A stretch of 64,000 nt of DNA from the NCBI GenBank assembly GCA_964016885.1, contig OZ024741.1, forward strand, positions 149,482,001 through 149,546,000. The letters run 5' to 3'. The notes under the pieces were generated by a model that was given only the letters and a program-made list of their open reading frames with translations, was not told the DNA's origin and searched no databases. This document shows positions 1 through 64,000 of the stretch, piece after piece. This DNA comes from Eledone cirrhosa (lineage: Eukaryota). The position numbers and the translations under genes were made by a program. Each line of letters begins with the position of its first letter. The first letter of the stretch is position 1.

Positions 1-410
1 GGAAAGAGGGAAAGTTGATTAAATCAACTCAGTGTGTTACTGGTACTTTACTTTATTGACCATATAAGTATAAAAGGCAAAGCCAACCTCAGTGGGATTT
101 GAACCCAGAATGTAAATGGCCATAACTATAGGCTACAACGCATGTTGTCTGGTGCTCCACTGATACTGCCAATCCACCATCCTATAGATACAAATAATGG
201 TTTCTGATTTAGGCACAAGGATATCAATTAGGGGGGGGGGGGGGATTAAATCGACCCCGGTGCATTACTGGTATTTTATTTATCGACCCGTAAGGATGAA
301 AAGCAAAGCTAACGTTGGCGGGATTTGAATTCAGAAGGTAAAGGGTCGTAACTATATGCAGCAAAGCATGTAATCCGACACTTTACCGATACTGCCAATC
401 CACCACTCTT
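1..410 (-). mobile_element. Two tandem tRNA-derived SINEs (Nin/Deu-like core)
   Basis: Reverse complement has a GTTCAAATCC B-box and the GCCTTTCATCCTTACGGGTCGATAAA..GTACCAG-type core. Confidence 0.8.
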
Positions 411-1679
411 ATAGATACATTAATAATAATAACAATAATTATAATTTCAACCTTTGACACAAAGCCACAAATTTTGGAAGAGAGGTACAACTGATTATAT
501 CAATACCACTACTTGACAGGTGTTTTGTTTTATCAACACCAGACAAATGAAAGGCAAAGTTTGAATACAGAATCTAAAGACATGTGACTAAATACTGTAA
601 ATCATTTCTTCCATTGCTTTAACCATTCTGTCATACTTGTCCTTAATTTAGAAATTAATAGTAAACTATTTAAATTTTCTTCCTTTTATTATTTCTGAAA
701 AGGTAAAGGGATTGATGAAATAATAGATCATGCTAGAAAACAGCAACCCTTAATTCTTAATCTCCTGTACCACATGAAACCACATTAGTAAGACTTTCTT
801 GTAAATTATAAAACAGTACTATGACTGCATCACATTAAAAATTAAAGTCTTTACTCTTATGCTATAAATTTTCACAATGATAATATATACATTTATAAAT
901 AGAGATACTATAAACATTTGAATTAACAAACCAGTTTTTAGACATTTTCTGCTCAATCTTTACAGGATGTTAAGTTAATATAGTTGTTTAGCCCTAGGTA
1001 AACCCTGGTCAAACAGACCTATAATAAATGGCATTCAAAACAAGACTGTCCCTTTTTTTCAGACACAATATATCTAAAACAGCAGATTGGCAGAATTGTT
1101 AGAACATCAGATCAAATGCATTGCAGTATTTGTTCCGACTCTGAACTCTCTGAGTTCAAATCCTGCTGAGGTCAACTTTGCCTTTTGTCCTTTTGAGGTC
1201 AATAAAAAAAAATTACCTGTCCAATACTGGGACAATTCTTCTTCTATATCTCTTTCTCACTTCCTTTCTCTCACTCTATAGCCTTACCATGTTGGTTGGT
1301 TGGTTGGTATATATAGTTTCCTTACTAGTGGACAGATTATTATGAAAATTTGCTATTTTGTACTTTTCAAGAATGTCTTGCAAATGTGATTTCATGTGGC
1401 ACAAAATGTTAAGAGTCAAGTGGGTGTTTATAACATAACTTAACAAAAGGTTATCACAAAAAATTAAGAATGGAAGGTTTTGATTTTAATAGAGGGGGTT
1501 TTATATCATAGAGACCAAAGGTGCTCACAGGAATGTGTAGTTAAAGAGTTTACTTAGCTAGCAACTACATGGTTTGGGGTTTACTCCTATTGTGTGCAAT
1601 TGTCTTCTACTATAGCCTTAGGTTGACTAATGTGAAATTTGGTAGATGAAAACTGAGCGGAAGCCCATTGTATATATAT

Positions 1680-2830
1680 ATCATCATCACCATCATCATT
1701 TTTACATCCGTTTTTCCATGCTTGCATGAGTTGGACAGGTCCTTTTCAGAACAACATCTCTCCACTTGCTGCATTTCTTCAGCACAACATCTCTCCACTT
1801 GCTGCATTTCTTCATCACCTCCTCTATGAGGCTCAGTGATTTGAGGTCAGCTCACACCACCTCTTCCCAGGTCTTTCTCGGTCCACCTCAACTCTAGCTT
1901 CCGTCCACTGGTATTTCCTGGCATTTTTTCACCCATTGATCATCATTCATGTATATCACATGCCCATACCAATGCAGTCATTTCTTCTGCACACCACCTC
2001 AGACTCCTCTTAAACCCAGCTTCTCCCTCAGTTCATTCAAGCTCTGCCTTACACATTGCACATCCAACGAAGCATGGCTGCTTCATTTCTCTCCAGTCTA
2101 TGCATGTCTTCTGCAGTCTCTGCCCATGTTTCACTACAATGCAAGATTGCACTTTGCACACAGGCATCATACTGTCGTCCTTTTGTATGTAGAAACAAAC
2201 CTTTTGTTGTCAACAGTGGGAGTAGCTCTGTAAGCTTCTTCTATCCAATCCTTATTCTAGCTATTATGCTCTCGGAGCACCCTCCTCCACCTAGATAGCA
2301 GAAGCTATCAACCACTTCTATGGATCCTTCCGATGACTTGATTACTCCTGTGCATCTTCTACATATAAAGTCTTCTTTCCTGTTAGTTTACCCATTATTC
2401 CACTACATCTCTTGTGTACCCAAGGTTTACATTGTGTACACTGTATAGAGTTTATGCCTACTCTTTTTCTACATATGGAGCAGGGCCACTTCCCTGAAGG
2501 GACCAGGGCCTTATCTTCTTTCCTACTAACTAGCACTTTAATTTTGGTTAAGTTTACTCTCAAACCTTTTGATTCTAAATTTCATTCCCATAGTTAGAAC
2601 TTATTTTCTAATTCTTTTATGGATTTGGTTATAAGGACCAAATCATCTGCATAAAGCAGTTCCCATGAACGGCCAGTCTCTGTTATGGCCTGGATAACTA
2701 TAATGAACAGCTATGGGCTAAGAACTGAACCCTGATAAACTCCTACCTGTACCTTGAATTCCTCACTAAACTCATTTTCTACTCTCACTTTACCAACAGC
2801 TCCTCTGTACATGGCTTGCACTTCTCTCAT
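1680..2830 (-). mobile_element. Degenerate 5'-truncated RTE LINE
   Basis: WELLYADD and WPCSICRK...WVHKRC remnants; (GAT)n tail near 1680. Confidence 0.85.
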
Positions 2831-3398
2831 TCTTCTACACCTAATTGCCTTAAGAACTACCATATATATATATATTGGTTCTGAACAAACAAGACATGGT
2901 CATCTGACCTGGCATTGCTCACAACAGGATAACTCGTCTAACCCATGCCACCGTGGAAAAACAGACATTAAACAGAGATGATGATGATGATAATATATAT
3001 ATATATACATATATATATAGCTAATGCTTACAGTGTATGTAACTGACATGACTTCTGTCTACTAATAACTGAAACCAGTGAAAAAGTTTTTTTAAAGGCA
3101 GTGGATTTTAGAGTGGATTTTAAAGGGGGATTTTAGAGTGAGTTTCTAGTGTTTTTTGGCACATTACCAGTATTTATGACTAAATTTTAAAAAATGCCAT
3201 AAATAGTGGAGCAAGAGTATTGTCAATCGAATTGTTCCCTCAGTTTATTACAGGTAGGGTTAGCTGACTCACATAGAATTTGAACTAAAATAATGGAAAG
3301 GCATTTAGTCACGTTTTTTCCACTATAGTAAAAGAACAAAAGAAAAGTGGTGTGAAGTGGGGTGCTATCAAAATATTAAAAGTAAATAAAATACGAAC

Positions 3399-3568
3399 AT
3401 ATATCTCCATACAAGTGATACTCTTTCTTTTGAGGATTGAAGAACAGAAAAACACCATGAGCTGATGATGTGCTACATCCTCCTTCACTGATGCGGGAGG
3501 CTACAAACACCTCCTTGCTACCATTCACATCTGCAATACGGGCTCTTACCTCCACATAAGTGTCAATC
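3399..3568 (-). CDS. GALC: GALC exon, about 170 bp, IDTYVEVRAR...VFVASRISEGGC...HGVFLFF...YHLYGDI
   Basis: tggcag acceptor; resembles human VFIAGRVNKGG..GIFFWI..YRVTGDL. The gttcgt donor was chosen by phase and is less certain. Confidence 0.85.
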
Positions 3569-3733
3569 CTGCCAACAAATAGAAAAAAAGATAGAGAACA
3601 ACTTTTTTTTTTAACTCAGAAAGGGCTACAAATTAATAATGGTTTCTGATTTAGGCACAAGGCCAACAATTTTGGGGGAGGAGAAAGTTGATTAAATCAA
3701 CCCCAGCGCATTACTGGTGTTTTATTTTATCAC

Positions 3734-6700
3734 TTTTTCATTGAGGACCTGCTGTCAGGTAGAGCTTTTCTGGTTGACACAGGTGCAGCTTGTTCCGTAT
3801 GGCCTGTGTGTTGTATGAAGGAGACCCCCTGAGACGCCTATTGAGTTGCAGGCAGTAAATTGTTCGCCGATTCGAACTTTCGGACAAATCTCGTTACCTT
3901 TGCAGTTTCGTAATCTGCGGCGCGAGTTTAAATGGATATTTACTGTCGCTGCCTTGCCGTATCCGATTCTAGGCGCGGATTTTCTCCACCATTTTTCATT
4001 GACGGTGGACCTTCGTGGTAAACGCCTAATTAATGGCATCACGGGATTAACTGTTGTTGGCAAGGCAGCAGGAGTTCCAACGGTTAGCCCGATATTTTTT
4101 CTTGCTAACACCGGTGATCCTTTCCATGCGTTGTTGAACTCGTTCCCGCAACTGACACAGGGGAATTTTCGATTTGATGAACCTACTCATACCACGGAGC
4201 ACTTCATATCTACAACTGGTGCTCCCGTTTTCTCTCGCCCTCGTTGCTTGCCTCCGGACAAACTCAAAGCAGCACGATCAGAATTTGATCATATGCTGCA
4301 AATGGGGATTATTCGTCCGTCCACGAGCCCGTGGGCGTCCCCATTGCACATGGTACCGAAAGCGAATGGCGATTGGAGACCTACTGGAGATTATCGACGC
4401 CTGAATTCGATAACGGTACCGGACCGTTATCCTATCCTTCATCTGCAAGACTTTGCGTCTTCGTTGCAGGGATGCAAGATATTCTCCAAACTGGATTTAA
4501 TTCGTGCGTACCATCAAATTCCTGTCCATAAAAATGACATTCCAAAAACGGCTATAGTTACGCCATTTGGGTCTTTCGAGTTTTTGACTATGCCGTTCGG
4601 ATTAAGGAATGCCGCTAGTACTTTTCAGCGGTTTATGGATGAGGTTACTCGCGGCCTCGATTTCGTCTATACCTATATTGACGACCTGCTCATTGCTAGT
4701 TCTTCTCCTGAGCAGCATACGCACCATTTGAATCTTCTTTTCTGCCGATTGAAGGCGTATAACGTGCAGCTTAATGCACCCAAATGTGTTTTTGGCGCTG
4801 AGTCACTGACTTTCTTGGGTCACGTCATCGATGCTGACGGAATTCGACCCCGGCCTGAGCGAGTTAAGGTCATAGAGGATTTGCCTCCACCAACCTCACT
4901 ACGTCAGTTACGCCAGTTCTTAGGTCTGGTTAACTTTTATAGGCGTTTCGTGCCAAATTGTGCCAAGTTGCTTTTCTCCCTGACAGAAATTTTGAAAAAT
5001 TGTCGGAGGAAGAACAAAGATATTTCTTTGACAGACACTCAACTTGCTGATTTTCAGCACGCCAAAACTGTTTTGGCTAATGCTTCGTTACTGACTCACC
5101 CGGTACCCGGTGCAAGGCTAACGCTTTGTGTTGATGCATCGGATATCGCTGTGGGCGCAGTACTACAGCAAAACATCAATGGTTACCAGCAACCGCTGGA
5201 GTTTTTTTCCAAAAAGCTAAATCCTGCTGAGACGCGCTACAGCACCTTTGGAAGAGAGCTTTTAGCCATCTATTTGGCCGTGAAACATTTTTCACATGTG
5301 CTAGAGGGTAGACAGTTTACTATCCTCACTGACCATAAACCATTGACTTTTGCTTTGAGAGCGAAGGCTGATAAATACTCGCCCAGAGAGACGAGACACC
5401 TTGATTTCATCTCGCAATATACGAGTGATATCCAGCACATTCCGGGTTCACTAAATACAGCGGCCGATGCTTTGTCCCGCTTGCCCGTGACAGCGATCTC
5501 GTCATCCTCTGACATAGATCTGACTCGTTTGGCTGCGGATCAGCCTCCCCTTGAGTCATTGGATGTCACATCGCCCGAGTTTGTGAATTGCGAGATGAAA
5601 TACTTGCCTCTGTCGACTGCAGTTGGCCAAATTCTCTGCGACGTCTCTTTGGACGTGCCTAGGCCCTTCGTTCCAGAGAATCATCGTCGGACCGTGTTTC
5701 TGGGATTACATTGTATCTCGCATCCAGGATCTTCTGCCACAGCAAAGCTCATATCAGCTAGATTTTTCTGGCCAAATATGAGGCGTGAAATTGCTGCTTG
5801 GTGCCGTTCCTGCGTCGCTTGCCAGAGATCAAAGGTCCATCGACACGTCAAGGCTCCCCTGGGTACCTTTGCTAACCCAGATGCGCGTTTTTCGCATATT
5901 CATATTGACATAGTGGGACCTTGACCTGTCAGCGATGGTTTTTCTTATCTACTTACCGTCATTGACCGTTTTTCGAGATGGCCTGAGGCCATCCCCTTGA
6001 AAAACATCACCGCGGAGACAACAGCACGTGCTCTTGTGTCTGGATGGATCTCTCGTTATGGAGTTCCATCCACAATAACTACCGACCGTGGACGACAGTT
6101 CGAGTCGAGCCTTTTCCTCGAGCTGTCAAAAATAATTGGTGCTAAACGCATTCGAACTATGGCATACCATCCCGCTTCGAATGGTATGGTGGAGCGTTTT
6201 CACCGCCAACTGAAGGCCTCCTTAATGGCCTCAATGGACTCGGCGCATTGGAGCGAGTACCTCCCTATTGTGCTACTAGGGATTCGGTCAACGGTGAAGG
6301 TCGACTTTGGATTTTCACCGGCCGAAGTACTGTACGGTGCCCCTCTGACGTTGCCCGGGCAAATGCTTGCCCCTATCGATCTTGATGCCCAAGATCACGC
6401 TTCCTACGTGTCCCGTTTGCGCTCCTATTTCCAGGATTTGCCGCCAATGGACACTAGGAAACAAACTGTCAAGACTGCTGTCCCGAGGGATATTGCCTCG
6501 TGGACGCATGTCTTTGTAAGGAATGATGCGGTGAAGCCCCCGCTCACACAGCCTTACACTGGACCTTACCGTGTCTTAGCGCGCTCGGCTAAGCATTTCA
6601 CGTTAGATATTAAGGGGTCCAGGGTGACAGTTACATTAGACAGGCTTAAGCAGGCGCACCTTGATACGGACGCTGTGGTCCCTGATCCACGAACCCCTTC

Positions 6701-6848
6701 GTATTTGCCTGTTGAGCGAACGACTGTTCCTGAACCACCATCATCGCCTGTCCCTACACCACCACCATCGCCACGTTACAAGACCACGACCCGTTCAGGT
6801 CGTAGGGTCCACTGGCCCAAAAAACTTTGCAGCACCGTCTATATTTAG
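3734..6848 (+). pseudogene. pol: Gypsy pol (PR-RT-RNase H-IN) with one frameshift and one stop
   Basis: FLVDTGA protease in another frame until the C-run near 3826-3830; RT YIDD; RNase H VDAS; HHCC zinc finger; TGA at 5922-5924; integrase core and GPY/F motif (YTGPYRV) continue in the same frame. Confidence 0.95.
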
Positions 6849-7076
6849 ACTATGTTAGCTGCACCTTTTTTTTTTGCCTCTGTGTTTCTGCTTTTCCTTT
6901 GCCTTGTTTTTTTTATGCATGCATGTCGTTTTTTTTTTAACATTTTTCAAATCCTTATTCTGGATTCAATTTTTGCTAGAGCGGATAGCTCCCCCTTGTT
7001 GCATTGTTCGCCATCTTACTCCACATGTGAGTAATGACATCGATTTTCAATAATTTGAAAATCTGGCTCGAGGTAC

Positions 7077-7300
7077 TGTAGTAAGACGCCTCACGCTCCT
7101 TGATAGAACAACGCCGGTTGAGAACGCCAGAAAGAAAAGACAGACAGCCACTGGAAAGCCGACGGATCACACGCCAGATACCAGCCTCTGTACAACACCA
7201 TTGTTTGTGCTACAACAAAAAATAAACGTATATTTCATCTCTAATTTCTGCTGTTATTATGTCACTTGCATCTCGATAACATCTACAACTAATACTGCTA
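7077..7300 (+). repeat. Gypsy 3' LTR (224 bp)
   Basis: Starts TGTAG, contains AATAAA, follows pol; inverted copy at 8403-8626 with one mismatch. Confidence 0.92.
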
Positions 7301-7530
7301 GACTTACAATTCCTCCTCAAAATCTCGCCCTTCAAAAACTCATACGTCAAGTCAGAGGGGGGGTCTGTAATTAGGTCTTGGACCGAATCTGCTAGATTAG
7401 GGGGAAGGCCGCTAATCAGTACAGCGAGGCGCTGGTCAGATTCGGTCTTACAGACCGTAAAATACGCCTGTAACTGGGCAAACCACATCTTAGGTTTTCC
7501 AGTAAAGGCGGGCAAATGTGGTACATTCAT
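7301..7530 (-). pseudogene. gag: Truncated Gypsy gag N-terminus
   Basis: MNVPHLPAFTGKPKMWFAQLQAYF...LPPNLADSVQDLITDPP..YEFLKGEILRR fits the LPxF..P..WFxQ.EA.F gag start; broken at the LTR junction. Confidence 0.85.
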
Positions 7531-8383
7531 GTCAACTTTTAAAATTAAAACAAATATATATACCTTGTACAGTGAAAAGAGAACAGCCAATATTGAGAAA
7601 AAGTTAAAGGGCAAAAAGAAACAGACATTCAAAACATAAGGAAATATGCAAAATACATAAAATACAGATATATATCTTTAAAAAAAAATTTTTCCTTCAA
7701 CGTCTGTCCCCTCGCGTTGCCTCAACGAACCAGCCAAATCAAATAAGGTAAAAAAAAAAGGAAGAAAAAAAAAAATGTTTGTTTTTTTTTTCAAAATATA
7801 TCCGCGTTGGATATCAACAAAGGTAGCCAGTGGCTAAAAATCCCTTAGAAAAAGGTAAGGCATGTATATCCCCATGCGGGGCAGTTATGTTCACACAAAA
7901 AAAGTTTAGTCTCTTCTCTCTTGATCAGTCATGGAACACACACGCAATTCAAAAAAATGTGTCCGTTACAAAACTGGGAAGGAACGCAACGCCACCTTGG
8001 AAAAATACACTTTTTTCTTTTTTCTCCTGTAAGTTGCGAAAAAGTTGGCAACGGAAATTGAATATTGAAGTGAATAAAAAAAAGTCGCTCTAAATTATCG
8101 ACACGAATGAATCGTTTTGATAGCTCCGATGTGTGGTGGTATGCGTCGGTAAGGCTATGAAGCTGCCACTCACTATTCCCTGTTTTGGTCAGTGGTTAAA
8201 CAATGTTGTCGCTGATGCTGCTGTCGTTGTTGTTCTCGAGTGTAGCAAAAAGTTTCTTGAAATACTACTAATTTTTCGATAATTTTAAAAGGATTATTTT
8301 TTATTTTCGCAAGATGCGAAAAAAAGGGCCGACAATGTGGCAATAAAAGGTCAATTGATGAAAAAGAAGGGCTGCGTTAAATT

Positions 8384-8399
8384 CTTACGTCGGTCACCA
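8384..8399 (-). promoter_or_regulatory. Primer-binding site, tRNA-Trp-like
   Basis: TGGTGACCGACGTAAG, 3 nt after the LTR match; resembles the Trp PBS TGGTGACCCCGACGTGAT lacking two C. Confidence 0.65.
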
Positions 8400-8402
8400 C
8401 TT

Positions 8403-8626
8403 TAGCAGTATTAGTTGTAGATGTTATCGAGATGCAAGTGACATAATAACAGCAGAAATTAGAGATGAAATATACGTTTATTTTTTGTTGTAGCACAAAC
8501 AATGGTGTTGTACAGAGGCTGGTATCTGGCGTGTGATCCATCGGCTTTCCAGTGGCTGTCTGTCTTTTCTTTCTGGCGTTCTCAACCGGCGTTGTTCTAT
8601 CAAGGAGCGTGAGGCGTCTTACTACA
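8403..8626 (-). repeat. Gypsy 5' LTR (224 bp)
   Basis: TGTAG end at 8626 abuts the target duplication; followed on the minus strand by a PBS. Confidence 0.92.
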
Positions 8627-8829
8627 AAATCAACCCCAGCGCATTACTGGTGTTTTATTTTATCAACCCTTGCAAGGATGAAAAGCAAAGCTAACTTCAG
8701 CAGGCTTTAAACTCAGAACATAATGTAACTATATGCTGCAAAACGTATTGTCTGATGATCTACCAATCCACAATAATAATAATAATGGTTTCTGATATAG
8801 GCACAAAGCCAGCAATTTGAAGGGGAGTC

Positions 8830-9405
8830 AGGACATAACAAGGATAGTCCATTGGGCACTTTGTGGAAAATATGCACTTGACAGAGGAGAAAAGTGGTAC
8901 AAACATGTACCCTGAGGGCGTTATAAAAAATTATGATGCTAAGATCCCGTGGGACTTTATGATACAGTATGACCATGAGATTGAGTACAGGAGACCAGAT
9001 ATTGTACTAATTGAGAAAGAAAGCAAACAGTGTTGGATCATAGATATAGCCTGTCCAGCTGATAACAAGGTATGTAACAAAGAAGGAAAAAAAATTGATA
9101 GGTATGACAAGTTAGCTTTGGAGGTTGGGCAGTTGTGGTCACTGGAAAAGGTGGTGGCAATACCAATAATAGTTGGACTCTTTGGAAGAGTGAGTAAAGA
9201 TCTTCAGAAGTGCATTAAACAAAAAGGGACGCAATACAGATGGAACACTTACAAAAAACAGCATTGCTTGGAACAGCTCAAATACTCCGGAGGGTACTCG
9301 AAAAATAAGGAGTGTTACCTCAGTTCACTGGTAGTGAACTGAGGTAACACTGTAATACATCTCCAGCATTAGAAGCTGAGCGAAGAAACAATAACCATAA
9401 TATAA
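8830..9405 (+). mobile_element. 3' fragment of an RLE-type non-LTR element (R4/Dong-like)
   Basis: WDFMIQYDHEIEYRRPDIVLIEK..WIIDIACP..K..RY matches a PD-(D/E)xK restriction-like endonuclease. Confidence 0.78.
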
Positions 9406-9640
9406 TAAAGGGATTGCATATTACACATGTTAGCAGAAAACCACCCTTCGGGGTGAAAGGCCCCATAAGGATGAAAGGCAAAGCTAATCTCAGTGTGATT
9501 TGAACCTAGAACGCAAAGGGCCATAACTCAATGCAACAAAGCTTGTTGTCCAATGATCTACCGAATACTGGTACTTTATTCTACTGACCCCCGTAAGGAA
9601 AATAATAATAATGGTATGATTGAGTGAAGAATGACCTTAC

Positions 9641-9821
9641 CAAGCAGAACTGTTACCAATCACAGTTATAGAAGTATTAGTATAATCAGCCATACACCAA
9701 GCTACGGGCATGTCCATTACCATTTGTCTCATGACTTTGTTATATGGCTCTCCCACTTGAACTACTTCAAAGGAACCAGTTTGTTGAGCAAAGTTGAATG
9801 GTTCAGCATAAAGAGGGTACT
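9641..9821 (-). CDS. GALC: GALC exon, 181 bp, (E)YPLYAEPFNFAQQTGSFE...ITVIGNSSAW
   Basis: ttacag / gtaagg; NFAxQTGxFE motif at the start of the lectin domain. Confidence 0.94.
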
Positions 9822-10274
9822 CTGTAAAGGAAAAAACACATGTAGGAGGATCAGCAAATAATAATAATAACGGTTTCTGATTTAACCCTTTAGCATTTAA
9901 ACCAGCCATATCCGGCCAGAATTCCAGTCGCTCATACCAATGTTAAGGTATTATTCTCAAAATAAATAACATCAAAATCTCATAGATTCAATATTATGTG
10001 AGATAATTATGTGAGGTAAAGCCTTTACCATGAAAATACAATAGTAAATATAGAGTAATGTAAATGTTAAAGGGTTAAACATGAGGACAACAATTTGGGA
10101 GGAGGGGAAAGTTGATTAAATCGACCCCAGTGTGTTACTGGTGCTTTATTTTATCAACCCTGTAAGGATGAAAGGCAAAGCTAACCTTGGCAGGATTTGA
10201 ACTCAGAATGTAAAGGGATGTAACTATATGCTGCCAAGCATGTTGCCCAATGCTCTACTGATACTGCCAGTCAG

Positions 10275-10440
10275 CAATCCCACCACACCAGTCCCACAGA
10301 GCGATCCCACCACACCAGTCCCACAGAGCGATCCCACCATACCAGTCTCACCACAGCAATCCCACCACACCAGTCTCACCACAACAGTCTCACCACAACA
10401 GTCTCACTACACCAGTCCCACCACAACAGTCTCACCACTG
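10275..10440 (+). repeat. Minisatellite, about 27-bp unit CCACCACACCAGTCCCACAGAGCGATC, decaying
   Basis: Directly visible tandem copies. Confidence 0.85.
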
Positions 10441-10554
10441 CATGCATGCATATGTGTATGTGTGTGCATGCATGTGTATGTGTGTGCATGCATATGTATG
10501 TGAATGTCTGTATGTGTATGTGTGTATTAGTGCAGAAATGTAGCAAACACTCAC

Positions 10555-10696
10555 CTTCAAAGTCTTCTGCATATATAGTAGGAAATGGAGCTGAAGGAGG
10601 AACATCGTCATAAGGTTTGGGTTGTTCATGGTTAAGAGTGGTCAATGTTACCACTTGGTCAACTCCTAGTGTTAAGTTCAACTGATTGTTGACAAC
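10555..10696 (-). CDS. GALC: GALC exon, 142 bp, VVNNQLNLTLGVDQVVTLTTL...PPSAPFPTIYAEDFE
   Basis: ttgcag / gtgagt; TLTTL and PFP.Y..DF motifs. Confidence 0.93.
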
Positions 10697-10959
10697 CTGC
10701 AAACCAAACATTTTAAGTCTTATATTTCGGTGGTGGCGGTGGCAGTAAAATTAGAACAAATTGAGAAATATTGAAAACCCAGAATAATCAATAAGTGAGA
10801 AGACAAAAGAGAAATAGGAAGAATATTTTAGCAATGGGTAAACCTATCTTGATATATGGCTGTGAAACTTGGACACCCACACAGAGGCTTGAAAATCATC
10901 TACACGGAATGTACTTCCACATGTTATAGATAGTTTTTAACCACTTTATGATGGCTTGC

Positions 10960-11950
10960 CAAAATTAACTGAAACGATACCTCAGCAATGATTACGATTG
11001 GCAGCTCATTGTGTGAGATATCCTTGAGATAAAAAGGACAACCTGAAAAATATAGATCTTTCCTGCAATCAGACCTGGACTCAATGCAAAAATGGATAAT
11101 GGACTGGTAACTCAAGCTGGCTGTGGACAAGTGTACCACCATGCATTTTGGGAGGAAAAACCCAGCGTCCACATTCTCCCTCCACAACACTAATATCAAG
11201 AAGTCTTCTTATGAACGTGACCTGGGCATTACTGTCAGCAGCAATTTGCATTGGGCAAAGCACGTCTCTAAAATTGTCAAGAAGGCCGAGGGTGTCTTAG
11301 CATCACTCAGCAAGACCTTTGTCAGCCGCTCTCCAGCTATCTATTTAAAGCTGTATATAGCTATGGTGCGGCCACACTTAGAATTTGCATCACCAGTCTG
11401 GAACCCCTATCTTGCTCAGAACATTGACCTCCTGGAAACTGATCAGAGACGTGCAACCAAGCGAATACCCTCCATCAGGCATCTACCATACTCTGAACGC
11501 ATTGCTTCTCTGGGTATGGATACATTGGAGCTCCAACGTCTGGCAACTGACTTGGTAAACACCCACAAAATTATTAACCATCTTGCCAACAACAACTCTA
11601 AGCACCTTTTTGATTTCCATGTGTCTAACACACGTGGGCATGCCTACAAATTCGGAAAACAGCACAGCTCCCATGATTTTCGTAAACATTTTTTCTCGCT
11701 TAGAGTTACTGAAGCATGGAACAAATTACCTGCATCAGATGTTAGCTGCCAAGACACTGTATCCTTTAAAACCTCCACGCTTCCTGAAATTTGCCAACAC
11801 TACACCTGATACCACCCCCGCTCCATACACACATATGTATATCATTACTCATACACTGTTCACTTTCCTGACATCTGTACATTATTCTATGTACTATACA
11901 TGCACCTTTGCTGAGTTGTAGTGCACCTGAGCACCATACACAATAATTTC
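10960..11950 (+). mobile_element. CR1-clade LINE 3' fragment
   Basis: KCTTMHFGRKNP..ERDLGI..VRPHLEFASPVWNPY..TRGH..FFSLRVTEAWNKLP; stop at 11809, then a 3' UTR. Confidence 0.9.
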
Positions 11951-12297
11951 ATCAACTTTGCCTTTCATCCTTACGGGGTCGATAAAATAAAGTACCAGTA
12001 ATACACTGTAATAATTTCTGGCTTTGTGCCAAAAGTAGAAACAATTATTATTAAATAGCCTAAAATCTGGTGTTATGGCTGTCAACTTACGGACAGATTA
12101 ACTGTGGAAGAAAACCACTAACTTTACAAACATACTTCAAAAAGACACTGGACTGAAGACTGTATCAGAAATACAGATGGTAGAGGTAAACATCTAGCAT
12201 GAATTTGTTGGTCTGGTTTGATCAGAGGATCAGTGAGATGATATGAAATAAGATGAGATAACATAATAGGACAGCAATACCATCTTTTGGAACATAC

Positions 12298-12387
12298 CGT
12301 AACTGGTTTGAGTTGTTGGAATAATACAGATGGTTTCTCATTGAAGCTTAATTCACTGAACCACATGTAGAGCTGTTTAACAAAGCT
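12298..12387 (-). CDS. GALC: GALC exon, 90 bp, SFVKQLYMWFSELSFNEKPSVLFQQLKPVT
   Basis: Long T tract + acag acceptor / gtatgt; aligns with human LQVWYTKL..LFKQL. Confidence 0.88.
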
Positions 12388-12409
12388 CTGTAAAAAAAAG
12401 AAAAAAAAC

Positions 12410-12830
12410 AAGTGTAAGGCCAGCTATATGAAGCTTGTGTGCAAATTGCAATGTTGCGTGGCAGTCAAACATGAGTAATATATGCAAAGGATATGCAAAG
12501 GTTAGAGAGAGAGATTGAAGCAAGGATTCTGCAATGAATATGCAATGTAAACACGCATGAATGACAAAGCATGGATGAGCTGAGACAAAAATAAGAGGAA
12601 TCAGATATAATGTGCATGAGAGAAGAGAAGACTGTTGGTTTGGCCATGTGATGTGTATAGATGATGATTATTGGGTGAAGAAATGCCAAGAAATCTCAGT
12701 GAAATGAAACTGCAGTAGGAGAGCAAGAAAGACCTAGGCAGAGATTGTCAGAACTGATCCCAAATCGCTGAAGCTCTCAGGGGAGATGATGAAGGTCAAC
12801 AATAAGTGGCAGGTGACGTGCTGTAAAAGA
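12410..12830 (+). mobile_element. Degenerate RTE LINE 3' fragment
   Basis: LYEACVQIAMLRGSQT and RRLLVW remnants. Confidence 0.65.
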
Positions 12831-13676
12831 AGCAAGCAAACATCGTAAAACGAAAGGATAAATGTACTTTGTATTATGAAAGAAGGAGCCCACAATATGT
12901 AAACACAGAGGTAAATGTATATATTTAATTCATGGCATTAATCAAATACTGGAGCCAAGCTATTCTTTAGTTTCTGCAAACATAGTTTAAACTGTTGTAA
13001 ACATCCGTAATATTGAAGTGTAAACAAGATCAGTTGAACTGGAGTAAGGGAACTAAGTCTCTGTGATTAGAGGAAGGGTTATTTTCCTTGGGTATATCTA
13101 TCTTATCTATGAAATATATCTATCTATTTATCTCACTCTCTCTCCGTCTGTTTCTCTCTCTCTCATATATATATATATACGCATTTATTCTATATATACT
13201 AGATTACCTCAATCTTTTACTTGTTTTCAGTTATGTTCTAATTACTGTCTCTTCTAAAGTACATACATATTCAAGGGAAGTAACCCTTTCGTTTGATCAC
13301 ACAGATTTATCTCCCTTTTATACAGTCGATACAGTAAGTCATTATATAAATACAATTTACTGTGCATATAATATCCAAAGATAATATTTAGTTAAGTGAA
13401 AATATATTTGAAGGATGATTTTATCGGTATCTGCATTCTGGAAAGATCTTTGGAATTAGTTAATCAAAATGCAAGTATGTTTTGTGCTTGTACCTGGGGT
13501 GAAATAACAGGGCAGTTTTGCATTTAAAAAATAACTAATAACTAAACAGTAACGTATTGTAAGAGCCATGAAGCAGTAGTTACCCAACCGGAAACTTCTA
13601 CTCAAAGACATTATTGTTCACAAATTGTGATAGAAAAGTAAATATACATATACAAATAAATAAGTGATCAACTTAC

Positions 13677-13766
13677 AAATGAGCTGTCCAATTGGATGGT
13701 AACATTCTGGGGTTCAACTGTGTATTTGGGGAGAGCTGGTCGAATGCAGTAGGAATGGTTGTGGCT
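13677..13766 (-). CDS. GALC: GALC exon, 90 bp, SHNHSYCIRPALPKYTVEPQNVTIQLDSSF
   Basis: ttacag / gtaagt; CIRP motif. Confidence 0.95.
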
Positions 13767-14709
13767 CTGTAATAGAACAAATATGGTCAGTGGTGGTGGT
13801 TCAAAATAAAAAAATTTACCATCTTAGTTTTTCCCTTCTTATCACATCCTTAACCACCACTGCCACCTCCTTTAACGAATATCCCTACCGATAATACCAC
13901 CACTTTAACAACAACTGCAGTTCTCAGCCTATCGCATGTGGGAGGGGTATGTGTGTGTGTGTAAGTGATTGTATGTCAGTAAATAGCATCTCTCTCACTG
14001 TTACCACTTTCCCGTAACATAAGTACATAAACATTTATATTAGAGATAATATTAGTTGTTAATTAATAATAATTTTCTTTACCTCATAATTATTTTAAAC
14101 TTGTTTTTAATGGTTTCTATATTTTATAAGCTAACACAAACTTATCTATCTATCTGACTCACCATATAATTACTTCCAATTAGCTTCTAAATGGTCCATA
14201 CATTAACCCATTTGATACCAAACCACCTGAAACCATTCTTGGTTCGATACAAAACTGTTTATTTTAAAGTGTTTATATTTAACTAAAAATCTTCCAATAT
14301 AATTTTATGTAAGAAGCTTTGTTATGTTATATTCCAAACACCAACTAAATAGCAAGAAAATTAGTTATATTAGTAAATTCTTCCAAAGTCTTGATTATTT
14401 TCAAAGTTAGTTGAAAATTATAAGCAGAGTCTTCCTTTAGAAATATGATAATGAAAGGGTTAAGTATGTTAATACTAACTTTATCTATTTATCTACATAT
14501 CTTTCTATATGTCTCAACACATTAATTATTTCTAGTTAACTTCTTAATGGTCCATGTCTTAAATATGTTAACACTAACTGAACTATCTATCTACATATGC
14601 TTCGATCAGTTTCACCATATAATTACTTCTAATTAACTTCTCAATGTTCCATGTATTAAATATGTCAACCCTAACCAAACTATAAAAGCTTAAAGGAATC
14701 AGTTCTTAC

Positions 14710-14849
14710 CATTGTCTCAATGATAATTGTCAAATCATGACCACTAGGACTCAACAAAGACACATAACTACCACCTTTCTTGAATTTACCAACACCACTG
14801 TCATGTTTTAAATACTTCCATCCAATACTAGTGAAATGTGTTGTGTGTG
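14710..14849 (-). CDS. GALC: GALC exon, 140 bp, (A)[20 protein letters not shown]...GGSYVSLL...LTIIIETM
   Basis: ttgtag / gtaaga. Confidence 0.96.
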
Positions 14850-15384
14850 CTACAATAAAGAAAATAAAAGGACATTGTTGTTAGTGAAATTGTTACTATT
14901 GTTTAACTCCAAGTTGGCATAGGTCAAGCTGTAAAGCTATGAATAAAGGTGTTCCAGTTATGACCATCTCTTCGTTTTTTTTATTTTTTGTTTTTTACCT
15001 AACCCTAATAACTAGAATCTGTAGAAGAGTTAAAGGTGAAATTCCAGACATGGAAGCAAAAACTATGAGTTGACAGGCTTAAAAGTAAACTTAAAAATTG
15101 AAGTTTTAATAAGTAGGAAAGAAGACGGGACTCTGATAGCATTAGGGAAATAACCTAGCTCAATATGTCCAAGAGGGATGGGTAGAAATTTCATAAGGTG
15201 CACACATTGTAATTTATGATCACACAAGATGTAGTGGAAACTTTGTGGGACAGAAGCACAGGAGAAATAAGCAATAAGAGTACACATGAAACAGGTTCCC
15301 TCAATTACCAATACTGACCATCAGTGACCAGCGCTGACTAAAAGTGACCAACAATGAACAACAATGACTAAGAGAAATATTTAC

Positions 15385-15509
15385 CAGTAATCCAAATTGG
15401 TGAGTTAACTTCATAATGACCACACCATGGTTGATATGCAGTCATCAGTCCACACCGGTTGAATGGTAAGGTGGAGTAATAACTGGCAATAAGATTCCAG
15501 GATATTGTA
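15385..15509 (-). CDS. GALC: GALC exon, 125 bp, [41 protein letters not shown]
   Basis: tttcag / gtaaat. Confidence 0.96.
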
Positions 15510-15574
15510 CTGAAATAGAAGCACTGGCATTATTGGTGGTGGTGAGGATGTTGATAATGAGAATAACAATTACA

Positions 15575-16078
15575 ATAATAATTGTTTCTACTTTTGGCAC
15601 AAGGCCAGCAATTATCCCAGTGCATCACTGGTACTTTATTACAATGATAATAATGATAATAATTGTTTCTACTTTAGGCACAAGGCCAGCAATTTTGGTG
15701 GAGGAGAAAGTCGATTAAATCGACCCCAGTACATTATTGGTACTTAATCTTATCGACCCCGTAAGGATGAAAGGCAAAGCTGACCGCGGCGGAATTTGAA
15801 CTCAGAACGTAAAGGGTCATAACTCTATGTCACTAAACGTTGTCCGACGCTACTGATTCTGCCAATCCACCACCCTAATAATAATAATAATTGTTTCTAC
15901 TTTTGGCACAAGGCCAGCAATTACCCAGTACATTACTGGTACTTTATTTTACCGACCCCGTAAGGATGAAAAGCAAAGTTAACCTCAGCGGGATTTGAAC
16001 TCAGATCATAAAGAGACGTAACTCTATGCTTCAAAGCATGGCGTCCGACTCTCTACCGATACTGCCAATCCACCGCCC

Positions 16079-16118
<40 letters not shown>
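15575..16118 (-). mobile_element. Head-to-tail SINE cluster with (AAT)n tails
   Basis: Four repeats of ATTGTTTCTACTTTNGGCACAAGGCCAGCAATT; two copies carry a B-box and head. Confidence 0.85.
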
Positions 16119-16519
16119 TGTCTAACAAATACACAATTTTGGAAGAAGAGAAAGGGGAGAGGTATAGTAGCTGATTATATGTTTGTTATTGTTGTAGGAA
16201 CATTGAACAATATAGGATTAGATATACAAAAGGGTGGGATAATGAGGTGGGATTGAATCCAGAGCCATGTGACTGAGAGGTGAACTTCCTAACCCCACAG
16301 CCAAGCCTGCAAGTATATTTGTGACCAGAACTAACAATGATAAAAAAAACACAGTGTTTCAGGTTTTGTAGAGTTTCTGTAGTAAGATTGAGTAATATGG
16401 AAGCAACAAAAAAGGTTGTAAAACATTGCTTCAAAAAAGACCTCATGTTATGGGTCCCGCAAAGTTAACCCTCATGTTAACAGGGGAAATGGTCTTAAAA
16501 TGCTTGTTGTGGTGGTATT

Positions 16520-18440
16520 TACATCATCATAATTTTTACATCCATTTTTCCACGGGTTGTACAGGTCCTTCTCAGTACGGCATCTCTCCACTCATCGCAT
16601 TCCTTTGTCATCTCCTCTGTGAGTCTCAGCAATTTGAGGTCAGCTCACACAACCTCTACCTAGGTCTTTCTTGGTCTACCGCTACTGTGACTTCTTTCCA
16701 CCAGGATTTTTCACCCAGCCAATCACTGTTCAGGCACATCACAAGTAATACCAATGGTGTCTTCTCTCCTGCACACTACCTCAGATTCCTCTAAAACCCT
16801 GCTTCTCCCTCAACTTGTCCAAGTGCTGTCTGTCTCTCATACTTACATTGCACATCCAATGAAGCATGGTTGCTTCATTTCTCTCCAGTCTACACATGTC
16901 TTCTGCAGTCACAACCCATGTTTCGCTACCATGCAGAATCACACTTCACACACAGGCATCATACAGTCGTCCTTTTCTACGTAGAGAGAAACCTTTTCCA
17001 TCCTATCCTTATTCTAGCTACTATGCTATTAGAGCACACTCCTCTATTGCTAATTAAGTCACAGAAGCAGTCAAGCAGCTCTATTGGCCCTTCATATAAC
17101 TGAAAAAGGTTTACATCACTGGTGCTCTTCCCCTCAATTACCCCTGTGCATCTTCTACATACAAAGTCTTTCCTTCCTGTTAGTCTGCTTCTTATCCCAC
17201 TACATACATCACTTGTGTACCTAAGATTAACATTGTGTACATTGTATGGAGTTTATACCTACTCTTTTTCTACAAATTGAGCAAGGGCCAGTTTTCTGAA
17301 GGAATCTGAGACCGATCTTCTTTCCTACTCACTAGCATTTTAGTTTGGCTAAGTTTACTCTCAGACCTTTGATTCCAAATTTTGTTTCCATAGTCAGAAC
17401 TTATTTTCTAGTTCTTTAATGGATTCAGTTATAAGGACCAGATCATTTGCATAGAGAAGTTCCCATAGACAACCAGTCTTAAACTCCTCTGTTATAGCCT
17501 GGAAGACTATAATGAATAATAGTGGCCTAAGAACTGAATCCTGATAAACTCTTACCTGCACCTTGAATTCCTCACAAAACTCCATTCCTACTCTCACTTT
17601 ACTGAGATGCTCTGTACATGCTTTGACTCTCTCTCTCACCAGCCATTCTTCTACACCTAATTTCCTTAAGGACCACCGCCTTTTCTAGATCAACAAAAGC
17701 TAGGTATAGAAGCTTATTTTTGGCTAAGAACTTCTCTTGTAGTTGCCTCACTAAAAAGAGGGCATCTATAGTACTTTTCCCAGGCATGAAACCAAATTGT
17801 ATCTCATCTAATTTTACTCTTTCTCTAATTAGTTACGCTGTAACTCTTTTCATCACTTTCATAACTTGGTTCATTAGTTTCATTCCTCTAGGGCAATTTA
17901 CAATTGTACTGTTGCGCCAGTCATTGGGTATGACACCATCCTGTATTATCTGATTTACTATACAGGTTACTAGTTCAACTACTTCTCTCGATGCTTTTAG
18001 CATTTCAGCAACTATCTCTGATGGTCCCACAGCTTTACCCTTTTTCATCTCTTTGATTGCTTCTTTAATCCTATAACTGTCAACTTCAATAGCTGGACCT
18101 TCCGTTGGGTGGGTTGGGGTTAGAGTAATCAATTTGGCTTTTGTGTTTGCCTGATTGATATGAGATCAGGTGGCCGGCTGGCTGGCTGGCTGAAATTTGT
18201 GTTGTAAATGGTTAGTTCATTAATGTCACACAATCCCAGGAGCCTCGATCCTTCTTCATTTCTTGAGTCATAACCATAGCCACTGTGAACTCCACTGAAC
18301 CTGTCCTGGTACTGCCTCACATGTCCATTGAAGTCTCCTGCCAGGATTATTAGATCCCTTTCACCAGTACCTGAAGTTGTCTGTAAAAGTCCTTCGTAGA
18401 ACCTGTCATTTTTTTCTTTATTCAGTCATGGGGCAGAGGT
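16520..18440 (-). mobile_element. Degenerate RTE LINE (APE remnant + RT, internal deletions)
   Basis: AGDFNGHV and GYGYDSRNEEG (APE); KAVGPSEI, YLAFVDLEKA, WELLYANDL (RT); many stops and frameshifts. Confidence 0.9.
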
Positions 18441-18761
18441 AGATGTAATTGTCACACTCAGTCCTGTCTGTAGAGCTTAGGTAGATGTAATAAAATATAA
18501 TATACCCAATACACACTAGTGTTGATGCCATGATAAAATGCATCCACTATAAAGTGGTTGGTGCTGGGAAGGACATCCAGCAGTAGAAAATTTACCAAAA
18601 GGCTGAGAAGTCCCTCTGATTGTATCAAGTACACAGCAGCCTCCCTAATACTGATTCCACAGTAAAATGCACCCATTTCACTCTGCAGAGTTCTGGAAAA
18701 TATGTAAGTGAAATGCTGTCCCTTGACCTATCCCAGAGAACAGTAGCTTCAATTCTCTTAA

Positions 18762-20270
18762 TCATCATCATCATCATCATCATCGTTTAACGTCCATGTT
18801 CCACGCTTGCATGGGTTTGGACGGGAGTTTTCCCACTTGAGGCAAGAATGGATGTCTTGCTCGCATAGGACTGTCTGGCGGGTTTTCTACAGCTGGATGC
18901 CCTTCCTAACACCAACCACATTTACAGTGTGGGGCTGGGAGGTTTTTACCGTGTTGCCTACACGGCCACATTACAGCGTGGACTGTCTGGCGGGTTTTCT
19001 ACAGCTGGATGCCCTTCCTAACACCAACCACATTTACAGTGTGGGGCTGGGAGGTTTTTACCGTGTTGCCTACACGGCCACATTACAGCGTGGACTGTCT
19101 GGCGGGTTTTCTACAGCTGGATGCCCTTCCTAACACCAACCACATTTACAGTGTGGGACTGGGAGGTTTTTACCGTGTTGCCTACACGGCCACATTACAG
19201 CGTGAACTGTGTGTTTTTTTTGTCATGACACCTACACGATCTCATTTGTTTCGGCCTCTGGATGTTGTGGCACCATCATAACTTTACATTGAAAGGGGCG
19301 GTGTGGAGGGGGGGGGGGGTTAGAGATGCCTACTGGCTGTAGTAAGTTTTACTTTGTATTTCAGGTAAGGCGGGTCTTCTCTATTACTGAGTACCGCCAA
19401 AGATCTCGGTCCAGTGACATTGTCTTGGAGAGGTGTGTGTGAGGTCGGAATTTATCAGGTCGTCCCAGGTTTTTCTGGATCTGCCTACTCCGTGGCTACC
19501 GTCTATCTTTATTGCCCTGCACTTTTTTATACAGCTGTCGTCTTTCATGCGCATCCCGTGACCATACCAACGTAGCCTTCTCTCGACTAAACAACATCTA
19601 ATCCCTCTTATTTCTAATTTTTCCCTTAGTTTATGCTTTGCCGTTCGCGTATATTACTATTACACATCCAGCGGAGCATGCAAGCTTCGTTCCTCTCTAG
19701 TCTGCGTATATCCTCTGCACACAATGCCCAGGTCTCACTGCCATGCAACATTGCTGTTCGTATGCAGGCATCATACAGCCTGCCTTTCATTTTTAGGGAG
19801 AACCCTTTAGCGGCTAATAGTGGTATAAGCTCTCTGAACTTTTTCCATCCAGTTCTGACTCTAGCTACTGTACTTTCAGAGCACCCTCCCCCACTGCTGA
19901 TTTTGTCACCCAGGTAACGGAAGCTGTCCACTATTTCTATAGAACCCTCTGCGCAATTGAAAGAGCTAGTATTTTGTGGGCACTTGCTGCTACTTATTGC
20001 ACCAGAGCACCGGCCACATGTAAAATATATGTTCTTAGTTAGCTTACCTGTGATCCACTACATCTTTTATGCACCCATACTTTGCATTTGGGACATAAAA
20101 TGGAGTTTCTACCTACGCCTTTCCTACACACTGAGCATGGCCATTTCCCGGAAGGGACCGGCGCCTTATTTTCTTTCCTACAAACTAGAACTTTAGTCTT
20201 AGCCAGGTTAATTTTAAGGCCTTTTGATTCTAGGCCGTGCTTCCATGTTTGGAATTTCTTCTCTTGTTGT
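18762..20270 (-). mobile_element. 5'-truncated RTE LINE with triplicated 3' UTR
   Basis: RT C-terminus (FRYLGD, MLHGSETW), PHD-like finger, (GAT)n tail. Confidence 0.9.
18868..19203 (+). repeat. 3 x 112-bp tandem repeat
   Basis: GGACTGTCTGGCGGG starts at 18868, 18980 and 19092. Confidence 0.95.
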
Positions 20271-20520
20271 GTACATTCTTGAAAAGTACAAAACATTAAG
20301 AATTAAAGGTTTTAGTTTACTGCAAATTTTCACAGCATTCTGTTCCCTAATAAAAATGTTATAAACATTTGAATAAACAAACCTGTTTTTAGATACATAT
20401 TTTCTGCTAAATAATTACATGTTAAGAGTTAAATACTGGTCTTGTGTGTAATGACCTGTCTATTCCATGCAATGATGATGATGATAATGAAGATAACAAT
20501 GGTGGTGGTGATGACGATGA

Positions 20521-20599
20521 CTCACCTAGACAAGTATCATACATAACATATCTGAAACTCACCTAGACAAGTATCATACATAACATATCTGAAACTCAC
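20521..20599 (-). repeat. 2 x 37-bp tandem duplication containing the GALC splice donor
   Basis: CTCACCTAGACAAGTATCATACATAACATATCTGAAA twice, then CTCAC of the true donor. Confidence 0.95.
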
Positions 20600-20637
20600 C
20601 TGGACATGTAACCATTCACATAATTTTGATTGAGTAT
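20600..20637 (-). CDS. GALC: GALC exon, 38 bp, ILNQNYVNGYMS
   Basis: tttcag / gtgagt; resembles human ILNQNYINGYMTS. Confidence 0.93.
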
Positions 20638-20911
20638 CTGAAATAGAAAATCCAAGAATAGAAAAAAAAATAGCTTAACCCTTTCATACTTCCACACACC
20701 TTTACTGGTTTCAGCCATCGTTGTGACCATGCTGGAGCACTGTTATGAACAAAACAGGTATCATATTTCTAATAAGAATAAAACTATCTATATGTTGTAA
20801 TTAGCATAATTATCTTTCTCGATGTGGTCACACGCCACGCTAGAAATATCAGCCAAAATCACTCTTAAATCACACCCTACTATGTAATAAAAGAAAAAAA
20901 GGAACCCCACA

Positions 20912-21080
20912 TTACAAAATGTTATTTCAGTCAATACAAAATGCTATTTCTGTCAATACAAATTATTTCTGTCAATACAAATTGTTATTTCAGTCAATAC
21001 AAATTGTTATTTCAATCAATACAAATTGTTATTTCAATCAATAAAAATTGTTATTTCAATCAATACAAATTGTTATTTCA
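20912..21080 (+). repeat. About 22-bp minisatellite CAATACAAATTGTTATTTCAAT, 7-8 copies
   Basis: Directly visible tandem copies. Confidence 0.9.
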
Positions 21081-21111
21081 GGTAATACACTAAATACAGT
21101 CATCAACTCAC

Positions 21112-21229
21112 CCTGGCCCAACATCCAGCACCAACATTATCGTTGAAAGTACTGTAGTCCTCTGATGACCACAAAGGCCGACCTGTCTGCATGGCTTTGT
21201 CAGAACTGACTGTACCAGGGTAATGAACA
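21112..21229 (-). CDS. GALC: GALC exon, 118 bp, VHYPGTVSS...LWSSEDYSTFNDNVGAGCWAR (nucleophile Glu)
   Basis: ttgcag / gtgagt; HYPG and LWSSED motifs. Confidence 0.96.
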
Positions 21230-21384
21230 CTGCAAAGACAAATGAAAGATATTATTGAGGGGTCTTCATTCCATGCTGGGCTCCTCATCATTACTGACTT
21301 TCAGCATTTTCTTTAATCTTGTTTCTAATCTTTCTTTCTTTTCTTTGTTTACATTGTGCGTGTGTTTATATATATATATATATA

Positions 21385-21512
21385 TAGGAAAAGCTTCAGG
21401 GCCCCCACGGCAGAGCTCAAGCCGTTTCGACGGCTATTTCTGGACCAAGTGGGCCAGAAATAGCCGTCGAAACGGCTTGAGCTCTGCTGTCGGGGTCCTG
21501 AACCTTTTCCTA
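21385..21512. repeat. Near-perfect long hairpin (about 59-bp arms)
   Basis: TAGGAAAAGCTTCAGG..TTTCTGG / CCAGAAA..CCTGAACCTTTTCCTA, flanked by (TA)n. Confidence 0.93.
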
Positions 21513-21611
21513 TTACCCACTCTACTACCCAAAGTATCAAGTACTCTGGTGTTTTATAGTCCACCTGGTTCCTTACCACACTTCCTTTGTTATATATATA
21601 TATATATATAT

Positions 21612-22380
21612 ATTAGGGTGTTTCATTTTGCAAACTATTTGCCAATCATGTCATATTGATTACACCCGTATTTAAATTGATGAAATAACAAAGTACATCA
21701 AATTAAAGGTCAATTAAATAATATTTAGAGGTTGCACACTTTCACATCTTCTTATTTACAAAGATCTTTTTATCTAGCCTGTAGTATATTGCCCTTTCTG
21801 TTCACTTTACTGAATCCAATATCGAAAACACACGACAGAACAAAATGAAATGAAAATAAACAAGAGGAATATGTTATAAATATACAATAATATTGGGGTT
21901 AAATAGAGATACATTTTTCTGAATGAAATTTATAACTGGAAACAGCCCCTTTGTCCTCTGGGACATTTGTTTCCTTTGCTTCATAACAATTTTTAAGAGT
22001 AACTATTTCTGATTTTCCTCCATCGTAGAATCATGAAACCTCTTTATGAGATAAATACCTTGCTCTGCAGTGTTAATCACAACTTTCAGAACATCAACTG
22101 ATACTTTGATAACAAAGTCAAGTTCTTTGTTGCCAAAAGCCATTCCTTTCCCTTCAACCTTTTTCATCCCCTTCTTTTTTCTTATTTGGTTAGATTTTAG
22201 AACATTTTTTTCTTCTCATCCAGTCCAAGTCTTTTGTCAAAGAAAGACAACACTACTAACTCTTCTGACAAGTGCTACAGGTAATGCCGAAGAACCGTCT
22301 CTGCCACAATTCATTGTGCCCTGAATCCATTTCACATAAAAGGTACACAGATGAAAATACAAGAAGATAAGGACATATTT
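21612..22380 (-). mobile_element. Decayed DDE DNA-transposon remnant (superfamily not assigned)
   Basis: L*HLSEELVVLSFFDKRL and LKVVINTAEQGI resemble the HLWYLSEEL and VVNDxAERG motifs recalled from invertebrate transposases. Confidence 0.55.
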
Positions 22381-22714
22381 AAGAGTTACACAGTTTGGTG
22401 CTTTTTGAATACTATGCCCAAAAAATGAAAAAAATTACTTCAACATTTCCTGATTGCAGCCAGGTACCTCTACACCATTACCACCACCACCAGCACTACC
22501 ATTATAATACTGTCACCACCTCTAGGATTATAACACCACCATCAGCACTACCATTATAACACAACCACTGCCAATACCATTATTATTCTACCACCTACAC
22601 CACTATCACAATCACATACAACACCACCTCCATATATATATATAACAAAGGAAGTGTGGTAAGAAACCAGATGGACCATAACACACCAGAGTACTCAATA
22701 CTTAGGGTAGTATA

Positions 22715-23017
22715 TATATACAATATGCCCCCACCCCCTCCCACTGCAAAGTGGTCGTGGAGGTGCCACGGCAAAAAGGCACCCAGCCCACTGTAAAGTG
22801 GACGTGTAGGCGCCACGGAAAAAAGCACCCAGCACTCACTGAAAATGGGGTTCGTGTTAGGAAGGGCATCCAGCTGTAGAAATCAAGCCAGAATCAGTTC
22901 CAGTATGAGCAAGACAAGGTCAGCCGACCGGACACTACCCACAACAGGACAACCCATCTCACCCATGCTAGCGTGGAAGAACGGACGTAAAACGATGATG
23001 ATGATGATGATGATGAT
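22715..23017 (+). mobile_element. RTE 3' UTR fragment ending in (GAT)n
   Basis: Reverse complement of 38940-39230. Confidence 0.85.
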
Positions 23018-23130
23018 GTGGCTGAGTGGTTAGAGAATTGGATTCGCAATCGTGAGGTTGTGAGTTCGATTCCGAGACTGGGCGATGCGTTATGTCCTTG
23101 AGCAAGACACTTTAATTCACGTTGCTCCTT
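23015..23130 (+). mobile_element. tRNA-derived CORE-type SINE head
   Basis: A box TGGCTGAGTGG, B box GAGTTCGATTCC, then TGTCCTTGAGCAAGACACTT. Confidence 0.7.
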
Positions 23131-23322
23131 CTACCTGGAGTTGCGACCGATAGTTAGTATTAGCAATTGGAAAGACCAATGGAAGATTGTTTCCTTGGTC
23201 CGATTTGACAAAAGTCGGTCAAAAAAAAAAAGATATATATATATATATACATAGAGAGAGAGGGAGAAAATAACCTTTATATAAATGTGTGTGTATACAG
23301 CAGTGTAAAAAGTATTGTATAC

Positions 23323-23450
23323 CCAATAAAAGAAACTGCAGCCTTTAATTCAGCATCCTTCAACATTGCATCTGCAATAGACCATCCACCATCTGCTGCA
23401 ACAATTTGTACATTTGATAATCCATTGGTGTTTAGAACTTTCCGGAGAAT
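23323..23450 (-). CDS. GALC: GALC exon, 128 bp, ILRKVLNTNGLSNVQIVAADGGWSIADAMLKDAELKAAVSFIG
   Basis: aatag / gtatac; resembles human ILRKMLN..VKIIASD..MLLDAEL. Confidence 0.93.
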
Positions 23451-24067
23451 CTATTCAATTAAAAAGCAGACAATAGTTTAGTATTTCTTCATAGTTAACA
23501 TTGGTATTTGGTAATATAACTAACAGTCTCATTATTAAGCTGGTGTTTAAGGGCAATGAATTGACAGTGTTGATAGAGCTTTGGACAAAATGCTTTGTAG
23601 TATTTAGTTATGGCTCCTTAGATTCTGAATTCAAATCTCGTCATGCTCAACTTTACTTTTCATCCTCCTGGGGTTGATAAAATAAAGTACCAGCAAAATA
23701 CTGGGGACAATAAAATCGACTTTCCCCATCCTACAAAATTCTAACCTTGTGCTTCAATTAGAAATTGTTATTAAGCTGGTGTCTGGAACATAACATAAAG
23801 TTTCTTGTATAAAATTATGATGGAAGTTTTTTAGATAAATATTTAAACTTTAAACTATACAGCTTCGTATCATGGAACCAGGAGTAATTTTAAAAGATTT
23901 AGCAACAAAAGGGTTAAAGCATGTGGCTAAAATGTTGTAAATAAGGGGTATAGTCAATGAAATTAGACCCTCAAAAAGGAGGCAAAAGGGGCAACAGTGC
24001 TCTGGCTGGGGTTTAGATGAGAAGGGTAGACACAAGTGTAAGTTCTATTATTTCAAACTGTCCGTTA

Positions 24068-24498
24068 GGGCGGTGGATTGCAGCATCCGTAGGGAGTCGG
24101 ACACCATGCTTTGCAGCATAGAGTTACGGTCCTTTGTGGTCTGAGTTCAAATCCTGCCGAGGTTAACTTTGCCTTTCCTCCTTACGGGGTCGATAAAATA
24201 AAGCACCAGTAACGTACTGGGGTCGATTTAATACGCTTTCCCCTCCTCCCAAATTGCTGGCCTTGTGCCTATACTAGAAATCATTATTTCAAACTGTCGG
24301 TGAATTGGTCAAAGGGCGGTGAATTGGCAGTATCGGTAGAGGGTTGGACGCCATGCTTTCTAGCATAGTTACATCTCATTACGGTCTGAGTTCAAATCAC
24401 GTCGAGGTTAACTTTGTCTTTCATCCTTATGGGGTCGATAAAATAAAGTACCAGTAATGTACTGGGTAATTGCTGGCCTTGTGCCAAAAGTAGAAACA
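24068..24498 (+). mobile_element. Two tandem SINEs
   Basis: GGGCGGTG heads at about 24068 and 24314; GAGTTCAAATC B-boxes; Nin/Deu-like core. Confidence 0.9.
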
Positions 24499-25675
24499 AT
24501 TATTTCAAACTGTCATATCCACCAGTCTTCATTGAAAAATTCAGCAAATGAGAAGCTCTACATGGTCATCCCACCTGCTAGAAATAGTGGTCAAATCTCT
24601 CTCAAATAATATCCTAATACTTTTAAAAAATGAAGAATATATTGCATTAAGTAGTCATAGACACACATTTTTTAAAATAAATGACAGGATGGTCACGGCT
24701 GGAATGCCTTTAATTTTGGATTTGTTACATCAGAGATTGACATGGGTCTAACAATAATAACTGAAAGCTTTATCTTCATATAGTGAGATGAGTTCATGTA
24801 AGAGTTATTTAGTGTGTTGGGAGTCAAGCCATGCAAAAGGAGTCCAAACCTCTCCATTATATATTTTTCTCTTTCACTGGAAATCAGAAAAGAAGTGTCG
24901 GTTGTTGAAAGACCTTTATAATGTTGGATTTAGACATGGTGAGGCTCTAAACAATCAGATCTCATATCCCATAATATCCATACTTGGAGATTGTTTAAGG
25001 TTGTGTAACAAATTAAATTAGCAAGAATGTAGCAAAAATTGACAGAATCATTAAACCATTGGACCAAATATTTTAATATTTGTTCTGGCAATCTACATTT
25101 TGAGTTCAAATCCAACAGAAGTCAACTTTGGCTTCCATCTTTTTGAGGTCAATAAAATAAGTATCAGTCCTGGGCTATGTATTGGTGGAATTGTCAAAAC
25201 ATTGGACAAAATAACCTTATGTTATTTGTTTAAGCTCTTTACATTGTGTCCCATTTGGTTAATAAATGACTTAATAGCTTACATATCTGTATGGACCTTT
25301 GACTCATGATCAAGCTATAGGGATTCCATCATGACATATGGCATATTTTGAGCACTATAAACTTGGTGAAGCCCATCCCCTCTCCATGTCTGAACACAGC
25401 CAATTTCTTCCAGAGAAAGAGAAATAGTGAGAGAGAATGAGAGGGGAAGTGAGAAAGAGGGATAGAGGAATAATATTCCCCAGTACTAGAGTAGTTCTTT
25501 TTTTATTGACCTTGAAAGGATGAAAGGCAAAGTTGACCTCAATGAATTTGAACTTGGAGCACAGGAAGCTGGGACTTACTTATACTACAAAGAATTTTTT
25601 ATATATTACAAGTAATAAAATAAAATCTAAGAAAAGGGGGGGAAAAGGCAACCAAAAGTATTTAAATATACACAC

Positions 25676-25714
25676 TTTGATATATTCTGGTGTGAAAGTA
25701 CGTTCATTCCAAAT
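25676..25714 (-). CDS. GALC: GALC exon, 39 bp, IWNERTFTPEYIK (acid/base Glu)
   Basis: ttccag / gtgtgt; WNE clan GH-A motif. Confidence 0.93.
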
Positions 25715-26653
25715 CTGGAACAAAAAAATAGCAATTTTAATAGTAATTAGAAATGTAACAAAGTGTAATTATTTGGATTATTAACCTCATGTCTAGAGAT
25801 AAAAGGTTTCAATTAGTTTGATCTTTCATCATCGTCAGGTATCGTATTCCTATGTATTATCATCATCATCATCGTTTTATGTACCCTTTCCCTGCTAGCA
25901 TGGGCTGGATGTGTTATTACAGACCAAGATTAGACATGTTCGAGTAACCAATCTTGCTTGATACTTCCTTATTTGGCATAGGTTCTACAGCTAGATGACC
26001 TTCCAAATACCAACCACCTTACAGGGTGGGCTTCATGTATTTGTTGTCACCAGCACTAACATGTCTGCATTTTATTATGGTGCCAATACTAACACTTTAC
26101 AAGGTATACTGGGCGCATTTTATCATGGTACCAACGCTATAGAGTTGTTGTTGTTGCTGTCATTATTATTAAAGAAATCGTAAAAAAAAAATAAAGAAAT
26201 CATTATTATTATGATTCCTTTGAAAGTTATATGCAAGCTACTACTGCATCACCAGATGTACCTCCATATATTTCAGATGCAAGCATCACTGTGTATTCTT
26301 ATTTTTGTGAAAGGGGAGTATAAACTCCTCCTGTTATTGTACTGTATCAGTCTTCTTTTGTTATGGGCATTAGCTTGTTGCTTTGGGTGTTATTTTAGTG
26401 CTAGTTCTGTAGTGCATGGTTTGTGTAATGTAAGTTCATTATCATCATCACTGTCTAACATCCATTTTTCCATGCTAGCATGGGTTAGATGTGTTGTCCC
26501 GTTATGAGACAAGCCAGATCAGATGACTGTCTCTTGCACATACAGAACTGATTTGGGCTTGATTTCTATGGCTGGATGCCCTTTCTAATGCCAACCATAT
26601 TTACAATGTGTACTGGGTGCTATGTTATTTTATTGGATATTAATCTTGTAGAG

Positions 26654-29600
26654 CAGTGCTACTGAAAGTGGTGGTCCGCCGACTGTTGCCGGTACGCGAG
26701 CCATCAGCTACCAGTACGCGGCCAGTGCCCAGGCCATGCTAAGGAATCATTTGAGAAATTGGTAGAATCTAAGGAATTTCAAGGAAATTTTAGGCTGTGA
26801 CTGCTAGTTTCAGTAATTTGTCCTTATGCAATGAAAACTGGGGGTGAAAATTATATGACAATAATAGGTAAATTAACCTGATAGTAAAAATATAAGTTGA
26901 TAATATATCATAGTTTTCTATGAAGAAAGAAAGTCAAATAACAGAAAATGGACCGTGCGGCATCAGTTTCGGTGACTAAACGACCTACTGCAGTAAGTAA
27001 ACAATTTATCAGTTGGCCGGTGGTGACGTACTTACCGGCTGTGGTAGAGATTATGTAAGTAAATGTAGTATATTTGTGATATTGTAATGCCGCCGAATGA
27101 TACTTTAGTCTCCCTTCAAAACCATGCTCCCTTTACTTCGGCCCGTATCCTCAAATAAATTATTTCTTCCCTTAATGTAACTGTTTTCTCACGCTTAAAA
27201 TAGCCTGATTAATTCTTAACAGTAAAAAAACATTATTTACGTGGTATTCCCTCAGTAAATTAATGTTATGCCCTCTGTAATCCCTTAGCCTCCTCTATCG
27301 CCTCGACACCATCAAACAGGTGACTGACTTGTTCTGTATTCATTCCTTTCTCATGATAAAAAGAAGTGTCATCTGGCCTTGTGGTATTGAGATTATGACG
27401 TATAAGGATGTAGAGAAGTAGATGATATATATTTGCTGGTGTGATCAAGATTATGTGAGTGGATAAGTAACGATAAACAATTCTCCTCCTCTCCTGCCTC
27501 AACGCCATCAAACAGGCATCATCCCCTTCAGGCCTCCCCCTAACCAGACAATACACCCATATTCACCCACAGCCCCGCCTTCCCCTGTTAATTTTGTAAA
27601 TTCCCTAGTGCCCTAGAGATGAAATAAACCCCAAGTTTTGTGTAATATGCCATGTGAAGAGATCTATCTGAAGGAGATTGCTATAAGGTTTTTAGGGAAG
27701 TTTCCCTAGTACTCGCGAGAAGCAGTTTGTATGTTGAACCCCCCGCGGGGGTTTTTTTTGGGGGGGGGGGGGTAGACTTGTGAAATCAGAGTGTGGTATA
27801 TATGGAGGGCCTCAGGTAGCGGCTAACTGGTTCACCTAAGCCAATCTTTGGTTTGCAACACACGGTGCTCACGAGGAAGTCAGAAGTATATACCTGGGGT
27901 TATGGAATTTATATTAATTATTTCTATCCCTAATTTACAGATGGCGAAGCGAGGCTCTATGGACATATTTATCAAGCCAAAACATCCGCTTGCTGAACCC
28001 GCAAGTAATTTTGAATCAGATGAAGGCGATGTAAATGAAACCGAAGTATTGCAGAGAAAAAGAATTTGCACTAGCTTTACTCGGAAATATGACTCCTCAT
28101 ACATTCAATTCGGTTTTGTAGCCACGAATGATGGGGAATGCAAAAACCACAGTGTGTAATTTGTGGAGAAGTGTTGGCTAACGAGTCAATGAAGCCATCA
28201 AATCTCAAGAGACATTTAAATACAAAACAAAGAAATGAGTTCAAAGCCAAAAGAGTTCTTTGAAAGAAAGCATGTTGATTTAAAAGGCTGTCAGAAACAG
28301 ATGTTTGAAGTGTCACACATAAATACTTATGTTTTGCGGGCTTCTTATAAAGTAGCACTTCGAGTTGCCAAGGCTAAAAAAGCCATACACAATCGGTGAG
28401 ACACTAGTGATAGGCTGTATTAAAGATGTCTGCATGGAAATGCTAGGCGAGCCAGCGGCAAAGAAAGTGGCTCAGGTGCCACTTTCAAATGACACTATAG
28501 CTCAACGAATTCACAATCTGGAAGATCAGCTCATAGAACAAATTAAATTAGCAAAGTACTTTTTTTTGCAGCTTGATGAATGTACAGACTTTGCTAATCA
28601 GGCAATTCTGATGGTGTATGTGCGCTTTGAACATAAAGCTGATTTGAAGGAAGAGATTTTTTCTCTGCTTCACTACCAACAAAAACAACTAGTTCTGAAG
28701 TGTTCAAGACTGTGAGCGACTACATCGTTAACAAATGTGGGTTGGATTTCAAGTTTTGTGTAAGCGTGTGTTCTGATGGCGCTGCCGCAATGATAGAACG
28801 GCATTCGGGAGTGGTTACCCAGATTAAGGCGCATACCCCAGAATGCAAGTCGACGCACTGCTTCCTTCACCGAGAAAGTCTTGCAACCAAACAGTGTACT
28901 CAGCGAGATTGTAAAAATTGTGAACCATGTAAAGGCGAATGCTTTAAATTCGAGACTATTCACTGCATTATGTGATAATATGGGAGCTGATCACAAACAG
29001 CTCCTATTGCATGCCAATGTACGTTGGCTATCGAGGGGTAAAGTCCTGCCAAGAGTATTTGAGCTACGAAACGAGCTTTTCGAGTTTCTTCATGACAAAA
29101 AACCAAATTGGTCACAATTGTTCACAGATGTGGATTGGCTAGCCAAGCTGGCTTATTTGGCTGATATCTCTGCCATCTTTAATGATCTCAACACCTCCAT
29201 GCAGAGAAGGATGGCTTCGTGTTTTACAATGGCAGACAAGATCGACGGACAGAAACGAAAACTAGAAGCATGGAAGAGTTGAGTGTCAAGAGATTGTTAT
29301 GACATGTTTCATCAATTAGCGACAATCATCGGTGATACAGGCGAAGACCTTGATATTACATCTCTACAAAATGTCATCAGTGAACACTTGACGAATCTGG
29401 CAGACTGGTTTCAGTTTTACTTCCCAGCAGAAGAAGATCCTCCACGGAAAGGGGATGGATGGATCCGAAATCTGTTTATTCCACTGCAAGATGACTTAAG
29501 TGTCAGTATGGAGGATAAATTGTTGGAGCTGGCTGCTGACGGAGGATTGAAGAGGAGTTTCGAAACTACAACATCACTTGGTTCATTTTGGATAGAAGTG

Positions 29601-30071
29601 AAAGCAGAATATCCTGAGCTTAATGAAATTGCTCTGAAAACTCTTCTCCCATTTCCTTCAACATACCTCTGCGAGACTGGCTTCTCAACCATGAGTGTTA
29701 AGATATAGTACAGGAATAATATGGATATTCATTCTCCATTGCGCGTGGCACTGTCCTCAATTGAACCACGACTGGATAAACTGACAAAAAAGAAGCAGGC
29801 TCACCTTTCACACTAGTAAAGATTAAGGTTATATAATTTTTATTTTTGTGTTAATAAACTGCTTGTTATTTTTTTTATTACTTTTTTATGTTTTGATATT
29901 GTATTATTTGTTTACAAAATAAATAGAAGATAAAAAAATGGTCAACTTTTATTATATTCATTATATATATCGTTTCCGGTATAAATTAATATTACTACGA
30001 AATATTAGCGGTACGTGGCACATTGAAAAAAATATGCTGGTCCGCCACATCAGATAGTTTGAGAAGCACTG
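26654..30071 (+). mobile_element. hAT transposon, Buster/Charlie type, with both ends
   Basis: TIRs CAGTGCTACTGAAAGT / CAGTGCTTCTCAAACT; perfect 8-bp TSD TTGTAGAG at 26646-26653 and 30072-30079 (NNNTANNN pattern). Confidence 0.95.
27941..29816 (+). pseudogene. Frameshifted hAT transposase (ZBED5/Buster-like)
   Basis: RKYDSSYIQFGF, BED finger CVIC..LKRH, LQLDECTD, CSDGA, HCFLHRE, VRWLSRG, FPSTYLCETGFS, QAHLSH*; several frameshifts. Confidence 0.92.
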
Positions 30072-30141
30072 TTGTAGAGTATATGTTATGAGATGTAGGC
30101 TGTCCCTACTAGAGATACTTTTTAGATATTACAATACTTAC

Positions 30142-30306
30142 CCCAACGAAGTCTATGGTCAAATTATGGTAGATCTTGGCACCAAGAATCCATTTAGTTA
30201 CATAGTTTGCTGTCAACAGGGGAGCTGTGTAAGGACTCAAAGTTCCATTACCAATCCAATGAGGGAAGGCCCAAGGGAGACAATACAGTTTAATTGAAGG
30301 GTTTCT
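30142..30306 (-). CDS. GALC: GALC exon, 165 bp, [19 protein letters not shown]...[14 protein letters not shown]
   Basis: tttcag / gtaagt; 55 open codons; LPWxFP motif. Confidence 0.96.
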
Positions 30307-30414
30307 CTGAAAGATATTTATGGAATGGTTATGTCAGAAGATTGGTTTTAAATGACTGAAATTATAATGTTTATAATACAGTGTGGAAAGTGAGTGACAG
30401 CACATATCAAGATG

Positions 30415-31060
30415 ATGATCATCATCATCATTTTATATCTGCTTTTCCATGGTTGAATGGGTTGGATGGATCCTTTTCAGCACAGTATCTCTCTACTCAT
30501 CACAATCCTTTGTCATCTCTTCCATGAGCTTCAGGATTTGAGATCAGCTATCACCACTTCCTTCCACTGAGATTTCTTGGAACTTCTTCACTCACCAAAC
30601 ATTATCCATGCACATGACATGTCCATACCAGTATACCAGTGCAGTCTTCTCTCCTACACACTATAGCTGATCCCTCTTATATCCAGTTTCTCTCTCAGTT
30701 TATCGAAGCTTTATCGTTCACACACTTTAGCATTGCACATCTATCGAAGCATGCTCATTTCATCTCTCTCTAGCCTTCACATATACTCTGCAGTCACTGT
30801 ACATGTCTCACTACCATGCAGCATAGCACATAGGCATGATACAGCCAACCATTCATTCATAGGGAGAAACCTTTTGTTGTCAACAAGGATAATAGCTCTC
30901 TAAACTCCTTCCATTCTATTCTTATTCTGGCTACTATACTCCTGTAGCACCCACCTCCATGCTAATTAAGTCACCTAGATAGCAGAAGTTATCAACTACT
31001 TCTATGGATCTTACCTAAGATTGAAAAAGGTGTGTATCATTGACACTCTTACTATGGTTA
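30415..31060 (-). mobile_element. Degenerate RTE LINE 3' fragment
   Basis: FCYLGDLISMEVG and RRLHWY remnants; CAT-rich tail. Confidence 0.75.
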
Positions 31061-31602
31061 TATTCCCTTTCCTCCTCTGCTAGAGATCACAGCAGTTTTG
31101 AAGTATATATATAGATATATATATATATATCAAAACTGTTTATATATATATATATAAACAGAATTTTATGAAGGAGAATCAAATTGCACTTATTAACAAT
31201 GCTTATTCTTTACAAATTGTTTCATATGGAAAGATATTTTAACGGTGCAATTTCAAAATGGAGGGAAAATTTAAATCTGAAATCACTGATGAATATATAT
31301 CTCACCATAATCTTCAAAAGAAGAAAACAAATGTTCACAAGAATGTCAATTAAAGATAAACATTACCACAACCAACTTGAAGAATCAACTTCATATATAA
31401 AGACACCAAAAATATGATTAAAAAATCATTATGCTACGTTGAATATTCTTGTGGTAGAAATCAGAAGCCATTTTAAAAATAAATCATATGTATATATATA
31501 TATATATAGGTAGAACACTGGAAGGTAATATCCCTAGTGGTAGAGCACTCAGTCCATGGACGAGTTTGGTAGAAGTAGTAACACAACAGTTAGTTCACCA
31601 TA

Positions 31603-31643
31603 CTGAGAACAATTGTTTCACCTTATGCGGATCTTCAGCTCGG
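31603..31643 (-). ncRNA. Minimal type-I hammerhead ribozyme motif
   Basis: CCGAG CTGAAGA TCCGCATAAGGT GAAAC AATT GT T CTCAG. Confidence 0.65.
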
Positions 31644-32886
31644 ACTGGTAATGGTTATACGGAACAGGAAAAACAAACGTATGAACGCACATGCGCAGAA
31701 ACGCTCACTTCACCCAAGTGATACAAAACCACGGGCGAAAGGTGTAAGGGAGATAACTGCAAATATCTGGAATAAAATGTTCAAGTTGATTAGAAAATTA
31801 GAATGTTGTTGTTACTCAATCCGGAGCTTTGTAGTTATGCAAGAGGTGTTTCTAGACATGTGGACAACATGAGAAGATTTCATTTCTTGAACTTAGGCAA
31901 TCGCTATTGCGTAATCTCCTTAGAATAGTTATCCTTTCTTCAATACACAGTCCACAAGACGGATTACCCCTTGCATATGGCTTGGATTTAGTGATAGCTT
32001 TCTATTGAATGGAGTAGTCTATACCTGAGTCTTTGAGGGACCATACGTGGCTTGCAAGCTTTGTGGATGATCGTTTGTCCGGGTACCTAAAGGTCGACTG
32101 ATGGTTCAGAAAGTGTTCCTTAAATCGGCCCTCTGCCATACCCACATAGGATTTGACCTCCTGTGGTTGATTTGGTTGGTTGGAAGTGACCACAGCTTCA
32201 TAAACTACAGCAGGTGTGTTGCATTGCTGTTGAAGGGGACAAGCTTCAGGCTTTCGGCAAGAGCATCCTGGTGGGGTGCTGCTCTTAGGACTGTTGGTAA
32301 TGTGGGCCTTCATATTCTTAGCGCAGGGGTACTCTAGTTTTACTCTGTGTCTGTTACAGATGGAGCGGTATTTGTGACCTATGAGAAAGTGTCTATCTAA
32401 GAGGGCAAAAAAGTTTTTTCCTACATTAGTTTTAACATTGAGTGAGAAGGTGGGAGAGAACCAGATAGTTTGTCTATTGTCACAATTTCTTTTCTTATTG
32501 TTGTTTGCGATAGTGGGAGAGTAAGTAATTGGTTGCGAGAAGCTGCTGTTAGCTAATGTCGTGTTGTAGTAGGGGGCCGCTCTGTCAAAGATTGCTTTAT
32601 TAGAAGAGAAGTTAGAGATTCTAGTACTGATATTATTTACGATGTCTCTAAAAACAGTAGGAGGGTGGCATGAGTCCTTGTGTATGTAATTAAGTTTTCA
32701 TTTAGTTTATGGAAGGGTCTGAAGGTATGTGTGGGAATGTCTAAATTAATGTCTAAGAAATCTACGCTAGAGAGGTTGGTAGCTACCGTTATCCTAAGTC
32801 CTAACTCATTAAAAGTTTGAAGTGATGGTTTCTGCACATGCGCGTTCATATGGTTGTTTTTCCTGTTCAGTATAACCATTACCAGT

Positions 32887-32927
32887 CTGAGCTGAAGATC
32901 CGCATATGGTGAAACAATTGTTCTCGG
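32887..32927 (+). ncRNA. Minimal type-I hammerhead ribozyme motif
   Basis: CTGAG CTGAAGA TCCGCATATGGT GAAAC AATT GT T CTCGG. Confidence 0.65.
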
Positions 32928-32956
32928 TATCGTGAACTAACTGTTGTGTTACTACT

Positions 32957-32987
<31 letters not shown>

Positions 32988-33719
32988 GCAGCTACAACTT
33001 CAATTCATACCTAATATTATATATATATGAGACCATAGTGTAATAGTTCACTATTTTCATTGGTAAGATGAGTTAAGTTTAATGTCCTCTTTTACCTTTT
33101 GTTCTTCAGGAGCGAACAGTTATAGCAGAGCATTTATAATTCAAAAATTCAATAAGACCAAGGATTAGTATTATTATTTTTTATTTACACATCCACGGTC
33201 GTTTCAACATGACTAGAGTACTTCATCAATTGTGAAGAAACAAGCAGATATTATCAGTTACTTAAGTCCATTATAGGTGCTCTACTCAAAGCCATATCTC
33301 TTCAGGAATTATAATAAAAAATAACAATAAATTGATTAAAATCATTGGACAAATTATCAAAAATAATACATGATTCAAAATACAAAATCAAAGGCATAAG
33401 CTTGTGTATATACATTTAGATATGCAAAAATAAAGAGTTATGAGTGTTTTTCACAACTATGTTAAAATACATCAAAGCTGTTAATTGGTTATAACAGGAG
33501 TTGTTAGAAAAGATGTTTTTATGAGATAAAATTGCAGTGCTATTTTTCTAAAGCTACCACAGAAAGATTTGAAAATTAAGAAAATATTTAGAAGATATTT
33601 TGTTAATTAGAAACTCATACAAATGTGAAATAATTACATATTAATGCAGTAAAAAAAAATGTTTTCCGAGATATATATATATCTCTGAAAGCATTTGTAG
33701 ACATTTACCTATTATTTTC

Positions 33720-34095
33720 CTGTAACTCCTGCCACTACCTAACAAGCCTCACCACTCTCCAAGGTACGAACCATTCCTTTCGCATTTGCCACTCCCTCAC
33801 TAGCACCTCCACCAATGCCATCTATGCCCTCTGATGTTCCCTTTGTGGGTCCATTTAGAACGGACAGGCAGGCCATCATCTAGTGGACCAATTCGTCGAA
33901 CACCTAAGGGACATACAACTAGATAAAGACACTCCTGTTGCCTGTCACTTCTGTTCCTCCAACCACTCTACTCAACTCTTCACTGTCTCAGGCCTCCTTT
34001 TACAACCTGGATCCACAACCATACACACCAGGACCAAGCAGAACTTAATTTTCTGCCTTGGAACCACTTTTCCGAATGGACTCAACTCCAAACAC
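33720..34095 (+). mobile_element. Second Penelope-like GIY-YIG remnant
   Basis: STNAIYAL*CSLC..GQAG..FVEHLRDI..PVACHF..LGTTFPNGLN. Confidence 0.75.
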
Positions 34096-34389
34096 TGTAC
34101 GGCGTAATTCGGGCTGTTTGTTTGTTTACAAACAAATAAACCGAGCATTATAATAAATGTTCGGTAAACCGATACGTGCATATATATATGTGTGCATGTA
34201 TGTATATATATACATACTACTGTACGTCTATATACATATATGTATGTACGTATACATACATACTTACATTTAAGTAAGTGCCGTACTAAGAGTGAGAAAT
34301 GAAATTTCGTTTCATTCTATTCTATATATATATATATAACAGTGTAGAAAACGAATAACATATAAAAGTGGTGAAAATATATTGGTTGC

Positions 34390-35405
<1,016 letters not shown>

Positions 35406-35477
35406 GAAGATAGGAAGAATACAGTTAATGGTGGTGAGAGTATGAAATAAAACTGTTATTTGTTGAAACCCCTACAC

Positions 35478-35566
35478 CTTTTTAGCCTCTTTAAGTAACC
35501 ACCATTCATAACCTCGGAAGTAGTTCTCTTCCCAGCTGTAGTGCATGTGAGATGCCTCGCTACCAT
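35478..35566 (-). CDS. GALC: GALC exon, 89 bp, (D)[29 protein letters not shown]
   Basis: ttccag / gtgtag; RGYEWW motif; phase 1 in, phase 0 out. Confidence 0.94.
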
Positions 35567-36299
35567 CTGGAACAAGCAAGTGGAAATAGTAACTAATTGT
35601 ATTCTTTTACTGAGGCACTGACATAAACAGATTTTAGTCAATCATATCAACTCTGCTACTTATTTTTTTTTAAAGCCTAGTACTTATTTTATTGGTATCT
35701 TTTTTGTTGAATTGCTAAGTTATGGGACATAAACACAGACAAAGACACAAACATAAACACAGGTGCAAACACCCACACAGACACAGACACACACATATAC
35801 ATATCATCATCATCATTTTACATCTGATTTTCCATATTTAGCTTTAGGTTACTGTTGGTTCGCCAACTTGAGCACTTGATACATAGGTGGGTCTATTAAA
35901 ATCTAGTACATGATGTTACACATTTGATGTTATACTATGGTCAGTTTCCCTCATAGGCAGGGTGTAATATTAAAATAAGTAAGAATGAGGTGTCAGAGTA
36001 TGATCATAAAGTTTATTCAGAGGTGTGACATGCGTTTCACTATTGATCAGCTCAAGGTTCAATCTGTATCAATCTGGTCTGCCTCTGTAATCAAAAGCTC
36101 ATCAAACTCTTGGTTTGTTGATGATGGGAGATATCTGCACCTTCACCACCACACCGTCATAAAGAACATATATATAAAAAGAAATTTTGACAGAAAACTC
36201 ATATATATTCGAATTGCTCACAGAATACATAAAGAAACATTTTTTAAATAATTTAATTTAGCATTTATTACAAGTTAAATAACTGTCATCATAATATTA

Positions 36300-36620
36300 C
36301 AAATAAAAAAAAAAGAAAAGGGAAAGGAAAAATACACACAAGCAGCTAATACACACATCTAGGACCACATACAACAAAAGGCAAGTGAAAAGGGTGGACA
36401 AAAAAACCGCTGCCAGAACAAAAGATAATGATATCGCGAGGAGCACTGGAAAACCTCTGTAATAATTTTTGTGGCAAGCCAGCATGTTCGCAGCGTTACC
36501 TCGAGTGATTGCAAGGCTGATGTGCTGGAATAGCCAAGTGCCTTCAAGAGCATCACCAGTTGCCTTGGTTAGATGAGCCACCAGTGAAAACAAGAACCTC
36601 GCAATTAGCGGCCCAGCTCC
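36300..36620 (-). mobile_element. 3' end of a CRE-like RLE non-LTR element
   Basis: WLFQHISLAITRGNAANML resembles the QRLSxAIQRGNA C-terminus. Confidence 0.6.
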
Positions 36621-36787
36621 CCCAAATATTTAATATTTAATATTTGATAAGATTGTTATACCTATCAAAACCAGTTATAGTTATTGCAATATTTATAAAA
36701 TTATTCATTCTGTGCATTTTTACCTTCACTTTTTAACTATAACCTTTTTTTTGTACAGGAACTTTACACCCACTTTTCAACTACATA

Positions 36788-36791
<4 letters not shown>

Positions 36792-36853
<62 letters not shown>
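36792..36853. repeat. (TA)n microsatellite, about 30 units
   Basis: Directly visible. Confidence 0.97.
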
Positions 36854-36856
<3 letters not shown>

Positions 36857-38098
36857 AAGAGGTAGAATTTCAATGGGCAAGTATGTGTGTATTTTTGTAT
36901 ATACATGTGTGTATTCATTGGATATATGTATGTGTGTGTATGTATAAATATACATGATTATCTATGTATATCATCATCATTTTACATCCGCTTTTCCCTG
37001 CTTGCAAGGGTGGGACGGGAACTGATTCTGGCTTGATTTCTACAGCCGGATGCCCTTCCTTACACCAGCCTCATTTACAGTGAGTGCTGGGTGCTTTTTT
37101 TCCGTGGCGCCTAACGTCCACTTTACAGTGTGGGCTGGGTGCTTTTTTTCCGTGGCGCCTACACGTCCACTTTACAGTGTGGGCTGGGTGCTTTATTGCC
37201 ATGGCACATCCACAACCACTTTACAGTGGAATGATAGGGACCCCAGTCCCTATCATCTCATTTCTACAGCTGAGTAAACTGGAGCAATGTGAAATAAAGT
37301 GTCTTGCTCTTTGTGTACAAATATACAGATTTGTTTATTTGTACATGCATGTTAAATAGCCATAGTGGGCAGGAATAGGAAGTGCTCTTGTCACTCACAA
37401 TTTCTCTGAGACTGGTGAGACAAACATAGTTGATGGCTAGTTTGAACATGGGTGAAAAGGGGATTCTAGTGAATCATAAGAGGGGTGATATGGGTGTGTC
37501 AGGTGGGCTTAAGTGGAAGTGTGGTGTGTAACTATTTCAGAGGAGCAGATGGTGTTGTAGTGGTGGTGTGAAACAAGAGGGGAGTGACATATCTGTGAAC
37601 TATTGTTGTTGTTGTTTAGCCCCAGGTCAGCCAAGGTCCAGCAGGCCTATGATCAAAAGTATTTCAGCCAAATCGAAAAAAGGACATCCCACCTGAGGAA
37701 GGATGTCCCACAAGGTGGAATGGCTGAATGCAGTGGGTATTGCTGGCTATATCCCACAGCAATTTTGTCCACAGGACACAACTAAGATATACCATCGAGC
37801 CAAAGATGTAGAGCTTGCTCCTCCCTATTTCTTCCTACCCTCTTTTTTTTTATATATGGTTGGAGTGCATGAAGAGTGATTTGTATAAATGGAACTTGGC
37901 CGATGTCGATACTATGGAGAGAAATTCATGGAGAGCGGCTGTGAAACATTGCCTGGTGTTGCCTACTTCAGAGTCTGAGACAACCGCAGCACCCTAAAGA
38001 CCAAAACTGGATATGGATGGATGGTTGTCATTTTGATAGGGTTTTTAGCTATGGTTATCCCATCTTATTTTTTATATCTAAGACAATATTTGCCTCAC

Positions 38099-38162
38099 CT
38101 GTGCTTTGAGCATCTCCACCAATTTCTACTTTCAGAATCTGCAAAGAGGCTCCGAATCCTGG
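38099..38162 (-). CDS. GALC: GALC exon, 64 bp, PGFGASLQILKVEIGGDAQST
   Basis: tttcag / gtgagg; conserved LKVEIGGD motif. Confidence 0.96.
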
Positions 38163-38399
38163 CTGAAATTGATGAAAAATATAAAATTCCAAAAAGGTAA
38201 AACATTTAATCAGATAATAATTATTGATTTCTACTATAGGCACAAGACCAGAAATTTGGAGGGAGGAGAAAGTCGATTAAATCGACCCCAGTGAATTACT
38301 GGTGCTTTATTTTACAATATGTGTCATTATGTTTTAAGCTCTAGTCTGTATCTAATCTCTGCCTATTTGCTTGACACTTATAGTAAGCTGAAAAATCAT

Positions 38400-38810
38400 C
38401 TCCTGCCAATGTCCAGCAATAGTCTGCAAGCATTGTTGTGCTCCATTTCCCCTGGTAGAAATATCTTAGAGAAACCTTTCACCATGTTCATCACTAACTG
38501 CCTCACAGTTCGCTGGAAAAAAAGTCTAAATGGGAGTCTAATAAATAACATGTTACATCCCATATTCTTGTAAGCCTTGATGAGGTTTTCCCCCAATTCT
38601 TCATAGTTTCCTTCCCTTCTATCTCCGAGAAATCCTTTCAACACTAACTTGAATTCTTCTCCCGCAGCTTTCTCCACCCCATGAGGCACTGATTTAAAGT
38701 CACCATCTTTAAGTTCTTGAATCTGAGGACCAATGAAGACTCCCTCTTTTATCTTAGCATCGCTCAGTGAGGGGAATTTTGATGTTTTTCATGAGTCCCA
38801 GTTTTATTCA
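38400..38810 (-). mobile_element. Chapaev-like (CMC) transposase remnant
   Basis: FPSLSDAKIKEGVFIGPQI..VEKAA..FKLVLKGFLG..NYEEL..MGCNM..SDEHGERF. Confidence 0.72.
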
Positions 38811-38939
38811 CCTCAATATATAAACTTGCACAACTCAACCACCTCCTATGACTGCTAGAACACTGAAGAGCAGTGGGACTGTGATTGTGGTAAGAAACAC
38901 ACTGCCGCAAGCCTGTTGGAGCCTGCTATGATACATATG

Positions 38940-40990
38940 TCATCATCATCATCATCACCGTTTTACGTCCGTTCTTCCACGCTAGCATGGGTTAGACGGG
39001 TTGTCCTGTTGTGGGCAGTGTCTGGTCGGCTGACCATGCCTTGCTCATACAGGAAGTGATCTGGCTTGATTTCTACAGCTGGATGCCCTTCCTAACACCA
39101 ACCTCATTTACAGTGAGTGCTGGGTGCTTTTTCGTGGCGCCTACACGTCCACTTTACAGTGTGGGCTGGGTGCTTTTTTGCCGTGGCACCTCCACGACCA
39201 CCTTGCGGTGGGGGGAGTGGGGGCATATTGTTTATATGCTTCAGCATGTACCCATGGGAGGTCGGGTACCCTGTATTACTGCGTGACGCCAGAAGTCACG
39301 GTCGTGTGTCATTGTCTTTGAGAGGTGTAGTTGGGTAAGGTCGGCTTTTATCACCTCATCCCAAGTCATCTTGGGTCTCCCCACTCCGCTGTTTCCATCA
39401 ACTTCTAGTGCTCTGCACCTTTTTATGCAGCTGTCATCCTTCATACGCATCACATGTCCATACCAGCGTAACCGCCTCTCCTGCACGCAGCATTTGATTC
39501 CTCTTATGCTCAGTCTCTCTCTCAATTCCTTTATGCTTTGTCGTTCACGTATATTACTGTTACACATCCATCGGAGCATGCAGGCTTCGTTTCTCTCTAA
39601 TCTACGTAAGTCTTCCACCTTCATCGCCCAGGTCTCACTACCATGCAACATCGCTGTTCGGATACACGCATCATACAGTCTGCCTTTCATTCTGAGGGAG
39701 AAGCCTTTTGCAGCTAGCAGTGGTAGTAGTTCCCTAAACTTCTTCCATCCCGTTCTTACCCTAGTTATTGTACTTTCTGAGCACCCACCTCCGTTGCTAA
39801 TTCGGTCACCTAGGTAGCAGAAGCTGTCTACTGTTTCTACAGGGCCCTCCCAGAGATTGGTGGTACTTGTTTCCTGTGGCTGTTTGCTTGCTGTTTCAGC
39901 ACAGCTGCTGCATGGGAATCCTACATTCTTAATTAAGCTTCCTGAGATCCCGCTACATCTCTTGTGTACCCATTGTTTGCATTTGGGGCAGAGAATGGAG
40001 TTCCTACCTACACCTTTCCTACATACTGAGCAAGGCCATTTCCCTGAGGGGATCTGGGTTCTGTTTTCTCGTCTACTTACAAGGACCTTAGTCTTTGTCA
40101 TGTTGACTTTGAGGCCCTTTCTCTCTAGTCCCTGCTTCCAGGTTTGGAATTTATTCTCTAGTTCTACCATAGATTCAGCTATGAGTGCGAGGTCATCAGC
40201 ATACAGGAGTTCCCATGGGCATCCGGTCTTAAACTCCTCCGTTATTGCCTGCAGGACTATGATGAACAGGAGAGGGCTAAGAACAGAGCCCTGGTGGACC
40301 CCAACCTGTACGCTAAATTCCTCGCTATACTCATTGCTAATCCTAACTTTGCTGACTGCTCCCCTATACATGGCTTGTACCGCTTTCACAAGCCATTCAT
40401 CTACTCCTAGTTTTCTAAGAGCCCACCAGATTACTGCACGTGGAACTCTGTCAAAGGCTTTCTCAAGGTCGACAAATGCCAAGTAGAGTGGCTTACTTTT
40501 AGCTAGGTACTTTTCCTGTAATTGCCTCACAAGGAAGAGGGCATCAGTGGTGCCTCTCCCTGGTACAAACCCAAATTGCATCTCGTCTATATTCACCCGG
40601 TCCTTAATCAGCTGTGCTATAACTCTTTCTGTTACTTTCATGACCTGGTCCATCAACTTTATACCTCTATAGTTTCCTCTATCTAGTGCATCGCCTTTAC
40701 CTTTGTAGCAGTTGACAATGATGCTACTGCACCAATCTTTTGGTATGGCCCCTTCTAGTATTACCTGGTTAACGATACGTGTGGTTATAGTGTGACCTAC
40801 AGACCCAGATGCCTTCAGCATCTCGGCAGCTATACCCGATGGACCGGTTGCCTTCCCCATCTTCATATCTCTGATTGCCTTACTTACTACGCTGCCGCTG
40901 ACTTGTACTGCTGGTCCCTCTATAGGGTCTACCTGGGGTAGGGTCTCTTCTTCCCATGCATTCTCCTCATTTAGTAATCTATCATAATGT
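38940..40990 (-). mobile_element. Young 5'-truncated RTE LINE
   Basis: Open RT frame to the stop at 39241, 3' UTR, (GAT)n tail; no APE domain. Confidence 0.95.
39241..40866 (-). CDS. RTE reverse transcriptase (partial ORF, frame open upstream to about 40990) with an internal PHD-type finger
   Basis: KATGPSG, NYRGI, QFGF, FVDLEKAFD, GVHQGSVLSP, YADD, FCYLG, RRLRWYGHV; no stops. Confidence 0.92.
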   Translation of the reverse strand: MKMGKATGPSGIAAEMLKASGSVGHTITTRIVNQVILEGAIPKDWCSSIIVNCYKGKGDALDRGNYRGIKLMDQVMKVTERVIAQLIKDRVNIDEMQFGFVPGRGTTDALFLVRQLQEKYLAKSKPLYLAFVDLEKAFDRVPRAVIWWALRKLGVDEWLVKAVQAMYRGAVSKVRISNEYSEEFSVQVGVHQGSVLSPLLFIIVLQAITEEFKTGCPWELLYADDLALIAESMVELENKFQTWKQGLERKGLKVNMTKTKVLVSRRENRTQIPSGKWPCSVCRKGVGRNSILCPKCKQWVHKRCSGISGSLIKNVGFPCSSCAETASKQPQETSTTNLWEGPVETVDSFCYLGDRISNGGGCSESTITRVRTGWKKFRELLPLLAAKGFSLRMKGRLYDACIRTAMLHGSETWAMKVEDLRRLERNEACMLRWMCNSNIRERQSIKELRERLSIRGIKCCVQERRLRWYGHVMRMKDDSCIKRCRALEVDGNSGVGRPKMTWDEVIKADLTQLHLSKTMTHDRDFWRHAVIQGTRPPMGTC

Positions 40991-41589
40991 GTATGTTGAA
41001 AAGTAGAGTTAACAAACAGTTTTAGCCATGATATTCATTATCAGTGACCTAAAATTAGTTGGAAATTGCTACTCTGGTCTTAGAAGTATTTTGGTTGTTG
41101 ACCAGTGTAATCAGATAATAATTATTGTTTGTTTATCAGGTGTGGTTGTGGTTGAGTGAGTACAACAGAAATGGTACATAGGTTGGGGAGAAGGTAGGAA
41201 AAAAATAGAGAAAGAGAGAAATACTAAATGCCTGTAAATTATAGCACAAGGCACTGTGTTTGATGTTCTATTAATTCTACAAGTCCTATATATTGAGGGA
41301 TAATAATTGTTTCAAATTTAGAAACCAGGCCAGCAATTGGAAGAGAAGGGAAAGTCGACTATGTCAACCCCAATACTTTAAAACTGGTCTTGGCAGGATT
41401 TGAACTAAATACCAATTCTACCAATCTTATAAATAGAAGGATAATAATAAATGACAATAACAGTATTACTCTTCATGAAAAAATGACCAAATTACTAATG
41501 TCAAGAAGACTGATGATGGGCCTGCAACCTGTCCTGTGAGGCATGGGATGGACACACAAAGGTTGCATATATTGAGACTCCAAAGAGGA

Positions 41590-43450
41590 TCAAGAAGGGA
41601 GCAAACATTAACTGGCAACTGGAATGTTACAACCCTCACAAGTAAGGAGCAGGAACTTGTAGAGGTGAAATGTTACTGGCTAATTATAGTTGGGGCTGCC
41701 TCGATGAAGTTCCATATCTCTGGCACTGTAGATTTGTATGGAGGATGGTAACTCCACCATTCAGGTGTGGTGCCAGAAAGGACAACAGAGAGAGGCAGGA
41801 GTGGGGATACTCACAATTTCCAGGCTGTTAGAATGTATTATGGAATGGGTCTATTGGGAGGCTTAAAAAAAGGCCTCTGTGGATAGTGCAAGTTTATGCA
41901 TCAAACAGAAGTCCGAATACAGATCCTTTCTTGATGAAGGCACTGCAGTGTTAGATGAAGTAAATATTGGGTCATATATCCTACTGGGAGAATTTAATGC
42001 ACATGATGGCACTAATCATCTGACGTGGAAAAGAATGACTGGAAGGAACAGCAACCTCCATCTAAATGTAGAGAGACTTCTGTTTTAGTAATGGGCTCTC
42101 TATTATGAACACCTTTTCCCAGCACAAAAACATTCATAAATATACATCCATAAAGACATCCATAAATATACATGGTATAAAGGAAATTGGGGACAGAAGT
42201 CAATAATTGATTTTATTGTCTCTGATCTCTTTAATTCTGTGCTGGGTGTTCGTGTTAAGAAAGAGGCTGAGCCATCAACTGATCACCATCTAGTTAACTG
42301 CAACCTGAGACTATGTAAAATCAAGAAAATCCACAAAACTAGCAGGTTCAGCTTGTTTACAGAATAAAATGGGAAGTACTGGCTGATGAGGAGGTTAGAA
42401 CCAAGTATGCATCCAAATTCAGAGAACTCCCTGAACAAATTGAGAACATAGAAATGGAGTGGAGATTATTTGGCTCAGCAGTTTCAGCTTCAGCTGTTAT
42501 ATAGTGTTGGCAAAAGTGGCTCCATGTGGTATCAGGAGGTAGGAGAACATCCTGGTTCAATCAGGGGGTTAAACATGCCATCTGAACAAAGAAAGAAGCT
42601 TACAAAACTGGGACTGAAAATGCATCCAAGGTTAAGACATGGGAGGACTTTGGGGTTAAGCTGGAATCCAACTTTAGATCAGCAGAGAAAATATTTTGGC
42701 AGACCATCTACCAACTTCATAATAAGAAGTCTCTCTCCTCTCCTGCTATCAGGAATTTGTCTGGAGTTCTTCTCTCTAAAAAGGGGGGTGCATCCTTGTG
42801 AGGTGGAGAGAATAGTTTGCTAATCTCCTAAATCTGATCTCAACATCTTCTGACGCTTAAATGTGGCAAGGCCTCTAGGGAAGGTGAAATTCAGCCAAAG
42901 AAGTTAAAAGCCTTAAATAGAGAAAGTATGCTCTGGGTGACCTAGATCTCAGGAAAGACACCAAAGCAATGGCAATCAGGAGTGATAATCACAATTTTCA
43001 TAAAAAAGGACAAAAGAGATTGCTCTAATTATAGAGGAATCGCCTTGTTAAACCTCCCTGGTAAAGTCAATGCTATGTGTCTGGCAAAGAAATGTAGGGA
43101 TATTGTCGAGTCCAAACAATGTGGTTTTCATCCCAGACATAGCACAACTAACCAAATATTCTCTCCACCGTAGGTCTTTGAGAAATTGTGGGAGTATTGC
43201 CAAGAGGTATATGCTTGTTTCATAGAAAAAAGCATATGACCACATCCCATGTGATTTATGGAAAGTTCTGCAGAAGTATGGGATTGACAGACAACTTCTC
43301 GCTTTGAAGTTCCTGTATGAATGCCCTAGTATTTGTATTCAGATAAATTGTGCTAAGTCAGAACCATCCAATGTGGATGCTGGACTCCACCAAGCGTGTG
43401 TATTGTCAATTCTCCTGTTCCTAATTTCTATGAACAGGATAGACATGCAC
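41590..43450 (+). mobile_element. Old degenerate RTE/Expander-like LINE (APE + RT)
   Basis: GNWNVTTL, LLGEFNAH, STDHHLV, DCSNYRGIALLNLPGKV, QCGF; many stops. Confidence 0.82.
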
Positions 43451-43573
43451 AGGCCTCACATTTTGAAGTGAGAGGTATAGTTGGTTATATTGATTTCAGT
43501 ACATAACTAGTACTTTATTTTATCAGCCTATGATAATAATGGTTTCTGATTTAGCCACAAGACCAGCAATTTT

Positions 43574-43605
<32 letters not shown>

Positions 43606-43827
43606 TATTAAATCAACCCCAGCACTTGACTGGTACTTTATTTTATCGACCTCGAAAGGATGAAAGGCAAAGTCGACCTCATCTGAATCTGAACTCAGAA
43701 CATAAAGAGCTGTAACAAATACTGCTAAGCATTTGTCTAATACTCTGGCAACTCAGCCAACCTACTATATTTGGTGTCTTACCTATAATAATGATGACCT
43801 ATAACAACAACAAACAATGTAACTTAC

Positions 43828-43896
43828 CTTGAATAAATAATCAAGTATTTCATTTCTTTGTTTTAAAGGGTAGTTTACAAGGAGTTTAGAAGTTGC
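43828..43896 (-). CDS. GALC: GALC exon (human exon 2 equivalent), 69 bp, ATSKLLVNYPLKQRNEILDYLFK
   Basis: tttcag acceptor, gtaagt donor; resembles human [23 protein letters not shown]. Confidence 0.95.
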
Positions 43897-43924
43897 CTGA
43901 AATATAACGATGAAACTGATAATT

Positions 43925-46900
43925 ATATTATAACAGAGGCGATGAGGAGTAAATAATAACTAAAGGGATGGGTAAATTATAACACAGGGGCAGACTAGAT
44001 TAAAACAGGGGGGGGGGGGGTTATAACAGGTGGAGAGAAGATTATAACAGAGAGGGAAGTAGTAGATAACAGGGGGAAGGGTAGATTATAACAGAGGAGG
44101 GAGGGTAGATTATAACAGAGAGGGGAGGGTATATTATAACAAAGAGGGGAGGAGTAGATTATAACGGATGGGGGGAGTAGTAGGTTATAACAGATGGAGA
44201 AGAAGTAGATTATAACAGATGGAGAAGGAGTAGATTATAACAGAGGGTGGAGGAGTAGATTATAACAGAAGGGGGAGGGTATATTATAACAGAGAGGGGA
44301 GGAGTAGATTATACCAGATGGGGGGGGGGGAGTAGTAGATTATAACAGATGGAGAAGGAGTAGATTATAACAGAGGGTGGAGTAGTAGATTATAACAGAG
44401 GGTGGAGGAATAGATTATAACAGATGGGGGGAGTAGTAGATTATAACAAAGGGGGAGGATATATTATAACAGAGAGGGGAGGAGTAGATTATAACAGATG
44501 GGGGGAGTAGTAGATTATAACAGATGGAGGAGTAGATTATAACAGAGGGTGGAGTAGTAGATTATAACAGAGGGTGGAGGAGTAGATTATAACAGAGGGT
44601 GGAGGAGTAGATTATAACAGATGGGGAGGAGTAGATTATAACAGATGGGGAGTAGTAGATTATAACAGATGGGGGGAGGAGGAGATTATAACAGATGGAG
44701 AGGAGTAGATTATAACAGATGGGGAGGAGTAGATTATAACAGAGGGTGGAGTAGTAGATTATAACAGATGGGGGGGAGGAGTAGATTATAACAGAGGGTG
44801 GAGGAGTAGATTATAACAGAGGGTGGAGGAGTAGATTATAACAGATGGGGAGGAGTAGATTATAACAGAGGGTGGAGTAGTAGACTATAACAGATGGGGG
44901 GAGTAGTAGATTATAACAGAGGGTGGAGTAGTAGATTATAACAGAGGGTGGAGGAGTAGATTATAACAGATGGGGAGGAGTAGATTATAACAGATGGGGG
45001 GAGGAGTAGATTATAACAGAGGGTGGAGGAGTAGATTATAACAGAGGGTGGAGGAGTAGATTATAACAGATGGGGAGGAGTAGATTATAACAGATGGGGG
45101 GAGGAGTAGATTATAACAGAGGGGGAGGAGTAGATTATAACAGATGGGGGGAGGAGTAGATTATAACAGAGGGTGGAGGAGTAGATTATAACAGAGGGTG
45201 GAGGAGTAGATTATAACAGATGGGGAGGAGTAGATTATAACAGAGGGTGGAGGAGTAGATTATAACAGCTGGGGGAGGAGTAGATTATAACAGATGGGGA
45301 GGAGTAGATTATAACAGAGGGTGGAGTAGTAGATTATAACAGAGAGGGAGTAGTAGATTATAACAGAGGGGGAGGAGTAGATTATAACAGAGGGTGGAGG
45401 AGTAGATTATAACAGAGGGTGGAGTAGTAGATTATAACAGAGGGGGAGGAGTAGATTATAACAGAGGGTGGAGTAGTAGATTATAACAGAGGGTGGAGTA
45501 GTAGATTATAACAGATGGGGGGAGGAGGAGATTATAACAGAGGGGGAGGAGTAGATTATAACAGAGGGTGGAGGAGTAGATTATAACAGATGGGGGGAGG
45601 AGTAGATTATAACAGAGGGTGGAGTAGTAGATTATAACAGAGGGTGGAGGAGTAGATTATAACAGATGGGTTGTAGTAGATTATAACAGATGGGGGGAGG
45701 AGGAGATTATAACAGAGGGGGAGGAGTAGATTATAACAGAGGGTGGAGGAGTAGATTATAACAGAGGGTGGAGGAGTAGATTATAACAGATCGGGGGAGG
45801 AGTAGATTATAACAGAGGGTGGAGTAGTAGATTATAACAGAGGGTGGAGGAGTAGATTATAACAGATGGGGGGAGGAGTAGATTATAACAGAGGGTGGAG
45901 TAGTAGATTATAACAGATGGGGGGAGGAGTAGATTATAACAGAGGGTGGAGTAGTAGATTATAACAGATGGGGGGAGGAGTAGATTATAACAGATGGGGA
46001 GGAGTAGATTATAACAGAGGGTGGAGTAGTAGATTATAACAGAGGGGGAGGAGTAGATTATAACAGAGGGTGGAGTAGTAGATTATAACAGAGGGTGGAG
46101 GAGTAGATTATAACAGATGGGGGGAGGAGTAGATTATAACAGAGGGTGGAGTAGTATATTATAACAGATGGGGGGAGGAGTAGATTATAACAGAGGGTGG
46201 AGTAGTAGATTATAACAGAGGGTGGAGTAGTAGATTATAACAGATGGGGGGGAGTAGATTATAACAGAGGGTGGAGTAGTAGATTATAACAGATGGGGGG
46301 AGTAGATTATAACAGAGGGTGGAGTAGTAGATTATAACAGATGGGGGGAGGTGTAGATTATAACAGATGGGGGGAGTACTAGATTATAACAGAGGGTGGA
46401 GGATTAGATTATAACAAATGGGGGGGAGGGTAGATTATAACAGAGGGTGGAGTAGTAGATTATAACAGAGGGTGGAGGAGTAGATTATAACAGATGGGGG
46501 GAGGAGTAGATTATAACAGATGGGGAGGAGTAGATTATAACAGATGGTGGATGAGTAGATTATAACAGATGGGGAGGAGTAGATTATAACAGATGGGGGA
46601 GGAGGAGATTATAACAGAGGGTGGAGTAGTAGATTATAACAGAGGGTGGAGGAGTAGATTATAACAGATGGGGGGAGGAGTAGATTATAACAGATGGGGA
46701 GGAGTAGATTATAACAGATGGTGGAGGAGTAGATTATAACAGATGGGGGGGAGTAGATTATAACAGATGGGGGAGGAGGAGATTATAACAGAGGGTGGAG
46801 TAGTAGATTATAACAGAGGGTGGAGGAGTAGATTATAACAGATGGGGGGAGGAGTAGATTATAACAGAGGGTGGAGGAGTAGATTATAACAGAGGGTGGA

Positions 46901-49900
46901 GTAGTAGATTATAACAGAGGGTGGAGGAGTAGATTATAAGAGATGGGGGGAGGAGTAGATTATAACAGAGGGTAGAGTAGTAGATTATAACAGATGGGGG
47001 GAGGAGTAGATTATAACAGTGGGTGGAGTAGTAGATTATAACAGATGGGAGGAGTAGATTATAACAGATGGGGAGTAGTAGATTATAACAGAGGGTGGAG
47101 GAGTAGATTATAACAGATGGGGAGTAGTAGATTATAACAGAGGGTGGAGTAGTAGATTATAACAGAGGGTGGAGGAGTAGATTATAACAGATGGGGAGGA
47201 GTAGATTATAACAGATGGGGAGGAGTAGATTATAACAGAGGGTGGAGGAGTAGATTATAACAGAGGGTGGAGGAGTAGATTATAACAGATGGGGGGAGGA
47301 GTAGATTATAACAGAGGGTGGAGGAGTAGATTATAACAGAGGGTGGAGGAGTAGATTATAACAGAGGGTGGAGGAGTAGATTATAACAGATGGGGAGGAG
47401 TAGGAGGAGTAGATTATAACAGAGGGTGGAGTAGTAGATTATAACAGATGGGGGGAGGAGTAGATTATAACAGAGGGTGGAGGAGTAGATTATAACAGAG
47501 GGTGGAGGAGTAGATTATAACAGATGGGGGCAGGAGTAGATTATAACAGAGGGTGGAGGAGTAGATTATAACAGAGGGTGGAGGACTAGATTATAACAGA
47601 GGGTGGAGGAGTAGATTATAACAGATGGGGAGGAGTAGATTATAACAGATGGGGAGGAGTAGATTATAACAGAGGGTGGAGTAGTAGATTATAACAGAGG
47701 GTGGAGGAGTAGATTATAACAGATGGGGGGAAGAGTAGATTATAACAGAGGGTGGAGGAGTAGATTATAACAGATGGGGGGAAGAGTAGATTATAACAGA
47801 GGGTGGAGGAGTAGATTATAACAGAGGGAGGAGGAGTAGATTATAACAGAGGGTGGAGGAGTAGATTATAACAGAGGGTGGAGGAGTAGATTATAACAGA
47901 TGGGGGGAGGAGTAGATTATAACAGAGGGTGGAGGAGTAGATTATAACAGAGGGTGGAGGAGTAGATTATAACAGAGGGTGGAGGAGTAGATTATAACAG
48001 ATGGGGAGGAGTAGATTATAACAGAGGGTGGAGTAGTAGATTATAACAGAGGGGGAGGAGTAGATTATAACAGAGGGTGGAGGAGTAGATTATAACAGAT
48101 GGGGGGAGGAGGAGATTATAACAGATGGGGAGGAGTAGATTATAACAGAGGGTGGAGTAGTAGATTATAACGGATGGGGGGAGGAGTAGATTATAACAGA
48201 GGGTGGAGGAGTAGATTATAACGGATGGGGGGAGGAGTAGATTATAACAGATGGGGAGGAGTAGATTATAACAGATGGGGAGGAGTAGATTATAACAGAG
48301 GGTGGAGTAGTAGATTATAACAGAGGGTGGAGGAGTAGATTATAACAGAGGGTGGAGTAGTAGATTATAACGGATGGGGGGAGGAGTAGATTATAACAGA
48401 GGGTGGAGGAGTAGATTATAACAGAGGGTGGAGGAGTAGATTATAACAGATGGGGAGGAGTAGATTATAACAGATGGGGAGGAGTAGATTATAACAGAGG
48501 GTGGAGTAGTAGATTATAACAGAGGGTGGAGGAGTAGATTATAACAGAGAGGGAGTAGTAGATTATAACAGAGGGGGAGGAGTAGATTATAACAGAGGGG
48601 GGGGGTAGATTATAACAGAAGGTGGAGTAGTAGATTATAACAGAGAGGGAGTAGTAGATTATAACAGAGGGTGGAGGAGTAGATTATAACAGAGGGTGGA
48701 GGAGTAGATTATAACAGCTGGGGGGAGGAGTAGATTATAACAGATGGGGGAGGAGTAGATTATAACAGATGTGGAAGAGTAGATTCTAACAGATGGGGGG
48801 AGTAGATTATAACAGAGGATGGAGGAGTAGATTATAACATATGGGGGGAGTAGTAGATTATAACAGAGGGTGGAGGAGTAGATTATAACAGATGGGGGGA
48901 GGAGTAGATTATTCAGAGGGTGGAGGAGTAGATTGTAACAGAGGGTGGAGTAGTAGATTATAACAGATGGGGGGAGTAGATTATAACAGATGGTGGGAGG
49001 AGTAGATTATAACAGAGGGTGGAGGAGTAGATTATTCAGAGGGTGGAGGTGTAGATTATAACAGCTGGGGGGAGGAGGAGATTATAACAGATGGGGAGGA
49101 GTAGATTATAACAGAGGGTGGAGGAGTAGATTATAACAGATGGGTGGAGTAGTAGATTATAACAGATGGGTGGAGTAGTAGATTATAACAGATGGGGAGG
49201 AGTAGACTATAACAGAGGGGGAGGAGTAGATTATAACAGATGGGAGGAGTAGATTATAACGGATGGTGGAGGAGTAGATTATAACAGAGGGTGGAGGAGT
49301 AGATTATAACAGAGGGTGGAAGAGTAGATTATAACAGAGGGTGGAGGAGTAGATTATAACAGATGGGGAGGAGTAGATTATAACAGATGGGGAGGAGTAG
49401 ATTATAACAGATGGGGGGAGTAGATTATAACAGAGGGTGGAGGAGTAGATTATAACATATGGGGGGAGTAGTAGATTATAACAGAGGGTGGAGGAGTAGA
49501 TTATAACAGATGGGGGGAGGAGTAGATTATTCAGAGGGTGGATGAGTAGATTATAACAGATGGAGAGGAGTAGATTATAACAGAGGGTGGAGGTGTAGAT
49601 TATAACAGCTGGGGGGAGGAGTAGATTATAACAGATGGGGAGGAGTAGATTATAACAGATGGTGGGAGGAGTAAATTATAACAGAGGGTGGAGGAGTAGA
49701 TTATTCAGAGGGTGGAGGTGTAGATTATAACAGCTGGGGGGAGGAGTAGATTATAACAGATGGGGAGGAGTAGATTATAACAGATGGTGGGAGGAGTAGA
49801 TTATAACAGAGGGTGGAGGAGTAGATTATTCAGAGGGTGGAGGTGTAGATTATAACAGCTGGGGGGAGGAGTAGATTATAACAGATGGGGAGGAGTAGAT

Positions 49901-52900
49901 TATAACAGATGGTGGAGGAGTAGATTATAACAGATGGGGAGGAGTAGATTATAACAGATGGTGGAGTAGTAGATTGTAACAGAGGGTGGAGTAGTAGATT
50001 ATAACAGAGGGTGGAGGAGTAGATTATAACAGATGGGGAGGAGTAGATTATAACAGATGGGGAGGAGTAGATTATAACAGAGGGTGGAGGAGTAGATTAT
50101 AACAGAGGGTGGAGGAGTAGATTATAACAGATGGGGGGAGGAGTAGATTATAACAGAGGGTGGAGGAGTAGATTATAACAGAGGGTGGAGGAGTAGATTA
50201 TAACAGAGGGTGGAGGAGTAGATTATAACAGATGGGGAGGAGTAGGAGGAGTAGATTATAACAGAGGGTGGAGTAGTAGATTATAACAGATGGGGGGAGG
50301 AGTAGATTATAACAGAGGGTGGAGGAGTAGATTATAACAGAGGGTGGAGGAGTAAATTATAACAGATGGGGAGGAGTAGATTATAACAGATGGGGAGGAG
50401 TAGATTATAACAGAGGGTGGAGTAGTAGATTATAACAGAGGGTGGAGGAGTAGATTATAACAGATGGGGAGGAGTAGATTATAACAGATGGGGAGGAGTA
50501 GATTATAACAGAGGGTGGAGGAGTTGATTATAACAGAGGGTGGAGGAGTAGATTATAACAGATGGGGGGAGGAGTAGATTATAACAGAGGGTGGAGGAGT
50601 AGATTATAACAGAGGGTGGAGGAGTAGATTATAACAGAGGGTGGAGGAGTAGATTATAACAGATGGGGGGAGGAGTAGATTATAACAGAGGGTGGAGGAG
50701 TAGATTATAACAGAGGGTGGAGGAGTAGATTATAACAGAGGGTGGAGGAGTAGATTATAACAGATGGGGAGGAGTAGATTATAACAGAGGGTGGAGTAGT
50801 AGATTATAACAGAGGGGGAGGAGTAGATTATAACAGAGGGTGGAGGAGTAAATTATAACAGATGGGGGGAGGAGGAGATTATAACAGATGGGGAGGAGTA
50901 GATTATAACAGATGGGGAGGAGTAGATTATAACAGAGGGTGGAGTAGTAGATTATAACAGATGGGGGGAGGAGTAGATTATAACAGAGGGTGGAGGAGTA
51001 GATTATAACAGAGGGTGGAGGAGTAGATTATAACAGATGGGGAGGAGTAGATTATAACAGATGGGGAGGAGTAGATTATAACAGAGGGGGAGGAGTAGAT
51101 TATAACAGAGGGTGGAGTAGTAGATTATAACAGATGGAGGAGGAGTAGATTATAACAGATGGGGAGGAGTAGATTATAACAGAGGGTGGAGTAGTAGATT
51201 ATAACAGATGGGGAGGAGTAGATTATAACAGAGAGGGAGTAGTAGATTATAACAGAGGGGGAGGAGTACATTATAACAGAGGGGGGGGGAGTAGATTATA
51301 ACAGAGGGTGGAGTAGTAGATTATAACAGAGAGGGAGTAGTAGATTATAACAGAGGGTGGAGGAGTAGATTATAACAGAGGGTGGAGGAGTAGATTATAA
51401 CAGCTGGGGGGAGGAGTAGATTATAACAGATGGGGGAGGAGTAGATTATAACAGATGGGGAGGAGTAGATTATAACAGATGGGGGGGAGTAGATTATAAC
51501 AGAGGGTGGAGGTATAGATTATAACAGCTGGGGGGAGGAGTAGATTATAACAGATGGGGAGGAGTAGATTATAACAGATGGTGGGAGGAGTAGATTATAA
51601 CAGAGGGTGGAGGAGTAGATTATTCAGAGGGTGGAGGTGTAGATTATAACAGCTGGGGGGAGGAGTAGATTATAACAGATGGGGAGGAGTAGATTATAAC
51701 AGATGGTGGGAGGAGTAGATTATAACAGAGGGTGGAGGAGTAGATTATTCAGAGGGTGGAGGTGTAGATTATAACAGCTGGGGGGAGGAGTAGATTATAA
51801 CAGATGGGGAGGAGTAGATTATAACAGATGGTGGAGGAGTAGATTATAACAGATGGGGAGGAGTAGATTATAACAGATGGTGGAGTAGTAGATTATAACA
51901 GAGGGTGGAGTAGTAGATTATAACAGAGGGTGGAGGAGTAGATTATAACAGATGGGGAGGAGTAGATTATAACAGATGGGGAGGAGTAGATTATAACAGA
52001 GGGTGGAGGAGTAGATTATAACAGAGGGTGGAGGAGTAGATTATAACAGATGGGGGGAGGAGTAGATTATAACAGAGGGTGGAGGAGTAGATTATAACAG
52101 AGGGTGGAGGAGTAGATTATAACAGAGGGTGGAGGAGTAGATTATAACAGATGGGGAGGAGTAGGAGGAGTAGATTATAACAGAGGGTGGAGTAGTAGAT
52201 TATAACAGATGGGGGAAGGAGTAGATTATAACAGAGGGTGGAGGAGTAGATTATAACAGAGGGTGGAGGAGTAAATTATAACAGATGGGGAGGAGTAGAT
52301 TATAACAGATGGGGAGGAGTAGATTATAACAGAGGGTGGAGTAGTAGATTATAACAGAGGGTGGAGGAGTAGATTATAACAGATGGGGAGGAGTAGATTA
52401 TAACAGATGGGGAGGAGTAGATTATAACAGAGGGTGGAGGAGTAGATTATAACAGAGGGTGGAGGAGTAGATTATAACAGATAGGGGGAGGAGTAGATTA
52501 TAAAAGAGAGTGGAGGAGTAGATTATAACAGAGGGTGGAGGAGTAGATTATAACAGAGGGTGGAGGAGTAGATTATAACAGATGGGGAGGAGTAGATTAT
52601 AACAGATGGGGAGGAGTAGATTATAACAGAGGGTGGAGTAGTAGATTATAACAGAGGGTGGAGGAGTAGATTATAACAGATGGGGGGAGGAGTAGATTAT
52701 AACAGATGGGGAGGAGTAGATTATAACAGAGGGTGGAGTAGTAGATTATAACAGAGGGTGGAGGAGTAGATTATAACAGAGGGTGGAGGAGTAGATTATA
52801 ACAGAGGGTGGAGGAGTAGATTATAACAGAGGGTGGAGGAGTAGATTATAACAGAGGGTGGAGGAGTAGATTATAACAGAGGGTGGAGGAGTAGATTATA

Positions 52901-55900
52901 ACAGAGGGTGGAGGAGTAGATTATAACAGAGGGTGGAGGAGTAGATTATAACAGAGGGTGGAGGAGTAGATTATAACAGATGGGGAGGAGTAGATTATAA
53001 CAGAGGGTGGAGGAGTAGATTATAACAGAGGGTGGAGGAGTAGATTATAACAGAGGGTGGAGGAGTAGATTATAACAGAGGGTGGAGGAGTAGATTATAA
53101 CAGATGGGGGGAGGAGTAGATTATAACAGAGGGTGGAGGAGTAGATTATAACAGAGGGTGGAGGAGTAGATTATAACAGAGGGTGGAGGAGTAGATTATA
53201 ACAGATGGGGAGGAGTAGATTATAACAGAGGGTGGAGTAGTAGATTATAACAGAGGGGGAGGAGTAGATTATAACAGAGGGTGGAGTAGTAGATTATAAC
53301 AGAGAGGGAGTAGTAGATTATAACAGAGGGTGGAGGAGTAGATTATAACAGAGGGTGGAGGAGTAGATTATAACAGCTGGGGGGAGGAGTAGATTATAAC
53401 AGATGGGGGAGGAGTAGATTATAACAGATGGGGAGGAGTAGATTATAACAGATGGGGGGGAGTAGATTATAACAGAGGGTGGAGGTGTAGATTATAACAG
53501 CTGGGGGGAGGAGTAGATTATAACAGATGGGGAGGAGTAGATTATAACAGATGGTGGGAGGAGTAGATTATAACAGAGGGTGGAGGAGTAGATTATTCAG
53601 AGGGTGGAGGTGTAGATTATAACAGCTGGGGGGAGGAGTAGATTATAACAGATGGGGAGGAGTAGATTATAACAGAGGGTGGGGGAGTAGATTATTCAGA
53701 GGGTGGAGGTGTAGATTATAACAGCTGGGGGGAGGAGTAGATTATAACAGATGGGGAGGAGTAGATTATAACAGATGGTGGAGGAGTAGATTATAACAGA
53801 TGGGGAGGAGTAGATTATAACAGATGGTGGAGTAGTAGATTATAACAGAGGGTGGAGGAGTAGATTATAACAGATGGGGAGGAGTAGATTATAACAGATG
53901 GGGAGGAGTAGATTATAACAGAGGGTGGAGGAGTAGATTATAACAGAGGGTGGAGGAGTAGATTATAACAGATGGGGGGAGGAGTAGATTATAACAGAGG
54001 GTGGAGGAGTAGATTATAACAAAGGGTGGAGGAGTAGATTATAACAGAGGGTGGAGGAGTAGATTATAACAGATGGGGAGGAGTAGGAGGAGTAGATTAT
54101 AACAGAGGGTGGAGTAGTAGATTATAACAGATGGGGGGAGGAGTAGATTATAACAGAGGGTGGAGGAGTAGATTATAACAGAGGGTGGAGGAGTAAATTA
54201 TAACAGATGGGGAGGAGTAGATTATAACAGATGGGGAGGAGTAGATTATAACAGAGGGTGGAGTAGTAGATTATAACAGAGGGTGGAGGAGTAGATTATA
54301 ACAGATGGGGAGGAGTAGATTATAACAGATGGGGAGGAGTAGATTATAACAGAGGGTGGAGGAGTAGATTATAACAGAGGGTGGAGGAGTAGATTATAAC
54401 AGATGGGGGGAGGAGTAGATTATAACAGAGGGTGGAGGAGTAGATTATAACAGAGGGTGGAGGAGTAGATTATAACAGAGGGTGGAGGAGTAGATTATAA
54501 CAGATGGGGAGGAGTAGATTATAACAGATGGGGAGGAGTAGATTATAACAGAGGGTGGAGTAGTAGATTATAACAGAGGGTGGAGGAGTAGATTATAACA
54601 GATGGGGGGAGGAGTAGATTATAACAGAGGGTGGAGGAGTAGATTATAACAGAGGGTGGAGGAGTAGATTATAACAGAGGGTGGAGGAGTAGATTATAAC
54701 AGATGGGGGGAGGAGTAGATTATAACAGAGGGTGGAGGAGTAGATTATAACAGAGGGTGGAGGAGTAGATTATAACAGATGGGGAGGAGTAGATTATAAC
54801 AGAGGGTGGAGTAGTAGATTATAACAGAGGGGGAGGAGTAGATTATAACAGAGGGTGGAGGAGTAAATTATAACAGATGGGGGGAGGAGGAGATTATAAC
54901 AGATGGGGAGGAGTAGATTATAACAGATGGGGAGGAGTAGATTATAACAGAGGGTGGAGTAGTAGATTATAACAGATGGGGGGAGGAGTAGATTATAACA
55001 GAGGGTGGAGGAGTAGATTATAACAGAGGGTGGAGGAGTAGATTATAACAGATGGGGAGGAGTAGATTATAACAGATGGGGAGGAGTAGATTATAACAGA
55101 GGGTGGAGTAGTAGATTATAACAGAGGGGGAGGAGTAGATTATAACAGAGGGTGGAGTAGTAGATTATAACAGATGGAGGAGGAGTAGATTATAACAGAG
55201 GGTGGAGGAGTAGATTATAACAGAGGGTGGAGGAGTAGATTATAACAGAGGGTGGAGGAGTAGATTATAACAGAGGGTGGAGGAGTAGATTATAACAGAG
55301 GGTGGAGTAGTAGATTATAACAGAGGGTGGAGGAGTAGATTATAACAGATGGGGGGAGGAGTAGATTATAACAGAGGGTGGAGGAGTAGATTATAACAGA
55401 GGGTGGAGGAGTAGATTATAACAGAGGGTGGAGGAGTAGATTATAACAGAGGGTGGAGGAGTAGATTATAACAGATGGGGGGAGGAGTAGATTATAACAG
55501 AGGGTGGAGGAGTAGATTATAACAGATGGGGAGGAGTAGATTATAACAGAGGGTGGAGTAGTAGATTATAACAGAGGGTGGAGGAGTAGATTATAACAGA
55601 TGGGGGGAGGAGTAGATTATAACAGAGGGTGGAGGAGTAGATTATAACAGAGGGTGGAGGAGTAGATTATAACAGAGGGTGGAGGAGTAGATTATAACAG
55701 AGGGTGGAGGAGTAGATTATAACAGATGGGGGGAGGAGTAGATTATAACAGAGGGTGGAGGAGTAGATTATAACAGAGGGTGGAGGAGTAGATTATAACA
55801 GAGGGTGGAGGAGTAGATTATAACAGATGGGGAGGAGTAGATTATAACAGAGGGTGGAGTAGTAGATTATAACAGAGGGGGAGGAGTAGATTATAACAGA

Positions 55901-58900
55901 GGGTGGAGGAGTAAATTATAACAGATGGGGGGAGGAGGAGATTATAACAGATGGGGAGGAGTAGATTATAACAGATGGGGAGGAGTAGATTATAACAGAG
56001 GGTGGAGTAGTAGATTATAACAGAGGGGGAGGAGTAGATTATAACAGAGGGTGGAGTAGTAGATTATAACAGATGGGGAGGAGTAGATTATAACAGAGAG
56101 GGAGTAGTAGATTATAACAGAGGGGGAGGAGTAGATTATAACAGAGGGGGGGGAGTAGATTATAACAGAGGGTGGAGTAGTAGATTATAACAGAGAGGGA
56201 GTAGTAGATTATAACAGAGGGTGGAGGAGTATATTATAACAGAGGGTGGAGGAGTAGATTATAACAGCTGGGGGGAGGAGTAGATTATAACAGATGGGGG
56301 AGGAGTAGATTATAACAGATGGGGAGGAGTAGATTATAACAGATGGGGGGGAGTAGATTATAACAGAGGGTGGAGGTGTAGATTATAACAGCTGGGGGGA
56401 GGAGTAGATTATAACAGATGGGGAGGAGTAGATTATAACAGATGGTGGGAGGAGTAGATTATAACAGAGGGTGGAGGAGTAGATTATTCAGAGGGTGGAG
56501 GTGTAGATTATAACAGCTGGGGGGAGGAGTAGATTATAACAGATGGGGAGGAGTAGATTATAACAGATGGTGGGAGGAGTAGATTATAACAGAGGGTGGC
56601 GGAGTAGATTATTCAGAGGGTGGAGGTGTAGATTATAACAGCTGGGGGGATGAGTAGATTATAACAGATGGGGAGGAGTAGATTATAACAGATGGTGGAG
56701 GAGTAGATTATAACAGATGGGGAGGAGTAGATTATAACAGATGGTGGAGTAGTAGATTATAACAGAGGGTGGAGTAGTAGATTATAACAGAGGGTGGAGG
56801 AGTAGATTATAACAGATGGGGAGGAGTAGATTATAACAGATGGGGAGGAGTAGATTATAACAGAGGGTGGAGGAGTAGATTATAACAGAGGGTGGAGGAG
56901 TAGATTATAACAGATGGGGGGAGGAGTAGATTATAACAGAGGGTGGAGGAGTAGATTATAACAGAGGGTGGAGGAGTAGATTATAACAGAGGGTGGAGGA
57001 GTAGATTATAACAGATGGGGAGGAGTAGGAGGAGTAGATTATAACAGAGGGTGGAGTAGTAGATTATAACAGATGGGGGGAGGAGTAGATTATAACAGAG
57101 GGTGGAGGAGTAGATTATAACAGAGGGTGGAGGAGTAAATTATAACAGATGGGGAGGAGTAGATTATAACAGATGGGGAGGAGTAGATTATAACAGAGGG
57201 TGGAGTAGTAGATTATAACAGAGGGTGGAGGAGTAGATTATAACAGATGGGGAGGAGTAGATTATAACAGATGGGGAGGAGTAGATTATAACAGAGGGTG
57301 GAGGAGTAGATTATAACAGAGGGTGGAGGAGTAGATTATAACAGATGGGGGGAGGAGTAGATTATAACAGAGGGTGGAGGAGTAGATCATAACAGATGGG
57401 GAGGAGTAGGAGGAGTAGATTATAACAGAGGGTGGAGTAGTAGATTATAACAGATGGGGGGAGGAGTAGATTATAACAGAGGGTGGAGGAGTAGATTATA
57501 ACAGAGGGTGGAGGAGTAAATTATAACAGATGGGGAGGAGTAGATTATAACAGATGGGGAGGAGTAGATTATAACAGAGGGTGGAGTAGTAGATTATAAC
57601 AGAGGGTGGAGGAGTAGATTATAACAGATGGGGAGGAGTAGATTATAACAGATGGGGAGGAGTAGATTATAACAGAGGGTGGAGGAGTAGATTATAACAG
57701 AGGGTGGAGGAGTAGATTATAACAGATGGGGGGAGGAGTAGATTATAACAGAGGGTGGAGGAGTAGATTATAACAGAGGGTGGAGGAGTAGATTATAACA
57801 GAGGGTGGAGGAGTAGATTATAACAGATGGGGAGGAGTAGATTATAACAGATGGGGAGGAGTAGATTATAACAGAGGGTGGAGTAGTAGATTATAACAGA
57901 GGGTGGAGGAGTAGATTATAACAGATGGGGGAGGAGTAGATTATAACAGATGGGGAGGAGTAGATTATAACAGAGGGTGGAGTAGTAGATTATAACAGAG
58001 GGTGGAGGAGTAGATTATAACAGAGGGTGGAGGAGTAGATTATAACAGAGGGTGGAGGAGTAGATTATAACAGAGGGTGGAGGAGTAGATTATAACAGAG
58101 GGTGGAGGAGTAGATTATAACAGAGGGTGGAGGAGTAGATTATAACAGATGGGGAGGAGTAGATTATAACAGAGGGTGGAGTAGTAGATTATAACAGAGG
58201 GTGGAGGAGTAGATTATAACAGAGGGTGGAGGAGTAGATTATAACAGAGGGTGGAGGAGTAGATTATAACAGAGGGTGGAGGAGTAGATTATAACAGCGG
58301 GTGGAGGAGTAGATTATAACAGATGGGGGGAGGAGTAGATTATAACAGAGGGTGGAGGAGTAGATTATAACAGAGGGTGGAGGAGTAGATTATAACAGAG
58401 GGTGGAGGAGTAGATTATAACAGATGGGGAGGAGTAGATTATAACAGAGGGTGGAGTAGTAGATTATAACAGAGGGGGAGGAGTAGATTATAACAGAGGG
58501 TGGAGTAGTAGATTATAACAGAGAGGGAGTAGTAGATTATAACAGAGGGTGGAGGAGTAGATTATAACAGAGGGTGGAGGAGTAGATTATAACAGCTGGG
58601 GGGAGGAGTAGATTATAACAGATGGGGGAGGAGTAGATTATAACAGATGGGGAGGAGTAGATTATGACAGATGGGGGGGAGTAGATTATAACAGAGGGGG
58701 AGGAGTAGATTATAACAGAGGGTGGAGGAGTAGATTATAACAGAGGGTGGAGGAGTAGATTATAACAGCTGGGGGGAGGAGTAGATTATAACAGATGGGG
58801 AGGAGTAGATTATAACAGATGGTGGGAGGAGTAGATTATAACAGAGGGTGGAGGAGTAGATTATTCAGAGGGTGGAGGTGTAGATTATAACAGCTGGGGG

Positions 58901-61900
58901 GAGGAGTAGATTATAACAGATGGGGAGGAGTAGATTATAACAGAGGGTGGGGGAGTAGATTATTCAGAGGGTGGAGGTGTAGATTATAACAGCTGGGGGG
59001 AGGAGTAGATTATAACAGATGAGGAGGAGTAGATTATAACAGATGGTGGAGGCGTAGATTATAACAGATGGGGAGGAGTAGATTATAACAGATGGTGGAG
59101 TAGTAGATTATAACAGAGGGTGGAGGAGTAGATTATAACAGATGGGGAGGAGTAGATTATAACAGAGGGTGGAGTAGTAGATTATAACAGAGGGTGGAGG
59201 AGTAGATTATAACAGAGGGTGGAGGAGTAGATTATAACAGAGGGTGGAGGAGTAGATTATAACAGAGGGTGGAGGAGTAGATTATAACAGAGGGTGGAGG
59301 AGTAGATTATAACAGAGGGTGGAGGAGTAGATTATAACAGATGGGGGGAGTAGTAGATTATAACAGATGGGGAGTAGATTATAACAGAGGGTGGAGTATA
59401 TTATAACAGAGGGTGGAGGAGTAGATTATAACAGATGGGGAGGAGTAGATTATAACAAAGGGTGGAGGAGTAGATTATAACAGAGGGTGGAGGAGTAGAT
59501 TATAACAGAGGGTGGAGGAGTAGATTATAACAGAGGGTGGAGGAGTAGATTATAACAGATGGGGGGAGGAGTAGATTATAACAGAGGGTGGAGGAGTAGA
59601 TTATAACAGATGGGGAGGAGTAGATTATAACAGAGGGTGGAGTAGTAGATTATAACAGAGGGTGGAGGAGTAGATTATAACAGATGGGGGGAGGAGTAGA
59701 TTATAACAGAGGGTGGAGGAGTAGATTATAACAGAGGGTGGAGGAGTAGATTATAACAGAGGGTGGAGGAGTAGATTATAACAGAGGGTGGAGGAGTAGA
59801 TTATAACAGATGGGGGGAGGAGTAGATTATAACAGAGGGTGGAGGAGTAGATTATAACAGATGGGGAGGAGTAGATTATAACAGAGGGTGGAGTAGTAGA
59901 TTATAACAGAGGGTGGAGGAGTAGATTATAACAGATGGGGGGAGGAGTAGATTATAACAGAGGGTGGAGGAGTAGATTATAACAGAGGGTGGAGGAGTAG
60001 ATTATAACAGAGGGTGGAGGAGTAGATTATAACAGAGGGTGGAGGAGTAGATTATAACAGATGGGGGGAGGAGTAGATTATAACAGAGGGTGGAGGAGTA
60101 GATTATAACAGAGGGTGGAGGAGTAGATTATAACAGAGGGTGGAGGAGTAGATTATAACAGATGGGGAGGAGTAGATTATAACAGAGGGTGGAGTAGTAG
60201 ATTATAACAGAGGGGGAGGAGTAGATTATAACAGAGGGTGGAGGAGTAAATTATAACAGATGGGGGGAGGAGGAGATTATAACAGATGGGGAGGAGTAGA
60301 TTATAACAGATGGGGAGGAGTAGATTATAACAGAGGGTGGAGTAGTAGATTATAACAGAGGGGGAGGAGTAGATTATAACAGATGGTGGGAGGAGTAGAT
60401 TATAACAGAGGGTGGAGGAGTAGATTATTCAGAGGGTGGAGGTGTAGATTATAACAGCTGGGGGGAGGAGTAGATTATAACAGATGGGGAGGAGTAGATT
60501 ATAACAGATGGTGGGAGGAGTAGATTATAACAGAGGGTGGAGGAGTAGATTATTCAGAGGGTGGAGGTGTAGATTATAACAGCTGGGGGGAGGAGTAGAT
60601 TATAACAGATGGGGAGGAGTAGATTATAACAGATGGTGGAGGAGTAGATTATAACAGATGGGGAGGAGTAGATTATAACAGATGGTGGAGTAGTAGATTA
60701 TAACAGAGGGTGGAGTAGTAGATTATAACAGAGGGTGGAGGAGTAGATTATAACAGAGGGTGGAGGAGTAGATTATAACAGATGGGGGGAGGAGTAGATT
60801 ATAACAGAGGGTGGAGGAGTAGATTATAACAGAGGGTGGAGGAGTAGATTATAACAGAGGGTGGAGGAGTAGATTATAACAGATGGGGAGGAGTAGGAGG
60901 AGTAGATTATAACAGAGGGTGGAGTAGTAGATTATAACAGATGGGGGGAGGAGTAGATTATAACAGAGGGTGGAGGAGTAGATTATAAAGGAGGGTGGAG
61001 GAGTAAATTATAACAGATGGGGAGGAGTAGATTATAACAGATGGGGAGGAGTAGATTATAACAGAGGGTGGAGTAGTAGATTATAACAGAGGGTGGAGGA
61101 GTAGATTATAACAGATGGGGAGGAGTAGATTATAACAGATGGGGAGGAGTAGATTATAACAGAGGGTGGAGGAGTAGATTATAACAGAGGGTGGAGGAGT
61201 AGATTATAACAGATGGGGGGAGGAGTAGATTATAACAGAGGGTGGAGGAGTAGATTATAACAGAGGGTGGAGGAGTAGATTATAACAGAGGGTGGAGGAG
61301 TAGATTATAACAGATGGGGAGGAGTAGATTATAACAGATGGGGAGGAGTAGATTATAACAGAGGGTGGAGTAGTAGATTATAACAGAGGGTGGAGGAGTA
61401 GATTATAACAGATGGGGGGAGGAGTAGATTATAACAGAGGGTGGAGTAGTAGATTATAACAGAGGGTGGAGGAGTAGATTATAACAGAGGGTGGAGGAGT
61501 AGATTATAACAGAGGGTGGAGGAGTAGATTATAACAGAGGGTGGAGGAGTAGATTATAACAGAGGGTGGAGGAGTAGATTATAACAGAGGGTGGAGGAGT
61601 AGATTATAACAGAGGGTGGAGGAGTAGATTATAACAGAGGGTGGAGGAGTAGATTATAACAGATGGGGAGGAGTAGATTATAACAGAGGGTGGAGTAGTA
61701 GATTATAACAGAGGGTGGAGGAGTAGATTATAACAGAGGGTGGAGGAGTAGATTATAACAGAGGGTGGAGGAGTAGATTATAACAGAGGGTGGAGGAGTA
61801 GATTATAACAGAGGGTGGAGGAGTAGATTATAACAGATGGGGGGAGGAGTAGATTATAACAGAGGGTGGAGGAGTAGATTATAACAGAGGGTGGAGGAGT

Positions 61901-64000
61901 AGATTATAACAGAGGGTGGAGGAGTAGATTATAACAGATGGGGAGGAGTAGATTATAACAGAGGGTGGAGTAGTAGATTATAACAGAGGGGGAGGAGTAG
62001 ATTATAACAGAGGGTGGAGTAGTAGATTATAACAGAGAGGGAGTAGTAGATTATAACAGAGGGTGGAGGAGTAGATTATAACAGAGGGTGGAGGAGTAGA
62101 TTATAACAGCTGGGGGGAGGAGTAGATTATAACAGATGGGGGAGGAGTAGATTATAACAGATGGGGAGGAGTAGATTATAACAGATGGGGGGGAGTAGAT
62201 TATAACAGAGGGGGAGGAGTAGATTATAACAGAGGGTGGAGGAGTAGATTATAACAGAGGGTGGAGGAGTAGATTATAACAGCTGGGGGGAGGAGTAGAT
62301 TATAACAGATGGGGAGGAGTAGATTATAACAGATGGTGGGAGGAGTAGATTATAACAGAGGGTGGAGGAGTAGATTATTCAGAGGGTGGAGGTGTAGATT
62401 ATAACAGCTGGGGGGAGGAGTAGATTATAACAGATGGGGAGGAGTAGATTATAACAGAGGGTGGGGCAGTAGATTATTCAGAGGGTGGAGGTGTAGATTA
62501 TAACAGCTGGGGGGAGGAGTAGATTATAACAGATGGGGAGGAGTAGATTATAACAGATGGTGGAGGAGTAGATTATAACAGATGGGGAGGAGTAGATTAT
62601 AACAGATGGTGGAGTAGTAGATTATAACAGAGGGTGGAGGAGTAGATTATAACAGATGGGGAGGAGTAGATTATAACAGATGGGGAGGAGTAGATTATAA
62701 CAGAGGGTGGAGGAGTAGATTATAACAGAGGGTGGAGGAGTAGATTATAACAGATGGGGGGAGTAGATTATAACAGATGGGGGGAGGAGTTGATTATAAC
62801 AGATGGTGGAGGAGTAGATTATAACATATGGGGGGAGTAGTAGATTATAACAGATGGAGAGGAGTAGATTATAACAGATGGTGGGAGGAGTAGATTATAA
62901 CAGAGGGTGGAGGAGTAGATTATAACAGAGGGTGGAGGAGTAGATTATAACAGATGGGGGGAGTAGTAGATTATAACAGATGGGGAGTAGATTATAACAG
63001 AGGGTGGAGTATATTATAACAGAGGGTGGAGGAGTAGATTATAACAGCTGGGGGGAGTAGATTATAACAGATGGGGGAGGAGTAGATTATAACAGAGGGA
63101 GTAGATTATAACTGAGGGTGGAGTAGTAGATTATAACAAATGTGGGGAGGAGTAGATTATAACAGATGGGGGGGAGGAGTAGATTATAACAGATGGGGGG
63201 AGGAGTTGATTATAAGAGAGGGTGGAGGAGTAGATTATAACAGATGGGGGAGGAGGAGATTATAACAGAGAGGGAGGAGTAGATTATAACAGAGGATGGA
63301 AGAGTAGATTATAACAGAGGGTGGAGGAGTAGATTATAAGAGAGGGTGGAGGAGTAGTTTATAACAGAGGGTGGTGTAGTAGATTATAACAGAGGGGGAG
63401 GAGTAGATTGTAACAGATGGGGGGAGGAGGAGATTATAACAGATGGGGGGAGGAGTTGATTATAAGAGAAGGTGGAGGAGTAGATTATAACAGATGGGGG
63501 GAGGAGGAGATTATAACAGAGAGGGAGGAGTAGATTATAACAGAGGGTGGTGTAGTAGATTATAACAGAGGGGGAGGAGTAGATTGTAACAGATGGGGGG
63601 AGGAGTAGATTATAACAGATGGGGGGAGTAGTAGATTATAACAGAGGGTGGAGTAGTAGATTATAACAGGGTGGAGGAGTAGATTATAACAGAGAGGGAG
63701 GAGTAGATTATAACAGATGGGGGAGGAGTTGATTATAAGAGAGGGTGGAGGAGTAGATTATAGCAGATGGGGGGAGGAGGAGATTATAACAGAGAGGGAG
63801 GAGTAGATTATAACAGAGGATGGAAGAGTAGATTATAACAGAGGGTGGAGGAGTAGATTATAAGAGAGGGTGGAGGAGTAGATTATAACAGAGGGTGGTG
63901 TAGTAGATTATAACAGAGGGGGAGGAGTAGATTGTAACAGATGGGGGGAGGAGGAGATTATAACAGATGGGGGGAGGAGTTGATTATAAGAGAAGGTGGA
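43925..64000 (+). repeat. Satellite array >20 kb, 24-26-bp monomer GATTATAACAGAGGGTGGAGGAGTA, roughly 800 copies
   Basis: Near-invariant GTAGATTATAACAG core plus a variable G-rich half; continues past the window end. Copy number is length divided by 25. Confidence 0.98.

Follow-up and report, generated by a model that had tools for sequence, protein, structure and literature searches.

An inside-out Gypsy copy in Eledone cirrhosa, probably left by a one-ended integration that host repair completed

Aberrant HIV-1 and ASLV proviruses have been described (PMC5041404) in which one end is normal and the second is truncated and attached, in either orientation, to viral DNA, usually with a host duplication larger than the normal target-site duplication (TSD), for which template switching by a host polymerase was proposed; they come from cultured cells in which integrase was inhibited by drugs or mutated, or in which the LTR ends carried mutations. 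For Ty1 and Arabidopsis SISYPHUS, inversion circles are known (PMC7197481) that consist of an internal segment, an LTR, a reversed internal segment and a reversed LTR, are extrachromosomal, and have both joints made by integrase. Among titles and abstract openings, with subscription papers outside the coverage, none described an LTR retrotransposon with the layout reported here, which is not proof of its absence from print.

The window, a stretch of 64,000 nucleotides of Eledone cirrhosa (contig OZ024741.1, positions 149,482,001 to 149,546,000), contains a Gypsy copy in which pol and an LTR on the plus strand are joined to a gag fragment, leader, primer-binding site (PBS) and LTR on the minus strand, with a 39-bp duplication on both sides. 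This inside-out anatomy, with inverted LTRs and gag opposite to pol, had been proposed in a sequence-only reading and is confirmed, as assembled, by the LTR arms, Pfam domains and strands; no read or contig of the filled junctions was seen, so the confirmation is limited to the assembly. In window coordinates, the SINE-like 5' part of a host repeat outside the duplication (3634–3693, plus strand; contig depth very high here) is followed by the left 39-bp copy (3694–3732, plus strand), pol beginning where the protease region starts (3733–6848, plus strand; protease, reverse transcriptase, RNase H and integrase by Pfam and translation, broken), a 3' untranslated region with a purine-rich end at the family's polypurine tract (PPT) position before the 3' LTR (6849–7076, plus strand), and the 3' LTR itself (7077–7300, plus strand), which by family comparison holds 224 of 226 bp. 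The minus-strand part comprises the first ~76 codons of gag (7301–7530), the 5' leader (7531–8386), a tRNA-Trp-type PBS in the common family form 2 bases shorter than the perfect complement (8387–8399), and a 5' LTR that is complete by family comparison (8401–8626, 226 bp), followed on the plus strand by the right 39-bp copy (8627–8665) and the 3' remainder of the host repeat (8666–8790).

Pfam matches on the plus strand were RVT_1, RT_RNaseH, Integrase_H2C2 and rve, in that order, the best solved-structure match was Ty3 Gag-Pol (E 2.3e-84), a DTGA protease motif was read directly, and the minus-strand fragment matched the gag-type domain DUF7041. pol is interrupted by a frame change and stops at ~3816–3832, and by an in-frame stop at 5922–5924 inside the integrase core, where the base at 5924 is private to this copy (0/81 aligned family segments have the same base). 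Inverted LTRs are also found in DIRS-1-type elements, which use a tyrosine recombinase (PMC3950715), whereas the insert has a DDE (rve) core and relatives with direct LTRs; with no recombinase domain among its Pfam matches, a DIRS-type element was rejected.

The parent is assigned by PBS, TSD, gag motif and pol order to an ordinary young CsRN1-like Gypsy family, ~5.5 kb long, with direct 226-bp LTRs ending TG…AA and two ORFs in shifted frames. Shared with the CsRN1 clade (PMC2582038) are the tRNA-Trp PBS, 4-bp TSD, CX2HX9CX3C motif, two frame-shifted ORFs and PR-RT-RH-IN order, whereas LTR ends in the clade are TG...CA and the family's PBS is mostly 2 bases shorter. An exact 4-bp TSD was present in 29/35 two-LTR copies, in keeping with the direct LTRs and short TSD that had been expected of Gypsy, and the window copy has neither; the gag motif was found in 36/40 two-LTR copies. 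The PBS was the full complement of genomic tRNA-Trp(CCA) 3' ends, taken from two genomic clusters with tRNA, in 5/62 read, and was 2 bases shorter in 52/62 and in the window copy; three other candidate loci had no tRNA. The copy survey covered the first 100 of 234 LTR starts and the first 100 of 212 places with an LTR end plus PBS, and leaves out copies without PPT plus LTR on later contigs. Internal deletions are common in the family, and truncated copies exist with either end clean. These truncated copies and the 29/35 exact TSDs at the non-canonical AA end do not support the idea that integrase uses this end poorly and that such events are the result.

In family coordinates, the insert runs forward from ~1917 to 2 bases before the end, and then in reverse from ~1329 to 1. 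The two pieces had been called directly joined; the junction is present, but 587 bp of the element, from mid-gag to protease start and including the rest of gag with its CHCC zinc motif (CX2HX9CX3C), are missing between them (587 in 6/8 family copies checked, 566 in one, region absent in one). Similarly, the reported inverted 224-nt arms hold (7077–7300 and 8403–8626, 1102 nt apart), as does their single C/T difference in a CpG at LTR position 87 (window 7163/8540), but with a family LTR of 226 bp the minus-strand LTR is complete and the plus-strand LTR is 2 bases short. The 3344 bp of pol contain 8 private differences, leader and gag (1100 bp) contain 6, and the LTRs 0 and 1, which makes ~15 in ~4890 bp; on these counts the two halves are about equally young.

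Only the right end of the insert had been judged clean, with the left break at the protease start, and this was upheld: the U3 TG end at 8626 adjoins the duplication cleanly and is the sole integrase-type host junction, and the other end is truncated and internal, with the protease start against the left 39-mer. The left (3732/3733) and middle (7300/7301) junctions had 1 genome match each with <=1 mismatch allowed. At the middle junction, between the plus-strand LTR and reversed gag, no clean microhomology was found. The LTR there stops 2 bases before the family end, which reads AAA after ...TGCT in 143/148 LTR ends read. A pattern search for LTR ends 2 bases short gave 14 matches, 13 of them outside the family (control, 12); it missed copy L151, in which the second LTR ends either 2 bases early or as a CA variant.

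The exact direct repeat 3694–3732 = 8627–8665 agrees with the duplication claimed earlier, and the whole 39-mer occurs exactly twice in the 3.0-Gb assembly, both times at this locus, which excludes chance flanking by two separate repeat copies; a 25-mer from within it occurs 83 times. The interrupted host repeat, which we take to be a SINE, was split by the insert as proposed, since 3626–3732 and 8666–8790 adjoin within −3 to +1 bases in 39/72 collinear match pairs (one of the 39 being the window's own right-hand copy); the remaining 33/72 are offset by 27–37 bases. The insertion site reads TT/AAAT, which we take to resemble the L1 cut motif. LINE endonuclease with RNA-templated twin priming was rejected, since neither junction has an A tail and U3 is present in both LTRs.

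These features are best accounted for, in our judgment, by a single rearranged Gypsy copy that probably arose from one-ended (half-site) integration completed by host repair, each step being reconstructed from the end product alone. At 8626/8627, integrase would have linked the 3' end of U3 to the host, where a nick exposing a host 3' end remained. A host polymerase would then have extended this end by 39 nt along the chromosome, giving the duplication, and switched at a 2-nt CA microhomology to the element minus strand at the protease start; CA forms the last 2 bases of the left 39-mer and also precedes the break position in 58/60 family copies, and since such a match is expected by chance ~1 in 16, it is weak evidence alone. 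Copying would have run to the free U5 end, with 2 bases lost there, and the new end would have reached gag at ~1329 either by joining or by a further template switch, with loss of 587 bp, a step that is left unspecified because the middle junction has no clean microhomology. Host end-joining is an alternative agent for the duplication and inversion. In geometry the product matches twin priming, with DNA in place of RNA as the template: genomic RNA of LTR elements carries no U3 at its 5' end, and U3 in both LTRs indicates that the substrate was DNA. For one-ended integration speak the long exact duplication that begins at the clean end, the 2-base loss right at the cDNA terminus, the place expected of a free end, and the known normal behaviour of the family (4-bp TSD, 226-bp LTRs). 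The earlier proposal of a recent aberrant one-off event in which one cDNA end joined the chromosome is sustained by the clean U3 junction at 8626 and the single-copy odd junctions, and its attribution of the long duplication to host repair is likely correct.

Against one-ended integration, no second copy with a clean end and long duplication was found among readable copies, and three copies with matching 4-bp TSDs (L032, L096 and L113) have inverted pieces inside, so that post-insertion rearrangement does occur. A normal copy with a 4-bp TSD could have been broken later at the U5/host border; in repair, 35 more bases would have been copied, with either the right flank or the empty homolog as template, before a switch into the element that removed 587 bp and left pol and the 3' LTR inverted. 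Seven other family copies with different inverted pieces, three of them the TSD-bearing copies just named, keep this explanation a rival, L125 may be a further copy with inverted pieces and a normal 4-bp TSD, the family is rich in internal deletions, and the ~15 private differences allow time enough. We nevertheless consider later repair rather unlikely, since it requires a chance break <=2 bases from the LTR end plus a templated host copy, both 39-mers are identical, and the inverted pieces of L096 and L113 are only 54–132 bp, with both ends intact and no long duplication. The combination of one clean end and a long duplication was absent from one set of 28 cases and, the window copy apart, from a second set of 29 that includes it; at L125, L055, L112, L124, L156 and TA-flanked copies, the DNA is tandem or repeated (TA, minisatellite) and duplications are unreadable.

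The sequence-only reading had the other cDNA end joined to the element's own gag in an auto-integration-like step. Integrase would have put the U5 end into gag and the U3 end into the chromosome, with host repair completing the left side, and the order of parts is indeed that of an opened inversion circle (PMC7197481). In copy L064, a full LTR end is likewise joined to reversed gag, with other breakpoints and no terminal LTR. The window joint differs from those of inversion circles in being 2 bases short, lacking the last two bases that are kept at integrated ends, so that it is not a clean integrase product; in place of the ~4-bp gag duplication expected of an inversion circle, 587 bp are lost, and the U3 end is chromosomal. 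The L064 join has one extra G, matching the base between LTR and PBS (0/63 other matched gag-site contexts), which fits an end that was incompletely processed better than a joint made by integrase. Half auto-integration is therefore weakened, and we regard it as improbable.

A propagating element with a new inverted-LTR architecture had also been raised. L064 shares the LTR end on reversed gag, at 1/86 other PPT plus LTR places read, and its recurrence with other breakpoints points to a repeatable accident rather than a lineage. In 3 Gb, each odd junction of the window copy occurs once; its gag is truncated and its pol broken, and the PBS has no sense LTR or PPT downstream, from which a dead end is predicted for ordinary LTR replication; self-propagation is the least credible of the readings considered, and within this assembly it is refuted.

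Contigs from 4 runs (at most 2 samples, 1 study) were compared with the locus; the runs need not derive from the assembled individual, and contigs drop rare variants. None bridges 3732/3733 into protease. In run X3, one contig spans the site, has a single 39-mer and does not branch into protease, and its joined flank sequence is locus-specific, which suggests an empty site at this locus; the inside-out copy is probably a polymorphic allele. Whole-region contig mapping was swamped by repeats, and there the junctions were neither shown nor contradicted. The X3 contigs all have a different letter at several positions private to the window copy, which, together with the missing bridge, would fit an assembly artefact, in which fold-back or chimeric long reads or mis-joined repeats create the inversion. 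This is very improbable, as the duplication is locus-specific and starts precisely where the TG end stands, the left flank is single-copy, the middle junction is no palindrome, and the LTRs differ by a CpG transition shared by 0/64 exact-context matches elsewhere.

Two near-identical LTRs, taken as promoters, point towards each other, with 1.1 kb of leader, PBS and gag between them; given this layout, the predicted fold of 7177–8526 necessarily has a 126-bp LTR stem. Transcription from the 5' LTR would continue into 3.3 kb of pol in antisense. It is conceivable, if doubtful, that the failed integration built a natural, polymorphic germline silencing cassette, a source of hairpin and antisense transcripts directed at a young Gypsy family, like Mu killer of maize, which derives from an active element by rearrangement and partial inversion and could yield hairpin or antisense RNA (PMC3440606). 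Mu killer derives from a plant DNA transposon and its silencing has been shown, whereas the window copy is known from DNA alone. If true, aberrant integration would be a direct route for an LTR family to arm the host against itself, with the seven other inverted copies as additional examples, and the locus would gain importance should the facing LTRs yield small RNAs that silence the family.

Taken as a probable one-ended integration, the locus compares with two described systems. Natural germline LTR insertions of HERV-K(HML-2) (PMC5488345) have flanking duplications of 13–450 bp, some are polymorphic, and one is a truncated provirus, but in the available text an internal inversion is not described and the word 'inverted' is absent. 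The one-ended HIV-1/ASLV type is alike in having one exact integrase-like end and another that is truncated and element-joined, with a long host duplication, although the supplement rows of PMC5041404 available here list chromosome inversions rather than this internal layout. The window copy differs in that it lies naturally in a genome, belongs to an invertebrate Gypsy element and is mostly inverted, and would thus be a clean natural instance of a process known mostly from drug- or mutant-perturbed retroviruses in culture. It is of interest to integration and DNA-repair specialists as a curiosity and a warning to annotation tools that require direct LTRs and short TSDs. By all appearances the event was a one-off accident of the kind known from retrovirus experiments, and not a new element architecture.

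The insert spans 3733-8626 of the window (G000:C2:149482001-149546000; assembly size 3.0 Gb, with host repeats that suggest a genome of cephalopod type) and is bracketed by exact copies of a 39-mer at 3694-3732 and 8627-8665, bearing out the duplication described in the sequence-only reading; by genome-wide count the 39-mer occurs twice in the entire assembly, both times here, and a 25-mer taken from it occurs 83 times. The flanks are two halves of one host repeat, as had been proposed, and in 39 of the 72 collinear hit pairs, among them the right-hand copy of the window itself, the interrupted halves abut within -3 to +1 bases. Pol, whose domains are those of RT, RNase H and integrase, and one LTR (7077-7300) lie on the plus strand, and the second LTR (8626-8401), PBS, leader and first ~76 codons of gag lie on the minus strand, so that inverted LTRs with gag opposite to pol were confirmed by position, as were the single LTR difference, at a CpG, and the one clean LTR end on the right, the U3 end being exact at 8626. 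The LTR length of 224 bp claimed for both holds for the plus copy, which is 2 bases short; the minus LTR has the 226 bp of the family. On a ruler consisting of one real family copy, the insert runs forward from ~1917 to 2 bases before the end, then reversed from ~1329 to 1, and lacks 587 bp of the element, including the gag zinc motif; pol is broken at two places (protease region, and 5922-5924). With 15 near-private differences over ~4890 bp, and a count of 7 private differences across 2.9 kb of pol, where 40 ordinary copies have 4-26, the window's copy is young, though not new. Elsewhere in the window, a G-rich 25-bp minisatellite of at least 20 kb with higher-order periods and a GC skew of 0.8 occupies 44029-64000, a perfect 19-bp hairpin lies at 9311-9351, and an open frame of 164 aa at 8848-9342, with no Pfam match, may resemble the restriction-like endonuclease of site-specific LINEs.

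Genome-wide, 234 LTR starts and 90 PPT+LTR places of the parent family were counted. Ordinary copies are ~5.5 kb long with direct 226-bp LTRs, and the exact 4-bp TSD present in 29 of the 35 two-LTR copies fixes the LTR ends as TG...AA (AA-type in 143 of 148 ends read). TG...AA, not TG...CA, is found family-wide (e.g. loci L033, L034, L036), though TSDs are exact, and GT after the AA end and AC before the TG start form a symmetric 2-base overhang; LTRs with non-TGCA ends are reportedly known from plants (PMC5659011). The PBS is of tRNA-Trp type and in 52 of 62 read falls 2 bases short of the tRNA-Trp complement (window PBS, 8399-8387), although the PBS is normally recopied from tRNA each cycle; tRNA-Trp(CCA) genes form tandem arrays on C4 (L169, L170). 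A CX2HX9CX3C gag motif was found in 36 of 40 copies, and Ty3 was the best solved-structure match to pol. LTR-end+PBS places number 212 versus the 90 PPT+LTR places, and the last ~29 bases of the family LTR also occur in other elements (e.g. L171), some with a longer tRNA complement, which suggests that there are non-autonomous partners.

A propagating new architecture, as envisaged earlier, was not borne out and is extremely improbable: in a whole-assembly pattern search, each odd junction matched one genomic place at ≤1 mismatch. At 86 further distinct PPT+LTR places the sequence was read for 300 nt or more past the PPT+LTR; reversed own internal DNA followed the LTR at one of them, L064 (1895-6126; pol, full LTR end and one G, followed by gag and leader in reverse), which sits in TA repeats without terminal LTRs. 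The search for the same layout yielded one further inside-out case, with breakpoints unlike those of the insert (2190 to the end, followed by 1538 to 638). Adjoining inverted pieces were found in six more copies (L065, L096, L113, L125, L151, L032). L065 (1601-4981) holds ruler 141-3281 forward, 2 extra bases and then, in reverse, LTR 218-1, whose TG end is clean, and no duplication was found to flank it within 10 kb; L151 (1587-5168) holds 5487-5173 reversed, then 2226-5485 forward, with two 3' LTR ends facing outward and no TSD found; L032 (1038-7501), which belongs to a variant differing in its internal region, has an inverted LTR pair and a ~990-bp inverted duplication. Matching 4-bp TSDs are kept by L032, L096 and L113, whose inversions therefore needed no failed integration; for the insert, a normal copy first and repair-driven rearrangement later is unlikely. 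No long flanking duplication was readable at any of these seven; inverted derivatives in this family are therefore a repeated accident, with separate breakpoints each time. Other derivatives include deletions in which nothing of the 3' LTR but its terminal 10-15 bases survives (L069, L081, L091; 4-bp TSD kept in L069 and L091), a tandem- or circularly-permuted-like copy with one LTR, PPT upstream and PBS downstream (L070:4438-9780), and three clustered, internally deleted 2.3-kb copies with LTR+PBS joined to position ~3425 (L109, L110).

Six sequencing runs matched part of the window, and contigs were compared in four sets, all belonging to one study and to no more than two samples. The left flank showed 0 differences over 629 bp. 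At the junction (98% likeness, region 3668-3765), a 73-nt contig of run X3 continues from 3696-3732 unbroken into sequence from 8666 on, a join that is locus-specific in the assembly, and contigs at 3683-3718 and 3689-3725 tie it to the left flank; none of the contigs listed at this likeness and region (159 more pieces matched) joined 3732 to the protease. The unbroken contig fits an empty site because the assembly graph would be expected to branch at that point if the allele were filled; since the filled allele's right junction has the same 73 letters and contigs lose rare variants, the case for an empty allele is likely but falls short of proof. The layout is real in the assembly, the filled allele being without independent support from the four contig sets, and misassembly is very improbable.

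The left junction (3732/3733) has a 2-nt CA microhomology, and CA precedes the break site in 58 of 60 family copies. The middle junction (7300/7301) is blunt, the LTR there ends 2 bases early, and LTR end and gag-site context differ in all 62 matched contexts; half auto-integration, in which integrase itself would join the element into gag, is quite improbable, and inversion circles from auto-integration have been described (PMC7197481). The best model, which we consider probable, is one-ended integration completed by host repair: integrase would join the U3 end alone to the host, the free host 3' end would be extended by 39 nt, would change template at CA to the minus strand of the element and copy as far as the free U5 end, and the new end would then be joined back into gag.

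Neither a sense LTR nor a PPT follows the insert's PBS, so failure of ordinary strand transfer is predicted. The LTRs point towards one another; an RNA that starts mid-LTR is predicted to form a 126-bp stem with a 1.1-kb loop, which the arrangement itself makes expected, and transcription running on from the 5' LTR would be antisense to pol. This facing-LTR layout, with its predicted hairpin and antisense RNA, is similar to that of Mu killer (PMC3440606), and a role as a silencing source against its own family is unlikely. The parent family resembles the CsRN1 clade by features, sharing the tRNA-Trp PBS, CX2HX9CX3C motif and 4-bp TSD named for it (PMC2582038). The insert itself is a one-off event of an already known kind: on the best model it belongs to the same class as the aberrant HIV and ASLV integrants reported in PMC5041404, for which a host polymerase was proposed to copy DNA of the host or the virus in either orientation, and natural HERV-K insertions likewise carry long flanking duplications (PMC5488345).
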